The notes beneath the pieces were generated by a model. That model saw only the letters and a program-made list of their open reading frames with translations. It had not been told where the DNA came from and ran no database searches. 58,814 bases of DNA from a virus. Its lineage: Duplodnaviria; Caudoviricetes. Below are positions 1 to 58,814 of the stretch, one piece after another. The stretch covers positions 1 through 58,814 of the IMG/VR virus record IMGVR_UViG_3300044679_000035. One strand, written 5' to 3'. Every line of letters begins with the position of its first letter. The first letter of the stretch is position 1. Both the position numbers and the translations under genes were made by a program.

Positions 1-42
1 CGGCACTCTTGCCGCATTTGGGCAGTAGGATATCGGGCTCAT
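1..42 (-). CDS. 5' end of a leftward gene running off the window (MSPISYCPNAARVP...)
   Basis: CAT at 40-42 with a GGAGAG RBS on the minus strand (CTCTCC at 49-54); open to the window edge. Confidence 0.4.
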   Translation of the reverse strand, partial: MSPISYCPNAARVP

Positions 43-364
43 TTGCTGCTCTCCGTAGTTGCATGGTGGATTGCATGATACGCGCGCCAGACTAACGATG
101 CGTCAACATGGTGGCCCTACTCCCTGCCCGTTGTCTCAGCCCAGGCGCGCTGCATCTGTCAGACAATCTAGCAGGTCCGCCCCCCCGCGTCAACCGTCAT
201 CAACCGCGACATCCTGACACAGGCGGCCGCAATTACGCGGCTTGTCCGATTCGAGCGAATCACGGCTTGATTCCGGGGTCGGGCGGCCACCCGACATTCG
301 CGGTTGTCGGCCGGGCTTGGGCGTCCCGAGCCAGGTCCGGCGACAGCTTTCGGGACAGGAACAA

Positions 365-415
365 ATGAAGCCCACCCCAAATGACAGGCAAGTTGCGTCC
401 GGCGCGGTCCGCTGA
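365..415 (+). CDS. possible 16-aa leader ORF (MKPTPNDRQVASGAVR) abutting the replication gene
   Basis: AGGA upstream of ATG 365; TGA 413-415 directly precedes ATG 416. Confidence 0.3.
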   Translation: MKPTPNDRQVASGAVR

Positions 416-1228
416 ATGGCGCGGATACGCTCGATCAAGCCCGAATTTCCGCAATCCGAAAGTATGGGTCGCGTGTCGCGCGAATCGCGGCTGTGCTTCC
501 TGATGCTCTGGACCATTCTCGACGATGAGGGGAGGGCTCGCGGGTCCTCGCGAATGCTCGCGAGCCTTCTCTACCCCTACGACGACGATGCGCCGAAGAA
601 AATCGACGGCTGGTTAACCGAATTGGAAGCAGAGGGCTGCATCATCCGCTACTCGATCGGCAGCGACCACTATATCGCCTCCGTAAATTGGCTGAAACAC
701 CAGAAGATTGACCGCCCAAGCCCGTCCCGCCACCCAGCACCACCAACAAAACCAAAACAGTCTGACACGAGCCCTCGCGAGCCCTCGCGACAATTCGATG
801 CTGATCTAGGATCAGGATCAGGATCAGGATCAAGGATAGGGACCAAGGAAGAGGAGATCTTGCCCGGACCCATCGAAGCCCCATTCATCGCCATCCCGAC
901 AAACCACAAGGGCGAAGAGTTCCACGTCCTCAAAGCCCTGGTCGACGAGTTCCAAAAATCATACCCAGCCGTCGATGTCCCCGCGCAGCTCCGCAAGATA
1001 CGATCGTGGTCGTTGAGCAATCCAGACCGCAGAAAAACAAAAAACGGCATGCGCAGATTTATCAACTCGTGGCTTTCCAAGGAGCAGGACAAAAATCATG
1101 GACCAACCAACGGAACCACCAACGGAACCGGAAGACGCGAAACTGCACACGATCGGTTCCTTGAAGGGACCGCTGACCTCATTGCGGAAATCAGAGCACG
1201 AGGTAGCGGCAGAAGCCCAGAAGGATGA
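416..1228 (+). CDS. phage replication initiator / replisome organizer-like protein
   Basis: N-terminus MARIRSIKPEF...LWTILDDEGR, low-complexity linker, C-terminal 'RRKTKNGMRRFINSWL' typical of lambda-O-position initiators. Confidence 0.75.
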   Translation: MARIRSIKPEFPQSESMGRVSRESRLCFLMLWTILDDEGRARGSSRMLASLLYPYDDDAPKKIDGWLTELEAEGCIIRYSIGSDHYIASVNWLKHQKIDRPSPSRHPAPPTKPKQSDTSPREPSRQFDADLGSGSGSGSRIGTKEEEILPGPIEAPFIAIPTNHKGEEFHVLKALVDEFQKSYPAVDVPAQLRKIRSWSLSNPDRRKTKNGMRRFINSWLSKEQDKNHGPTNGTTNGTGRRETAHDRFLEGTADLIAEIRARGSGRSPEG

Positions 1229-1574
1229 GGCCATAGCCGTGCTTCTCAGCCGCCTGGCGCTGCAGTATTGGCGCCCTGACCACACGCCGCCGCACGTCAA
1301 ATTGTTGATGGAGGACATGATCGAGGATTTGCGCGAATATCCGATGGAGGCTATTGCTGACGCCGTGCGAACGTATCGCCGCCGGGCGGAGAATCGCTTT
1401 TTCCCGACCAGCGGAGCGCTCCGGGCGATCATCGAAGACCCGGGACCATTTTGCTTCACCGGCCCCAGCGCCCATCTTGCAAAACTGGCGGGGGACGCAA
1501 AAAAGGAAATTGCCGAATTGGCCCTCGCGATTGCCGCAAAATCGCAGACGGCATTGCCACCGAAGCCCGAATAG
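1098..1574 (+). CDS. replication accessory protein (helicase loader/inhibitor-like)
   Basis: Overlaps initiator 3' end; 'DLREYPMEAIADAVRTYRR...FFPTSGALR' pattern common in genes following phage initiators. Confidence 0.5.
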   Translation: MDQPTEPPTEPEDAKLHTIGSLKGPLTSLRKSEHEVAAEAQKDEAIAVLLSRLALQYWRPDHTPPHVKLLMEDMIEDLREYPMEAIADAVRTYRRRAENRFFPTSGALRAIIEDPGPFCFTGPSAHLAKLAGDAKKEIAELALAIAAKSQTALPPKPE

Positions 1575-1615
1575 CGCTAAGTCACGCGCAAACGGAAAAC
1601 GTAGGGGAATGTAAA

Positions 1616-2263
1616 ATGGGCTTTGGCAAACTCGGAAGGAGGGACAAACAAACAGCGAGCAGATCGCCGAATGCAGCGCCGTGGATGAAAGGTCTCACGG
1701 ACATCGAGATACAAATCATTCGCGAGTATTTGGTTGATCTCAATCGCACTCAGGCGATGTTGCGCGTCCGCCCGGAGCTTGATTACAACACGGCTGGCGT
1801 TCGGGCTTCCGAGTTGTTTGGCAAGGTGCACATCATCGAAGCTCTCGATCTTGCGCTCGAAGCAAATGGAGCGGGGCCGCGCCAATGGCTCATCAACAAG
1901 TTGGCGGCGATCGCGGATTCTAGTATCGACCATTTCTTCGACTGGCTCCCGCATGATGGAGTAATAACATTGAAGAAAGGCGAGGATGTACCAAAGGCCG
2001 TCCGCGCGCTCATCAAGGAAATCAGGTTGAAGGAAAATGGCGAGGTCGTGCTGAAGCTGCACGATCCGCTGAAAGCGATGGAACTACTCGCCCAGGTTCG
2101 CGGAATTGCCCTGACCGCGCAGCAGCACGACCACAAGCATACCGTCGGGCTCGATCAGCTGCTGGGGTCGTACTCGCCGCCGGAGCCAGCGCAGGTTGCG
2201 GCGCCGGACCCGATGAAACAAATAGCGTCGGCGATTGACGCGGAGTTCGAGGCGGCGAAGTGA
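1616..2263 (+). CDS. terS: terminase small subunit
   Basis: 'EYLVDLNRTQAMLR' and 'LKLHDPLKAMELLA' TerS-like motifs; start moved to ATG 1616 with purine-rich RBS; upstream of TerL. Confidence 0.8.
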   Translation: MGFGKLGRRDKQTASRSPNAAPWMKGLTDIEIQIIREYLVDLNRTQAMLRVRPELDYNTAGVRASELFGKVHIIEALDLALEANGAGPRQWLINKLAAIADSSIDHFFDWLPHDGVITLKKGEDVPKAVRALIKEIRLKENGEVVLKLHDPLKAMELLAQVRGIALTAQQHDHKHTVGLDQLLGSYSPPEPAQVAAPDPMKQIASAIDAEFEAAK

Positions 2264-2539
2264 TGAGAATCTCGACCACGCTTGTCGACAATTGGGGTCG
2301 CGCGCCAGATTTGGCCGTTCTCTTCCGCCGGCCAAATGCTGCCCCGTAGATGGCCTCGCGCCGGCCCACAGCGCAGCGGAGAGCCGTGGGAAGCGATCCG
2401 AAACTGGTCTCTATGTGGCCGGGTCATCGAATCGCGCTGTGCGAGCCTCTCAGGTACCGTAGCGTCGAAATCAGCCACAGGATGAATATGGCATGTGCCA
2501 GCAACCTCAAGTGGAAAATGTGGTAACAGGATACCGCAA

Positions 2540-2752
2540 ATGACCGACCATCTCTTCGCGTCCGTGGCAGCACTTGACCCGGCGATTCCCGCTCTCGAAG
2601 CGCAGCGCGATACGCTCTGGCGGCTGGCGCAGGATGCGAATTCGGAGGACATGATATGGCTTGAGGTTGCGTATCAAACGAGCGTGATCCGGCTTAACAA
2701 ACAAATAATCGAACTGGCGAGGCGCGCAATGATGAGGAGATATGGTAGATGA
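2540..2752 (+). CDS. hypothetical protein
   Basis: AGGA RBS; 3' end overlaps the next ORF. Confidence 0.5.
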   Translation: MTDHLFASVAALDPAIPALEAQRDTLWRLAQDANSEDMIWLEVAYQTSVIRLNKQIIELARRAMMRRYGR

Positions 2753-2958
2753 GCGATCCAACATTGCGCGTGCTGTTCTCCGCATTACGCGCCGGCACAG
2801 GCAAGACATTCATCGCCGTCGCATTCATGCCCAATCGTTTTGAGTTCGCAGGAAATGAACATGCCCGCGCCCTCGAACAAGCTTGGATCAGCGTATGGGC
2901 TGTAGTATTCTTAATTATTAGTCTGGCATTTCTGATGAAGGCCATTATTAACCGATGA
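2749..2958 (+). CDS. small membrane protein
   Basis: C-terminal hydrophobic helix WISVWAVVFLIISLAFLM; ATGA overlap with TerL. Confidence 0.45.
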   Translation: MSDPTLRVLFSALRAGTGKTFIAVAFMPNRFEFAGNEHARALEQAWISVWAVVFLIISLAFLMKAIINR

Positions 2959-4412
2959 CCATCGAAGCCGCCAAGGAAACACTTGACCGGTGGCGCGAGA
3001 AGCCGCGTGCCATGGTGGAGGAACTTTGGGGCGTCAAGCCCGATCCATGGCAGGCTCAGGCGCTCGACGCATTCCCACACTGTCCCCGTATCGCGTTCAA
3101 GGCCAGTAAAGGGCCCGGCAAGACGGCAACGCTTGCGTGGCTCGGTCTCAACTTCATGCTCACGCGCCCATTTGCCAACGGCGCGGCGGTATCGATCACG
3201 GGTGATAACCTCAAGTACGGCCTCTGGAAGGAGATGGCAAAATGGATGGCGGTGGACAAGCGCAACCCCGCGACGCCGCTGTTTCAACAGATATTCGACC
3301 AGACCAGTGAGCAGATATCGCATAAGCAATTCGGCAAGCGATGGTTTCTCGGCGCGCGGCAATTCAGCAAGACGGCGAACAAGGAGCAGCTGGGCGATAC
3401 CCTGGCCGGACTGCACGAGAAGTTTGTGTTCGTTTTGATAGACGAGGCGGGCGGCGTCCCGATCGCAATTCTGCAGGCGGCGGACGCCATTCATTCGAGC
3501 GCGACCGAAAGCCATGTCGTCATCGCCGGCAATACCAACACGCTCGAAGGCTCTCTGTACCTGGCTTGCGTCAAGCAGGCTCATCTCTGGAAAGTCATTC
3601 CAATCAGCGGAGACCCGGACGATCCAGACAGATCGACGCGCGTCGATATCGAGTGGGCGCGCGAATTGATCCGTGCCAACGGCCGCGACGACCCATTCGT
3701 CAAGGTCATGGTCCTCGGCGAATGGCCGGCCGCGTCGCTGAATGCATTGATTGGTCCCGACGAAGTCGAAGCGGCGATGCGGCGGAACTATCGCGACTAC
3801 CAGTATCGCGACTTTGCGAAGGTGATTGGTGTCGACGTCGCGCTCAACGGGCTCGATGCCAGCGTAATAACGAAACGGCAGGGGCCGCTCATTCTCCCGC
3901 AGCTCGTGTATCGCAATGTGAACAGTATTCAGGGTGCCGGCATTGTTGCTCGCGAGTGGGGCGACTGGGACGCCGATGCCTGTTTCGTCGATGCGACCGG
4001 AGGCTTCGGCGCCGGCTGGATCGACCAGCTGCGACACCTCGGTCGTGCCGCGATCGGCGTCCAGTACGCGGGCGAAGCGCTGCAGAAATCGAGGTACTAC
4101 AACAAACGAACCGAGATGTACTTCGAGCTCGTGGACTGGATCAAGGCGGGCGGCCAACTGCCGCCGCATCCCGAGTTGACGGCGGCGCTGACCAACACGC
4201 TGTTCGCCTTCAAGGGTGACCGGATGATGTTGGAGCCCAAGCTCGCGGTTAAGGCCAAGATCGGGTACTCGCCCGACCATGCCGACAGCGCCGCCCAAAC
4301 CTTCCACTCGCCTGTCACGCCGAGGGGCTTCCGTCAGCAGCCGAACAGGTCTAGGATGACCGCCGAATACGATCCATTCTCGAAGGCGTTTGAGGTCATG
4401 GAGGGGCGATGA
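2955..4412 (+). CDS. terL: terminase large subunit
   Basis: Walker A (KGPGKT), Walker B (VLIDEAG), RNase-H-like nuclease motifs (IGVDVA, SPDHAD). Confidence 0.93.
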   Translation: MTIEAAKETLDRWREKPRAMVEELWGVKPDPWQAQALDAFPHCPRIAFKASKGPGKTATLAWLGLNFMLTRPFANGAAVSITGDNLKYGLWKEMAKWMAVDKRNPATPLFQQIFDQTSEQISHKQFGKRWFLGARQFSKTANKEQLGDTLAGLHEKFVFVLIDEAGGVPIAILQAADAIHSSATESHVVIAGNTNTLEGSLYLACVKQAHLWKVIPISGDPDDPDRSTRVDIEWARELIRANGRDDPFVKVMVLGEWPAASLNALIGPDEVEAAMRRNYRDYQYRDFAKVIGVDVALNGLDASVITKRQGPLILPQLVYRNVNSIQGAGIVAREWGDWDADACFVDATGGFGAGWIDQLRHLGRAAIGVQYAGEALQKSRYYNKRTEMYFELVDWIKAGGQLPPHPELTAALTNTLFAFKGDRMMLEPKLAVKAKIGYSPDHADSAAQTFHSPVTPRGFRQQPNRSRMTAEYDPFSKAFEVMEGR

Positions 4413-5173
4413 GCGAGCAATCTGACGGCCAAAATCAGGCATTGGTCGATCCGGTGACCGGAGTTGACGGCCCCCCGAATCACCCCCCGATGCAGCAGGC
4501 CCAATTGCCGCGCTGGCGGTCGCACAAGACCGTGTGGGCGGCGAAGATCACCGAGGTCGACTCCACCGAGGCCGGAGCGCGCCGCTGGCTCCTCGATGGG
4601 GGTGACCACGTTGACCCGACCCCGCAGCTTCAGAGCCGCATTCCGGCGGGAACGGATCCGATCGGCGGCTACTACGTCCGCTACGAGGACGGATTCGAAA
4701 GCTGGTCCCCTGCCGCGGCGTTCGAGGGCGGCTACACGAGGTTTGAACCAGGCGCCGCCGACGATGCCGCCGGCCCGACCGAAGCGCAAATCCTCGCCTC
4801 GCGCCAGGGCACCGGGATCATCGCATCTGATGCTGCGGCCGCCGCGGTTTCCAAGGCCGCAAGGGTCTCACTCGCCGATATCGAGGCTGCGATCAAATGG
4901 CGGTTCGACGTCAACGCGGCACAGGCCGTCGGCGCCACCGAAGGCCACAAGGTCAATGCGGATTCCTCGAACAGCATGGAGAGTCTGGCCGTGCTGTCGC
5001 TGTGCATCCTCGTCATGCGCAACGGGTATAGCGTGGTTGGTACATCGGCGCCGGCACACCCGCAGAACTACGAGCAGCAACTCGGCAAACGATTGGCCTA
5101 TGAGGATGCCATCCGCCAAATATGGCCCCTGATGGGGTGGCAGTTGCGCAGCAAATTGGCTGGTCTCGGCTAA
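4409..5173 (+). CDS. two-domain protein with C-terminal N4 Gp49/Sf6 gp66-family domain
   Basis: C-term 'LSLCILVMRNGYSVVGTSAPAHPQNYEQQLGKRLAYEDAIRQIWPLMGW'; N-term 'GGYYVRYEDGFESWSPAAAFEGGY'. Confidence 0.75.
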   Translation: MSEQSDGQNQALVDPVTGVDGPPNHPPMQQAQLPRWRSHKTVWAAKITEVDSTEAGARRWLLDGGDHVDPTPQLQSRIPAGTDPIGGYYVRYEDGFESWSPAAAFEGGYTRFEPGAADDAAGPTEAQILASRQGTGIIASDAAAAAVSKAARVSLADIEAAIKWRFDVNAAQAVGATEGHKVNADSSNSMESLAVLSLCILVMRNGYSVVGTSAPAHPQNYEQQLGKRLAYEDAIRQIWPLMGWQLRSKLAGLG

Positions 5174-5492
5174 CGATGTTCCCGGCGAGCGTTTTAACGG
5201 TCGCGCTGGCCGACCGAGTGAACCAACCGGCCCTGCAGTGCGGCTCGCCGGGCGGGAGCGTTGTACCGCCAAGGGCCGGAAGCCAGCGACCTGCCACCGC
5301 GGAATCATCGCTGATCGGAGATCCGGCGGGCGTGCTTCCGGGAGACGCGCTGATTGCGTCCCGCCGGGACGAGGCTCCGGGTTCATTCGCCATCAGTGTT
5401 TCTTGTCAGGCTATTGAATTCGAACCGATTCCAGCGTCTGAAGCCACTCTCTTAATTCGGGAATTCCATTTCGGGGAAGGCGAGCCGCGCTG

Positions 5493-5708
5493 ATGTCGTT
5501 CCTCGCACCATCGCTTCCAAAACCGATTCCGCCGCCGATTCCGCCGTCGCTGGCAAGCGGGCAGATCGCGATGTCGATGCAGCAGCAGGCGGCGGCTGCG
5601 GCGGCGGCGGAAGGCATGGGCGGCGAAGGAACGATCTCGACCTCGCCGGAAGGCGCGGAATCGCCCAACACTGCAGGAATCGGGCTCAAGGCGAATCTGG
5701 GAGGCTGA
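5493..5708 (+). CDS. small Pro/Ala-rich protein preceding the portal
   Basis: Position and composition (ends ...KANLGG) resemble the small pre-portal genes of BPP-1-like phages. Confidence 0.6.
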   Translation: MSFLAPSLPKPIPPPIPPSLASGQIAMSMQQQAAAAAAAEGMGGEGTISTSPEGAESPNTAGIGLKANLGG

Positions 5709-5709
5709 G

Positions 5710-5964
5710 ATGCAGCGCGAACTCGCCCTCGGTGTCATCGTTTCCGCCGCGATATATCTGTTCGGGATCATCCTTGTTTCGCTCTGCCTGCATCTTTTCC
5801 TGCCGGCGTTTGCAGCCATCGAATGCGCCGGCTTCTGCTGGGTTGCGTACTCTGTGCAACTCTACGGCTCTCCGCGCTGGCTCTGCGCCGCGTCTGTTAT
5901 TCTGTCCGCGCTGCTCGGGTTTGCGGCGGGGCTGCTGCTGATCGTGCTGGCGGTGATCGTTTGA
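5710..5964 (+). CDS. membrane protein (about 3 TM helices)
   Basis: Almost entirely hydrophobic 84 aa; GGAGG RBS. Confidence 0.6.
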   Translation: MQRELALGVIVSAAIYLFGIILVSLCLHLFLPAFAAIECAGFCWVAYSVQLYGSPRWLCAASVILSALLGFAAGLLLIVLAVIV

Positions 5965-6188
5965 TGCCAGGCCCGGCGAAGTCAGCACAACGGCTCGCGA
6001 TCGAGGCGCTTGGTGTCGGCGGTGCCCATGCGGTCCGCGTCGCATTGAAACGCAGCGCAAAACCGTTGCGCGTTCGCCTGTCCGTCATGGTGAACACCAT
6101 GCACAAGCGCGGTCCTGAGCGATATCGGATACGCACGAAGCACGAGCCTGACGGCGCATCGTGCATCACCGTCGAGCGGGTGTCGTGA
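5964..6188 (+). CDS. hypothetical basic protein
   Basis: TGATG coupling to the previous ORF. Confidence 0.5.
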   Translation: MPGPAKSAQRLAIEALGVGGAHAVRVALKRSAKPLRVRLSVMVNTMHKRGPERYRIRTKHEPDGASCITVERVS

Positions 6189-6343
6189 GCATCCGGACCT
6201 TAAGGCATTTCGACGAAAAAGCGCGGATGTTTGTTCCGGCCGGCACACGCATCAATGCCTATGTCGCCGGAACAGGAACCATCCTCGGCTACTGGGAATG
6301 CGTCGAGCCGGAGGATGGCGGCATCTGGAGAAGCGTGCTATGA
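6185..6343 (+). CDS. hypothetical protein
   Basis: GTGA and ATGA overlaps at both ends. Confidence 0.45.
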   Translation: MSIRTLRHFDEKARMFVPAGTRINAYVAGTGTILGYWECVEPEDGGIWRSVL

Positions 6344-6414
6344 GCGAAACATCCTACCGCATTCTCGGCGTCATCATAGCCGTTCTTGCTGTTGCGATTC
6401 TTTGGGGGAAGTAA
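6340..6414 (+). CDS. 24-aa single-TM peptide (MSETSYRILGVIIAVLAVAILWGK)
   Basis: Read from sequence; ATGA overlap upstream, TAATG overlap with portal start. Confidence 0.5.
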   Translation: MSETSYRILGVIIAVLAVAILWGK

Positions 6415-8306
6415 TGGCCCTCCAGTTCCTGCACTTTCTCGCCACGATGACGCCGCTGGCTTCGGCTTTTGCACGCTACGAGATGGCGACGCCGCAACTG
6501 CTGGCCGAGCAACCGCCGACGGCACCCGAGAGGCTGGCCGAGTTTGATCCCGACTGGGAGACCATGTTTTCCCACCTGGAGTCGACGCTCGCGGCGCTGA
6601 AAGACTGGCGTTACTCGTGGTGGACCTATTGGAGCAAGCTGGCGGAATATTTGCTGCCACGAAGATACCGTTGGCTGGTCACGGCGAATCTTATGCGCAA
6701 AGGCAACGCGATCAACCAGGCCATCATCGACTCCACCGCCGGGCTCGCCAAGAATATCTGTTACACCGGCATGGTCGAGGGACTCATCCCGACGACGCGG
6801 GTGTGGTTCAAGACCGGGATCATGATGCCCGGAATCGAACTGAACGCCGACGAAAAGGCGTGGCTGGAAGCCGTCGATCGCGTCCTGTATCTCGTGCTGG
6901 CGAAGTCGAACTTCTACACCGAAATGGCGCAGATGGCCGAGGATGAAGTCGTCTTCGGGACCGGCGTGGTGTTCCTGCAGGAGGATGCCCGCAACGTCAT
7001 CTGCTGCTCCGTGCCATGCGCCGGCGAATATTCTCTGGCCGTCGGTGCGCAGAACACGGCGGATACCTGCTACACAGAAGAGACCAAGACCGTCAAGCAG
7101 CTCGTCGATATGCTCGGACTGAAGGGATGCCCGCCAGTGGTTCAGAGGTTGTGGGAGGAGGGCGGCGCCAGCCTGCAGAACGAGTTCGTGCTGGCGCGCG
7201 CCGTGGAACCGAACTTTGCGCTGGACGGCCGCGGGAGAGCCCGGGGCACGCGCGTCCAGCCGGTGCCGATGTCCTTCGCCTACCGCGAAATCTACTGGCT
7301 CCGCGGGCAGAATACCGGGCGGCCGCTCTCGGCGCGGGGCTACCACGAAAAGCCATTTGCGGCCTTCCGGTGGGCAAAAACCGGCAACGATCCCTATGGC
7401 CGCGGTCCCGGCATGGAAGTCCTGGGCGATACGATCCAACTCCAGATCATGACGCGCCGGCTCAACGAGGCGATCGAGAAGCAGGTGCGGCCGGCGATGG
7501 GCGCCGATCCCACGATGAAAAACGAGCCAGCCTCGATCAACCCGGCGCAGATCACCTATGTCAACACGGAGAACGGCCGCAAGGGCTTCTGGAGCCTGTT
7601 CGACGTCAAGCTGGAACTCGCCGGCATGGTTGCAACCATGGAGAAGATCTGCACCCGGATCGACAGGGGATTTTATAACCACGTCTTCATGGCGATCAGC
7701 CAGATGCAGGGCGTCCAGCCGCGCCAGAACCTCGAAATTCAGGAGCGCAAAAACGAGGCCATGCAGCAGCTTGGCCCCGTCATCGGGCTCTGGAAGCAGG
7801 AGATGCACGAAGTCCTGTCCCGCTGCTTCGATATCGCCTCGCGCAAGAAACTGATCCCGACGCGGCCGCAGCGGCTGCGCAAGATGGCGCTGAAATTCGA
7901 TTTTCTCGACATGGTTACGCTGGCGCAGCTCGGGGCCAAGACCGCGGAAATGGATCAGGGCTTCGAGCAGGCCGGCAAACTGTCGCTGGCCGCCAAGGCC
8001 GCGACGCTTCCGGATCCGATGCGCTGCGTCAATCTCGACGATGCCCTGCGGGCCTATCTCGAAGCCTGCCAGTTCCCGCCGACGCTGGTCTACGACCAGC
8101 AGGAAGTCCACGAGCACGACCAGGCCAGGGCCCACGCCGCGCAGGCAAAGCAGCTCATGGCCGTGGCACCGGCGGCCCAACCCGCCGTCGATGCCGCGAA
8201 AGGGCTTGCCAGCATCCCCCCGGATGGTGGTAACTCCTTACTCGGACAGATTCTTGGCGGCGGCAAGGCCCCACAGGGAGGCCAGCCGGCGGCTCCGGGA
8301 CAGTGA
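6414..8306 (+). CDS. portal (head-to-tail connector), BPP-1/T7-type
   Basis: 'WSKLAEYLLPRR', 'IIDSTA', 'SNFY...VVFGTG', 'RW...DPYGRGPGMEVLGD', 'EIQERKNE...LGPV' motifs; start refined to 6414. Confidence 0.9.
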   Translation: MALQFLHFLATMTPLASAFARYEMATPQLLAEQPPTAPERLAEFDPDWETMFSHLESTLAALKDWRYSWWTYWSKLAEYLLPRRYRWLVTANLMRKGNAINQAIIDSTAGLAKNICYTGMVEGLIPTTRVWFKTGIMMPGIELNADEKAWLEAVDRVLYLVLAKSNFYTEMAQMAEDEVVFGTGVVFLQEDARNVICCSVPCAGEYSLAVGAQNTADTCYTEETKTVKQLVDMLGLKGCPPVVQRLWEEGGASLQNEFVLARAVEPNFALDGRGRARGTRVQPVPMSFAYREIYWLRGQNTGRPLSARGYHEKPFAAFRWAKTGNDPYGRGPGMEVLGDTIQLQIMTRRLNEAIEKQVRPAMGADPTMKNEPASINPAQITYVNTENGRKGFWSLFDVKLELAGMVATMEKICTRIDRGFYNHVFMAISQMQGVQPRQNLEIQERKNEAMQQLGPVIGLWKQEMHEVLSRCFDIASRKKLIPTRPQRLRKMALKFDFLDMVTLAQLGAKTAEMDQGFEQAGKLSLAAKAATLPDPMRCVNLDDALRAYLEACQFPPTLVYDQQEVHEHDQARAHAAQAKQLMAVAPAAQPAVDAAKGLASIPPDGGNSLLGQILGGGKAPQGGQPAAPGQ

Positions 8307-8393
8307 GGTCGGAATGGCTGACGCGCCGATGTTCAAACTATGTGAGCATGTGAACTGATGGCGGCCACGTAGGATGAAATTCGAGAGGTTCCG

Positions 8394-8774
8394 ATGATCA
8401 AATTGCTGTGCAGCAGAGTGACAAAAACCGGTCGGCGGCTTGGGCCGTCGCACGATGTCGTCGTCACGTTCACCGACCTGGGCGATTTCATGCCGATGTT
8501 CATCGACGGAAAGACCGTTGACGCGCTGACCAGCAAGATGGAATTTGATGGCCGGACGATCTACTCGCAAATCAATCTTGCGAATGCAAGGGGCACCCAA
8601 GACGCTCGCAAGAAATGGGACACTGAAGTGCTGCTGCGGGAGGGGATTGATATGACTGAATACCGACTGGCTGAGTACAGCGACGGATGGACTCTCGGTC
8701 TCGTTGATCGCGTACCGTTTATTGTTCGTGCCCGCTCGGTTTTGCGCCGCATTGCTTCCGTATTGGCTGCATAG
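8394..8774 (+). CDS. hypothetical protein
   Basis: GAGG RBS, same-strand packing. Confidence 0.55.
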   Translation: MIKLLCSRVTKTGRRLGPSHDVVVTFTDLGDFMPMFIDGKTVDALTSKMEFDGRTIYSQINLANARGTQDARKKWDTEVLLREGIDMTEYRLAEYSDGWTLGLVDRVPFIVRARSVLRRIASVLAA

Positions 8775-8776
8775 CA

Positions 8777-9220
8777 ATGGCCACCCTCCAGGAGATTGAA
8801 ATTTTAGATCGCCTCAAGAGCAGCCTCCGCGAAGCCGCCGATCAAGCGGACCGTCTGGCGAAAGGCGAGCGCGGGCGTTTGTATCCGCAGTTCCGCGAGA
8901 ACATGAAACTGATCTGGGGCTGCTGTCGTCAGATGACGCAGTGGCGCTTCGATTCGCGCTGGGGCGTCTTCGGCAACAAGGTCAAGGACTGTCAGGAACG
9001 CTGCCGGAGATGGCTGGTCGAAAAGCATGGGCCGGCGATGTACAAGAAACTTGCCGAACAGTTGCGATTCGCGCTGAAACAGGCAACCGACCTTGAGACG
9101 ATGCGAACCGGCAAACGTGGCGCCATCACGCCACGCATACTGACGCCGGACACCCGCACGCAGGGGCGGCAGATACTTGTCCCGCCAGGCTTCAAGGACA
9201 TCAGGGAGACCGTGCATTGA
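8777..9220 (+). CDS. hypothetical protein
   Basis: 147-aa ORF, tight packing. Confidence 0.65.
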   Translation: MATLQEIEILDRLKSSLREAADQADRLAKGERGRLYPQFRENMKLIWGCCRQMTQWRFDSRWGVFGNKVKDCQERCRRWLVEKHGPAMYKKLAEQLRFALKQATDLETMRTGKRGAITPRILTPDTRTQGRQILVPPGFKDIRETVH

Positions 9221-9792
9221 CGCTCGCAAAGGCATTTGCGCTTTTCCGGAGCAAGGTTTCGGCAGAAGCGAAGAATTCATCGGACGAGGAATGGGCGGAA
9301 GCTCTGGCGACGATTGCGGAATCCGCCCTGAACTCGCTGGAGCGCATCGCTGTCGCCTTGGTGAAGTTGCTCAGACAAATGAGCAGCCTCCCAAAATGGG
9401 TCAACAAGCCGATCTATCAGGCGCAGACCGTCCCGATCCTGCAAATCAATCTGGCCTCGATGTATGCGGCTTGCGGGATCGCGAATAGCATGGCTGCGTG
9501 TGCCATCGCGCGCGGGGTGCCGGAGAAGCCGCCGGCATGGGTGCGCTTCGACAGTTGGGCCGCGCTCTACGAAAATTCGACGCCCGACGAGTTCCAGGTG
9601 CTGCTCGGTGACATCCATCGCCGCTCCGTCGAATATGCCGAGGAGCAGCGGAAGCGCGCCAGGGCGCTGAAGAACTGCAGGCATCGCTGGTCGATCACGC
9701 ACGGCGTCGCGACGAAGGCTTGCATGGATTGCGGACGCGTCGAGCCGGTCGTGCCGGAACGAAAACTGGAACTTGCCCAGGATGCCGTGTGA
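9217..9792 (+). CDS. hypothetical protein with C-terminal CxH...CxxC motif
   Basis: TTGA overlap; CRHRW...CMDCG. Confidence 0.55.
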   Translation: MTLAKAFALFRSKVSAEAKNSSDEEWAEALATIAESALNSLERIAVALVKLLRQMSSLPKWVNKPIYQAQTVPILQINLASMYAACGIANSMAACAIARGVPEKPPAWVRFDSWAALYENSTPDEFQVLLGDIHRRSVEYAEEQRKRARALKNCRHRWSITHGVATKACMDCGRVEPVVPERKLELAQDAV

Positions 9793-10027
9793 GCAGGTCA
9801 GATTTGAGAATGGCGTATCCGCCATCATCTGCACGAAGCGGAAGCGCAAGAAGTGTGCGTTCTGCGAGCGATGGGCGACGCGGCTCTGCGCCTTTCCTCA
9901 TTCGTTGCGGAAAAGCGGGACATGCGACAAGCCGCTCTGCGATCGTCATGCGCGGTCGATTCTGGACGCCGATTACTGCCATGACCATCCGAAACTCCCG
10001 GTTCACCAACTGGCGCTTGCCCTGTGA
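9782..10027 (+). CDS. Cys/His-rich putative zinc-binding protein
   Basis: CAFC...LC...TCDKPLCDRH...YCHDH. Confidence 0.6.
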   Translation: MPCEQVRFENGVSAIICTKRKRKKCAFCERWATRLCAFPHSLRKSGTCDKPLCDRHARSILDADYCHDHPKLPVHQLALAL

Positions 10028-10467
10028 TGCCTCCTGAGCCCTTCATCTCGCCGGCCAACGAATACGAGGACGCGCCCTCCGAGGACGAAATCGCGGCAAC
10101 GGCCGCACTCGACGACACGGAAGCCGCCGCATCCCCCGAGGACATGGCGCGGCGCAATCGGCGGATCAAGCTGCAGGTCGAGCGTGTCCAGCGGGCGTGG
10201 AAGGACATGATGGCGACGCCGCATGGCCGCGAGGCGGTCTGGGAACTTTTGAACGATTGCGGAATCACGCAGATGCGCATCGCGAAGAGCCCGTTCGGAT
10301 TTCCGGACACCAACGAGACATTTTTCGAGGCCGGAAAGCATGCCGTCGGCGAGGCGCTTTCACAGAAGCTGCAAATCATCGACTATGAGTCTCACCGCGC
10401 GATGATGCTGGAACATCACCCGGCGTTCGCGCCGCCGAGGAAAACGAAGAGGGCAAAACCGCAATGA
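10024..10467 (+). CDS. Bbp19-like head-associated protein
   Basis: 'MMATPHGREAVWELLNDCG...TFFEAGKHAVG' pattern; lies immediately before scaffold. Confidence 0.7.
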   Translation: MMPPEPFISPANEYEDAPSEDEIAATAALDDTEAAASPEDMARRNRRIKLQVERVQRAWKDMMATPHGREAVWELLNDCGITQMRIAKSPFGFPDTNETFFEAGKHAVGEALSQKLQIIDYESHRAMMLEHHPAFAPPRKTKRAKPQ

Positions 10468-11324
10468 GCGAGCCACACGATCCCGCCGTAGAGGCCCAGC
10501 CGTCAGTTCCGGATGCCAGCGCCGCGCCGGCGGCCGCCGAATCGGTCACAGCGGCCCCGGAGACAGCCCAGCAGCCCGCACAGACCCCGGAACCGGCGCC
10601 CGAAGGTGCCAAACCGGAAGGCGAGAAGCCTGCCGAGCCGCGACCCCATTTCGACGAGCCGTCCCTGCTCGAATCCGGTAAGAAGCCGGACGAAAAGGCG
10701 GTCGAGAAGTCGGTCGATAAAAAGCCTGACGAAGCGGCAAAGCCCGACGGACAGCAGCGTGAGCAACCCCAGGCAGAGCCGTTCAAATTCGATGCCTACG
10801 TGCTGCCGGAGGGCTTCAAGGCCGATGACGCCTTGATCGGACGCTTCAACGAGACGCTGACAAAGGCGGACCTGAATCCGCAGGCCCGCGGACAGGAACT
10901 GCTCAACATGCACGCCGAGGCCATGACGCGCTATTCCGAGCAGGTCGCCGAGCAGCAGATGAAGCTTTTCTCCGATACCCGGCGCAGCTGGCGCGATCAG
11001 ATCAAGGCTGACCTCGAAATGGGCGGCCCGTCCTACAATTCTACGCTGAAAGATGCGGCGGAAATGCGCGACCTCTTCGTCTCTCCGGCTCATATGCAGG
11101 AATTTGACGAGTTCTGCCGCTTCACCGGCGCCGGGGATCATCCGGCCTTTACGCGGCTCATGCGTGCCATCGCGCGCCGCTTCAAAGAGCCGGGACCCAA
11201 GACGCCGGCCTTCACCCCCCCATCGGACATCGGCCAGAAGCCTGCCGGGCGCGCGGGGGCCAGACAGCAGACGCTTTACGAGCACCCACGGTCACAGGAA
11301 GCCCGCGACCAGCAGCGGAAATAG
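10464..11324 (+). CDS. capsid scaffolding protein
   Basis: Pro/Ala/Glu-rich N-terminus, 'YVLPEGF', 'TGAGDHPAFTRLMRAIA', C-terminal 'TLY'; between portal and MCP. Confidence 0.75.
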   Translation: MSEPHDPAVEAQPSVPDASAAPAAAESVTAAPETAQQPAQTPEPAPEGAKPEGEKPAEPRPHFDEPSLLESGKKPDEKAVEKSVDKKPDEAAKPDGQQREQPQAEPFKFDAYVLPEGFKADDALIGRFNETLTKADLNPQARGQELLNMHAEAMTRYSEQVAEQQMKLFSDTRRSWRDQIKADLEMGGPSYNSTLKDAAEMRDLFVSPAHMQEFDEFCRFTGAGDHPAFTRLMRAIARRFKEPGPKTPAFTPPSDIGQKPAGRAGARQQTLYEHPRSQEARDQQRK

Positions 11325-11361
11325 GCTTTACACGCGAAGGCCGCTTAGCTATTTTCCGAAT

Positions 11362-11433
11362 AGAGCGGTGGAGCAGTGGTAGCTCGTCAGCCTCATAAGC
11401 TGAAGGTCGCCGATTCGAATTCGGCCCGCTCCA
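11362..11433 (+). tRNA. tRNA-Met(CAU), initiator-like with atypical stems
   Basis: Cloverleaf: acceptor AGAGCGG/CCGCTCC (1:72 mismatch), D arm GAGC/GCTC, anticodon arm TCAGC-CTCATAA-GCTGA, T arm GCCGA-TTCGAAT-TCGGC; discriminator A, CCA not encoded. Confidence 0.88.
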
Positions 11434-11438
11434 ATTAC

Positions 11439-11464
11439 GGGCGATTATGTCTTTGACAAAGGTA
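11439..11464 (+). repeat. terminal inverted repeat
   Basis: GGGCGATTATGTCTTTGACAAAGGTA. Confidence 0.9.
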
Positions 11465-11470
11465 TCCGCA

Positions 11471-11656
11471 ATGGATAGAGATGGCGCCGACAGGCCGACG
11501 CTAGAAATCACTCCGTCGATGGCGGCGGCTGGCGCTGACGCCATCGACGGTGGCTTCGACATAGACGGGGAACAGAATTACCCTTCCCGGGCGGAATGGG
11601 CTTCCGACATATTCCGCGCCATGTGGGCCGCTAAGGCAAAAGACGGTCCCGCGTGA
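11471..11656 (+). CDS. small IS passenger protein
   Basis: 'LEITPSMAAAG...ASDIFRAM' ORF just inside the IR. Confidence 0.5.
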   Translation: MDRDGADRPTLEITPSMAAAGADAIDGGFDIDGEQNYPSRAEWASDIFRAMWAAKAKDGPA

Positions 11657-12224
11657 CGATCTTCCCGAGATGTTCGAGCGTTCCGGGCTTCTTAGGCTTC
11701 AGAATGTCAGACTTCAGGCAACTCGCGATGTAAAGGCACGTCTCGATGTAGCGAACACGCGGCTTTGCCAAGTCACGCCCGGCAGTCTCCATCAAAGTCA
11801 TCCAGTCTGCCATCTGGAGGAGCCCGCAAGCATTCTCGACGGCTTCTGTGGCAAAACCAACGTACCTCACAGAGTGAGCGAAGACATTCCGGATTTCTCG
11901 TATGCGGTTTAGGTCCGCGAGGGTCTTGGGTCCGAAGATTCCCAAGGCGTCCGCGAGCTTGATCCGGGCCGAAAAATCGGCAATCGGTCCATTGCAGTCA
12001 TAGCGGAAAAGCCTTGATCTTTCGTCCCCGGACAGAGGCCGCAAATGCGCCAATATTGAAACCTCAAGAGCCTTTTCGAGGAGTGATGCCCCGATCATTG
12101 CTATGGCATGGTCCGAAAAATCGTTATGCTCAGGCTCAAGGTGTCGGAGCGTAAGGCGGATAATCTCATCGCTTGGGATTTCGGCCGCTAGATCACGGAG
12201 GCGTTTTGATGTCGCAGAAGCCAT
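11631..12224 (-). CDS. MtlR-like / HEPN-superfamily protein
   Basis: 'SDHAIAMIGASLLEKAL', 'GPIADFSARIKLADALG', Rx4H motif 'RNVFAH'; start refined to ATG 12224. Confidence 0.7.
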   Translation of the reverse strand: MASATSKRLRDLAAEIPSDEIIRLTLRHLEPEHNDFSDHAIAMIGASLLEKALEVSILAHLRPLSGDERSRLFRYDCNGPIADFSARIKLADALGIFGPKTLADLNRIREIRNVFAHSVRYVGFATEAVENACGLLQMADWMTLMETAGRDLAKPRVRYIETCLYIASCLKSDILKPKKPGTLEHLGKIVTRDRLLP

Positions 12225-12379
12225 CAGAAACCTATTCCGACGCGGAAGCCACCCAGCGCATGAATGAGGCGGTCCGGCGCGCCCTGAACACCCCACACAA
12301 GCCCCATGCGCCCCTGAAGGCTAAGCCGAAACCAGAGCCGGCAAAAGCCGCCACGAAGCGGGCTCGCAAGCCAGCCTGA
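12209..12379 (+). CDS. small basic IS passenger protein
   Basis: GGAGG RBS; 'YSDAEATQRMNEAVRRALNTPHKPH'. Confidence 0.55.
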   Translation: MSQKPSETYSDAEATQRMNEAVRRALNTPHKPHAPLKAKPKPEPAKAATKRARKPA

Positions 12380-12415
12380 TTCGCGATAGCCTTACCCGAC
12401 CACCCGGGGGAGAAA

Positions 12416-12766
12416 ATGCGCGTTTCTATCGCCGCTGCCGCCGCCGCACTTCTGTTCGGGACGCCCGCTTGCGCGCAAGGCTGGACAGGCAATGATCTTT
12501 TGACCATGTGCCAAGACACGAACCCCCAAAACCCGACGATATCCAAGGGTATGTGTCTAGGCTACGTCACCGGCGCCTACGAAACGTATTCTGAAACGCT
12601 GCCTCAGATAGCCTGCACCGGAAACGGCGTGACTGGCCAACAGTTGATGGACATCGTCGTCAAATTTCTTCTGCTCAACCCAGAAAAGAGGAATAAGGGG
12701 GCCGCGCTGTTGGTGGGCGCCGCATTAGCCGATGCATTCCCATGCCAAAATTCGAAATTGCAGTAG
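12416..12766 (+). CDS. Rap1a/Tai-family immunity-like periplasmic protein
   Basis: Signal peptide, 'TGNDLLTMC...CLGYVTG...C...VTGQQL..IVVKFL..NPE.R...AA.LV.AAL..AFPC'. Confidence 0.8.
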   Translation: MRVSIAAAAAALLFGTPACAQGWTGNDLLTMCQDTNPQNPTISKGMCLGYVTGAYETYSETLPQIACTGNGVTGQQLMDIVVKFLLLNPEKRNKGAALLVGAALADAFPCQNSKLQ

Positions 12767-12884
12767 GCGAGCAACGGAAATAATGTAGAGTCGGAAACGG
12801 CGCAGGCTGGCACCTGCGCCGCCGAAAGTCGATCGCGAACCGCCAGGCCCGCGCGAATCGTATACGCGCGAGGCTTTCGAATGT

Positions 12885-13139
12885 CTAGTTCGCTGGACCG
12901 TCCCGAGTCCCAAAAAGAATCAGGTCTACCGCTAGCTGTAAATCCGTTATCAGTTCTTGTGCTTGCTCGACGGTCATGGCCACTTGTGCAATGTCTGGAG
13001 ATTTTTCAGGTCCATCCGGATTGTGTGCGAGTTCAAGGCGCAGACCAATTCCCGTCTGGTGCAATTGTGCGGTCTGATACTGGCGGAGTGGCGTAAGCCA
13101 TATGTTTCCTTGGCTATTTTTGTCCCAATCGTTGAGCAT
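12885..13139 (-). CDS. hypothetical protein (weak BssS-like pattern)
   Basis: AGGAG RBS; 'LTPL...GLRLEL...MTVEQAQELITDL'. Confidence 0.5.
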   Translation of the reverse strand: MLNDWDKNSQGNIWLTPLRQYQTAQLHQTGIGLRLELAHNPDGPEKSPDIAQVAMTVEQAQELITDLQLAVDLILFGTRDGPAN

Positions 13140-13272
13140 AAGAACTCCTTGGTCTTTGGCGATTCCAAGGATAGCTGGAAAGGGGAACCGGAGTCAGTCC
13201 GGCTCCCCGTCCAGTAGCGCCAAAATCAGGCGCAGTCGCTTCCGGCCTTCGCGGAAGCCGCGCGTCTCTTTT

Positions 13273-14196
13273 TCAATGAGGTTGCCGGTATGTCAGGCGC
13301 TTGCCGACTGCCCCTTTGACGGCGCGCTCTGTCCGCATCGTGTCATCGATCCCGAACCGGACGCGGTTGCTCATGCGGAAGTCGAATTCGGCCAGATAGC
13401 GCGGTAAATGCTGCGCCGACATGTGCTGGTAGGTGCCCACAAGCCCGCGCTTGAAGATCGAAAAATAGCCTTCCGCCGAATTCGTATAGACGCGCGTGCC
13501 GTCTTCCGCCGTCTTGGCGAATTCCTTGTAATGATCGACAACTTCATGCTTCGTGGCGATGAACGGCACGCGGTAGGCGTGGTAGCCATCCGTGTGCAGG
13601 AAACTGGCCGGGTCAAGATGCTCTTTCACGATCTTGCGGATTTCCGGCACGATGGACCCTTCCGCGCCGGTCAGACGGCGCGAGCGGACGCGCCCGCCAC
13701 GCTCGACCAGCGACACGAATTTCAGGTTCTTGGTCTTGCGCGGGCGCGACTTAGGCGACTTGCCAATTTCCGTCTCGTCCACTTCCACAATCGTTTCGGG
13801 ACCGCCAAGAGGTGCGGGATCGGCTGGCGTCATGGCAGCACGAATTCGGTGGGCCATGAACCACGCGGCCTTGTACGTGATACCAAGCGAGCGGTGCAGT
13901 TGGTGGGCCGAGATGCCTTTCTTGCTGCTGGCCATAAGCCGGAACGCCAGCGCCCATTTCGTAAGCGGGAGGTGGCTGCTTTCCATGACCGTGCCTGTCG
14001 TGACCGTGAACTGGCCTTCGCAAGCGTTGCAGTGGACAAGCCCGGGGCGGTGCGCTTTGCCGTTCAGCCGGTAAACCCGTTCCGTCTCGCCGCAATGCGG
14101 GCAGACCGGACCATTCGGCCAGTGCTGTTCCTCAAAATATGCGCGGGCCTTGGCTTCGTCGGTAAAGATCGGGTCGTTCAGCAAAATCGCGGTCAT
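13273..14196 (-). CDS. IS1595-family DDE transposase
   Basis: Zn ribbon CPHCG...CNAC, 'EVDET', 'LHTDG', 'TNSAEGYFSIFKR', 'HLPRYLAEFDFR'. Confidence 0.95.
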   Translation of the reverse strand: MTAILLNDPIFTDEAKARAYFEEQHWPNGPVCPHCGETERVYRLNGKAHRPGLVHCNACEGQFTVTTGTVMESSHLPLTKWALAFRLMASSKKGISAHQLHRSLGITYKAAWFMAHRIRAAMTPADPAPLGGPETIVEVDETEIGKSPKSRPRKTKNLKFVSLVERGGRVRSRRLTGAEGSIVPEIRKIVKEHLDPASFLHTDGYHAYRVPFIATKHEVVDHYKEFAKTAEDGTRVYTNSAEGYFSIFKRGLVGTYQHMSAQHLPRYLAEFDFRMSNRVRFGIDDTMRTERAVKGAVGKRLTYRQPH

Positions 14197-14239
14197 GGCG
14201 GCAACTCTCAATTTCTGCCGCTAATCTAGAGGTCGCGCG

Positions 14240-14265
14240 TACCTTTGTCAAGGATATAATCGCCC
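14240..14265 (-). repeat. terminal inverted repeat
   Basis: Reverse complement GGGCGATTATATCCTTGACAAAGGTA. Confidence 0.9.
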
Positions 14266-14290
14266 TCCAATTCCGCCATAGCGGCGAGCG

Positions 14291-14521
14291 CTACCGCGCC
14301 ACCCTGATCGTGCCGTTTTCGCGGTCCAGAACACGCACCGCCGACCTGTCGTTGCGGTGCGTCATCCAGTCGTCCAGTGCCCGCCGCAGCATGTCCGGGA
14401 AACTGATTCCCAATATCTTCGCCTCGGCGGTCAAGGCGTTCACGACTCGGCCCGTGAGGGCGACGGAAAGTTTGATTTTCTGCTCTCGTTCTTCGCTCAA
14501 GCGGTGCCCTGTGGGTGCCAA
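14291..14521 (-). CDS. ribbon-helix-helix (CopG-like) DNA-binding protein
   Basis: 'KLSVAL...VVNALTAEAKILGISFPDMLRRALDDW' RHH pattern. Confidence 0.55.
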   Translation of the reverse strand: MAPTGHRLSEEREQKIKLSVALTGRVVNALTAEAKILGISFPDMLRRALDDWMTHRNDRSAVRVLDRENGTIRVAR

Positions 14522-14658
14522 GAAGCGGCGGAATGTGGGTGAAATCGCACCCGTTTGGATGCCGAATCACTCCCAACGGCAACTTTCTATTGCAGAAAGG
14601 ATCGGTCCGGCAAGAGCTTGAGCCCGGCAGTCGAATTTTCCGGGTCAGGAGCTATAAC

Positions 14659-15705
14659 ATGGCAACCGGGCAGTGGCCAAACATCATGGACGTGGCCAAT
14701 CGGCTCGATCCGCACGGAAAAATAGATTACATCGCTGAGATGCTCTCGCAGTGCAACGATCTGCCGGACGATGTTCCGTGGATCGAGGCCAACGAGTTCG
14801 AGGGACATAGCTTCACCTTCCGGACATCGATTCCCGCTGGTTCGTGGCGCGGCGTCAACATGGGCGTCCCTTACAGCAAGTCCACGACCGCAAAGGCGCA
14901 TATCGGGCTGGCATCGCTGGAGGACTACAGCCAGATCGATCGTCGCCTTGCCGAGGCATCCGGGGACATCGATGGCTATCGGGAGACCGAGGACTCCGCC
15001 TTCCTCGAAGGCATGGGGCAGACTTGGTCGCAGACCATGTTCTACGGGAACACGGTCGCCAATCCTCTGCAATTCATGGGGCTTTCCGGCTTCTACAACA
15101 CGGTTTCGACGGCATCCGCCCAGAATGCCGCGAACGTCTTCGACGGCGGCGGCACAGGGTCTTCAAATGCGTCGCTCTGGCTGCCGTGCTGGGGCACCCG
15201 AACGATTTTCTGCGTCTATCCGCGCGGTTCCAAGGGCGGGCTCGCGATGGAGGACAAGGCCGATACGGTTCCGGGATTCGACAATCTCGGCAACCGCTTC
15301 GAGGCCTACACGAGCTGGTTCCGGCAGCAGGGCGGTCTCTGCCCGATGGACTGGCGAAATTGCGCCCGCATCGCGAACATCGATGTCACGGCCAACGGCC
15401 TCGCTGGCAGCAATGCGCTCGACATCTTCCAGGCCCTCGCGGAAATCATGTATTTCCCGCCGGCGCTGGGCAAGCGGCAAAGCGGAATTACGCGCACCGA
15501 CGCGCCCGAGGATTCAAACCCCGGCATCCGATCGGTCATCTACACCAACCGCACGGTACGGCACTGGGCGGACGTCCAGATGATCCGCAACCGCAACGTC
15601 TGGCTGCGCGTCGACGACTACGCCGGGCGCCCCTGCGACGGCTTCCGCGACACCCCGTGGAAAATCGTCGACCAGCTGCTCAACACGGAAGCGAGGGTTG
15701 TGTAA
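14659..15705 (+). CDS. major capsid protein (BPP-1/epsilon15-like)
   Basis: AGGAG RBS; 'IAEMLSQCNDL.DD.PWIEAN', 'AFLEGMGQ', 'F.GL', 'DWR..ARIANID', ends 'DQLLNTEARVV'. Confidence 0.9.
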   Translation: MATGQWPNIMDVANRLDPHGKIDYIAEMLSQCNDLPDDVPWIEANEFEGHSFTFRTSIPAGSWRGVNMGVPYSKSTTAKAHIGLASLEDYSQIDRRLAEASGDIDGYRETEDSAFLEGMGQTWSQTMFYGNTVANPLQFMGLSGFYNTVSTASAQNAANVFDGGGTGSSNASLWLPCWGTRTIFCVYPRGSKGGLAMEDKADTVPGFDNLGNRFEAYTSWFRQQGGLCPMDWRNCARIANIDVTANGLAGSNALDIFQALAEIMYFPPALGKRQSGITRTDAPEDSNPGIRSVIYTNRTVRHWADVQMIRNRNVWLRVDDYAGRPCDGFRDTPWKIVDQLLNTEARVV

Positions 15706-16262
15706 TGCTCTATGACAGCCAATTCGCTTTCGTTCCCTACGGCGCTCCGCTGTCCTGCGTGGGGGCCGGGGGCGCCAGCTTCGCCTCGACCGTCATCGAC
15801 CTTCTGGGCGAGGGTGTCGGTGTGGCGCCCGAAAGCATTATCGGCTCGGAAACGGCGCTGTTCGGCACCGATCTGGGTAACGCGAGTTCCGGAATCGCGG
15901 TGCCGAAGCTGATGATGGCGACGGGCGCCGCCTTCGTGACGGCCAATGCCTGCACGCTGAGCGTCGCCTTTGAACTCGCCCCGGATACCGGCGCGGCAGG
16001 CAACTACCAGCCCGGCGCCTGGCAGGCCGTGCTTAACCAGGACAACCTCACCGCGGCTCAGCTTGCCGCGGGAACGGTCTTCGGCCGCTTCGACTGGCCG
16101 CCGGTATTCCCGGCCTCGTTGCGGCCGCGCTTCAGCCGCCTGCTGTTCACGACGCCGGCCGGTCTCAGCTTCACGGCGGGGACGGTGGCTTACGCTTTCG
16201 TCACCACGGCGCGCGACGATCAGGCCAACCGGCAGGCAGCCAGAAACTACACCGTGGCATGA
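15705..16262 (+). CDS. capsid cement/decoration protein (Bbp16-like)
   Basis: TAATG overlap with MCP; 'MLYDSQFAF...STVIDL...RF.RL....FTAGTV.A'. Confidence 0.7.
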   Translation: MLYDSQFAFVPYGAPLSCVGAGGASFASTVIDLLGEGVGVAPESIIGSETALFGTDLGNASSGIAVPKLMMATGAAFVTANACTLSVAFELAPDTGAAGNYQPGAWQAVLNQDNLTAAQLAAGTVFGRFDWPPVFPASLRPRFSRLLFTTPAGLSFTAGTVAYAFVTTARDDQANRQAARNYTVA

Positions 16263-17080
16263 TGGAAAACATGGAAAACACCGAGTCGGCCGACGTGACC
16301 AACGACGCACGGATGCCTGCGCCGAAGAAGCCTGCAAAGCGTGGCCGAGGCCGCCCCCGCAAGGTGATGACGCCGCGCGCCGAAGCCAAGGCCATCACGG
16401 AGACCCCGGAGTTCCGCAAGGCGCTTCAGGACGCCGTCTCCGAGGTCACGAGGGAGCTGGTCGAAAAGCTGGCGAATGCCCGCAGCGATGCCGGGACCGA
16501 CGCGGCACCATCCGCGGACGCCGCACTCATCAAGTCGCTGGCGACCACGCTGTTCGAGATGTCCGATCAGGGCACCAACCGGGCGCCGCGCGTCGACCCC
16601 GACGAACTGGCGGCACGTCAGGCAGCGCGCGCGAAAATGGAAGATGTCCTCATCCAGGCAGCCGCCGAAGGCCGCGTGGTAAGCTATCAGTTGACCCGCA
16701 CCGTTTTTCTCGACGAGCAGATCGTTGAGCCGACCCGCCGGGACCCCCAGAGCAAGGCGCTTTGCACGCAGGATGTCGATTGGATCGGCGTCCCCGACGA
16801 GTCGATGGTCCCGCTGAACGAAACCGCGCGCGAAGTCCACGCCCTTTTCATGCGGTCCATCGGCGGCAAGACCAAGGAAGCCAAGGTTCCTTTCAAGCAT
16901 GCCCGCGACAATCCGAGGCTGCGCATCCATGGGCAGGAGCAGTCGCAGCCGGTTCGCGATGTCGCCGCGCCGCTCGCCAGCGGTGGCTTGCGGGTCCACA
17001 ATCCCGGGGCTCAGGGGCAGATCAAAGACGTCCGCGTTTTGGGGACTCTCTCCGAGCCCGCGCGGCAACTGGCGGCGTAG
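16259..17080 (+). CDS. hypothetical protein
   Basis: 273-aa ORF, ATGA overlap; AT-hook-like 'RGRGRPRK'. Confidence 0.65.
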   Translation: MMENMENTESADVTNDARMPAPKKPAKRGRGRPRKVMTPRAEAKAITETPEFRKALQDAVSEVTRELVEKLANARSDAGTDAAPSADAALIKSLATTLFEMSDQGTNRAPRVDPDELAARQAARAKMEDVLIQAAAEGRVVSYQLTRTVFLDEQIVEPTRRDPQSKALCTQDVDWIGVPDESMVPLNETAREVHALFMRSIGGKTKEAKVPFKHARDNPRLRIHGQEQSQPVRDVAAPLASGGLRVHNPGAQGQIKDVRVLGTLSEPARQLAA

Positions 17081-17134
17081 GTCATGGGGCGCCGCGATTT
17101 CGCATGCGCGCGCCTGCTCGCGAGGGTCGCCTAA

Positions 17135-17755
17135 ATGGGAATCCCCGCTCCAAACGGCGGAACGCCCAACAGTCTGCCGGCAAATGACCAGGCAAACTCC
17201 GGGATCATCGGCAGATTCACAGGCGTCGGTCCGAGCCCAGCGTATGCTTTCTGGGGCGCCTTCAACGTGGCGCTCTGGGGTTCCGCGGTCACCACGCTTA
17301 CGACGGTCGCCGGGAGTCTCGCCGCCACGGTCGCTTCAGCAACAGGGCTTGCCGTCGGCGACGCGATCAACAGCAAGAATGTTCCGGCAGGCACCACAAT
17401 CGGCGTCCTCGCCGGGACCAATGTCACACTGGCGCTGCCGCCGGGGGCAACGGACGCTCAAATCCTTGGCGGCGCCGATGCCGCGGCCAGCTTCGGAAAC
17501 GTGCCATATGTCGGCTCGGTGCAACTGGAACGCAGCTTTGACGGCGGTTCCACATTCATCGTCTGCGGTGTCGGCGGTTCCGGTCAGCAGGCCATTTATG
17601 CCGGCGGGACGGCGGTGTCGATCGTGGTAACCGAGCCCGAGCGTGGAGTCCTTTACAGGCTGAACTGCACGGCCTACACGGCGGCGGTTCCAATCAATTA
17701 TCGGATGTCGGCGTCGGGCCAGGCCGCCATGGCCTGGGGCGTGCCGGGAGCATAG
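17135..17755 (+). CDS. putative virion structural protein
   Basis: Gly/Ala/Thr/Val-rich beta-type composition in the structural cluster. Confidence 0.6.
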   Translation: MGIPAPNGGTPNSLPANDQANSGIIGRFTGVGPSPAYAFWGAFNVALWGSAVTTLTTVAGSLAATVASATGLAVGDAINSKNVPAGTTIGVLAGTNVTLALPPGATDAQILGGADAAASFGNVPYVGSVQLERSFDGGSTFIVCGVGGSGQQAIYAGGTAVSIVVTEPERGVLYRLNCTAYTAAVPINYRMSASGQAAMAWGVPGA

Positions 17756-17763
17756 AGGGAAAC

Positions 17764-18108
17764 ATGGTAGCGACACCCGCGGTACCCGGCGCACTGAACG
17801 TCACTCCGGTCGGCAACGAAATCGTTGCGCTGGCCGGCGCAGGGCCGACATGGCAGCAATGCACGGTTGCTCAGATCGCGGGCGGCGGCTCGGCGTGGCA
17901 GGGTACGTTCGTCCTCAACGGGTCCACGGCCGTCGTGGTGCCAAACGTGAATGTGGACGCCAATTCCGTGGTCCTGATTTCGCTGAATACGCTCGGCGGC
18001 ACGCAGGGCGCGGCGCCGACGGTGACCGCCAAAGCGGCCGGCGTCAGTTTCACCGTCGTCGGCACGGCGGGCGATACGAGCACCTACAATTACGTCATCC
18101 TCGGCTAA
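17764..18108 (+). CDS. putative virion structural protein
   Basis: Beta-rich; ends 'FTVVGTAGDTSTYNYVILG'. Confidence 0.6.
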   Translation: MVATPAVPGALNVTPVGNEIVALAGAGPTWQQCTVAQIAGGGSAWQGTFVLNGSTAVVVPNVNVDANSVVLISLNTLGGTQGAAPTVTAKAAGVSFTVVGTAGDTSTYNYVILG

Positions 18109-18120
18109 GGAGGCCGAACC

Positions 18121-19422
18121 ATGAAGAAAATCCGCAGCATTGCACTGGGTCTGGCGCTTGCCGGTGCCGCGATATTCGCAGCGGCGCAGACCGTTGCCCC
18201 GCAGGTCTCGACCATCAATCCCGGCGACCTGTTTCAGGATGTCGTCAATGGGCAGCCCCAAGCCGGGAATCAGTACGCGCCGGCATCGCTGTTCAGTGCC
18301 ACATTCGGCAACGGTTCCCCGAGCCGCGGCAATGCGCTGATCGGCGGCGATGCCACCACAAATCTGTGGCAGCGCAGCACGGCGGGGACCACCGAAACCA
18401 CGACGGTCGCCTATGGCAGCGCGGATCGCTGGCCCTATTGGAGCGGCACCTCGACCGCCATGAAGGTGATCCGGGACTCCACGGCGGCAGATCTCCCGGC
18501 AGGTTACGAATACGCCTTCAAGATGCAGCGCACGGCCTCGCAGACCGGTGTCGTGCAGATGTGCATGGCGCAGGAGGTCGCGAGCGTCAATTCCTACCAG
18601 TTCCAGGGCCAGACCGCCGAACTCGATTTCCATGCCTATCTCGGCGCGACCTATAGCGGCGGCTCGAGCCTGACCGCCTATATCGTCTACGGTACCGGTG
18701 TCGATGAGGGCACCACCGACCTTGCCTATGGCATCAATGCCGGCGGCGGCGGCTCGGTTGGCTGGACCGGGCAGGCGAATGCCACGGCTGCCGTCATTCC
18801 GCTTTCGACTGTCAGCACCGGAGGCCGCTACGCCGCCATCGGCTCGATCCCGGCCACGGCCACGGAAGTCGGCGTCGCGATCTGTTACACGCCGACCGGC
18901 ACCGCCGGCTCGACCGATTACGTCGCGCTTGCCGGTATCCAGCTGGTCCGCAACCCCGCCAACACCAGCTTCGTCAACACCGGCGTCGGGTATCAGTCCG
19001 GGGTCACGCCGAATCTCACGCTGGCCGCGTTCGAACGGCGCCCCGCCGCGCAGGAAGCCTACTATCAGTACACCTATTACCAGCAGTGGGCCGACAGTCT
19101 TGCCGCTACTTTCGTGCTGCCGGAAACCTGCACGGAAACGACATCCGGCTCGACCGCGACATGCCTGTTCGCCTTCCCCGTGGCGCTGCGGACCACGCCG
19201 ACTGTGGCCGTTGCGACTGCCACTTCGTTCGGCATGACCAAGGTTGCCGATGGGACCGCGGAAGCCTGCACGACCTTTGCCGTGATTTCGTCCACCGCGA
19301 CGCCGAATAATTTCAAGGCGACCTGCGCGGTATCCGAGACCGCGGCTGTCGGGACCATGCACATCGGCCTTTACGCCAACACGGGAGCCGCGAATACCCT
19401 GACGGTGAGCAGCGAACTGTAA
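18121..19422 (+). CDS. signal-peptide-bearing fibre/carbohydrate-binding-like protein
   Basis: TAAGGAGG RBS; MKKIRSIALGLALAGAAIFAAA|Q; 'NALIGGD...WQR...ADRW' pattern seen in phage fibre domains. Confidence 0.65.
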   Translation: MKKIRSIALGLALAGAAIFAAAQTVAPQVSTINPGDLFQDVVNGQPQAGNQYAPASLFSATFGNGSPSRGNALIGGDATTNLWQRSTAGTTETTTVAYGSADRWPYWSGTSTAMKVIRDSTAADLPAGYEYAFKMQRTASQTGVVQMCMAQEVASVNSYQFQGQTAELDFHAYLGATYSGGSSLTAYIVYGTGVDEGTTDLAYGINAGGGGSVGWTGQANATAAVIPLSTVSTGGRYAAIGSIPATATEVGVAICYTPTGTAGSTDYVALAGIQLVRNPANTSFVNTGVGYQSGVTPNLTLAAFERRPAAQEAYYQYTYYQQWADSLAATFVLPETCTETTSGSTATCLFAFPVALRTTPTVAVATATSFGMTKVADGTAEACTTFAVISSTATPNNFKATCAVSETAAVGTMHIGLYANTGAANTLTVSSEL

Positions 19423-19649
19423 TGCCCTGGGGATCTGGCAAGGAGTTCGCCGGGCGGCACAACTCCAAGCTCCATGGAAAAGCGGCTCGCGGCACCAAGG
19501 ATGTCGCCAATAAGCTGCTTTCCGAGGGCAAGCCGGAAGGTCAGGCGATCCGGGAGGCGAATGCGGTCGGCGACCGTCTCATGGGCAGGAATAAGCCCAA
19601 GGAACGGACCCAGCGGCAGAAGATGCTCTACGACCGGCTGAGGCGATGA
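19422..19649 (+). CDS. small basic protein
   Basis: 'MPW...ANKLLSEGKPEGQAIREANA'; TAATG overlap. Confidence 0.65.
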   Translation: MPWGSGKEFAGRHNSKLHGKAARGTKDVANKLLSEGKPEGQAIREANAVGDRLMGRNKPKERTQRQKMLYDRLRR

Positions 19650-19951
19650 GCCGACCCGGCATCATGGATTTGGCGCAGAGGAGCGCGGGCGTGGCCGAGA
19701 AGCGCAAGAAAGGGTGGATACCGAAGTCCCGTTTTCATCCCGGGGGTGAAAAAGGCAAGCTGCATCGCGAGCTCGGAATCTCGACCGATTCCAAGATACC
19801 GGCATCGCGCCTTGCGGCGGCGACTCGCTCGCGCGATCCTGAAATCCGCCGCGACGCGATTCGTGCCAAAACGATGTCGAAGTGGCACCACGGCGGCAAA
19901 GGCGACAAGCGGACATCTCGGCAGCGCGCGATGTACGACGGCAAGGAGTGA
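19646..19951 (+). CDS. small basic protein
   Basis: 'KGKLHRELGI...KIPASRLAAA'; ATGA overlap. Confidence 0.65.
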   Translation: MSRPGIMDLAQRSAGVAEKRKKGWIPKSRFHPGGEKGKLHRELGISTDSKIPASRLAAATRSRDPEIRRDAIRAKTMSKWHHGGKGDKRTSRQRAMYDGKE

Positions 19952-19956
19952 GACCG

Positions 19957-20505
19957 ATGGCGAAAGAGTCCGAAAAGAAGAAGCCTGAGCCGAAGGAAGA
20001 AAAGCGCGAGGAGAGCAAGCCCCGCGAGGCCGGGCACACCGCCGAGAGTCGCCGGAAGGCCATCTACAGTCATCCCCGCAGCGAGAAGCGCCGCGTGGAA
20101 GAGCATGAGGACGAAGAGGGCGGCGAAGGCGAGCGCGACGGCGCCATGGGCGAGCGCCACGGCGAGGCCCGCATGGAGATGGCAAAGCGGCACGAGAAGG
20201 AACGCATGGAACTCCATGGCGCCCATCGCGACGAGCACCGTAAAATGGCCGACCGCCATGCCGAGGAACATGAGGGCGTCGAGGGCCGGCACGAGATGGT
20301 CGCCCTGCACCGCCGTCAGGAGCAGGAACACCGCGCCATGCACCACCGCCATCACGCCGCGCACCGCGATATGATGGCGAGGCACGAGCAGGACTTAAAC
20401 GGCCTCAACACGGCGCAGGAAGGCGAAATGCCGGAGACCGGCGAGCAGCCGGCCCCGGGCGCCCAACAGGAACAGGCGGCAGCGCCAGCCCCGGCGGCGG
20501 CCTAA
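19957..20505 (+). CDS. His/Glu/Met-rich helical protein
   Basis: AAGGAG RBS; repeated MxxRHxxE units. Confidence 0.7.
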   Translation: MAKESEKKKPEPKEEKREESKPREAGHTAESRRKAIYSHPRSEKRRVEEHEDEEGGEGERDGAMGERHGEARMEMAKRHEKERMELHGAHRDEHRKMADRHAEEHEGVEGRHEMVALHRRQEQEHRAMHHRHHAAHRDMMARHEQDLNGLNTAQEGEMPETGEQPAPGAQQEQAAAPAPAAA

Positions 20506-20515
20506 AGGAGCGAAC

Positions 20516-20881
20516 ATGGCAGAGAATGATGCGGCCGCAGGCGCGGCAGATGTCACCGCAGCCGAGAATTTTGCTGCGGTGCGGACCGATATCGTCGCGC
20601 TGAAGACCGACCTTGAGGCGCTGGAGGATCGTGTCGCCAAGCTGGAGCAGGCACCGAAGGCGGCGTCAGGGTCGAATGGCACCGCTGTCGGCGGCATCGT
20701 CACCTACACCGGCGACGAATCGAACGGCGGCACCAGCCATCCCGCGATGGTCACAGGCGTCGACGACAAGGGGAATGCCAATCTGATCGTTTTCTTCGAT
20801 GGTTCGCCGCCTGGCGTCCGCAAGGGCGTCGCGCGGAAGAACGATCATGGCGACCAGACCAGTTATTGGTCCGCGGGCTGA
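20516..20881 (+). CDS. hypothetical protein with coiled coil
   Basis: AAAGGAG RBS; heptad 'IVALKTDLEALEDRVAKLE'. Confidence 0.7.
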   Translation: MAENDAAAGAADVTAAENFAAVRTDIVALKTDLEALEDRVAKLEQAPKAASGSNGTAVGGIVTYTGDESNGGTSHPAMVTGVDDKGNANLIVFFDGSPPGVRKGVARKNDHGDQTSYWSAG

Positions 20882-20887
20882 TTCGCC

Positions 20888-21211
20888 GTGGGCTGGAGCC
20901 GCCTTGTATCGGTCGAATTGACGGACGAGGAAAAGCTCGACGCCAATCTTCCGCCGGCGCTCGCGGATATGCCCGACTATCCTTACGGGCTCCGCATCTC
21001 GCTTGACCAGCGCACGCTCGCCAAGCTCGAGCTTGAGCCTGATTGCGAGGTCGGCGACTACCTCGACATGCGCTGCTTCGGCCGCGTGATGTCGGTCTCG
21101 ATCAATGACCATCCCGATGGCAAGAGATGCTGCGTCGAAATCCAGATAGAGCAGATCGCCATCGAGAATGAATCCGACGAAGAGCCGGAGCCAACCTACC
21201 GCAGGGAGTAA
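20888..21211 (+). CDS. capsid staple-like protein (epsilon15 gp10-like)
   Basis: 'PDYPYGLRISLD...LAKL...VGD...VMSVS...VEIQIEQI'. Confidence 0.65.
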   Translation: MGWSRLVSVELTDEEKLDANLPPALADMPDYPYGLRISLDQRTLAKLELEPDCEVGDYLDMRCFGRVMSVSINDHPDGKRCCVEIQIEQIAIENESDEEPEPTYRRE

Positions 21212-21215
21212 TCGC

Positions 21216-24200
21216 ATGTTTCGCAAGGGCGGCACGCTGGCAATGGGCGGCATCGTGGCCGCCTTTCTCGCATTTTGCGGTGTCGCTTTCGGCCAGGGTG
21301 CGATTCTTCAGGGCGGCCCGGTCACGGCTTCTCACCCCGTTGTTTGGTATTATAGCGGTCTTGTCGGAGATCCAGGCAACGCCGCCGGCTTCGGCCCCAA
21401 CGGCGTCGCCGGCGTCGGCATCTCCGAGCTTCTGCTGGTCCACCAGGGCACCGGGACGCCGCCCTATGCCAATGTCGGCACCGGCCCGATGTACGCGACG
21501 AATTGCGGCTATGACGGCCCGGTCAGCAGCGGCAGCGGCTATCACTACCTCTGCCTCGATCCGAATGCGAACGGCGGCGGCCTCATTGAATACGGCTACT
21601 CACCCCCGGCTACGCCGCTTCCCCTGAACCTGTGCGTCAATGGGAGTTGCACGGTTCTCCCGCAATCCGGTGGCAGCGGCTCGACCCCGGCTACACGCCA
21701 GATCACGACCGGGAACGTCGACACCGCCACGACGACCGACAATCAGATCCAGTGGGCCAGCGCATCCCCCGGCTTCAAGATCGAAAATCTGTACGGATGC
21801 GGGCCGACCACGAAGGGTTTGTGGCTCAACGTCTCGGACGAAGAAGGCACCGCAGCGCTCTATCCGATCATGCTGGTTGCCGGGGCCGGAAATACAGTCG
21901 CGGGCACCTCGACGGCCATGATCGCGACTACGCTGGCTGGAACTCGAATTTCCTGCGACGGAATCTCGAACTGGACGGCCTCCCCGGTCAATCCGAACAC
22001 GATGACGGAGTGGATCAACCCGGTTTCGCAATACGGCGCGATCGGCGACGAAGATGATTCCTACCATTGCTCGTGGACTTCGCAGCTTACCTGTCCGGGC
22101 AAGAACATCGCGTATTTCACCGGCACCAAGATCGTGGACATCGGCTATGCCGGCCCGGGCTACGGCGCCTATGTCGGCACCGCAACATGGAACAGCCAGC
22201 ACGTTCTCAATCTGAGCCCGACCCCGACGACGGCGGGACCACTCATCCACGTCACCGCGATCGGGCTCACCACGGCAACGGGCATCGGTTATCTGGTCGG
22301 CGATGAAGTCGGCATGGACTGCGGTTCCGGCTGCACGCAATTTAATCAGTCCACCGGCTATGTCAGCGAGATCGGGTTTTACAACGACAACGCATCGGGA
22401 CATCTGCCGACCGTCGCTGCGGCGGGCACGGGAGGGGTGGACAATGCCAGTTGCACCGTCATTGCGAACGGTAACGGCACTTCGGCTGACGGCTACGCGC
22501 TCCAAGGAAATTACATTCAAGTCAACGTCGTCCTAAATTCCTCCGGCAATCTCGGCAGTGGTGCCACGATCAGTTCCTACGCCAATGCGAGCACTCTCTA
22601 TACCGCGAACATGGCCTCTCCCGCTGACGAGCCGGTCAGTGCCGGAACCTGCACCGGCCTGACCGGGGCCGCGCTGAATTTCGAGCCCTCGGGAATTCCG
22701 GTCACCTTCGCCTTCAATATCAAGGCCAACGACATCACGACCGGATTCTATTCGGCGATCGGATGCGCGAGCACGGCGACGGCGCTCGATACGCTATCCG
22801 GCGCCGGTTCCGGTGCGACAGCGGAATGCAACGCCGCGACTTCGGACGCCCGCTGGTGCACCGACAACACGACGGCGTTCGCGAATGTCATCGCCGCGGC
22901 CAACAATCAGTCCGCGCTGAATCGTCCCTTCCGGGTCCACACCCCGGCCGGCGGTTACTGCCTGAAGCCGACGCTTACCCCGATCAACGGCTACGGCAAT
23001 TTCGAGGGCGAAGGTCACAACCACACCGTATTTTTCCTGATCGCAAACACGGCCGGAGACTGGCCGGCCACGCTCGATTCGAATCAGAACGGCTCCCTGC
23101 AAAATCAGGGCGGCACCATGACCTATGGCGACGAAGTCAACCCGAACCGCGGCGGCGAGCATTTCGGCGGGTACACCGTCATCGGCGACTGGTCCAGCGC
23201 GGCGACGCAAAACGCTCTGATGAACTACGGCCCGACTGACTGGATGCACGTTTATGACTACGAGGCGTATTACGTGCATGGGCGTTGCTGGGGCGTCGGG
23301 GCAGATGGCCCGTACCCGACCGGCAAAGGCAGCGTCCGTGAAAGCGACGCTCAGGATGTCCGCTTCGAGGACTGCGGCGCGCCCGGAATCCCGCCGCTCG
23401 ATATCGTGAGCCTGGGCCAGATCTACGGCCCCAACAATCTGCACTTCCGCAATGTCCGCGTCTTCGATCCCCACGGCCCCGGGCAGGCATATCGTTCCTG
23501 CGGCAACAGTGACCCGGCGCATATCATCACGTGGGACGATTCCCACATCGAACTGTCCTCCATGAGCGGGACATCGCTGGTCGCGGACGGTCTGCAGCTT
23601 GGCGACGCGAATTGCCCCAACGAGTCTTTTCCGGCGGTCGGCGGCGGCTCCTACACGCCGTCGAGCTCTCCGAGTCCCGGCATCGCCAGCTTCATCGGCG
23701 CCGGCGATACTTTCAGCAACATACCTGCTGGTTACGGCGCTACGGCGGGCACCACGGCGGCCGTCCATGTCTACAAGGGAGCCAACAATTCCAATATCAT
23801 ACTTTCCGGAACCATTGGCGCCGCAGGCGGAGCGGCCGGAGGCGGCGTCTATTTCGATGGCGGCAACAAGAGCACGTTCAGGTTCCAGTCCAACGGCGCC
23901 AGCGATTATCAATGGAGGGCCGGGACATCGCTGAGTTCGACCAATGTCGGCCCCGGCGTCACATATGATTGCGGCTATCTGGGCTGCCCGCTGTCGCAGC
24001 TCGTCGAAACCGACGCGCAGCCCGGAGGCGCCAATCCACTGTCATTTCCAATGTACAGCAATGCCCTGAACCATCCCCTTGGCCTGATGTGGTCGCAGAC
24101 GGTCGGTGTCGCCAACGCGACGAGTGGCGGCCAGACGATGTTTGGCACCGGGATCGGTTCGAGGGGGTTCGGACCCAATTACCCGGTTGTCGGCACCCTG

Positions 24201-24575
24201 TTCGAGACCAAGGCGTTCGGGACCTATTCGACAGCCGCATCGCCGGGGACCACAACCTTCGCCGTCAGTCTCGGCGGGACGACGTTGCTGAACTGGCCCA
24301 CCCTGGCGCTGGGCAATTCGCAGACCACGGTGCCGTGGTCTCTCTACGCGACCTGCACGTTCACGGCTGTCGGCATCGCGGCCACCGCAAATTGCTGGGG
24401 CACCGTCAGCGCGTCTGGTGCCGCGACGGTGCCGTTCTTCGAGGCCGCATCCGTGACCGGTCTCAATACGACCACGATCATCGGCGCCACTCTTAACCTG
24501 AAAACGACATGGAACGCCTACGCGAGCGGGGATACCATCATCTGGAATAATGGCGGCATCTGGGTGCCGAATTAA
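21216..24575 (+). CDS. large tailspike-like protein with beta-helix (pectate-lyase-like) region and N-terminal signal peptide
   Basis: GGGAG RBS at ATG 21216; 'YGAIGD', 'TDNTTAF', 'VHTPAGGY' tailspike motifs; Gly/Thr/Ser/Cys-rich. Confidence 0.7.
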   Translation: MFRKGGTLAMGGIVAAFLAFCGVAFGQGAILQGGPVTASHPVVWYYSGLVGDPGNAAGFGPNGVAGVGISELLLVHQGTGTPPYANVGTGPMYATNCGYDGPVSSGSGYHYLCLDPNANGGGLIEYGYSPPATPLPLNLCVNGSCTVLPQSGGSGSTPATRQITTGNVDTATTTDNQIQWASASPGFKIENLYGCGPTTKGLWLNVSDEEGTAALYPIMLVAGAGNTVAGTSTAMIATTLAGTRISCDGISNWTASPVNPNTMTEWINPVSQYGAIGDEDDSYHCSWTSQLTCPGKNIAYFTGTKIVDIGYAGPGYGAYVGTATWNSQHVLNLSPTPTTAGPLIHVTAIGLTTATGIGYLVGDEVGMDCGSGCTQFNQSTGYVSEIGFYNDNASGHLPTVAAAGTGGVDNASCTVIANGNGTSADGYALQGNYIQVNVVLNSSGNLGSGATISSYANASTLYTANMASPADEPVSAGTCTGLTGAALNFEPSGIPVTFAFNIKANDITTGFYSAIGCASTATALDTLSGAGSGATAECNAATSDARWCTDNTTAFANVIAAANNQSALNRPFRVHTPAGGYCLKPTLTPINGYGNFEGEGHNHTVFFLIANTAGDWPATLDSNQNGSLQNQGGTMTYGDEVNPNRGGEHFGGYTVIGDWSSAATQNALMNYGPTDWMHVYDYEAYYVHGRCWGVGADGPYPTGKGSVRESDAQDVRFEDCGAPGIPPLDIVSLGQIYGPNNLHFRNVRVFDPHGPGQAYRSCGNSDPAHIITWDDSHIELSSMSGTSLVADGLQLGDANCPNESFPAVGGGSYTPSSSPSPGIASFIGAGDTFSNIPAGYGATAGTTAAVHVYKGANNSNIILSGTIGAAGGAAGGGVYFDGGNKSTFRFQSNGASDYQWRAGTSLSSTNVGPGVTYDCGYLGCPLSQLVETDAQPGGANPLSFPMYSNALNHPLGLMWSQTVGVANATSGGQTMFGTGIGSRGFGPNYPVVGTLFETKAFGTYSTAASPGTTTFAVSLGGTTLLNWPTLALGNSQTTVPWSLYATCTFTAVGIAATANCWGTVSASGAATVPFFEAASVTGLNTTTIIGATLNLKTTWNAYASGDTIIWNNGGIWVPN

Positions 24576-25145
24576 ATGCTCGGCGAAACGCCTCTCACGC
24601 TCGTTAATCGGGCCATCCAACTCTTTGGTGACGACCAGCCGCCGGTCACGGGCACCTACCCGGATTTCGACAGCAGCCCGGCGGGCGTTGCCGCTGCGCA
24701 ACTCTATTTGCCCTGCGTGCAGACCGTGGCGAAGCGGTGGGGCTGGGATTACGCCCGCAGCGTCGTTGCCCTCGTCCTGACCGGCAACACGGCCCCCTAC
24801 GGCATCGCCTACGAATATGCCTACCCCACGAACGGCATCGAAATCGGCGACCTTTTCCCTGCCGCGCCGGACCCCAATAATCCGCTGCCGGTGAATCACA
24901 CGGTCGGCAACGTGATGGTCGCGGGGGTCCCGACCAAGGTGATCTGGACCAATCTGCAGAACGCGAACGCATCCATGACCGCGCAGCCGCCGCCCGCGCT
25001 GTGGGATGCAGACTTTGCCGAATCAGTGGTACGGTTGCTGGCATCGGAGATGGCTATGGCGATCGCAGGGCGTCCGCAGACCGGTTCGCAGCTCATCGGA
25101 GAAGCCGACAGCTTTGCCACGGCGGCGGAGGGCAGACCTGGATGA
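24576..25145 (+). CDS. tail adaptor / tubular protein A paralog 1
   Basis: 'LVNRAIQLFG...WGWDYAR...YEYAYP...WDADFAESVVRLLASEMA'. Confidence 0.75.
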   Translation: MLGETPLTLVNRAIQLFGDDQPPVTGTYPDFDSSPAGVAAAQLYLPCVQTVAKRWGWDYARSVVALVLTGNTAPYGIAYEYAYPTNGIEIGDLFPAAPDPNNPLPVNHTVGNVMVAGVPTKVIWTNLQNANASMTAQPPPALWDADFAESVVRLLASEMAMAIAGRPQTGSQLIGEADSFATAAEGRPG

Positions 25146-25147
25146 GC
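25113..25147 (+). repeat. 35-bp direct repeat copy 1 (copy 2 at 25657-25691)
   Basis: TTTGCCACGGCGGCGGAGGGCAG(A/G)CC(T/G)GGATGAGC, 33/35 identical. Confidence 0.9.
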
Positions 25148-25648
25148 GCGGCATCTGGCGACCTTTTCATGGGCCGCGCGGCCATCGTCTCTGGTGACGG
25201 CAAATACCGCTACCTTCTGCATCGTGTATGGGACGCCGGCAAGCCGCGCGCGCTATTCGTCATGCTCAATCCGTCCACAGCGGACGCCGAGATTGATGAT
25301 CCGACGATTCGGTCCTGCATTCGGCTATCGAAATCTTGGGGTTACGGCAGTTTCGAGGTCGTGAATCTCTATGCCTTTCGCGCGACAGACCCGCGCGCCC
25401 TTGCGCGGGAACCGTTTCCGGTGGGGCCAGACAACAGTGGGGCGCAGGATGCCGCCATCGAGCGCTGCGATGTTGTTATTTGCGCATGGGGCGCGCATGA
25501 AATAGACACGGCGTTGGCGCGCGACCTCTACGACCGCGCCACTCTCCACCACCCCGTTTGTTATTGTCTCGGAACAACCAAATCTGGCGCCCCAAAGCAT
25601 CCGCTCTATATTGCGACAGGGGCTCCATTGGTGGAGTATCGGGCATGA
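25142..25648 (+). CDS. DUF1643-family protein
   Basis: 'YRYLL.R.W...FVMLNPSTAD...DDPTIR.C...VVNLYAFRATDP...AWG...G.PKHPLY'. Confidence 0.85.
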   Translation: MSAASGDLFMGRAAIVSGDGKYRYLLHRVWDAGKPRALFVMLNPSTADAEIDDPTIRSCIRLSKSWGYGSFEVVNLYAFRATDPRALAREPFPVGPDNSGAQDAAIERCDVVICAWGAHEIDTALARDLYDRATLHHPVCYCLGTTKSGAPKHPLYIATGAPLVEYRA

Positions 25649-25689
25649 CCAGCGTTTTTGCCACGGCGGCGGAGGGCAGGCCGGGATGA
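25645..25689 (+). CDS. 14-aa chimeric linker ORF MTSV-FATAAEGRPG
   Basis: First 4 codons match adaptor paralog 2, last 10 match the end of paralog 1; ATGA overlaps at both ends. Confidence 0.6.
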   Translation: MTSVFATAAEGRPG

Positions 25690-26441
25690 GCAATCTTCGC
25701 CTCGTGCACGGCGACTGCCGGCGCGCCATGCGCGGGCGCAAGTACGATCTGATCATTGCCGATCCGCCCTATGCCGTGACATCGCTGCGATGGGACAAAT
25801 CTGTCGATGGCTGGCTGGAAATCGCCGCCGATACCTTGCGGCCAAGCGGCTCGCTGTGGCTGTTCGGCTCCATGCGCTCCCTGATGGCGTCAGCCGTCGA
25901 GGTCGCAAATGCCGGGCTGCGCTACGCCCAAGATATCGTTTGGGAAAAGCACAACGGAAGCGCATTTCACGCGGACAGGTTCAAGCGCGTTCACGAACAT
26001 GTCGTACAGTTTTATCGCGCGGACTCACCGTGGGCTGGCGTTTGGAATGAGGTTCAGACCACGCCGGACGCAATGGCGCGCATCGTCAAACGGCGGAAGC
26101 GACAACCTTCGCACCTTGGCGAGATCAACGAGAATGGCTCGGGCTACGAGTCGATCGACGGTGGTCCGCGCATCATGCGGTCGGTTATCTATGTGCGGTC
26201 GTGCCACGGCCACGCAATCCATCCCACGGAGAAGCCTGTCGATCTTCTCGAAATCTTGATCCGGACATCGTGTCCGCCGGACGGTCTCGTCGGGGACTTC
26301 TTCGCGGGCTCCGCCGCGACAGCAGAAGCCTGCAGTCGCGCAGGGCGGCATTATCTCGGAGCCGAAATTGACGCGGACTACCATGGCGCCGCGATGGAGA
26401 GATTACGTTCGTCGCTATTTACCGGAGGCGCGGTGGCATGA
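25686..26441 (+). CDS. beta-class N6A/N4C DNA methyltransferase
   Basis: Motif IV 'ADPPY', 'HPTEKP', motif I 'DFFAGS'. Confidence 0.9.
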   Translation: MSNLRLVHGDCRRAMRGRKYDLIIADPPYAVTSLRWDKSVDGWLEIAADTLRPSGSLWLFGSMRSLMASAVEVANAGLRYAQDIVWEKHNGSAFHADRFKRVHEHVVQFYRADSPWAGVWNEVQTTPDAMARIVKRRKRQPSHLGEINENGSGYESIDGGPRIMRSVIYVRSCHGHAIHPTEKPVDLLEILIRTSCPPDGLVGDFFAGSAATAEACSRAGRHYLGAEIDADYHGAAMERLRSSLFTGGAVA

Positions 26442-27007
26442 CCAGCGTTCTTCAGAGCCCGGAGGACATCTGCAACGCTGCCCTGGTCCGTCTCGGCTAC
26501 AAGAAAACCATCGGCAATATCTACGAAGGTTCGATGGCCTCGCGGATATTTCTGCGCATCTACGGCCAGACCCGCGACGCCCAGCTGCGCGCCAGCGATT
26601 GGGGCTTCGCGGAAGGCATCGCGGCAGGTGTGGTGGCGGGGATCGCACCGTTCCCGTGGCTGTACCAGTATGCCTATCCCGGCGACTGCCTGAAGGTCCG
26701 CGACATCTTCAATCAGCAGTCCTATGCCGGGGATCAGAACAATCCGACGCCGAACGACTGGCGCACCGGCAACGCGCTTATCAACAACGTCAGTCAGGAA
26801 GTTGTCTGGGCCAATATCGTCAATGCCACGCTGGTCTACACGCGGCAGGTCACATCGCCCGCAGCATGGACAAGCGATTTCGCCGAAGGTCTCATCGCCG
26901 CACTTGCCCGGCGCGCGCTTCCTGCTTTTCAGGAGGCGCAACTGTTGCCACAAGCAGCAAAAGACGAAGAGACCATGATCCAGATCGCCGATGCGACGCA
27001 GGGGTAA
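26438..27007 (+). CDS. tail adaptor / tubular protein A paralog 2
   Basis: 'PEDICNAALVRLGYK..IGNIYEGS...WGFAE...YQYAYPGDCLKVR...VYT.QVT.P..W...F.E'. Confidence 0.8.
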   Translation: MTSVLQSPEDICNAALVRLGYKKTIGNIYEGSMASRIFLRIYGQTRDAQLRASDWGFAEGIAAGVVAGIAPFPWLYQYAYPGDCLKVRDIFNQQSYAGDQNNPTPNDWRTGNALINNVSQEVVWANIVNATLVYTRQVTSPAAWTSDFAEGLIAALARRALPAFQEAQLLPQAAKDEETMIQIADATQG

Positions 27008-27010
27008 TTC

Positions 27011-27640
27011 GTGGCACCCCTTCAAACACCGGAGCAACTCTGCAACGCCGCTCTCGCGCGCATCGGCTACAAGGAGCGCATCGGGAACCTGTACGAGGGC
27101 TCGATGGCGTCCAAGGTCGCGCTGCAACTCTATGCGGAGACGCGCGACGAAAAGCTGGCATCGTTCGAGTGGGGATTTGCAGAACGTAATGCCCAACTCG
27201 CATTGCTGAAATCGGCTCCGGTCGGCGGTTACATTCCACCTGCGGTCTGGAACCCGGCACAGAACCCGCCGCTGGGATGGAGTTACGAATTTGCCTATCC
27301 GGGCGACTGTCTCAAGGTGCGCTCGCTGCGGGTGCAGCTATTCTTCACGCCAGACTACGATCCGAAACCCGTCGAGTTCCGCATCGTGCAGGACAACACG
27401 CTGGCGACACCCGCAAAGGTCATCCTCTGCAACATCAATCCGGCATTCGTGGTCTACACCGCGCAGGTCACAAATCCGCTGGCGTGGGAGCCGGGATTCG
27501 TCGAAACACTGATCGACGCGCTCTCCAAAACCTTCGCACCCGCGCTCGCGAGAGTCGATCAGGCCGGATTCGAGGCTGAGAAAGCCGGGGCCGCGATGGA
27601 AGGCGCAGAAGCCGGACAGGCGGAAGCGAGGCTGGGATGA
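27011..27640 (+). CDS. tail adaptor / tubular protein A paralog 3
   Basis: 'PEQLCNAALARIGYK..IGNLYEGS...WGFAE...YEFAYPGDCLKVR...VYTAQVTNP..W'. Confidence 0.8.
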   Translation: MAPLQTPEQLCNAALARIGYKERIGNLYEGSMASKVALQLYAETRDEKLASFEWGFAERNAQLALLKSAPVGGYIPPAVWNPAQNPPLGWSYEFAYPGDCLKVRSLRVQLFFTPDYDPKPVEFRIVQDNTLATPAKVILCNINPAFVVYTAQVTNPLAWEPGFVETLIDALSKTFAPALARVDQAGFEAEKAGAAMEGAEAGQAEARLG

Positions 27641-28545
27641 CGAAGCCGCTTGCTATTGACCTCTGCTGCGGCCTTTTTGGCTGGTCATCTGGCCTGGTCG
27701 CGGAAGGCTGGGAGGTAATTGGGGTTGACCTTGAAGACATGCACGCGAAATTTGGTATCCCGCGACCGCCGGAATACCGGTTGATTATCCAGGATATTCT
27801 CACGCTGCGCGGCTCGCAATTCAGGAACGCCGACCTGATCGTCGCATCACCGCCCTGTCAAAAATATTCGTGGATGGCGATGCCGTGGAAGCGCGCGAAG
27901 GCCGCAGCGGCGGCAATCCGTGCCGACGAAACAGGACAGATGCTGGCCGACCTGAACCGGCTCTTCGACGCCTGCTTCCGCATCCAAGCCGAAGCGTCGC
28001 TTGCCGCCGGTCGCCATATCCCCATGATTGTCGAGAATGTCAGAGGTGCGCAGCCGTGGGTCGGACGGGCTCGACATAACTTCGGATCGTTCTATTTGTG
28101 GGGCGATGTGCCAGCCCTCATGCCGAGAGCGGAGAGGGCGCAGAAGTTCAATCCTGACGGCACGGCTCACGGTCCCGGGTCGTGGTTTGCGATTGCCGAT
28201 AGCAAAAATCGCGGCGCGAACGGTCAGAAGAATCCAGGGTTTCGGTTCGACGGCAGCGGGCGCAGTTTCCAAACCGAAAGCGTTGCGCGCCATTGCGGGA
28301 CGAAAGTTCCGACGCAAAGTGCCGGGCGCAGTCCTGCGCCCGGCACTGGCGAGCGGTTCACGTCTCGGGACTGTGGCACGAAAAACGGGAACGATTGGTT
28401 TGGGGCGGGCGAGGATTGCAGCTTGCAGCGCCGTCAAGGATCGAAGTCAATTGGTCGAAAAGCGGCCAGCGCCATGATCGCGAAAATCCCGGAGCCATTG
28501 TCTCGTTACATCGCAACTACGTTCAAGCCGCGCGAGGCTGCATGA
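27637..28545 (+). CDS. C5-cytosine DNA methyltransferase-like protein (divergent)
   Basis: 'IDLCCGLFGW' (motif I-like), 'ASPPCQ' (IV), 'IVENV' (VI). Confidence 0.75.
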   Translation: MTKPLAIDLCCGLFGWSSGLVAEGWEVIGVDLEDMHAKFGIPRPPEYRLIIQDILTLRGSQFRNADLIVASPPCQKYSWMAMPWKRAKAAAAAIRADETGQMLADLNRLFDACFRIQAEASLAAGRHIPMIVENVRGAQPWVGRARHNFGSFYLWGDVPALMPRAERAQKFNPDGTAHGPGSWFAIADSKNRGANGQKNPGFRFDGSGRSFQTESVARHCGTKVPTQSAGRSPAPGTGERFTSRDCGTKNGNDWFGAGEDCSLQRRQGSKSIGRKAASAMIAKIPEPLSRYIATTFKPREAA

Positions 28546-29468
28546 GCGGAACCCCGGCATCCTTGGTCAATAGAGCCCTCGATCAGCTCGGCAGACCGGA
28601 GCTTGCGCTCGGAGAATTGGAAGAGGGTACCGAAGGCGCCAAGCCTGCGCTTCGTGCCTATGGTCCAGCCGTGCGCCAGTTGCACCGCGTCGCGCATTGG
28701 GACTTCGCCCGGAAACAGGCACCCCTCCTCATGCTCGGCGATGCGACCGGGCAAACGCCGAATGTTGGCAAGAAAGTGTTGGCCCCATTTTGTTATGAGT
28801 ACGCATTACCAATCGACTGCATGAAAATGCGTTTCGTGCCGTGGAACTCCAATCCGCAGCAACCAAACCCGCCGATCATGACGGGGCTCGGGCAGCAACC
28901 GCTCAATGCCGTCCGCCTGAGACCTGCCCCGTTCCTGCTGTCGCTCGATTATAATTATCCAGTCGAGACCGGGAACGCCATCGTTGCGCAAGGAATACCG
29001 GACTGGGCGAACTGCACCGGGACCGGGCCGCAGCAGCGCACCGTGATCCTGACGAATGTCCCGCCGCAGCCGCAGACCAATGCGCCCGTCGTCATGCCGT
29101 GTGCCGTCTACACATGCCTTGTCGTCTATCCGAGCCAGTGGGATTCGCTGTTCGAGCAGGCGCTTGTAAATTATCTGGTCCAGCTTCTCGCGATGGCTTT
29201 GGTCAAGGGCACGATTGCGGAGAAGCGGGCCGTCAGGGATGACGCAATCAAGATCGCGAAAGGGATGATCGAGGAAGCCCGCGCGACCAACGCAAATGAA
29301 AGCGGCTATCCCCAAACGACTTCGCATACGCCAGATTGGATCAGCGCCCGAAACCAAGGAGGAGGGAATTACGGCGGATGGGGGGGTAGCTACGACGGCT
29401 ACAGCGGGCCGGGGATACTGTGGGGCGGCTATGATTCGGTGGCGTGGTCAGATGGAAGCGTGTATTGA
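28542..29468 (+). CDS. tail adaptor / tubular protein A paralog 4
   Basis: 'LVNRALDQLG...HWDFARK...YEYALPIDCMKMR...WDSLFEQALV..L'. Confidence 0.75.
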   Translation: MSGTPASLVNRALDQLGRPELALGELEEGTEGAKPALRAYGPAVRQLHRVAHWDFARKQAPLLMLGDATGQTPNVGKKVLAPFCYEYALPIDCMKMRFVPWNSNPQQPNPPIMTGLGQQPLNAVRLRPAPFLLSLDYNYPVETGNAIVAQGIPDWANCTGTGPQQRTVILTNVPPQPQTNAPVVMPCAVYTCLVVYPSQWDSLFEQALVNYLVQLLAMALVKGTIAEKRAVRDDAIKIAKGMIEEARATNANESGYPQTTSHTPDWISARNQGGGNYGGWGGSYDGYSGPGILWGGYDSVAWSDGSVY

Positions 29469-32400
29469 GCACGCCTTTCATCCTGCCTTCATTCGCCGCC
29501 GGAGAACTCGCGCCGTCGATGTATGGCCGTGTCGATCTGGCGAAGTTTCATATAGGTCTGGCAACGGGCAGGAATGTGTTCGTCGGATTCCGCGGCGGCG
29601 TCTATTCCCGCGCCGGAACCGCTCTCTGCAACTACTCCAAGCAGACCGGGCGCAATGTTCCGCCGCGCACGGTCGCATTCCAGTTCTCCGCGCTTCAGGG
29701 CCTCTGCCTTGAGTTCGGCAATCTCTACATGCGCGTCTTCTCCAACGGGCAGGCCGTCACCGAGTCGCCCACGGACATCTCCGCGATCACGCAAGCCAAT
29801 CCCGGCGTCGTCACGGACACCGGGCACGGTTATTCCAATGGCGACTGGGTTTATCTGTCAGGCATCGGCGGGATGACGGAATTGAACGGTCGCACGCTGG
29901 TCGTGGCCGGCGCGACCACAAACACGTTCACGCTCACCGATGTTTTCGACAACGCGATCGACACGACGGCATACGCCGCCTACACCAGCGGGGGTACCGC
30001 AGCGCGCATCTATACCCTGACGACGCCCTATTCCGAGGTCGATCTGCGCTGGCTGAAATTCACGGAGAGCGACGATGCCGTCACGATCTGCGGCTGGAAT
30101 CAGGCGACGGGCGCCAATTACCCGCCCTACGCCCTGTCGAGGTCCGCTGACGATAGCTGGACGCTGACGGAACTGACATTCGGCTCCGTGATCGCGGCGC
30201 CGGCGACATGCACCGGAGCGGCCAGCAACATCTACGGCGGCAGCGGGTCACCTAACAACAAGCCGACCGATTATCAGTACGTCGCGACCGCCGTCGATTT
30301 CAATACCGGGCAGGAAAGTCAGGCATCGCCGATTGCGAATATCCCGAATTCGGTGGACATCGCCCTTTCTGCCGGCTCAATCAGTCTGACTTGCGCCCCT
30401 GTGACCGGCGCTTATTACTATAACTTCTATCAGGCACCCCCGGCCTACAACGGTACCGTTCCGGATGGCAGCCTGTTCGGCTACATCGGAACCAATTTCG
30501 GACCAAGCTTTGTCGATACCAACATCGAGGCCGATCTCTCTCAGGTTCCTCCGCTCCACAATGATCCTTTTGCGCCGGGGCAGATATTCGCCATCGAAGT
30601 GACGAACCCGGGTTCCGGACTGGAATCCGTGACGTGGACAATCGGGATAGGGACGGCAGCCGGCGTCGGAACCGGATTCGAGGGCTATCCGATCATCGTC
30701 AACCAGCAGCTTCTCGGATTCTTTGTCACCGACAACGGCACCGGATACCAGGTCGGCAATACGATCACTTTCGACGGTGCCGCCTTCGCGACGGGCACGC
30801 TGACCTTTGCCGCGCAACCGACGGCAGGTGACACCATCGGACTGGGAGTGCTGCCCGCCGTGACGTGGACCTTTGTCGCGACGCGCGGCGGCTCCAACCA
30901 GACCGTCATCCAGGATAACTTGGCCGACACCCTGATCCAGCTCGCGACCGATCTCTCCAATTCCGCAGTTCCCGACATCGCGGCTGCCAATTACGTCGCG
31001 ACATCGGGCACCGTTTTGACGATCCAGTACGGGACGGCGGGGATAGGGGGAAATTCCTACACGCTGGCGACATCGAGCGCGAACGTCACTCTTTCCGGTG
31101 CCACTCTCAGCGGCGGCAGCGGCAGTTCCGGCACGGCACCCTCCGCGGTGCTCTCCATCGGCCCGCTGCTCGGCACCTATCCAAGCGTCCCGGCCTATTT
31201 TCAGGAACGCTTGGCGCTGATGGCGACCCCGAACCAGCCGGACACCTATCGGTTCTCGCAGCCCGGAAAGTTCAACAATTTCGACAGCCGCGTCCCTCCG
31301 GTGGACAGCGACGCCATCACAGGAACTCCATGGGCCGTCGAGGTCAACGGAATCCAGTGGGGCATCCCGATGCCGGGCGGACTCGTTGTGCTGACCGGTC
31401 TCGAAGCGTGGCAGCTCACCGGCGCCGGGGGCTCTGCGATCAATCCGCAGCCGATTACGCCGTCGAGCCAGCAGGCCCAGCCACAAGCCTATAATGGCTG
31501 CTCCGCGATCATCGCGCCGCTGAAAATCGACGCCGATATCCTCTACGCGCAGACCCAAAACCAGCAATGGTTCGATCTGGCGTATCAATACTGGGTCAAC
31601 ATCTACACCGGCGCCGACCTGACTTTCATTTCGCCGCACCTCTTCGCGAACTATCAAATCTGGGATCGGGCCTGGTGTCAGGTGCCGAACCGGATTCTCT
31701 GGAGCGTGAGAAACGACGGTATCCTTCTCAGCCTGACCTATTACAAGCAGCAGGATGTCATGGGATGGACGCGGCACGATACCAGCGGACAGGTCTGGAG
31801 CGTTGCTTCCGTGACGGAGCCGCCGGTCGATGCGCTTTATCTGGCGACGTCGCGCTTCACCTATGGCGGCGAAGCCTATTTCATCGAGCGCATGGACAAC
31901 CGGATATGGACGGCTTCCGAAAATACGTGGTGTGTCGATTGCGCGCTGTCGAGCCTGTCATCGTTCGCCTATCCCGACGCCATTCTCAGCGTCACGGCAG
32001 GCGGCGCGAATGGCCTCGGTATCCCGACCGGCGTCACGGGACTCGTCGGAGGGTCCGGCTATTCGGCGGCGACGGCCGGCAGCATCGTCGATCCGACCGG
32101 CTCCGGTTGCGTGGTCAATCTCACCATCGTGGCCGGAGTCATTACCGCAGTCGGCTTTACCGGCGGCACGAATTACACCTATCCGCAGCTTGTTTTTAAT
32201 GATCCAAACGGCACCGGAGAAGGAGCGTCGGCGACGGTCACGCTGAACAACGGCGCGACATTCTTGGCCTCGGCCGCCGTGTTCTCCGGCGGCGACGTCG
32301 GCTCCGCGATCAGGATGGGTGGCGGTCGCGCCATCATCACGACGGTAAATTCCTCCACGACGGTTACCGCAACGATTGTCGCCCCAATCGTGCAGGTCAA

Positions 32401-33085
32401 TCCCGAGGGCGGCATGCTGCCGTTCCCGGCGCAGTCCGGCTCCTGGAGCATGGCGCCGCAGTCGACCAGCTTCGGCGGCCTCTGGCACCTCGAAGGCCTC
32501 GGCGTCATCGGAATCGCGGACGGAATCCCGGTCGGTCCCCTCACGGTGCAGCCCGACGGCACCGTGACGCTGCCTTTCGCGGCCAGCTACGTCACGCTGG
32601 GGTTCGGGTTCACCCCGCAGGTTCAGTCCCTGATGACGGATTTCGGGCAGCCGACTTCACAGGGGCGCCGCAAGAAAATTTCCGCGATCTCGGCGCGGCT
32701 GGAGGCTTCCGGGGCCGATTTCATCATTGCCGGGGCCAACCAGCCCGATGGATCCGCACAGAGCCCGCCGGAGGTCACGATTGCATGGCCCGGCATGACC
32801 GCAGAAGTCCAGTTGCCGCCTAATCAGGGCAGGCCGCCCTACGGCAGTTCGGTCGATCCGCTTTTCACCGGAGACGTCCGTGTGGCTGTCGCTGGCGGGT
32901 TCCAGAAACCGGGACAGGTTGCTCTGCAGCAGACCGTTCCGCTTCCGATGAACCTGCTGGCCTTCATGCCGGAAATTTTAGAAGGAGATGAGCCACAGGA
33001 GCAGCCAGTTCAGGAGCCGGGCGGCGTCAAGCGGTTCTCGTGGGGGGCGTCGCAACTGCTGGGCCGGCAGAGGCGCGCGGCGTGA
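29444..33085 (+). CDS. tail nozzle / tubular protein B (T7 gp12 / P22 gp10-like)
   Basis: 'SFAAGELAPSMYGRVDL...N.....GG...RAGT', 'YPS...YFQERL', 'QDVMGWTRH', 'GLWHLEG'; start may be slightly downstream. Confidence 0.88.
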   Translation: MVRWKRVLSTPFILPSFAAGELAPSMYGRVDLAKFHIGLATGRNVFVGFRGGVYSRAGTALCNYSKQTGRNVPPRTVAFQFSALQGLCLEFGNLYMRVFSNGQAVTESPTDISAITQANPGVVTDTGHGYSNGDWVYLSGIGGMTELNGRTLVVAGATTNTFTLTDVFDNAIDTTAYAAYTSGGTAARIYTLTTPYSEVDLRWLKFTESDDAVTICGWNQATGANYPPYALSRSADDSWTLTELTFGSVIAAPATCTGAASNIYGGSGSPNNKPTDYQYVATAVDFNTGQESQASPIANIPNSVDIALSAGSISLTCAPVTGAYYYNFYQAPPAYNGTVPDGSLFGYIGTNFGPSFVDTNIEADLSQVPPLHNDPFAPGQIFAIEVTNPGSGLESVTWTIGIGTAAGVGTGFEGYPIIVNQQLLGFFVTDNGTGYQVGNTITFDGAAFATGTLTFAAQPTAGDTIGLGVLPAVTWTFVATRGGSNQTVIQDNLADTLIQLATDLSNSAVPDIAAANYVATSGTVLTIQYGTAGIGGNSYTLATSSANVTLSGATLSGGSGSSGTAPSAVLSIGPLLGTYPSVPAYFQERLALMATPNQPDTYRFSQPGKFNNFDSRVPPVDSDAITGTPWAVEVNGIQWGIPMPGGLVVLTGLEAWQLTGAGGSAINPQPITPSSQQAQPQAYNGCSAIIAPLKIDADILYAQTQNQQWFDLAYQYWVNIYTGADLTFISPHLFANYQIWDRAWCQVPNRILWSVRNDGILLSLTYYKQQDVMGWTRHDTSGQVWSVASVTEPPVDALYLATSRFTYGGEAYFIERMDNRIWTASENTWCVDCALSSLSSFAYPDAILSVTAGGANGLGIPTGVTGLVGGSGYSAATAGSIVDPTGSGCVVNLTIVAGVITAVGFTGGTNYTYPQLVFNDPNGTGEGASATVTLNNGATFLASAAVFSGGDVGSAIRMGGGRAIITTVNSSTTVTATIVAPIVQVNPEGGMLPFPAQSGSWSMAPQSTSFGGLWHLEGLGVIGIADGIPVGPLTVQPDGTVTLPFAASYVTLGFGFTPQVQSLMTDFGQPTSQGRRKKISAISARLEASGADFIIAGANQPDGSAQSPPEVTIAWPGMTAEVQLPPNQGRPPYGSSVDPLFTGDVRVAVAGGFQKPGQVALQQTVPLPMNLLAFMPEILEGDEPQEQPVQEPGGVKRFSWGASQLLGRQRRAA

Positions 33086-33137
33086 TGTGGCGGAGCCGGG
33101 TGCTGCCGGAGTCGACCCGAATGCACATGGGTGATCA

Positions 33138-33656
33138 TTGATGGTCGCCATCGTCACCGTCGAGGCCAAGCCGCATCACTGCGGGCAGGCCGTCCACCGG
33201 CTCCGGCCGGCACACCGCAGGGCGCTCGCGCTGACCGGACGCCATGCCCACCGCGAACTCAGGTGCCTCTTCGAACAGTCCGCGCGGGCCTATGCGCTGA
33301 TCGCGGATGGTCGCTTGGCTTGCCTGTGGGGCGTGCAGGGCTCGCTTCTGGACCCCCGCGGCTATGTCTGGATGGCGCTCACGGAAACCGCGCTCCTGTA
33401 TCCTCGGCAGACCGTGCGCGAGGCAAAGCGGCGTTTGCTGGAATGCGCGGCATGGTATCACGAGCTTGCCACAACGATTCTCGGCGAGGATCGCGCTGGC
33501 CTGTCCTTCGCGCTGGCCCTCGGCTTTCACGCCCGGGACGACGAACCGGAGACCGACAGGCGGAGACTTGTCGCAAAGCTTCTGGCGGACGAAAGCTTGC
33601 GGATTCCGGTTGGTGCGACTTTTGTGCTACCGCTGGGCTGGCACGCGAAGGGGTAG
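33138..33656 (+). CDS. T7 gp13-like / GNAT-fold protein
   Basis: Position after nozzle; 'ADGRLACLWGV...GYVWM...FALALGF'. Confidence 0.55.
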   Translation: MMVAIVTVEAKPHHCGQAVHRLRPAHRRALALTGRHAHRELRCLFEQSARAYALIADGRLACLWGVQGSLLDPRGYVWMALTETALLYPRQTVREAKRRLLECAAWYHELATTILGEDRAGLSFALALGFHARDDEPETDRRRLVAKLLADESLRIPVGATFVLPLGWHAKG

Positions 33657-33662
33657 CCGGGC

Positions 33663-34205
33663 ATGAGCTTCATTACCTCAACGGCCGGACTGCTATCAGG
33701 GAGCTTGGAAGCGGCCGGCGGCCTCTTCAAAGGCGTCGGCAGCATCGGATCCGGCTACGCCTCGGCCAACGCTGCTGATTACAATGCCGAAATCGCGCGC
33801 CAGAGTGCGGCCAATGCCAGCGAAGCCGGCCAGTCCCAAGCCACCGTCGAGAGCCTCAAGGGGGCCGATGTTCTCGGCAACGTGAAGGCATCCCAAGCGG
33901 CCAACAACATCGATGTCGACTCCGGCTCGGCGCTCAAGGTTCAGCAGGGCGCGCGCGCGGCCAGCGTCTACAATACCGAAAGCGTCGAGAACAACGCGCT
34001 GCTTGCCGCTTACGGCTACAAGAACACGGCGGCGCTCGATACCGAAGAGGCCCAGGAGGACATCACGGCCGGGTACATCGGGGCCGGGGGAGACGTTCTC
34101 ACCGGCGCGAGTTCGCTTGCCGGTCCTCTGGCTGCGATGCAGAATCCCGCAAATGATGGTGGCACTGCGGCGGGAGACGGCGGCTACACCGGGCTTGGCG
34201 AATAA
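33663..34205 (+). CDS. internal virion (ejection) protein, small
   Basis: Gly/Ala-rich, 'ANAADYNA.IA.Q.A', 'AANNIDVDSGSA'. Confidence 0.7.
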   Translation: MSFITSTAGLLSGSLEAAGGLFKGVGSIGSGYASANAADYNAEIARQSAANASEAGQSQATVESLKGADVLGNVKASQAANNIDVDSGSALKVQQGARAASVYNTESVENNALLAAYGYKNTAALDTEEAQEDITAGYIGAGGDVLTGASSLAGPLAAMQNPANDGGTAAGDGGYTGLGE

Positions 34206-36454
34206 TGGCGCGCGTCGAAGGCAGCGTTGGTATCCCGGATGTCGCACCGCAGATCGAGGGCGAGCGCGTACAGGCCAATCCGGAACAGGCCGGCGCACAG
34301 GTCGGGCAGGCGCTTCAAGGCGCCGGGACCGCTGCGATCGACGCCGGCAAGCTGTACGGACAGGTCGCCGCCGATCAGGCCAATAACGAATACATGGACA
34401 GCGCCACGGCGATCCGGGCGCACATGCGCAGCCTCCGCGGTCAGGACGCCATCACGTATCTGCCCGAAGCCCAGCAGCAGCTCGACAATCTTTATAAAAC
34501 CACCAAGGCCAAGCTCTGGACAACCGAATCGCAGCTATCCTTCGATCAGGATTCCCGCCGGACTCGCGCGCTGATTTCAGGCGATATTCAGGACTACGCC
34601 TCGGGGCAGCATCTGGATTGGGCAAAATCGGTTAACGACACCGGGATATCCTTCTGGAAGGGGCAGGCTGCGGTCGCGGCGCAGAGCGGCGATCAGTTGC
34701 TTTCCGCGATGGCCCTGCATCACCTGCGCACCTATTACGGGCAAAATGCCGATCTCGTTTTCGGCCAGGCGACTGATTCCGGAACGCCGCAAGGGCAGGC
34801 GAAACTTCAATATCTGAACCAAGCGGACGCCGAGTTCGCAAAGTCGCAGTTCAACGCCATCGTCGATAAAGATCCGGTGCGCGCCCAGAAAATTCTGGAT
34901 CAAAACGCCGGCGTTCTCGGAAGCGATCCAGACTACGACCGGATGCTCCGCGAGGCCAAAACGCAACTGGTCGAGTCCAATATCACCCCAATTGTTGACA
35001 GCCATATCAGTGCCGCGCTTTCGCAGGCACAGGCAGCGTCATCCGGGCAGGCGCAGGCGGGCGCTTCCAACGCGAACAATCTTGGAAATGTGAAGGATGC
35101 GACCGGCGGCTTCGCGGCCCCCGCGACTCCCGTCGATGGGGCCGTTCTCGCGGCGAACACGCTGCGCACCGGCTACCGTGGGCTGACGCTTGAACAGATT
35201 GCCGCGAAGTGGGCTCCGGCATCGGACCACAACAACCCGGCTCAATGGGCGGCGAATGTCAGTCGAGTGTCGGGCATTTCGGTCAACGGCACGCCGAATC
35301 TGGACGATCCGAAACAACTCAGTGCAGTCCTGCATGGAATTACCGTTGCGGAAAAGAGCGGTGCCGATCAGGGAAAATTCACTCCGGAAATAATCAATCA
35401 GGGCGTGACGGCGGCGCTCTCGGGCCAAAAACCGACATTGCGCGCCGCCGCCTGGTGGAGCGGCGCGCATCTCAGCATCCCCGATCAGTTGCGGCTCAAC
35501 GAAACGGCATTCCTCGACGGCGTCCGCAAGGATGCCAAGGCAAAATTCGGTGACCAATACCCTGACGCCGTGGAACGTACCGTGACGTCGGCGCAGCGGC
35601 AGTACGAGCAGAGGTTCAGCCAGCAGGAACAGCAGTACACCGTGGCGTCCCACATCGTGCAGATCGCGATGGTCGACAATCACTATATCTCAGAAGCGCA
35701 GCTTTTGCGAGACCCGCAAGCCGGGCCAGCATGGGAGATAATGAAAATCAATGATCCTTGGCACGCGGGAGCTATTGAGAATGTGTTCAACGCCAACGCT
35801 CGCGGGAAAGCGGTCAATTACGGCACGGATTTCGGCTCCCTGCTGGATCGTGTGCTGGCACCCCGCGGGGCGCCGTCGCGGCTCAATGATCCGTCGTCAA
35901 CGTGGGACTATGTTACGCCCGGTGAAGATGGACCGCTGACGAACACCGGCAATACTGTGCTCGCCGGACTGATGAAAATGCGTGAGTCGCCGAAAGGGGA
36001 GGCAAACGCGACGTTGCTGCGCAACTTCTTCCGCGAGGCTCATACGCTGCTGTCGCGCCAAGACCCGAATCTCGGTTTTTATGATCCGAAGGGGGAGACC
36101 GCGTACAACCGATTCATCGCTGGTGCGCTCCCGATGATCGAAGTCGCGATGGCTCAGCATGAACCTCTTTCCGCCATTCTCGCGCCGAAGGGCGATGTCT
36201 ACAATTCGATATTTCAGTACAAGCGCAAGCCCGGCCAGGACATGGCGGACCGCATCCAAGACCCCAATAATCCGATGGTGCAGGCGGCAAACCAGACCGA
36301 CGATCAGCGCGCTCAAGCACAAGCCGATCTGAAGGCCCGCTACGCCAAGGCCAAGACACCGGATGAAAAGGCCGCGATCGCTCAGGAAGGCATTCAGCGC
36401 GGCTGGATCGCGGCACCACAGGCACCGAAGCCAGAGGTTCAGTGGCCGCAATGA
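34205..36454 (+). CDS. internal virion (ejection) protein with putative peptidoglycan-hydrolase domain
   Basis: Central 'NNLGNVK...ATPVDG...TLEQIAAKWAP..DHNN...WAANV' lysozyme-like motif set. Confidence 0.65.
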   Translation: MARVEGSVGIPDVAPQIEGERVQANPEQAGAQVGQALQGAGTAAIDAGKLYGQVAADQANNEYMDSATAIRAHMRSLRGQDAITYLPEAQQQLDNLYKTTKAKLWTTESQLSFDQDSRRTRALISGDIQDYASGQHLDWAKSVNDTGISFWKGQAAVAAQSGDQLLSAMALHHLRTYYGQNADLVFGQATDSGTPQGQAKLQYLNQADAEFAKSQFNAIVDKDPVRAQKILDQNAGVLGSDPDYDRMLREAKTQLVESNITPIVDSHISAALSQAQAASSGQAQAGASNANNLGNVKDATGGFAAPATPVDGAVLAANTLRTGYRGLTLEQIAAKWAPASDHNNPAQWAANVSRVSGISVNGTPNLDDPKQLSAVLHGITVAEKSGADQGKFTPEIINQGVTAALSGQKPTLRAAAWWSGAHLSIPDQLRLNETAFLDGVRKDAKAKFGDQYPDAVERTVTSAQRQYEQRFSQQEQQYTVASHIVQIAMVDNHYISEAQLLRDPQAGPAWEIMKINDPWHAGAIENVFNANARGKAVNYGTDFGSLLDRVLAPRGAPSRLNDPSSTWDYVTPGEDGPLTNTGNTVLAGLMKMRESPKGEANATLLRNFFREAHTLLSRQDPNLGFYDPKGETAYNRFIAGALPMIEVAMAQHEPLSAILAPKGDVYNSIFQYKRKPGQDMADRIQDPNNPMVQAANQTDDQRAQAQADLKARYAKAKTPDEKAAIAQEGIQRGWIAAPQAPKPEVQWPQ

Positions 36455-39400
36455 GTGCCACCGGCAAGCTACCCACAGCGGACGAATTTTTCGGGTCCGG
36501 ACCGTCCGGCACCCTGCCAACCGTCGACCAATTTTTTGCCCCTCCAAAGCCAACCTTGGCGCAGGGCGCCATGTCTGCGCTCGCGGTCGCCGGCAGCGAA
36601 ATGGAGGGGCTTCCGCACGCCGAAGCTTCCGCCGACATGGACGATTTTATTAAAAATACTCCCGTCGGGCATGTTCTGGACGCCTTCGGGCAGGGCTTTC
36701 GTCAGCAATGGGGAACCGATGCTGGAACGTTTCCAGAGGAGGTGTCGGACTGGCTCAAAAAGGCTGGCCTCTTCCACGATTATGAGAAGCGTCGAACCGG
36801 GCTCATCAATAGCTTCAACGAGGGAATCATCCGGGCCACCTACGGGCTCGCCGATATGGCGAACCGCGCCATCGGCGGTGTCGTCGGTGGCGCCGAACAG
36901 GCCGCCTACCAGACCGGCATCGAGACGGGGCAGCCCCAACTTGGGCATGAAGCCGCCGCGGGCATCGAATACGCGACGCAGCGCGGCGATATCCTGGCCC
37001 GATCAATTCCGGAGACGACATATCTGGGCGGCCAGATCGCCAAAGCGCGCGGGCTGGCCGTCATCGGGGAAGGCGAGGGCGGATTCTTCGGCACCAAAGA
37101 GCCGACGCCGGAGACCGCAGCGGCGCGCGCCGAAGCCGTCAAGGCCGAAACCGAGCATGCGGCGGCGCAAGCAAAGGAGACCTGGCAGCCAGAACCAGGT
37201 GCCCAGGGCCAAGCCGAAACGCCGGCGCAGCGGGCGCCGCAAGCGCCCCCAGAGCCAACGCTCGACGACATCGCGCGCCAGATCGCACCGCAAGCCTTCC
37301 AGCAACGCGATGCGCTCGCCGTTCGGGAGCAGACCTATCGGCGATGGCTCCGCGAACTCGGCGATGCTCGCGCGCAGCTTCCGGAAGTGCAGGAACTCCA
37401 AGGCCGCATCGGGACCATTCTGGACAAGGTGAACGGCGTCGAGGATCGCCTGACCGGGAAGGCGGCGCAGCGGTTGAGCGATGCCCGCGACCGTCTCGAT
37501 GAAATCTTCCGCACCGACACCGGCGACATGGCCCACGTCCGCGCCAATTTGATGGAAGCCACGCACGGACTCTGGGATGTGGCGCCGCGGATCCGCGCGG
37601 CCTACGAGGAAGCGCAGCGCCGCTTGCCGCCGGCACCTGAAAATGTTTCTGTGGAACAGAATGTTGCACGCGCCGAAACGTCGCCGGAAGCACAACCCGC
37701 CACCCCTGCGCAGCCGCCAGAACAAGCGGCCGCTGGGCAAAACGTGCAGCCGGTGCTCGCTGCAGGCCCCGAGTCCGGGGCAGCGGTATTGCCTGGATTG
37801 CCACGCGGAGGCGCAGCGGGCTTACCGCTGCCGCCAGCGGCTGCTGAAGGAATGGCTGCGGCGCAAGGTGAAGGAACTGGAGCGCCGATTGGAGCAGAGA
37901 AACTTGGCGATTTAGGCGGTGCACAGCCGCCAGCCGTCCCAGCACAGCCACAACCAAGCATCGCCACCGATGTAGCCCGAAAACTCGTTTTCGCCGGACG
38001 CCCGCAGGAAGAAGCCGACGCGGCGGGCGCGCTGCTACAGGCCCATTATGAGGCCCGTGCGGCGCGCTTCAATGGCGCTCTCGGGACAGCCGATCAAATC
38101 TATGCCCGCGAAGGCCCCGCGATCCGTCGTGGGCGCGGACTGGGGCCGGTGCCGGCACCGCAGCCGGGCCAAACTGCTGCGGCTCCGGCACCGAAACCTG
38201 CCGACCCCACAAAGGCACCTTCGGAACTGGAATCGCTGGACCCCGCACAGATCAAGGTCGATCCGGGGCGCTTCCAGTTCAAAGCCGATACCGGCGAGCG
38301 CGGTATCTCGGAACGGCTTCAGGGCGTCGAGCAATGGGATCCCAGACTTGCCGGCACCGCGCTGGTCTGGCGCGACGCCACCGGACAGGACTGGATCGCC
38401 GACGGTCACCAGCGGTTAGGGCTCGCGCAGCGGCTCACGGAAGCCGGACAGCCAGGAATCCGCCTCAATGCCTTTGTTTTGAATGCCGCCGAAGGGGTCA
38501 GCGACGCAGACGCGCGCGGGATCGCAGCGGCCAAGAATATCGCGGAAGGCACCGGGACCGCTATCGATGCCGCCAAGGTGATCCGCGAGGCCAAGGCGAA
38601 GGGGATCGAATTGCCGCCGATGCCGCCGCGATCCGCTTTGGTCCGCGATGGTCGGGCGCTGGCGCGGCTGTCACCGGAAGCGTTCGGCATGGCCGTCAAC
38701 GATGTCGTCCCCACCAATCAGGCCGCCATCGTGGGGCGCCTTGTCGATGATCCTTTGGCGCAGACCGAGGCCATGCGGGTGCTCGCCAAGACGAAGCCGG
38801 AGAACGCGCGCCAGGCCGAAATGATCGTCCGCGACATGCTGGCATCCGGCGTCGAGGAAATGACGAAGCAGGGCGGATTGTTCGGGGAAGAGCATTTCGC
38901 CGCCTCGACCGTCATGGAGCGCGCCAAGATCGCCGACGAAGCGATGCGCCAACTCAAACGCGACAAGGCGACATTCAAGGTTCTCGTGGATGAGGCCGCG
39001 CGCATCGAAGGCCACGGCCAAAATGTGCTTGACGTTGAAGCCAACAAGGGACGATTGACCACCGATGAGCAAGCGGCACAGTTCCTCACCCAGCTCGCAA
39101 CCCGCAAAGGTGAAGTCAGCGACGGCCTCACCGCCATCGCCAAACGACTCAAATCCGGCGACGTCACGGCCGCAGCCGGAGCCCGGGAGTTTCTCGGGAT
39201 TGTCCGGACCGCAGCTGAAAAAGGCTTGGCAGCAGGGCCAGACCTTGGCCGCGCTGAGTCTGGGCCAGAGCGAGACATCGAACTCTTCCAATCCGGATTA
39301 AAACAGACCGAACTCCCGGGGCTCGCCGACGAGACGGCCGCCGAACGGAAGGCGCGCCTCGGCCGCCAACTGATCGAGGAAAGCAGGCAGTTGCCGCGCG

Positions 39401-42400
39401 CCGTTTCGCGCAAGGCGCAGAAGCCGCTCGAAGAGGGATTGTTCGCGCCGCCGCCGGAGCGGACGCTGTTTCAAGGTGGCGGCGAGCAACCGACATTTTA
39501 TTCCGCGCTGACGCGATCCGTCGAAGGACTGAAACTCGAAAAGGCTCCCGCCGATCAGTGGCTCAACACGATCCGCAATATTCCCGGCGTCAAGAAAGAA
39601 GAACTCGAATGGAGCGGCGTCGAGGACTGGCTCAAAGAGCAGAAAGGTCCCGTCACCCGTGCGGCGGTTACTGATTATCTCCACGAGAATGAAGTGCACG
39701 TGCAGGAAGTGCAGAAGGGCGGACCGCATGGCGCGACCGACGATGAACAGGGCGCGCTCGAAGTCGCCATGACCAATGCCGTCAACAAAGGCATCGTCGA
39801 TAATGGCGCATCGGCAAAATTCTATGACGACATCGTTCGTGGAGATTCGCAGGCCATTGGCGATGCGGAGGCAATCGGCATCCCCGATAGCGTACTCGCG
39901 CCATTCCGAGATCGTGAACGGGCACCCACAAAGTTTGGTCCCGGATCAGGTCCGGGCGCACCGCTCCCCGGCGGCGCCAACTACCGGGAACTGCTGCTGA
40001 CGCTGCCAGAGAATCCGGAAGTCAGAAGAGCCGGAGATGCAGCCGCAGACTCCGCAAAACGCATGCGCGAAAAGTACGGCGAGCGATGGGCCATGACGGC
40101 GCCTGCTGACGAAGTGCTTGCCCATGGTGGCTTGGAAGAGCGGCGCCAGGCATTGTCGAAGCAAAACGAGTTCCGCGCTTCGCATTGGGCCGAACCGAAT
40201 GTCCTCGCGCATGTCCGCTTCGATGATCGCACCGGACCCAACGGCGAGAAGGTTCTGCACGTCGCGGAGATACAGAGCGACTGGCATCAGAAGGGGAGAA
40301 AGCAGGGATATGAGCAAGCTGCAGGACCGGAGTATTACCTCAGAATGCCAGATGGAGAAATCGGCCAGGATTTCGCTTCGCGCGAGGAAGGGGAGGCGTT
40401 TATTCGTGATCATCCCGGCGCTGGCATCCTCGACAGGCAATCGCCAAATACAACTGGCGTCCCCAACGCTCCCTTCAAAACTTCATGGCCCGAACTCGCG
40501 ATGAAACGCATGATCCGCTACGCCGCCGAGAACGGCTATGATCGGATTTCGTGGGATACCGGCGACACCAACGCCGAACGGTACGACCTTAGCAAACAAA
40601 TAAATGAGATTCATTATCTCAAGCGTCCTGACGGCCGCTATGACATCGTTCCGATAAAGAACGGGCACGTCTTTGAAGGTTTGCGTCACGACGCAGTGCC
40701 AGAAGAAAAATTGCCCGATATTCTTGGGAAGGATGTAGCCAAAAGAATTGCCGATGGTGCCGGTGACGATCTCGCGCGCGGGTACAAAAAATTGACTGGC
40801 GATAATCTCAAGGTCGGCGGCGAAGGAATGCGCGCATTCTACGACAAGCACCTTCCGATCATAGCAAACAAGCTCGGCAAGAAATTCGGCGCGAAGGTCG
40901 AGGAATCGCGCTTGGGAATGCCAGACGATAAGACCGTGCAGAACGAAGGAACCGCCGCAACGCGCGCCGCCCTGGGCATAGACACGGTTCATTCCCTCCC
41001 GATCACCGACACCATGCGCGACTCCGTCATGGAGGGCCAGCCGCTCTTCCAAGGCAAACGCGGTGCCATCGCATTCCGTGATGCCCGCGCCACGATCCGC
41101 TTCATGCGCGATGCCGACTCGTCCACGTTCCTGCACGAGACTGCGCATCAATGGCTCGAAGAACTGATCCGTGATTCCCGCGACCGGCGCGCGCCGCCGG
41201 ATGTCGGGGCCGATGTCGGAACCGTTCGTGACTGGTATAATAACGTCAAGCGAAACACGGAGCCGGAATGGAAGGCCGATGGGGCGGTTCCAGATGAGGC
41301 CCATGAACTCTGGGCGCGCGGCTTCGAGCGTTACTACCGCGAGGGTGCGGCACCATCGCAGCGGCTCGCAACCATCTTCGCGAAATTCAAGGCGTGGCTG
41401 ACGAAAATCTACAAGACGGCGGAAGAACTGCACGCGCCGATCAATGACGAAATCCGCGCCGTCTACAGCCGCCTTCTCAGCACGCCGGAGGAACGCGCCG
41501 CCATCGCGCCGGAGCGTCCCGCGCCCCCGACATTGGCCGACATGCACGAGGAAGACGCGGCCCTGACGCCGGCGCAACATGCCGGAACGATGGCCGATGT
41601 CATCCGCAGCGAAATCGACAACAGGGCAAAGGATGTCGCCCCGGAGGTCCACAATGAACTCCCCGGAAAAGCAGAAACTGGACGAATCCAGCGAGAGAAC
41701 CCGCCTCTTCCAGGTGGCGGCGATGAGGCCGGGCCAATCCCCGGAGAAAATGCTGGCGCTGGCGGAACTGGAGCGGAGCCAAAGGGCGGAAACCCGATTG
41801 CGGCAGAAGGCGCTCGCCCACGCGGAGGAGCAGGCGGCGCAGGAACCAAACCCCCAAGCGGACCAAACGCCGCTTTCGAGCGACCAGAGTCAGACCTGAT
41901 CGACAAGGCCGGAAATATCCGCGTCGATAATCTGAACACGACGGCGGATGTCGATCGCCTCATCCATGATGTCGCCGACGAGAATGGCGGCTTTGCGGGC
42001 GTCCGAATCCCGATGTCCGACTCGCAGGCGCTCGATCTCGCCGACGCGATGGGGCTGCGGCCGGAGGACCTGAATGGCACCCAACTCGCCAATTTCACCC
42101 GTGCGCACGCCTTTGCGGTCCGCAAGCTTTTTGTCAGCGTCGCCACAGAAACCAACAGGGCAGCCGCCAAGGCGGCGGCCGGAGGCGACGCCGACGTGCT
42201 GGCCTATGCTGCGGCGCGCTCCCGGATGCGGATGGCGCAGGAACATCTCTCGGCGCTGACCTATGCGGCTGGCTCCGTGCTGCGCGGATTCCAGAAGCTC
42301 CCCGGCACTGCAGAGGCCAAGGGGCTCGCGCAAATGATGGGCGACCTTTCGGAACAGCGCAGCCTGTTCCAGTTGAAGCAGGAAGCCAAGCGCGTGGCCC

Positions 42401-44262
42401 GGCTGGACACGCCGGCGAAGGTGTCCAAGTACCTGCGCGACCAGGATACGCCCGGTCTCGGCGAGATGGGGCTCGAGCTTTTCATCAACAATCTGATCTC
42501 GGGGCCGATCACCCACGCGACCTATGCCGTCGGCAACACGATGCTGGCGCTATGGAAGGCTGTACCGGAAACGGCCGCAGAAGCCCTGATTGGCATGGGG
42601 CGCGAGGCATTGGGCGCGCCCCCGGGCCAGCGCGCCTACATGGGCGAGGTCGGCGCGCAGCTCTACGCGATGTTCGGCAAGGGCCAGCGTGACGGCTTCC
42701 GTGCGGCGTGGGACGCCTTGAAGTCTGGGCAGACCACGGCACTCCCCGGCGAAGTCTTGGACGCCTCGAATGATCTCTTTTCGACGACGACGACGCGACC
42801 GACGACACCGTTCACATCATCGAAGGCAATCCCGAACTTTGAAATCGGCGGCGTTCCGGTGCCGGTGGGCTCCATCGTCCGGGCGCCTGGCGAGCGCATG
42901 GTGGCACCGATCCATTCCTATTATCGCACCGTCGGCTACGTGCAGGCCGTGGCACGGGAAGCCTACCGCCAGGCCATGAATGAGGGGCTAACCGGTGACG
43001 CCTTCTCTGCTCGCGTCGCCGATCTCTCCGCCAGCCCGTCATCGGCCACGATGGACCTTGCCCGCCACGAAGCGACCGACCAGACCATGATGGGACAGGG
43101 CGGCGAATTGATGCGGCGGCTTTCCTGGCTGCTCAGTTATCCTGTTCCGTTTCCGCGCCCGATCGGGCCGACCAGACTGCTCCGCTTCATCGACCCCTTC
43201 GTGCAGGTCTTCGGTTCGATCATGCGGGAGACCGTCATCAAGCGCGGGCTGCCGGGATTGCTCAGCGACGACATGCGGGGCCGTAACGGTCCGCTGGCGC
43301 AGAACAGGGCCGGCGCCCGCGTCGCGGTGGGCGTCAGTCTTTCCGTCGTGGGCGCCGGGCTTGCCGCCGAAGGCGTCCTGAACTCATCGGCACCGTCCGA
43401 TCCTCGGGCACGCGGCCTCTGGACGCTGGTCAACGGAATGCCGCACAGCATCCGCGTCGGCGATCTCACCTTCGATCTGAGCCGCCTTGGCGTGCTCGGC
43501 ATGCATCTCGGCATCGCGGCCGATCTCTACAATGTCGCTGATACCGCGGCGCACGGCGACATGGTCCATGCCGGAAGCCTTTTGGTTCATTCCATCGCGC
43601 AGAATTTCCTCGACGAAGGCTTCGCGGAAGGCATCTCGGAAATGCTCAAGGCTGTCGATGATAACGACCGCTACGGGCAGGCATGGGTCCGCAATTTCGT
43701 CAAATCCTTCGTGCCCTATGCGGTCGGGCTGTCCCAAAGCGCGCGCATGATCGATCCCTATGCGCGGGAGGCCCGCACCGTCACGGACAGCATCCTGGCC
43801 GGAATTCCGTTCGCGTCGGAATCCCTTGAGCCCCGCCGCGACATCTGGGGCGAGCCGATCCAGAACCGGAACTGGGCGCTGGTCTATTCGCAGCGCATCC
43901 AAGATGACCCCGTAAACCGCGAACTTTTGGGACTCGGCGTCTTCCCGGCGCAGCCACAGCGCAAAATTCGCGGTGTCGCGATCACCGATGCCCAATATGA
44001 CGATCTTTCCCGCATCGGCGGCCGCTATGCCAAGGCACTTCTGGACAACGATGTCCGGACGCCGGGATGGAGCTCAATCCCGGCAGAGCACCGCATCGAG
44101 ATCATCAAAAAGGACATCGAAACCGCCCGGGAATCGGCACGCACCACGATCATGATGAGCCATTACGCAACGGCGCCGCCGGGGCAGAGCATCATTGATC
44201 GCGCGTACGCGCTCAAACTTCATCCTCTACAGAATGCGGTTGGTCCCGGCACCGCTCCATGA
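36451..44262 (+). CDS. giant polyvalent internal virion protein (2603 aa)
   Basis: ParB-like 'WIADGHQR', polyvalent-protein motifs 'PGGANYRELL', 'EIQSDWHQKGR', zincin-like 'FLHETAH...HELWARGFE'; helical C-terminal region. Confidence 0.8.
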   Translation: MSATGKLPTADEFFGSGPSGTLPTVDQFFAPPKPTLAQGAMSALAVAGSEMEGLPHAEASADMDDFIKNTPVGHVLDAFGQGFRQQWGTDAGTFPEEVSDWLKKAGLFHDYEKRRTGLINSFNEGIIRATYGLADMANRAIGGVVGGAEQAAYQTGIETGQPQLGHEAAAGIEYATQRGDILARSIPETTYLGGQIAKARGLAVIGEGEGGFFGTKEPTPETAAARAEAVKAETEHAAAQAKETWQPEPGAQGQAETPAQRAPQAPPEPTLDDIARQIAPQAFQQRDALAVREQTYRRWLRELGDARAQLPEVQELQGRIGTILDKVNGVEDRLTGKAAQRLSDARDRLDEIFRTDTGDMAHVRANLMEATHGLWDVAPRIRAAYEEAQRRLPPAPENVSVEQNVARAETSPEAQPATPAQPPEQAAAGQNVQPVLAAGPESGAAVLPGLPRGGAAGLPLPPAAAEGMAAAQGEGTGAPIGAEKLGDLGGAQPPAVPAQPQPSIATDVARKLVFAGRPQEEADAAGALLQAHYEARAARFNGALGTADQIYAREGPAIRRGRGLGPVPAPQPGQTAAAPAPKPADPTKAPSELESLDPAQIKVDPGRFQFKADTGERGISERLQGVEQWDPRLAGTALVWRDATGQDWIADGHQRLGLAQRLTEAGQPGIRLNAFVLNAAEGVSDADARGIAAAKNIAEGTGTAIDAAKVIREAKAKGIELPPMPPRSALVRDGRALARLSPEAFGMAVNDVVPTNQAAIVGRLVDDPLAQTEAMRVLAKTKPENARQAEMIVRDMLASGVEEMTKQGGLFGEEHFAASTVMERAKIADEAMRQLKRDKATFKVLVDEAARIEGHGQNVLDVEANKGRLTTDEQAAQFLTQLATRKGEVSDGLTAIAKRLKSGDVTAAAGAREFLGIVRTAAEKGLAAGPDLGRAESGPERDIELFQSGLKQTELPGLADETAAERKARLGRQLIEESRQLPRAVSRKAQKPLEEGLFAPPPERTLFQGGGEQPTFYSALTRSVEGLKLEKAPADQWLNTIRNIPGVKKEELEWSGVEDWLKEQKGPVTRAAVTDYLHENEVHVQEVQKGGPHGATDDEQGALEVAMTNAVNKGIVDNGASAKFYDDIVRGDSQAIGDAEAIGIPDSVLAPFRDRERAPTKFGPGSGPGAPLPGGANYRELLLTLPENPEVRRAGDAAADSAKRMREKYGERWAMTAPADEVLAHGGLEERRQALSKQNEFRASHWAEPNVLAHVRFDDRTGPNGEKVLHVAEIQSDWHQKGRKQGYEQAAGPEYYLRMPDGEIGQDFASREEGEAFIRDHPGAGILDRQSPNTTGVPNAPFKTSWPELAMKRMIRYAAENGYDRISWDTGDTNAERYDLSKQINEIHYLKRPDGRYDIVPIKNGHVFEGLRHDAVPEEKLPDILGKDVAKRIADGAGDDLARGYKKLTGDNLKVGGEGMRAFYDKHLPIIANKLGKKFGAKVEESRLGMPDDKTVQNEGTAATRAALGIDTVHSLPITDTMRDSVMEGQPLFQGKRGAIAFRDARATIRFMRDADSSTFLHETAHQWLEELIRDSRDRRAPPDVGADVGTVRDWYNNVKRNTEPEWKADGAVPDEAHELWARGFERYYREGAAPSQRLATIFAKFKAWLTKIYKTAEELHAPINDEIRAVYSRLLSTPEERAAIAPERPAPPTLADMHEEDAALTPAQHAGTMADVIRSEIDNRAKDVAPEVHNELPGKAETGRIQRENPPLPGGGDEAGPIPGENAGAGGTGAEPKGGNPIAAEGARPRGGAGGAGTKPPSGPNAAFERPESDLIDKAGNIRVDNLNTTADVDRLIHDVADENGGFAGVRIPMSDSQALDLADAMGLRPEDLNGTQLANFTRAHAFAVRKLFVSVATETNRAAAKAAAGGDADVLAYAAARSRMRMAQEHLSALTYAAGSVLRGFQKLPGTAEAKGLAQMMGDLSEQRSLFQLKQEAKRVARLDTPAKVSKYLRDQDTPGLGEMGLELFINNLISGPITHATYAVGNTMLALWKAVPETAAEALIGMGREALGAPPGQRAYMGEVGAQLYAMFGKGQRDGFRAAWDALKSGQTTALPGEVLDASNDLFSTTTTRPTTPFTSSKAIPNFEIGGVPVPVGSIVRAPGERMVAPIHSYYRTVGYVQAVAREAYRQAMNEGLTGDAFSARVADLSASPSSATMDLARHEATDQTMMGQGGELMRRLSWLLSYPVPFPRPIGPTRLLRFIDPFVQVFGSIMRETVIKRGLPGLLSDDMRGRNGPLAQNRAGARVAVGVSLSVVGAGLAAEGVLNSSAPSDPRARGLWTLVNGMPHSIRVGDLTFDLSRLGVLGMHLGIAADLYNVADTAAHGDMVHAGSLLVHSIAQNFLDEGFAEGISEMLKAVDDNDRYGQAWVRNFVKSFVPYAVGLSQSARMIDPYAREARTVTDSILAGIPFASESLEPRRDIWGEPIQNRNWALVYSQRIQDDPVNRELLGLGVFPAQPQRKIRGVAITDAQYDDLSRIGGRYAKALLDNDVRTPGWSSIPAEHRIEIIKKDIETARESARTTIMMSHYATAPPGQSIIDRAYALKLHPLQNAVGPGTAP

Positions 44263-44304
44263 TATTGCGATTCCGTCTCGAATCGGGGAGCAGCATCCTT
44301 GACC

Positions 44305-44439
44305 ATGGCACGGCCCCCGCGGAAAGCGGTGAAACCCCCTCCGCACAAGCCACAGAAGCGAACCGTCGCCCGCAAACCGCTCGATAAGACGAAGCGGGCG
44401 CGGCACGGGCTATTCGTCGTCCAGGAGTCCAAAAAATGA
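44305..44439 (+). CDS. 44-aa basic peptide
   Basis: Read from sequence (MARPPRKAVKP...QESKK); ATGA overlap with next gene. Confidence 0.4.
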   Translation: MARPPRKAVKPPPHKPQKRTVARKPLDKTKRARHGLFVVQESKK

Positions 44440-45536
44440 GATTGAGCCGCGCTGCAGCCCTGCTCGCCGTCATCGGCATCATCATCGGTACCGGCACTCC
44501 CTGCGGGGCGCAGGTTCCGGGCGGCGGACTTTACCCGTTCGGGGCCATCACGCCGGGCGACTGCGCGGAATGGTATGGGCCTTGGCAGTTGGAGGACGCT
44601 GGCGGGGCCTGCGGCGGCAGCGGAGGTGGAAATGCCAATTTTGGCACGGCAACCGGCAATACCGCCAACGATGTCGTCACGATGTCGAACACGACAGTCG
44701 GCGTGAAGGACTCCGGCATCGCGGGCGCATCGCTTGGAACCTTTGCGACTGCAACCGGCAATACCGCCAACGATGCTGTCTGCATGTCGAATACGACGGT
44801 TGGCGTGAAGGATTGCGGTTCGGCGCTTGGAACCGCAGCTGCACAGAGTATAGGAACTTCTGGCAGTACGCTTTGCCTGCTGAACGCGAATTGCACGTTT
44901 GGCGGTACGGATAATTTCACAGGTACATTCGAGATAGGCGGCACTGCGCAGACCTTCCCCGGCAGCGGGCTCATCGCAGGCACCACGGATACGCAAACGC
45001 TCACAAATAAATCCATTGCCGGAAGTGAGATCAATTCCGGCGTGGTAGGGCAATCATACGGAGGGGCCGGGACTATAACAGGCGCCTTGAAAGGCAACGG
45101 CTCCGGCACTGTATCGCAGGCCGCGTGCGCCGATCTTTCAAACGCCGCGTCCGGATGCTCATCGACGAATGGGCCAATCGCCGCCGTCGAGTACGTCATC
45201 GATGGTGGTGGCTCTGCGATCACCACGGGGGTCAAGGGCTTCATTGAAGTTCCGTTTGCCTGCACGATCAACCGCGTGACGTTGATCGCTGACCAGACAG
45301 GTTCCATCGTGGTTGACATCTGGTCGAAGGCATATGCCTCGAACTCGCCGCCGACCGTGACAAACACGATCACGGCCTCCGATCTCCCCACGCTTTCCAG
45401 CGCGCAGACCTATCAGGATTCGACACTCACGGGCTGGACCACATCCATCGCGGCGGGGAACATCATCGGGTACAACGTCAACAGCGCCACGACCGTTACC
45501 CGCGTGACGGTTTCAATGAAATGCACCAAATCATGA
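44436..45536 (+). CDS. signal-peptide-bearing tail fibre-like protein
   Basis: Hydrophobic N-terminus ...CGA|Q; 'TDTQTLTNKSI', 'GGAG...TGALKGNG' fibre motifs; C-terminal 'IDGGGSAITTG.KG' domain. Confidence 0.7.
   Translation: MRLSRAAALLAVIGIIIGTGTPCGAQVPGGGLYPFGAITPGDCAEWYGPWQLEDAGGACGGSGGGNANFGTATGNTANDVVTMSNTTVGVKDSGIAGASLGTFATATGNTANDAVCMSNTTVGVKDCGSALGTAAAQSIGTSGSTLCLLNANCTFGGTDNFTGTFEIGGTAQTFPGSGLIAGTTDTQTLTNKSIAGSEINSGVVGQSYGGAGTITGALKGNGSGTVSQAACADLSNAASGCSSTNGPIAAVEYVIDGGGSAITTGVKGFIEVPFACTINRVTLIADQTGSIVVDIWSKAYASNSPPTVTNTITASDLPTLSSAQTYQDSTLTGWTTSIAAGNIIGYNVNSATTVTRVTVSMKCTKS
44640..44819 (+). repeat. intragenic duplication, 102-bp period
   Basis: F(G/A)TATGNTAND(V/A)V(T/C)MSNTTVGVKD(S/C)G twice. 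Confidence 0.8.
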
Positions 45537-46291
45537 TGAGGCAGATAGCTTTTGCTCTTGCGTGCATTCTGTGCTTCGGACAAGAGGCGCAAGCATCATT
45601 GAGCATCACTGCCCTTGGGAAAGCACAAGGGGCCACCAGCGGCAGCAAGTTGATAATTACAACAGGAGCCGACTGCCCTGTTGGAAGTCTGATTGTAATT
45701 TTCACTGCTACGGCTGCCGTAACCAGCGATCTGTCGTCCGTGACGGATGAGGTAAGCAACTCTTATGCCACGCTGGACCCGCAGACCAATGCGGCGGGGG
45801 TCATATCGCTGCAATGGGCCGATGCCGCGCACACCACATCGGATTTGCCGAACGGCGATACGATTAGCGTGACTTTTACTACGAACATCGTACAGGAATT
45901 GGTCGCGGCCGTCTGCATCACCGGGGCAGCTACGTCGCCGCTTGATATTTCCGGAAAGACGGCAAACGGGGGAGCCACGGGAGCGACAACGGCACTGACA
46001 GTATCGTCCGGCACGCTTTCGACTGCCAATGAAGTAATCCTTGTAGGAACAGCACTCGGGGGCAATTCAGGGACTTTTTCTTGTTCGGGCAGCTGGACGA
46101 AAGAGGAGACCCAATCAACAGGGGGAAGCCCGACAGGTACTCTGGGCGGTCAGATCGTCTCTTCAACATCGTCCGTGTCGTCCACAGCGTGCAATACATG
46201 GGCGACGAGTCAGACATATATAGTAGACATGACTACGTGGAAAGCCGCGCCCCCGCAGACACCTCGGAACCAAGCGGTAATCTTGCAATAG
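45533..46291 (+). CDS. signal-peptide-bearing Thr/Ser-rich protein (fibre partner)
   Basis: MMRQIAFALACILCFGQEAQA|S; visibly more AT-rich than flanks. Confidence 0.65.
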   Translation: MMRQIAFALACILCFGQEAQASLSITALGKAQGATSGSKLIITTGADCPVGSLIVIFTATAAVTSDLSSVTDEVSNSYATLDPQTNAAGVISLQWADAAHTTSDLPNGDTISVTFTTNIVQELVAAVCITGAATSPLDISGKTANGGATGATTALTVSSGTLSTANEVILVGTALGGNSGTFSCSGSWTKEETQSTGGSPTGTLGGQIVSSTSSVSSTACNTWATSQTYIVDMTTWKAAPPQTPRNQAVILQ

Positions 46292-46300
46292 GAGACTAAC

Positions 46301-46480
46301 ATGGAAAAGACTCAAATCTATTCGTGGAACGATCTCAAGGCGTTCATCGACACGCTGCACGAGGGCGTCCGGAACACGCAGGTACAGGCAACCCTCAGCG
46401 GCAGCGGGGAGCAGCTGTACGCCGTGACGGGTGCGGCGCTTGTCGATGGCGGCGCGCCGGCGATTCAGGTGAACAGTTGA
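46301..46480 (+). CDS. 59-aa hypothetical protein
   Basis: AGGAG RBS; MEKTQIYSWNDLKAFIDTL... Confidence 0.6.
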   Translation: MEKTQIYSWNDLKAFIDTLHEGVRNTQVQATLSGSGEQLYAVTGAALVDGGAPAIQVNS

Positions 46481-46481
46481 C

Positions 46482-46949
46482 GTGTACGACGCCGCACAGC
46501 TTCTGTCGGATGTGAAAGCCGCAGAAATTCTCCGCGACAAGAACGGAGATTTCTGCGGTCTCGCCTATGACGACGCGACCGGCAAGCTCATCAAGCCCGG
46601 CATGCTGGTCAAGGGCCACGTCACCGCAGGATACGGGATTGCGCTCGATGTGGACCCCCTCACCGAGCCAGAGGCGTCATTCCTGCTGACAAATCGCCTC
46701 CAAGCCCATGCGGCGGCTACGCTGGCGAAAATGCCGTGGGTCGGCAATTTGTCGGACGCGCGGCAGCGGGCCGTGATCGAACTGTCCTTCAATCTCGGCG
46801 ACGGGGGGCTGCAGGCTTTCGACACGTTCCTGAGCCTCCTTCGCCAAGGTCAATTCGATGCCGCGGCGGACGATCTGGCCGGCACGAAATGGGCAAAGCA
46901 GACAAAGGACAGGGCGGCGCGCATCGTCGCGCAGATCCGCAACGGGTGA
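46482..46949 (+). CDS. endolysin, T4-lysozyme-like (GH24)
   Basis: 'YDDATG...TAGYG', 'RQRAVIELSFNLG', 'AAADDL..TKWAKQT..RA.R'. Confidence 0.85.
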   Translation: MYDAAQLLSDVKAAEILRDKNGDFCGLAYDDATGKLIKPGMLVKGHVTAGYGIALDVDPLTEPEASFLLTNRLQAHAAATLAKMPWVGNLSDARQRAVIELSFNLGDGGLQAFDTFLSLLRQGQFDAAADDLAGTKWAKQTKDRAARIVAQIRNG

Positions 46950-47030
46950 GATGCTCGGCGTCCCGATCGGTGCTATGAACGTTTCCTGATTCGGCGCACC
47001 ATCCGGCGCGACCCCACGAAAGGATTTCCC

Positions 47031-47621
47031 ATGTCTCAGCAGGGCGGCACTGGCCTCGGCCAGGTCATTCTTAACGATCTACAGAAAGCGGGCGGCTGGC
47101 TCGAGAACGAAGCCTCGCAGTTCGGCCTCGCCGCATGGAACGGCGTCAAGGCGCTGTTCCAGAACATCAAGGCCAAAACCTATCTGGACCTCAAGGCGCT
47201 CGTTCAGGAAGCCAGCGCCGACGAAAACAGCGGCATGGGCGTCGAGGCGACCGTCGCCGATGTCCTCACCCTGGCCGCGCAGAAGGGCATGAGCGAGGTC
47301 GCGCAGATCCCGGGCGAGGCTCTGACGGCGGCGATCGCGCTCTGCCGGCAGGAACTCGGGCTCGGCAAAGCAAAGGGCACCGCGGCCGTTTCGACTTCGA
47401 AGATCACGGCGACCAAAGGCGTCTTGTCGGAAGCTGAAGCCAGGTTCATCTCGGGCAGGATTTCCGGCTATCTGAGCGACATCGCGACCGGCAAGCTTTC
47501 GGCGGATGCCGCGGCGCAGTCCATCATCACCGCCGGCGCCGCAGAGACGCCGCCGCTTCTCCAGAAAATTCCCATCGCGACGGTTGTTGACATTCTGCAC
47601 GTCGGGGCGGAGACTGCCTGA
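47031..47621 (+). CDS. hypothetical protein in lysis region
   Basis: AAGGA RBS; 196 aa. Confidence 0.65.
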   Translation: MSQQGGTGLGQVILNDLQKAGGWLENEASQFGLAAWNGVKALFQNIKAKTYLDLKALVQEASADENSGMGVEATVADVLTLAAQKGMSEVAQIPGEALTAAIALCRQELGLGKAKGTAAVSTSKITATKGVLSEAEARFISGRISGYLSDIATGKLSADAAAQSIITAGAAETPPLLQKIPIATVVDILHVGAETA

Positions 47622-47663
47622 GTCCGCAAGGACTGGGGTCCCCACCCCCCATGAAGAAGAGCT

Positions 47664-47700
47664 GAGCGCGCGGGCCTTGACAGCCAGCGCGCTCTTTTTT
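47664..47700 (+). terminator. intrinsic terminator
   Basis: GAGCGCGC...GCGCGCTC stem followed by T6. Confidence 0.6.
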
Positions 47701-47737
47701 GTGCATAATCGGGGGGTGATTCGCCGAAGGGGTCGCC

Positions 47738-48139
47738 GTGCTGAACCTGATCCGCGCGCTACTTCCGAATCCTTGGGTTCGGGCACAGCTTCTGAACGGT
47801 CTGCGCCTGCTCGGGGCGGCGGCTTCCGGATTTGCCATCAAATGGTTGATTGCTCACGGCGTTGCGGATGGCGATGCGGCGGCGATCGGCGCCGCGCTCG
47901 CGGCGCTGATCTTGGGGGGAGGCTCGGCACTATATGGGATACTCGACGTCAACGGCGTCGACAAGCAGCAGAAGCAGGCGGTGGCGAACACGGCGCACAC
48001 CGTGGCCAGCGGGATCGAATCGGGGGCCGTGACTGCGCCCGCCATCGCTTCGCAAGCCAGCGCGGCTTTGGCGCTCGGCAACGGGGCATCGAAGCGGCTT
48101 GCCTCGACGATTGCGGCGCTCAAGGCGGATGCGGCGTGA
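47738..48139 (+). CDS. holin-like membrane protein
   Basis: Two hydrophobic segments; near endolysin. Confidence 0.5.
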   Translation: MLNLIRALLPNPWVRAQLLNGLRLLGAAASGFAIKWLIAHGVADGDAAAIGAALAALILGGGSALYGILDVNGVDKQQKQAVANTAHTVASGIESGAVTAPAIASQASAALALGNGASKRLASTIAALKADAA

Positions 48140-48153
48140 AGGCTGGTTAATTT

Positions 48154-48399
48154 ATGCGCAAATCTACAAATCCCGCAATTCTGGGAATTTTCTCAACGGC
48201 CATCCTTGTCGGCTGCGCGTCAACGCCGCCGTCGACACCATGCGAGCCGCTGAAAACTGTCCTACCGCACACATCGCTTGAGCAGTCCGCGCTCGCGGAC
48301 GAACTGGCGGAAGACGGGCCAGAAAGCCAATTATGGCTGGAAGAGTATACTGGGCTCCGCGCGGCGGGCGCCGTCGTCTGCCCGGCACCGGAAAAGTGA
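48154..48399 (+). CDS. lipoprotein, possible outer-membrane spanin
   Basis: Lipobox ILVG|C followed by Pro-rich segment with further Cys. Confidence 0.55.
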   Translation: MRKSTNPAILGIFSTAILVGCASTPPSTPCEPLKTVLPHTSLEQSALADELAEDGPESQLWLEEYTGLRAAGAVVCPAPEK

Positions 48400-48406
48400 G
48401 ATAACC

Positions 48407-48682
48407 ATGAGCTACACCCTCCGAGACGCATGGCGTGATTTCATCAGCGCCCTTACCGGCATCCATCCGGAACTCGAAAAGCATGTCGAGGCAGCCGAGC
48501 CGGTCACCGCCATTCCGGAGATACCGCTGCCGGGCAAGCCGGTCATCAGGGTATTCCTACCGTCCGATCCGAAGCCCGTGCAGGGCCGCAAGCGGAAGGC
48601 GCCGGCACCGGTGAAGGCCAAGCGGAAAGCCAGGGGCCTGGGACTGCGTACGAAAGGTCAGCCCGGCAAGCGCAGGCCATAG
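48407..48682 (+). CDS. hypothetical protein with basic tail
   Basis: MSYTLRDAWRDF...; K/R-rich C-terminus. Confidence 0.5.
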   Translation: MSYTLRDAWRDFISALTGIHPELEKHVEAAEPVTAIPEIPLPGKPVIRVFLPSDPKPVQGRKRKAPAPVKAKRKARGLGLRTKGQPGKRRP

Positions 48683-48701
48683 GCTTAAGCGTGGGGCGGC
48701 G

Positions 48702-48968
48702 ATGGATTACGTTGGCACCATAAACGCAATCGAGGCGACAGTGCGCCCGATGATCGAACTCGGGACACTGGCCGTTTCCTGCTACGTCGCTTGGAGCACA
48801 AGCCGTAACGCGAGCAAGATCAACAAGATCGAAATCTCCGTCGACGGCGTGCTGCATTCCCTGGCGGCCGCGAACAGGCGTGCCGACCATGCGGAAGGCC
48901 ACATGGAAGGCCAGCGGGCCGAACAGGAGCGTCAGGCGGCGGATCCGAGGAATGGGGATTTGCGGTGA
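48702..48968 (+). CDS. small membrane-anchored protein (lysis-associated?)
   Basis: Hydrophobic segment then 'KINKIEISVDG'. Confidence 0.5.
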   Translation: MDYVGTINAIEATVRPMIELGTLAVSCYVAWSTSRNASKINKIEISVDGVLHSLAAANRRADHAEGHMEGQRAEQERQAADPRNGDLR

Positions 48969-49174
48969 GCGACCCGCACAACGGGCATCGGCGCTGTGAC
49001 GCTCTGGAGCGCCGCCAACGCGAGCAAGACGCCGCAATCGCCAAGCTCCGAGAGGACATGATAAAGGAAATCGAGAGCCTGACGCGGACGTTCGAGCAGG
49101 CGCTGCAGTCGAGAAATCGCGTCATTCAGGATCACGAACGCAGGCTCAAGCGTTTAGAGGATGGGGGGACATAG
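48965..49174 (+). CDS. coiled-coil hypothetical protein
   Basis: 'IQDHERRLKRLE'. Confidence 0.5.
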   Translation: MSDPHNGHRRCDALERRQREQDAAIAKLREDMIKEIESLTRTFEQALQSRNRVIQDHERRLKRLEDGGT

Positions 49175-49500
49175 TGGCCGACCAGACAGCATCACAGAAA
49201 GTAGGCGCCTTCATGGCGAACGGCGGCGGCGCAATTACTTTCCGACTAATTGCGACCGCGCTCGGAATGATTACGCTCGGGCTGGTCACCTACGAGGGTG
49301 AGCGGATGAATAATCACCTCGACGCGATCACCGACAAGGCGCTATCCGATTCGGCGCGCATTGATGTCCACGCCCAGCGCCTTGACACTCTGGATGCCGG
49401 TCAACTGAGGTTGTGGACAGCGGTTCACGGGAATGGCGTCACGCTGCAGGACCACGAGCATCGGATAACCGTGCTTGAGGCGACGGAGCCGAGGCGGTGA
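49174..49500 (+). CDS. single-TM coiled-coil protein
   Basis: TM 'LIATALGMITLGLVTY'; 'LQDHEHRITVLE'. Confidence 0.55.
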   Translation: MADQTASQKVGAFMANGGGAITFRLIATALGMITLGLVTYEGERMNNHLDAITDKALSDSARIDVHAQRLDTLDAGQLRLWTAVHGNGVTLQDHEHRITVLEATEPRR

Positions 49501-49513
49501 GTGATGTCGAACT

Positions 49514-49789
49514 TCATCGCCGACAATCCTGCGGGTCGTCGGGGTCTTCCTTCGGGGCATTTCGCCACCAGACCGTGCATTTTTTCGTGTTGTCGAAGTC
49601 CGATTCGACCCTGTGCATTTCCTCAAGCTGAGCGAGCAGCCGGATCACGTTCATGTAATCGTTCGACGGCTCGTAAAGCGGCCCGCAATCGATCCGCAGG
49701 CCCTCCGCGATTTCGCGCGACGACATCCTTTGCCCGTCGTAACTTTCGAGAAGCGCGATCGTGCGATGCCAGAGCAGGTAAGCCGTCAT
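49514..49789 (-). CDS. hypothetical protein, possible winged helix
   Basis: 'MSSREIAEGL...VIRLLAQLEEMHRVES'. Confidence 0.5.
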   Translation of the reverse strand: MTAYLLWHRTIALLESYDGQRMSSREIAEGLRIDCGPLYEPSNDYMNVIRLLAQLEEMHRVESDFDNTKKCTVWWRNAPKEDPDDPQDCRR

Positions 49790-50253
49790 GTGCCGTCACC
49801 AGGCAGCAGCGCGCGGGCGCGGCGCAGGTCGCCAACGGTGTACGAGGCTTCGTAATCGTCCTCAAAGCCTTGTATTTGCGGGGTGTAATCGTCTGGCACG
49901 GATGTATCGTCATAGCATGCAGCCTCGCGCGCAAACGGCTTCAGCCCCGCTCTCAGCGCCCGAATCTCCGCTGCGAGCCGCTGGACGGTGGCGGGATTGG
50001 CGGCGGCGATGAAGGCGGCATTGGCCTCTGCTTTGGAATAATCCTCCGCATCCATTTCTGTCGGAGCGAGGGTTGCCCATGCAATCAGTCCGTTGCTCGC
50101 GCCACGACCTATTTCGCCAGGCCATGCTATGACCCCAACGCCATCTTCCGGTGCCGAATGATTTTGCGCTTCCCAGTGAAGCGGCGTCGCCTTCCCCGCC
50201 AGCGCATCGAGCGCGTCGAGTTCGGCGGATGGAATTGGTGTGCGGTCGGTCAT
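49786..50253 (-). CDS. Ead/Ea22-like protein
   Basis: 'LAGKATPLHW...ANAAFIAAANPATVQRL'. Confidence 0.65.
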   Translation of the reverse strand: MTDRTPIPSAELDALDALAGKATPLHWEAQNHSAPEDGVGVIAWPGEIGRGASNGLIAWATLAPTEMDAEDYSKAEANAAFIAAANPATVQRLAAEIRALRAGLKPFAREAACYDDTSVPDDYTPQIQGFEDDYEASYTVGDLRRARALLPGDGT

Positions 50254-50258
50254 GGCTC

Positions 50259-50723
50259 TCACCACTCCATGATGGTCAAAGGTTTGTCGTCCGGCGATCC
50301 GCCAATCGCAAGATGTCTGGCAAGCGCCGCCTCGCAAGCCTCTGCGGCGGCCATCTCTTCTTCATCATCCGGCCGTGGCGGGTGCTCGCGCCAATAGTCC
50401 GCACACTCCTGGTAGGACGGCGTGCATTTTTCGCAGATGTAGCAACTGTCAAGTGTGGTCATGTATTTGTCGCCGTGCTTGATCGGCTTGCCGCAACTTT
50501 CACAGATGAAATGGTCATCATACGGCGGCGGTTGATAGCCTGCTATCCGCAATGCAGCTTCAAGGTCGTCCGAGAATTCCGGGTCAACGTCGCGCCGACG
50601 CTGTGCGTATTGCCATAACAGGTCTTGCGCCATCGTGTCTTTGACGCTCAGCGGAACCTTGCCTCGCGGTGTTGTCGGATATTTGTCGGACTGAAATTCT
50701 CCGTTGATTAGATGCGTACTCAT
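50259..50723 (-). CDS. hypothetical protein with CxxC pairs
   Basis: CESCG...CEKC; ATGA coupling. Confidence 0.6.
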   Translation of the reverse strand: MSTHLINGEFQSDKYPTTPRGKVPLSVKDTMAQDLLWQYAQRRRDVDPEFSDDLEAALRIAGYQPPPYDDHFICESCGKPIKHGDKYMTTLDSCYICEKCTPSYQECADYWREHPPRPDDEEEMAAAEACEAALARHLAIGGSPDDKPLTIMEW

Positions 50724-50962
50724 TTTCTCTCGCTCTCCGGCTTCGGATTGGCTTTGTTCCATCGCTCGCGCAGCTTGAACCATTCTTTATCATCATCCAG
50801 CTTTGGATATGGCTTTAGCGCCGCACAAATAAATCCGTTAGTCGCTGTGCAATCTGTAGACTGCGCGTGATCGATGTAGTGCGACACGCCTATTTTGCCG
50901 TTCACGCGCAGCCTAGTTGCGCCCATGCGAACGTCGTCGCCGCAACTAATGCACCTATTCAT
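50720..50962 (-). CDS. small Cys-containing protein
   Basis: MNRCISCG...WNKANPKPESERK. Confidence 0.55.
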   Translation of the reverse strand: MNRCISCGDDVRMGATRLRVNGKIGVSHYIDHAQSTDCTATNGFICAALKPYPKLDDDKEWFKLRERWNKANPKPESERK

Positions 50963-51120
50963 TTCTCGCTCTCCGGCTTCGGGGGTGATGGGAACGCGAC
51001 ACGTATATAATCGTCTCGCGTCCATTCATGTGGCTCGGGGTGGCCGTCCGGCAGCATACAGGTTGTCGAACAACCATCCTCCGTACATGGCCCAGATTCC
51101 CAGCAATGCAGTTCGTTCAT
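50959..51120 (-). CDS. small Cys/His protein
   Basis: 'CMLPDGHPEPH'; ends PSPPKPESEK. Confidence 0.55.
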   Translation of the reverse strand: MNELHCWESGPCTEDGCSTTCMLPDGHPEPHEWTRDDYIRVAFPSPPKPESEK

Positions 51121-51449
51121 TTTCCGCTTTCCGGCTTTTGGGGTGATGGGGCGGATGCAGCCGAAAGCAGGTCCAGAAATTCCTGTCGCGCCTTGTCTGA
51201 CGCATCCCATATCTCGCGCAGTCTCTTGTCGCTCCGTAGCCACACCGACTCCGATTGCCACGCGTGGGCATGGGTGCGCTCGAATTTCGTAAACGCGGCC
51301 CCGAGTGGCGTGGCTCGGAACACTCTGTCGCGCTCCTGCAAGCGAAAAATCTCATCGTCGCTCATTCCATGCTTTCTTTCGCAGGTATTTCCCGAAACCC
51401 AAGAGCAATCTTCATGCCCGCATACCGTGCAATGCGTTCCCCACGTCAT
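51117..51449 (-). CDS. hypothetical protein
   Basis: MTWGTHCTVCG...; ends PSPQKPESGK. Confidence 0.55.
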   Translation of the reverse strand: MTWGTHCTVCGHEDCSWVSGNTCERKHGMSDDEIFRLQERDRVFRATPLGAAFTKFERTHAHAWQSESVWLRSDKRLREIWDASDKARQEFLDLLSAASAPSPQKPESGK

Positions 51450-51682
51450 TCCGCACCCCCCGCTATTTCGGCTTCGCGCGCCAAGACAGCCAGCGACCGC
51501 GCGATGCTCATTGTTATCTCCGACTCGAGTTCGGCTTCGTTGATGGTCGCATCGCTGCCAGCGTGAAGGCATGATCGCGGAATCCATACGTCAGTGCTGG
51601 CGGTTTCGTCGGTCGCGACGCAAATAGCCTTCTTGGTGCGCCGCACAAGGATGACCGACACGGTGACATATTCGTCGCTCAT
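51446..51682 (-). CDS. hypothetical protein
   Basis: 'TKKAICV...VWIPRSCL' small beta-barrel-like phage protein. Confidence 0.6.
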   Translation of the reverse strand: MSDEYVTVSVILVRRTKKAICVATDETASTDVWIPRSCLHAGSDATINEAELESEITMSIARSLAVLAREAEIAGGAE

Positions 51683-52677
51683 GACGTGGTTGCCGTTTCG
51701 GCTTGCTCGGCAAGCGGCTTGATGGTTTTGTCCTTGAACTGCCTCAAAGCGTGCTGAAGACGGGGCGACGTCTTGCCAAGACGCTCCCACAGTGCCGAAA
51801 CAGGTGCCAGCCCACCCTCGGCCGCCTCCAGAAGTTCGCGCTTCCAGCGCTCAATCTCGGCGTCTGGCTTGGGTCCGATGATTTCCTGCATCGGCGGCGT
51901 CTCGCTGGCCTGCGCGGGCGGGAAGGGGGACTCGGTGCGGCCGTCGACAATGAGCTGCCCATCCTCGCTAATGGCGCTCGACAGGCCCTGCTCCTCCCAA
52001 GCCTCGTCGATACGCGCGGCGAGATGGTAATCGCGGGTCAGGGCGTTCATGGGCATGGAGCGCCGCAGTCGGCGGCGGCATGTCTTGGCGTACATCGCCG
52101 GCCGGCCGACCTTGGGATCGGCCCAGGGGGAGAATCCGTCGCCCTTGTTCGCGGCCTGCGATTTTTCGCGCACGGCTTCCAGATCCGAAAGGCGTAAGAC
52201 CTCGATCAGGGCGGGCAGCGTTTTCGACTCCGCCACCGCCCAGGCGCAAATGATGCGCCCCTCTTCCGCCATGTTGATCTTGTGTCGCAGATAAGCCCCA
52301 GTCCCCTTCATATACTCGAAATCGTCTTTTTCCCTGACGACATCGGCGTTGATCGAATAGCCTGACCGCGCGCCAAGTGTGTTGAGTCCACAATAACCCG
52401 TCTGGAATTGCGCAATGAGGCCTAGCCTCTTGTCATTGTAGGGCACGAGGTAGCCTTGCCCCGTCACCCCATCGACCTCCAAGCCGAGGAAAGCCGCAGT
52501 CATGGCCGAACTGAACAGACTTTGCCGCGAGCACTCCAGCAGCTTTGGCGTCTTCTCGCAGGACACCATGATCGTGCGCATCAGCCGTTCCGCCGGCATC
52601 CGGTCCGCAAGGGCCTGCTGCAGCTTCGGCAGTAGCGGACGGAGCTGCGTTTCGAGGAGGACGAGATCGTTAGACAT
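51679..52677 (-). CDS. recT: RecT-family single-strand annealing protein
   Basis: 'PKLLECSRQSL...AAFLGLE..G..GQGYLVPY...AQFQTGY.GL', 'MYAKT.RRRL'. Confidence 0.88.
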   Translation of the reverse strand: MSNDLVLLETQLRPLLPKLQQALADRMPAERLMRTIMVSCEKTPKLLECSRQSLFSSAMTAAFLGLEVDGVTGQGYLVPYNDKRLGLIAQFQTGYCGLNTLGARSGYSINADVVREKDDFEYMKGTGAYLRHKINMAEEGRIICAWAVAESKTLPALIEVLRLSDLEAVREKSQAANKGDGFSPWADPKVGRPAMYAKTCRRRLRRSMPMNALTRDYHLAARIDEAWEEQGLSSAISEDGQLIVDGRTESPFPPAQASETPPMQEIIGPKPDAEIERWKRELLEAAEGGLAPVSALWERLGKTSPRLQHALRQFKDKTIKPLAEQAETATTS

Positions 52678-53965
52678 CGAGCCCTTCTTGCGCTTCCTGC
52701 GCTTTGACGTGGCCATCTTCCATGACGATTCCGACAGTGCCGGAACCGTTAACCTCTTCCGTCCATATCTGTAGATTGTTTTCGTCGGCGAATGTTTCGA
52801 GACGCTTCATTGCATCTTCGTCCAGCAATGACGCGTCCCGGATACGGATGACGCGAAGCTTCGGATTGAGGGCCGCGGCGATCGCTGTGGCAACCATCAA
52901 CTGCTCGGCATCGCTGGCTTGGTCCAGCGGCAGACCTTTGTAGGTGACCTGCTCGTCGGCGAAGGCCAATCCCTCGATCGGCATCTTGGCTTCCGCGACC
53001 ATCTTCTCCTTGCTGGCATCGAGGGCTTCGATTGCCTTCGTGTGGGTGTCGCGGGCCGCGGTCAGTTCGGAGACTTTGAGTGTTGCCGCAGCTTTGCGCG
53101 CCCGCAGTTCGATACCCTTGGCGATGGCATTGGCCGCGTTGAGTTCGGCGCGGATCGCGCCGGCATCTTGGAGTGCACCAGCTGCCGCAAAAAACTTTTC
53201 CGCTTCCTCCATCGCAAGCTCTGCGGCCACTCGATGCGCCTGAGCTTTCTTCGCGCGCTCGCGGGCGGCTTCGATTTCTGCGATTGCCGCTTCCTCGCGC
53301 CGTTTCGCGTCTTCCCATGTCAACCGCGACATAGACACGGTGCCCTCTTTGCGCCGGATCGCGGCATTGTGGGTGTCAACGCCGACCAGCCGCTCTGTGA
53401 TCGCCGCGGTATCCGGTGCCGCATCTGGCAATCCTTCCGGCACGCTGATCGCAGCCGCCGCACCCTCCGCGGTCTTCAAATCGCGACCAACCTGTGTACG
53501 GTTGTAGTACTCGATCTCGCGCTTCTTCTCGATGTCGGACAGGTCGATACCGACCAGCTTGCGCAGCGTCTCGAACTGCTTCTTTGCCGGATCGCGCATG
53601 AAGCCGAGCGGATCGAAGCTGCGGGCCGCGTACAAATCATCCAGAAATTTCTGCGGCGACGGATAGCGCAGACCCTCGGGGCTCCTGATTTCCAGCGTCG
53701 AACCCTTCGGCGTGAATTTGCGCTCGACGACAAGCTCGACTTCCTTCCCGCCCAGTTCGACCTTGATATTTGCCTTTTCCTGGCCCTTGCGGATCGGTTG
53801 CGTCTGGATGCCTTCGGTGCCAGCCAAACCCCAGAAGATCGAGTCTAAAACACTGGTCTTCCCCTGCCCGTTTTTCCCGGTGATGCGGACCAGATTGCCC
53901 TTCGGCGTGATCTCGACGGCGGTGATTTTCTTGATGTTCTCGACTACGAGGCGGATGATTTTCAT
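52670..53965 (-). CDS. SMC/Rad50-like AAA ATPase
   Basis: 'LVVENIKKI', Walker A 'GKNGQGKTS', long coiled coil, C-terminal 'IRDASLLD'. Confidence 0.85.
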   Translation of the reverse strand: MKIIRLVVENIKKITAVEITPKGNLVRITGKNGQGKTSVLDSIFWGLAGTEGIQTQPIRKGQEKANIKVELGGKEVELVVERKFTPKGSTLEIRSPEGLRYPSPQKFLDDLYAARSFDPLGFMRDPAKKQFETLRKLVGIDLSDIEKKREIEYYNRTQVGRDLKTAEGAAAAISVPEGLPDAAPDTAAITERLVGVDTHNAAIRRKEGTVSMSRLTWEDAKRREEAAIAEIEAARERAKKAQAHRVAAELAMEEAEKFFAAAGALQDAGAIRAELNAANAIAKGIELRARKAAATLKVSELTAARDTHTKAIEALDASKEKMVAEAKMPIEGLAFADEQVTYKGLPLDQASDAEQLMVATAIAAALNPKLRVIRIRDASLLDEDAMKRLETFADENNLQIWTEEVNGSGTVGIVMEDGHVKAQEAQEGLDV

Positions 53966-53979
53966 GTCGCGTTCCTTTG
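53952..53979 (+). repeat. 28-bp direct repeat (ATPase RBS and start; second copy 54212-54239)
   Basis: CGGATGATTTTCATGTCGCGTTCCTTTG identical in both copies. Confidence 0.9.
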
Positions 53980-53980
53980 A

Positions 53981-54133
53981 TTATTTGCGTTTCTTCCATA
54001 ATTCTGGCGTGGCGGCCCACGCGAGCATGGCACCCCCCGTTACGGCTTCGGCCAGTGAAAGCGGAATCTGCGCGCGGTCAATCCACGCCCAGATAAAATC
54101 CCCGATACCAACGGCGAAGATTAGCGCCCTCAT
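53981..54133 (-). CDS. 50-aa membrane peptide
   Basis: MRALIFAVGIGDFIWAWIDRAQIPLSLAEAVTGGAMLAWAATPELWKKRK, read from sequence. Confidence 0.55.
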   Translation of the reverse strand: MRALIFAVGIGDFIWAWIDRAQIPLSLAEAVTGGAMLAWAATPELWKKRK

Positions 54134-54225
54134 TTTGCCTCCGGTGCATAGACGCTCACGGTCTTGAACGTGTAGTCGGCTTCACGCTGTAGGCGCCGCG
54201 CGACTGTTAGTCGGATGATTTTCAT
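54130..54225 (-). CDS. 31-aa chimeric linker ORF MKIIRL...TFKTVSVYAPEAK
   Basis: Begins as the ATPase N-terminus, ends as the YqaJ-like C-terminus. Confidence 0.55.
   Translation of the reverse strand: MKIIRLTVARRLQREADYTFKTVSVYAPEAK
54132..54206 (+). repeat. copy of the YqaJ-like gene 3' end (55471-55543) with a 2-bp insertion
   Basis: 73 bp identical apart from AACGTGTAGTC vs AACGTAGTC. Confidence 0.9.
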
Positions 54226-54239
54226 GTCGCGTTCCTTTG

Positions 54240-55466
54240 TTAGCCTTTCACATTGACGACTTGGCGCAAGCGGCGGACAATTTCGACCAGATCGGATTGC
54301 GCGGTCATGACGGCACCGATCGGCTTGTAAGCCGCCGGGCTTTCGTCGATCACGTCGGCGTCAAGCCTGGCCTCAATGCCCCTCATCGCTTCCGCGTGCT
54401 GCTCCATCGAGATGGTCTTGCGTGCCGTGCCGCGTGACATCGCGCGGCCGGCACCATGCGAGCATGACTGAAATGATTGCGGGTTGCCCTTGCCGCGCAC
54501 GATGAAGCTGCCGGTTCCCATTGAGCCCGGAACGATACCAAGATCGCCGTCGCGCGCCCGGACCGCCCCCTTACGCGTGACGATGACGTTCTGCCCGAAA
54601 TGATGCTCGCGCGCGACGTAGTTGTGGTGACAATTCACGGCTTCCGCAGTGATCGTGATTTCGCGGCCGAGCGACGCGGACACAGCTTCGCGAACCGCTT
54701 CCATCATCAGACACCGGTTCGCCAGTGCGTATTCCTGAGCCCAATCGACGGCCTCGACGTAATCCTTGAAATCGTCCGTTCCATCCGGAAGGTAAGCAAG
54801 GTCCTGGTCTGGCAGATCGATAAAATATCGCCGCATGTGCTCCTTCGCGCGCTCGATGAAATATTGCCCGATCTGGTTACCGACGCCGCGCGAGCCGGAA
54901 TGCAGCATGAGCCAAACCGCGTCGCTTTCATCAAGGCAAACCTCGATGAAATGATTGCCGGTACCAAGCGTCCCGAGATGGCGCTGATACCGCGTCGTCC
55001 ACCGCGCTAGGCGGGGATGCTTTGCCCCGATGGCCGCAAAACCTTCATTCATCGGCCCGTTGTTCTTCGCGAAGGCTTCGACGCGCGGCGAAAGGTCGTG
55101 CCACGATCCGCGGTCATTATCGCCGCCGTTGTCCGTGCGGCCGTGCGGGACAGCCGCCTCGATTGCAAGGCGGACAGCGTGCAAATTGTCGGGCAAGTCG
55201 CCAGCGACCAAGTTCGTTTGCGCCGCGACCATACCGCATCCAATGTCAACGCCAACCGCCGCTGGCACGATTGCGCCCTTCGTGGCGATCACGCTCCCGA
55301 CAGTGGCACCCATACCCCAGTGACAATCCGGCATCGCAGCGACGTGCTTGAAAATGAACGGCAGTCGCGATACATTTTCAAGCTGCGCCATGGCCTGCGT
55401 TTCTACCGAAACGCCATCCGTCCACATCTTGATCGGCGCGCCGCTTTCCGTCTGGTGAACCTGCAT
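54240..55466 (-). CDS. rtcB: RtcB RNA ligase
   Basis: 'MPDCH', 'VGVDIGCG', 'GTLGTGNHFIE', 'LHSGSRG', 'HHNY', 'RKGA', 'PGSMG', 'SCSHGAGR', 'DESPAAYK'. Confidence 0.95.
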   Translation of the reverse strand: MQVHQTESGAPIKMWTDGVSVETQAMAQLENVSRLPFIFKHVAAMPDCHWGMGATVGSVIATKGAIVPAAVGVDIGCGMVAAQTNLVAGDLPDNLHAVRLAIEAAVPHGRTDNGGDNDRGSWHDLSPRVEAFAKNNGPMNEGFAAIGAKHPRLARWTTRYQRHLGTLGTGNHFIEVCLDESDAVWLMLHSGSRGVGNQIGQYFIERAKEHMRRYFIDLPDQDLAYLPDGTDDFKDYVEAVDWAQEYALANRCLMMEAVREAVSASLGREITITAEAVNCHHNYVAREHHFGQNVIVTRKGAVRARDGDLGIVPGSMGTGSFIVRGKGNPQSFQSCSHGAGRAMSRGTARKTISMEQHAEAMRGIEARLDADVIDESPAAYKPIGAVMTAQSDLVEIVRRLRQVVNVKG

Positions 55467-55468
55467 CT

Positions 55469-56422
55469 CTATTTTGCCTCCGGTGCATAGACGCTCACGG
55501 TCTTGAACGTAGTCGGCTTCACGCTGTAGGCGCCGCGCGACTGCTGCTTGATCTTTACCTTGACGCCGTGGGGCAGGAGGATTTCGTCGTTGTCTTCCGC
55601 CAGCGCGAGGAACCGGGCTTTGAGTTCCTTCTCCGCCCGCTCATGCCCGAGCCGTTCCGCGCTGTGATAGTTCAGCATCCGAGCGTCTTCCATCAGCGCA
55701 ATCCGGGTCTTGTCGCCCGCGTCCTCAATCGCCAGCCCGTCGCCTTCGTGAGCCCCGACCAGCGTGGACAGGTCCAGCTTCTTGCCTTCGACGGTCGTGA
55801 ACAGCTTGGTCAGCAGCGGGACTTCGATGGGGGCGCCGAACGGGGCCGGCTCGCGTCCGGCATCGACATCGGCCAGCATCTCGCGGGCCTTCGTTTCGAG
55901 CAGTTCCCACAGGTCCGGCATCGGTTTTCGCTGGAAGTAGAACATCTCGCCGGCGCACCAGACCCCGATGACGCCCCACTTATAGGGAACGCCGCCTTCG
56001 CCGACAAACATTTGCGTTTGAAGTTGAATTTCGATCTCGCGCGGGACCGTCTTGCCGCCCCCCCACTTCTCCATCCAGATATTGTAGGCGAAACAACATT
56101 TCGCATCGAGCGCGCCGGGGCCGCGATCAGGACAGATGATCGTGGCATCCCGCGTGCAGCCAAGCGGCCCACGGCTCACATAAGGTTCGTTTCCTTCCGC
56201 ATCCACGTTAGGGTGGACCTCGAAATGTAGCTCCCTAGATGCTCTTTTCAGGACGTAGGGCTGTAGATATTTACCTGCTGCCATCCTGTTGTCCTCAGGG
56301 TTCGGGATTTCCTCGCCGTACTTCAGCCAGCGGTAAAGCGTCCAACGCGTCATATACGGGGACGCATCGACGAGCGCGCTGGCTTGCGTGGCGGAGATGG
56401 TCTTGCGGGTCGCGTCAGGCAT
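55469..56422 (-). CDS. YqaJ-like (lambda exonuclease-type) nuclease
   Basis: 'ISATQASAL...PYMT...LY', 'LGCTRDA', 'LDAKC', 'IQLQTQM'; near recT. Confidence 0.75.
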   Translation of the reverse strand: MPDATRKTISATQASALVDASPYMTRWTLYRWLKYGEEIPNPEDNRMAAGKYLQPYVLKRASRELHFEVHPNVDAEGNEPYVSRGPLGCTRDATIICPDRGPGALDAKCCFAYNIWMEKWGGGKTVPREIEIQLQTQMFVGEGGVPYKWGVIGVWCAGEMFYFQRKPMPDLWELLETKAREMLADVDAGREPAPFGAPIEVPLLTKLFTTVEGKKLDLSTLVGAHEGDGLAIEDAGDKTRIALMEDARMLNYHSAERLGHERAEKELKARFLALAEDNDEILLPHGVKVKIKQQSRGAYSVKPTTFKTVSVYAPEAK

Positions 56423-56633
56423 CGACGGGCACAATCTCAAAATCGTTGTCGATGATCTGCTCAATGGGCTGGCCCGTCGCATCGCGCATCGCCAGCGTCA
56501 TCGGAGCAATCCCGCCGCCGAGCATGGCCTTAATGATCGCGGTCGCGGCTTCGGCGTTCTGCGGGCCGCCAAAGTGCATACGCCGCCGCACTCGCATCGT
56601 CACGTCGAAAACCCAAACCTTTGGTTCAGTCAC
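56415..56633 (-). CDS. hypothetical protein
   Basis: GTG start with GGGAGG RBS. Confidence 0.5.
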   Translation of the reverse strand: MTEPKVWVFDVTMRVRRRMHFGGPQNAEAATAIIKAMLGGGIAPMTLAMRDATGQPIEQIIDNDFEIVPVDA

Positions 56634-56901
56634 GGCCAACCTCCCTTTTTTTGATGATTGCCCACAGTTTTGCAGCGTGGGCGTCCGGGCAGCAGATAAA
56701 GAATTGCCACGGGTTAACGTTGAACCGCTCCCACAGCAGTTGTAGCTCGCGCGGCGTCCGATCACGCGCGTCCGGGATCGTCGGCTCGAACTCCCATCTG
56801 TCGATGTTGCACAGGATGCGCAGTCGCGCGTGAAATCGGCGCATCTCGGGATCGTCAGCGGTCATAGCAGCTTGTTCTCCAGCGATTGCAGTGTTGCTCA
56901 T
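56626..56901 (-). CDS. hypothetical protein
   Basis: GAGG RBS; tight packing. Confidence 0.55.
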   Translation of the reverse strand: MSNTAIAGEQAAMTADDPEMRRFHARLRILCNIDRWEFEPTIPDARDRTPRELQLLWERFNVNPWQFFICCPDAHAAKLWAIIKKREVGRD

Positions 56902-57077
56902 TTCAGATACCTCAGACCTTCGTAGGTTATGCGCCACGATCCGTTCGACAGGATGCACCAGCGGCGACGCTCACATGCCCGGACGGTCGAATTGCCGTAA
57001 CCGGCGAAGGCGGGGCGCACGCCACCGAGCTTCTGCAGCTTCAGGAGAAACCCGTACTGTGGTCGCGTCGGTGTCAT
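56898..57077 (-). CDS. small hypothetical protein
   Basis: ATGA overlaps; ends 'WRITYEGLRYLK'. Confidence 0.5.
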   Translation of the reverse strand: MTPTRPQYGFLLKLQKLGGVRPAFAGYGNSTVRACERRRWCILSNGSWRITYEGLRYLK

Positions 57078-57184
57078 TTGCACAGCAGCCTCCACGCGGC
57101 CCAGTAGCAGAGTGCGCTGCAGCCCAAGATGATGACGGCGCAAAGCCAGACCGGGAGCGGAGAATTTTGGCGGTCGCCGTTCAT
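57074..57184 (-). CDS. single-TM peptide
   Basis: 'VWLCAVIILGCSALCYWAAW'. Confidence 0.45.
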   Translation of the reverse strand: MNGDRQNSPLPVWLCAVIILGCSALCYWAAWRLLCK

Positions 57185-57762
57185 GTGCGTGCCTCCGCGG
57201 AAGGGTTGCCGGGACTGGCGGCCAGCACCCTTCGCGTTCGCGTGCAGATTCGAAGCCCATGAAGCAGGCATGTCACGACGCCATTTTCGTCAGGCGATAT
57301 GTGGTGCAGCGGCGCGCCACGATGCGGACAAATAAGGCCGCGCGGGCCTTCCGCAACCGGCCGACCGGCAAAATGCTTTTGCACTACGCCAAACCGCTCC
57401 GGGGATCGGACTTCCTCCGGCATCTGGATAGCCCTTTTGCACTTGAACCTTTTCAAGGTTGTCTCAGCAGGAACCGGCAAGCCGCGCTGGAAAAGAGGCC
57501 ACGCGAACATCTGCGCATCCGGGGTTAGTAGTGAGTACAGGGTCTCGCGCGCCTTTTTATACCCGTTCGTCGGCGTGAATCTCCAATCGTGATGATAGTG
57601 GATGTCTGGGAAACGGAGCAGTTCAGCGTCTTCGTGGGCCGAGCCAAGAACCGGCCACCACGCGACTTTCTCAAAGAACCGATACCAGATCGCCGGGACC
57701 ATGTAGTATTGCCCGACGATCGGATCGCCGATGGTGTCGTCTAGTATCCTGGTCCGGCTCAT
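57181..57762 (-). CDS. protein with C-terminal Rieske-type [2Fe-2S] motif
   Basis: 'CPHRGAPL...VVTCLLHG' = CxH...CxxH; N-terminal 'H.D...F...HYHHDWRF'. Confidence 0.7.
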   Translation of the reverse strand: MSRTRILDDTIGDPIVGQYYMVPAIWYRFFEKVAWWPVLGSAHEDAELLRFPDIHYHHDWRFTPTNGYKKARETLYSLLTPDAQMFAWPLFQRGLPVPAETTLKRFKCKRAIQMPEEVRSPERFGVVQKHFAGRPVAEGPRGLICPHRGAPLHHISPDENGVVTCLLHGLRICTRTRRVLAASPGNPSAEART

Positions 57763-57766
57763 TTGA

Positions 57767-57904
57767 CTACCTCGCACACAAAACGACGGCCCAGATCCAC
57801 GCCGACACGACGATTGCCGTGAGTGCCGCGACACCGATGATGGTCCGCCAGAACTCGGAAATCAGGTGCGGGCGACGGCGCTTCGGCATGTAGATAGGAA
57901 TCAT
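57767..57904 (-). CDS. 45-aa single-TM peptide
   Basis: MIPIYMPKRRRPHLISEFWRTIIGVAALTAIVVSAWIWAVVLCAR, read from sequence. Confidence 0.45.
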   Translation of the reverse strand: MIPIYMPKRRRPHLISEFWRTIIGVAALTAIVVSAWIWAVVLCAR

Positions 57905-58188
57905 TCCCCCATCTCCAGGCCCCGTCGGATTTCCTCAAGCGTTTCGCCGCCTCTGATAATCGAAATGATGCAGCGAAAATCGGCATCGATTTCGCCTGCC
58001 CTCGCCATTTGCACGATTTTCTCGCAGCGGTTGCGTTCTTCCGCTAATCGTTCCGAAGCTTCGGTGGAAAGCATGGTTGCGATGCGTCGGATTAATTCAC
58101 CCTGTGCGACTTCTGGCCTGCATCCTCGCATATCATCTTCCCACTCTGACACCAAAGCGACGGCGCGTTCTGTTGGTAGATTACTCAT
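57901..58188 (-). CDS. hypothetical protein
   Basis: AAGGAG RBS; 'EERNRCEKIV'. Confidence 0.55.
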   Translation of the reverse strand: MSNLPTERAVALVSEWEDDMRGCRPEVAQGELIRRIATMLSTEASERLAEERNRCEKIVQMARAGEIDADFRCIISIIRGGETLEEIRRGLEMGE

Positions 58189-58232
58189 TCCCGGCTCCTT
58201 CCGTGTCGCTCATCTGCGGTCACTCCCGCGTG

Positions 58233-58814
58233 TTATGACGTTTTCCCGGTCACGGCTACCGCACCAACAGGCACTGTTCCATCTGCTTCATGTTGCGCCA
58301 TTGTCTCGATGTACGCGAGCGCCCACGCATCTGGAATTGCGCCGAAATTCTGGAGCGGCCAACCCGGATGCGCGGCGTCATGGATCAGCGCGGCAGCGCC
58401 AGCAAATCCAACTTTCTTTCTGAGATTCCATCCAGCTTCGCCGGCCAGACTCACCAAATGTCCAGCACAGCACATTGGTGTGTTGCAAAGGCTCGGTTCT
58501 GGCGTTGGAGAATTTTCCGGACCCCATGTTGATTGTTTGAAGGTTCGCTTACCCGCGTTTATTTCGGCGAGCATCCTAGAATACGGCTTATCGAGAACGG
58601 GAATTTCGCCGAGCCCGGCCCTGAGGTCGCTCGGGGTCCAGCCGGCCGCCATGAGGTCGCTCGGGGTCCAGCCGGCCGCCCTGAGGGCGCTCGGGGTCCA
58701 GCCGGCCGCCATGAGGTCGCTCGGGGTCCAGCCGGCCGCCATGAGGTCGCTCGGGGTCCAGCCGGCCGCCATGAGGGCGCTCGGGGTCCAGCCGGCCGCC
58801 ATGAGGTCGCTCGG
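58233..58814 (-). CDS. decapeptide-repeat protein (5' truncated by window end)
   Basis: (L[M/R]AAGWTPS[D/A])n followed by 'CNTPMCCAGHLVSLAGEAG' domain. Confidence 0.7.
   Translation of the reverse strand, partial: PSDLMAAGWTPSALMAAGWTPSDLMAAGWTPSDLMAAGWTPSALRAAGWTPSDLMAAGWTPSDLRAGLGEIPVLDKPYSRMLAEINAGKRTFKQSTWGPENSPTPEPSLCNTPMCCAGHLVSLAGEAGWNLRKKVGFAGAAALIHDAAHPGWPLQNFGAIPDAWALAYIETMAQHEADGTVPVGAVAVTGKTS
58621..58814. repeat. 30-bp tandem repeat, 6 full units plus a partial
   Basis: (A/C)TGAGG(T/G)CGCTCGGGGTCCAGCCGGCCGCC head to tail, no spacers. Confidence 0.95.

Follow-up and report, generated by a model that had tools for sequence, protein, structure and literature searches.

In an uncultured peat phage (Duplodnaviria; Caudoviricetes), each of two inter-gene slots holds two unrelated accessory genes, and between them lies a short chimeric ORF in which the start of the gene downstream of the slot is joined to the end of the gene upstream of it. 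What survives at each locus is probably the novel joint left when a single inter-gene slot was duplicated heteroallelically, and the scars look like the footprint of phage gene gain rather than a new molecular machine. The window is the whole viral record IMGVR_UViG_3300044679_000035 (58,814 nt). In the following, A and B are the genes upstream and downstream of a slot, and X and Y are the cassettes within it (Table 1).

Anatomy of the Two Loci

Table 1. Features of the two loci and of the adjoining RecT gene, in window coordinates.
Feature	Position	Strand	Remarks
Locus 1
Gene A, YqaJ-type exonuclease, 317 aa from MPDATRK	55469..56422	-	longest ORF start 56482; C-terminus TFKTVSVYAPEAK, then stop
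Resident YqaJ gene end, 73 nt, source of the copied A-end	55471..55543	-	repeat families D1, D3
Cassette X, rtcB RNA ligase, 408 aa	54240..55466	-	Pfam PF01139, E 3.8e-129, full-length
Exact 28-nt copy of ATPase RBS (AAGGA) and first 14 coding nt	54212..54239	-	identical to 53952..53979
Scar mini-ORF, 31 codons, MKIIRLTVARRLQREADYTFKTVSVYAPEAK, then stop	54130..54225	-	TGA overlaps ATG of 50-aa ORF
75-nt copy of YqaJ end	54132..54206	-	73/73 bases vs 55471..55543, plus one extra AC
Cassette Y, mem50, 50-aa hydrophobic ORFan	53981..54133	-	GC3 0.66
Resident ATPase RBS and start, 28 nt	53952..53979	-	repeat scan
Gene B, SMC/SbcC-like ATPase, 431 aa	52670..53965	-	Pfam AAA_23, E 8.5e-12; phrog_1499 full length, E 1.4e-87
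RecT single-strand annealing protein	51679..52716	-	Pfam PF03837, E 1.1e-24
Locus 2
Gene A, tail protein paralogue A	24576..25145	+	phrog_394; alignment A2
Cassette X, DUF1643 protein	25142..25648	+	Pfam PF07799, E 1.4e-42
Scar mini-ORF, 14 codons, MTSVFATAAEGRPG, then stop	25645..25689	+	tail-B start joined to tail-A end copy
Cassette Y, N6/N4 DNA methyltransferase	25686..26441	+	Pfam PF01555, E 1.2e-33
Gene B, tail protein paralogue B	26438..27007	+	phrog_394

Locus 1, on the minus strand, runs from a YqaJ-type exonuclease through rtcB, a 31-codon scar ORF and a 50-codon ORFan (mem50) to an SMC-like ATPase. The exonuclease (Pfam PF09588, E 6.3e-08) has 409 homologues, the top non-self match at 59% identity, and RecT is its usual direct neighbour in relatives. 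RtcB usually serves RNA repair and the methylase DNA modification. The nearest viral relative of this rtcB, 85% identical in amino acids, lies in an unrelated context (locus L050). For mem50, a search of 5.8 billion proteins returned only itself, a search of 1.84 billion representatives returned itself and two weak multi-stretch matches in long proteins, and no Pfam or PHROG family was matched; without a convincing homologue, mem50 may not be a real gene.

The scar ORF of locus 1 consists of an ATPase-type start, 6 diverged nucleotides and the YqaJ end, the joint lying at 54206/54207. The extra AC appears in the window sequence as GT on the plus strand at 54170-54173. The resident YqaJ end contains a GGAGG that serves the next gene. 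The tail module repeats this layout at locus 2, where tail protein A is followed by DUF1643, a scar of 14 codons, a DNA methylase and tail protein B. Here the A end (25113-25147) is copied at 25657-25691 with 33 of 35 bases identical and the B start (26435-26449) at 25642-25656 with 15 of 15, and the scar ORF keeps the frame and overlaps each of its neighbours by ATGA. Among 100 dinucleotide shuffles of the window, none matched the 28-mer twice (up to 2 mismatches) and none matched the 40-mer twice (up to 3 mismatches).

The preliminary description of locus 1 holds to the base, including its coordinates and the 28-nt and 75-nt copies. It had noted that AC is the only difference within the YqaJ-end copy, that the scar ORF leaves the YqaJ frame and is returned to it by these 2 bp, that the scar stop overlaps the next ATG (that of the 50-aa ORF, 54133..53981), and that 25113-26449 shares the architecture; all four statements agree with the window sequence.

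The Joint in Independent Contigs

Per-run contigs from two peat runs (X1 and X2) are identical to the window and end exactly within the repeats. The joint is spanned in both runs by a contig covering 54177-55500, at depths of about 48 and 16, and the other junctions lie in per-run contigs covering 51600-54161; the aligned public contigs leave 54162-54176 uncovered, and the support for the AC insertion is indirect. Because independent per-run contigs carry it, the joint is not an artefact of assembly, a danger that the preliminary description had pointed out. That an assembler stitched two strain variants in tandem would be suggested by the metagenomic nature of the window and by the repeats of 28-75 nt, which are places of assembler error, and X1 and X2 may include the sample behind the window's assembly. 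Nevertheless, a graph bubble, leading from the A-end to X or Y and on to the B-start, has no edge from B-start to A-end, whereas the per-run contigs hold this joint together with the other junctions. Furthermore, the depth of the 73-nt contig in X1 is 65.9 against about 50 in the flanks, as for two copies sharing 15 of 43 k-mers (calculated expectation 67), not one. Stitching by the assembler is therefore hardly credible.

Origin of the Scars

The direct observations from which an origin can be sought are the anatomy, the joint in the reads, the microhomology and the plasticity of the slots in relatives. Under a heteroallelic origin, two versions of one slot, A-X-B and A-Y-B, would have been carried by two related phages, or one by a phage and the other by a prophage. 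A single illegitimate, microhomology-guided join would have linked a point just inside B of the first version to a point shortly before the end of A in the second; the joins would have used 2-6 nt of microhomology at non-allelic positions. Either two genomes would have crossed over directly at non-allelic positions, or a small circle made up of A-end, cassette and B-start would have been excised and then re-inserted by homology. The product would be A-X-[B-start/A-end]-Y-B, in which both promoterless cassettes are retained. The copied A-end brings a Shine-Dalgarno sequence and a stop/start context for the next cassette, and the copied B-start brings a working RBS and ATG, so that the scar is almost certainly translated as a mini-ORF. 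The join was probably made either by the exonuclease/RecT pair that the phage itself encodes or by end-joining of the host, and from two parents both cassettes may have been kept since they were useful.

At both loci, sequence from downstream runs in direct orientation into sequence from upstream, and direct repeats bound the extra DNA, 28 nt and 73/75 nt long at locus 1 and 15 nt and 35 nt long at locus 2. Microhomology is found at both joints: at locus 1 AGTCG is common to the resident ATPase start and the YqaJ end, and CAGTCG to the scar and the YqaJ end, while at locus 2 two to three T's are in common. At locus 1, scar and resident sequences differ by 4 changes within the 11 nt that follow 28 identical nt, 2 of them synonymous (CGA/CGC, CTA/CTC), and by none in the other 101 nt; at locus 2 the 2 differences in 35 nt are both synonymous and at third positions (AGA to AGG, CCT to CCG). 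These differences look allelic rather than random. The slot-mates are unrelated, rtcB standing beside an ORFan and DUF1643 beside a methylase. The TAA of each cassette at locus 1 lies 0-1 nt ahead of CAAAGGAAC, and both cassettes at locus 2 start with ATGAGC and finish with GCATGA; abutment of both cassettes on the flanks at the same base should be expected of alternative occupants of one slot. GC3 is lower in the cassettes (0.65-0.72) than in the core flanks (0.73-0.78).

Some observations fit a heteroallelic origin less well. The 73/73 identity of the YqaJ end fits intragenomic duplication equally, and the 6 diverged nucleotides at locus 1 could be junction filler instead of an allele; only the retained CT of a Leu codon speaks against filler, at about 1 in 16 by our own arithmetic. 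The extra DNA in the scars amounts to about 114 nt and 50 nt, much less than random breakpoints would leave, so that extra selection or later trimming is required. No parent or single-cassette relative was found in viral contigs (queried with the YqaJ protein, the ATPase and tail protein B), metagenome contigs, genome contigs or cultured phages. The two genome arcs that the joints delimit did not differ in tetranucleotide use: when the partition was rotated, the distance was equal or larger in 57 of 59 cases.

Two other origins can be weighed against the same data. If A-end, cassette and B-start had been duplicated in tandem within one genome, and one cassette had later been swapped through homologous exchange with another phage, the identity of the YqaJ-end copies (73/73) and of the ATPase-start copies (28/28) would be explained, and such duplications, with their novel joints, are long familiar from phage genetics. 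This origin requires two events where one is enough, the clustered and partly synonymous differences are unlike the random decay of an identical duplicate, and a second copy of rtcB or DUF1643 was looked for without any trace of one; we consider it unlikely. A dedicated cassette-mobility system (integron-like, a PeSL-like repeat family or a homing endonuclease) inserting at defined sites is very unlikely, even though one architecture occurs twice in one genome and PeSL repeats flanking ORFans are described as doing this in T4-type phages (PMC2839356). The cassette ends are copies of neighbouring gene ends, and the scars, built from these locus-specific pieces, share no sequence, which argues against a common site or dedicated machinery. 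Moreover, a repeat scan of the whole window gave no dispersed repeat family, and RNA folds of both scars and both resident A-ends were no better than those of shuffles (z from -0.74 to +0.96). The coding strand has no promoter-like or terminator-like site either: a consensus scan of 51500-57200 gave two promoter-like sites, both on the plus strand and at the count of shuffles, and the accompanying terminator scan gave three, all on the plus strand and fewer than in shuffles.

Comparison with Known Systems

The T4 rII and lambda duplications are classical phage tandem duplications by illegitimate recombination. The novel joints of such duplications resemble the loci described here in that a downstream stretch is linked, in direct orientation and at a few bases of homology, to an upstream one, and in that extra DNA lies between direct repeats and is expected to be unstable. 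While the preliminary description knew no name for the arrangement, such a joint comes near to one. The repeat units of a tandem duplication have the same content, whereas here they hold different, unrelated genes, and hence we use the word heteroallelic. In addition, of the duplicated flanks only 15-39 nt and 35-75 nt at gene edges are left here, and a small translatable ORF arises at the joint.

PeSL shuffling in T4-type phages is alike in that short repeats including the Shine-Dalgarno/ATG region flank ORFan cassettes; small cassette circles have been detected there, and such mini-circles of about 0.4-1.4 kb, excised and then re-inserted by homology, would yield exactly the topology seen here (PMC2839356). 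PeSLs are a genome-wide family of promoter and stem-loop motifs (same source), whereas the repeats here are unique pieces of neighbouring genes, made by the event itself and lacking promoter or terminator. Morons of lambdoid phages likewise are accessory genes between genes that are adjacent in relatives, presumably acquired by non-homologous recombination; according to PMC2839356 they carry their own promoter and terminator, but the cassettes here have neither on the coding strand and sit within a chain of overlapping stop and start codons.

Rad52-like (Red-beta/RecT) systems are reported to join diverged or very short homologies, and RecET recombination across 5-13 bp is reported in PMC2327257 (citing Shiraishi 2002); further papers deal with relaxed or short-homology recombination by such proteins (PMC3945230, PMC8136500). 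This phage encodes an exonuclease/RecT pair at locus 1, and RecT is a candidate for the joints, although host end-joining would serve equally. In the lpl genes of Staphylococcus aureus, the evolutionary unit described in PMC2568036 extends from the 3′ end of one tandem paralogue across the intergenic region to the 5′ start of its neighbour; a gene end and the next start travel together as here, and locus 2 is also among tandem paralogues. That exchange is homologous and takes place in the conserved central region of the paralogues, whereas here microhomology has fused a start to an end, which is the opposite order.

Slots in Relatives and Significance

Both slots are insertion hot spots in relatives. 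In 48 related loci RecT or an ATPase lies downstream of the exonuclease. At most 120 nt follow the stop of the exonuclease in 35 of them, counted to the RecT match, and more in 13; the ten inspected of the latter contain unrelated small ORFs. Tail-module relatives have gaps of 0.7-2.1 kb at the corresponding positions. The operons are held together by 4-nt stop/start overlaps, which also border the slot ORFs in four relatives (L004, L029, L039, L043). In three near-identical Kaistiaceae prophages, the exonuclease-RecT slot differs by indels of 147 and 120 nt, both multiples of three, with both ATGA overlaps kept and, in L133, the slot reduced to a 3-codon mini-ORF. The mechanism called recurring in the preliminary description recurs in this genome, at two loci whose slots are hot spots elsewhere; beyond it, the survey of phage loci for chimeric mini-ORFs gave no convincing B-start/A-end scar in 215 other viral or prophage loci (1.97 Mb).

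Comparisons of phage genomes mostly show clean module borders at gene edges, and the causative events are guessed. In this phage the joint itself has been preserved, at two loci of the same genome, and records the microhomology used, the length of flank carried and a possible compensating mutation. If the two-parent origin is true, the loci are a worked example of counter-defence-type genes (RNA ligase, DNA methylase) piling into one slot without promoters of their own, and offer a simple signature by which gene gains of recent date can be recognised in the sequences of viral metagenomes. With this signature it can be tested whether scars are in frame more often than one in three. In the widest reading, promoterless accessory genes would stack in translationally coupled operons by non-allelic microhomology joints between alternative slot occupants, the mini-ORFs being kept, and repaired by compensating indels, as a hand-over of ribosomes, and the scars soon erased by repeat recombination. 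Such a general, unnamed route of accretion, distinct from moron insertion and possibly driven by exonuclease/RecT, is speculative and seems to us rather doubtful.

Reading Frame of the Scars

Residues 7-18 of the locus 1 scar ORF are out of the YqaJ frame, and AC brings the ORF back into it. With AC removed in silico, scar ORF and 50-aa ORF become one reading frame, which encodes an 80-aa fusion. The preliminary description had seen here selection on the scar for translational coupling. In that case the mini-ORF would be an adaptor, and AC would have become fixed by bringing termination back to the ATGA overlap; such selection would be compatible with heteroallelic slot duplication as an addition to it. 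Besides the fusion that AC prevents, AC is the sole change in 75 nt, the scar of locus 2 is in frame with its overlaps, and the Kaistiaceae indels and the overlap-bordered slot ORFs of the four relatives follow the same pattern; in a naive post hoc count, the frame is kept in 4 of 4 events (about 0.012 at 1/3 each). On the other side, this is a single compensated scar. The fusion of scar ORF and ORFan would be broken by every indel whose length is not divisible by three; a +1 change, too, breaks it, the ORF then stopping ahead of the 50-aa ORF start, so that two ways out of the fusion were equally available and the return to the YqaJ frame is one of them. GGAGG sits 4 nt upstream of the mem50 ATG within the copied YqaJ end, and with this signal of its own the initiation of mem50 need not depend on coupling. 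The 50-aa ORF is itself an ORFan of uncertain reality, the per-run contigs reach the AC only from either side (to 54161 and from 54177), and the depth of the 73-nt contig in X2 is ambiguous. Coupling as the object of selection is plausible but unproven, and we hold it as a tentative addition, somewhat against the balance of these points.

Just past the 28-nt copy, the scar departs from the resident ATPase start, with CGA CTA ACA in place of CGC CTC GTA, a detail absent from the preliminary description.

Two Loci With Scars Between Stacked Cassettes

At both loci, two cassettes occupy the space (slot) between a gene A and a gene B, and are themselves separated by a mini-ORF (scar) in which the start of B is fused to a copied end of A. 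A and B are a YqaJ-type exonuclease and an SMC-like ATPase at locus 1, and tail proteins A and B at locus 2. The stacked-cassette anatomy of locus 1 is as the preliminary description had it, including the coordinates, the 28-nt copy of the ATPase start, and the exonuclease-end copy, which is identical to the resident gene at 73/73 bases and carries one extra AC. The match that it drew with 25113–26449 holds as well, since a B-start/A-end scar lies between two cassettes at both loci.

Table. Features of the two loci (minus-strand pairs joined by two dots are written 5′ to 3′)
Feature	Position	Strand	Remarks
Locus 2
Tail protein A	24576–25145	plus	phrog_394
DUF1643	25142–25648	plus	between tail A and scar
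Scar ORF, 14 codons	25645–25689	plus	MTSVFATAAEGRPG*
N6/N4 methylase	25686–26441	plus	between scar and tail B
Tail protein B	26438–27007	plus	after methylase
Locus 1
YqaJ-type exonuclease	stop at 55469	minus	PF09588; ends ...TFKTVSVYAPEAK*
rtcB	55466..54240	minus	PF01139, E 3.8e-129; two bases past exonuclease end
ATPase RBS and first 14 coding bases, exact 28-nt copy	54239..54212	minus	after rtcB TAA; resident 53979..53952
Exonuclease-end copy, 75 nt	54206..54132	minus	begins CAGTCG; last 73 nt of gene, 55543..55471
Scar ORF	54225..54130	minus	MKIIRLTVARRLQREADYTFKTVSVYAPEAK*
50-codon ORF (mem50)	54133..53981	minus	ATG overlapped by scar-ORF TGA
ATPase	52670–53965	minus	AAA_23; phrog_1499 at full length
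RecT		minus	after ATPase; Pfam match

Directly 3′ of the 28-nt copy, the locus-1 scar reads CGA CTA ACA and the resident ATPase CGC CTC GTA; the TAA of mem50 is one base 5′ of the resident ATPase RBS. Neither repeat of locus 1 is due to chance, because two matches of the 28-mer or of the 40-mer were obtained in 0/100 shuffles each. The longest RecT ORF overlaps the end of the ATPase gene by 47 nt (52670–52716); with an internal ATG (MSNDL...) as start, only about 11 nt would overlap, and the true start of RecT is accordingly uncertain.

The scar ORF of locus 2 combines 15 nt of the tail-B start with 35 nt of the tail-A end and has ATGA overlaps at both of its ends. The two bases at which its A-end copy departs from the resident are both third codon positions, and both changes are synonymous. 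When the full window was scanned for near-exact direct repeats that are dispersed, less than 6 kb apart, and outside tandem arrays, only loci 1 and 2 came up. Around locus 2, the stretch 24576–28545 holds three tandem phrog_394 tail paralogues (189, 189, and 209 aa), preceded by a 1135-aa protein, and a second DNA methyltransferase (27637–28545) is joined to tail paralogue C through an ATGA overlap.

Locus 1 in Metagenome Runs

Two peat-metagenome runs contain 96% of the words sampled from the locus. Per-run contigs built at k = 31 were compared for runs X1 and X2; runs X3 and X4 cover the locus at low depth and patchily, and their uncovered parts were left out of the evidence. Contigs of X1 and X2 identical to the window cover 51600–54161, 54177–55500, and 55514–56600, together with a 73-nt contig at 55471–55543, and their ends fall within the repeats, which is what a genuine repeat would produce. 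With a depth near 48 in X1 and near 16 in X2, the piece 54177–55500 runs from rtcB through the ATPase-type start into the copied exonuclease end, of which it holds 30 nt; because it spans all three, the joint exists in the reads. The structure is thus real rather than an assembly artefact, on evidence that is not fully independent, as X1 or X2 is possibly the sample behind the window assembly.

The same contigs leave 54162–54176, the site of the AC, uncovered, and the bin depths there are the exact sum of both flanking contigs. In X1, the 73-nt contig has a depth of 65.9 between flanks of about 50; by our own arithmetic, about 67 is expected if the copies share only 15/43 k-mers and about 100 if they are identical. 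The corresponding depth in X2 is 29.9, against about 22 for differing and 34 for identical copies. That the AC insertion is genuine is therefore only indirectly supported, the depth of this contig being the sole handle and ambiguous in X2. Across the scar, depth in X2 falls from 20.7 in the 40.7-kb contig of the ATPase side through 16.3 over rtcB to 14.9 on the exonuclease side, with the 73-nt contig above expectation; this unevenness over 51600–56600 may reflect a second variant, present alongside, whose right-hand side differs, or may be noise.

Reading Frame and Translational Coupling

In the preliminary description, the AC was a frame restorer kept by selection on the scar for translational coupling. 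We regard this claim as plausible but tentative. Without the AC, the scar ORF reads in frame into mem50 to give an 80-aa fusion, and with one extra base only it stops 5′ of the mem50 start. Thus, the fusion is broken by every indel whose length is not a multiple of three, and half of such indels restore the exonuclease frame. Furthermore, GGAGG lies four bases 5′ of the mem50 ATG, within the copied exonuclease end, so mem50 has its own RBS.

Three observations speak for coupling: the locus-2 scar is in frame; 4-nt overlaps flank the slot ORFs in four of the viral or prophage loci compared (L004, L029, L039, and L043); and three prophages of 97–99.6% identity from one Kaistiaceae MAG differ in their exonuclease–RecT slot. 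In the prophages, the slot holds a 92-codon ORF (L135, 6900–7220), a 43-codon ORF with a 147-nt in-frame deletion (L134, 6900–7070), or a 3-codon ORF, ATG AGC GCA TGA, 120 nt shorter (L133, 6900–6960), and all three ORFs keep ATGA overlaps with both neighbours. The frame is kept in 4/4 events (about 0.012 by chance), a post hoc count that mixes kinds of event.

As for mem50 itself, its sole match among 5.8 billion proteins was mem50, and a comparison with 1.84 billion representatives added no more than two weak multi-stretch matches; it may not be a gene. A remnant of a gene was also considered, and tblastx and blastn against the collected loci and the rest of the window returned nothing meaningful.

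Possible Origin of the Scars

In topology, the scars match novel joints of tandem duplications, in which downstream sequence is connected to upstream sequence. Since the interiors differ, two slot versions would have been involved. Probably, both loci arose by heteroallelic slot duplication, between slot versions with different cassettes, at microhomology; this is their best reading, and such duplication is a variant of the classical tandem-duplication joint, not a new system. At locus 1, the exonuclease end and the start of the resident ATPase have AGTCG in common, and 2–3 T's are shared at the joint of locus 2. The bases at which a cassette adjoins the flanks are the same for both cassettes of each slot, as expected of alternative occupants.

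The differences between scars and residents are clustered and mostly synonymous. This is the pattern expected of pieces of diverged, once full-length alleles, and not of point decay in an identical duplicate; by our own arithmetic, the chance is about 1e-4 that four changes would all fall within a particular 11 nt out of 112 nt, and about 0.1 that two changes would both be at third positions. Alternatively, the 6 nt at locus 1 may be junction filler. Under heteroallelic duplication, a single non-allelic join between slot versions would give the observed gene order directly. Or a circle carrying the A-end, a cassette, and the B-start would be excised and re-inserted by homologous recombination, giving the same order; this route would explain perfect identity over 28 (or 73) nt followed by abrupt divergence. 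One genome alone cannot separate the two routes. RecET recombination across 5–13 bp is reported in PMC2327257, and cassette mini-circles of about 0.4–1.4 kb in T4-type phages in PMC2839356.

No promoter-like or terminator-like site was found on the coding strand at locus 1, and the cassettes are thus not classical morons. GC3 is lower in the cassettes (0.65–0.72) than in the core flanks (0.73–0.78). The two genome arcs split at the joints show no tetranucleotide or GC difference, a comparison uninformative for similar parents, so the parents, if two, were alike. The scars were also considered as RNA elements; they fold no better than shuffles.

Slots in Relatives

Relatives show both slots to be plastic. 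Homologues of the exonuclease number 409 (best non-self, 59% identity), and an alignment of 35 of them led to 46 viral loci and 8 MAG loci, several of the latter being prophages, as they sit within megabase contigs of Alphaproteobacteria. RecT or the ATPase is downstream of the exonuclease in 48/54 loci, and the RecT match lies at most 120 nt from the exonuclease stop in 35, 121–300 nt in six, and more than 300 nt in seven of these 48. Ten larger slots that were inspected are occupied by unrelated small ORFs. The ATPase is present in only three of the 54 loci (L003, L039, and L043), and rtcB or mem50 in none. In 80 viral rtcB loci, neither the exonuclease nor RecT nor the ATPase occurs within 4 kb. 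The surroundings of the closest viral rtcB (L050, 85% aa) are unrelated to the recombination module. This rtcB ends ...VNVKG* TAA CAAA (5190–5330), the same as the window copy, and is followed by a GC-rich hairpin that looks terminator-like by eye.

In relatives of the tail module (80 loci), phrog_394 paralogues usually stand in tandem, three or four of them, spaced by some tens of bases; gaps of 0.7–2.1 kb occur at matching positions in L139, L148, L163, and L174. DUF1643 and either methylase are absent from these 80, and no tail-B homologue is present in the five records retrieved via the YqaJ protein.

No near-identical relative or parent was found in viral contigs with the YqaJ protein, the ATPase, or tail B, in collections that may lack the record of the window itself or records very close to it. 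A degenerate A-end peptide pattern had no match in metagenome contigs, where the ATPase query gave one locus only (33% identity); a 30-mer across the AC insertion had none in viral contigs, and cultured phages gave rtcB matches only (65–72% nucleotide identity).

Survey for Further Scars

Scars were sought as two direct-repeat pairs, the first copy of one pair adjoining the second copy of the other, in 126 loci (1,165,375 nt) and 89 loci (808,172 nt), 215 loci (1,973,547 nt) in all. The scan recovers both window loci, and block shuffles, in which coding structure is lost, gave 0 loci per set. At the strict threshold, L026 and L029 gave candidate pairs of 16–25 nt, and L039 and L058 proved to be tandem arrays. 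The relaxed threshold (repeats of at least 14 nt) added weak pairs of 14–24 nt in L017, L033, L040, L068, L076, L084, and L123 of the first set, and in L132, L140, L164–L167, L175, L180, and L193 of the second. The pairs in L132, L165–L167, L175, and L193 measure 14–15 nt. Of the other ten, which were examined singly, nine (L017, L033, L040, L068, L084, L123, L140, L164, and L180) lie inside ORFs or protein repeats, and L076 is a repeated intergenic region of different topology.

The recurring mechanism that the preliminary description inferred is thus seen within this genome only, with no convincing B-start/A-end chimera in the 215 loci. The window has two scars in 58.8 kb, and the other loci, over about 2 Mb, no convincing one, which means either rare events or short-lived scars; 28–75-nt direct repeats beside a RecT gene would be expected to be lost quickly. 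The literature searched, which excludes most subscription journals, contains no description of mini-ORFs that fuse a start to an end between stacked phage genes.

Other Features of the Record

The window record (IMG/VR) is linear, 58,814 nt long, and 91% complete by CheckV, with a GC content of 61.6%. The phage that has rtcB, a tRNA/RNA ligase gene, also has a single tRNA-Met (CAT) gene (11361–11434). A 2606-codon ORF (36442–44262) lies in the structural region, and the ORF after it (44640–44818) contains a 77-nt direct repeat at 102-nt spacing, 83% identical. At the contig end, an ORF (58233–58814) with at least six tandem 10-residue repeats (AAGWTPS[AD]L[MR], 30-nt period) runs off the record.
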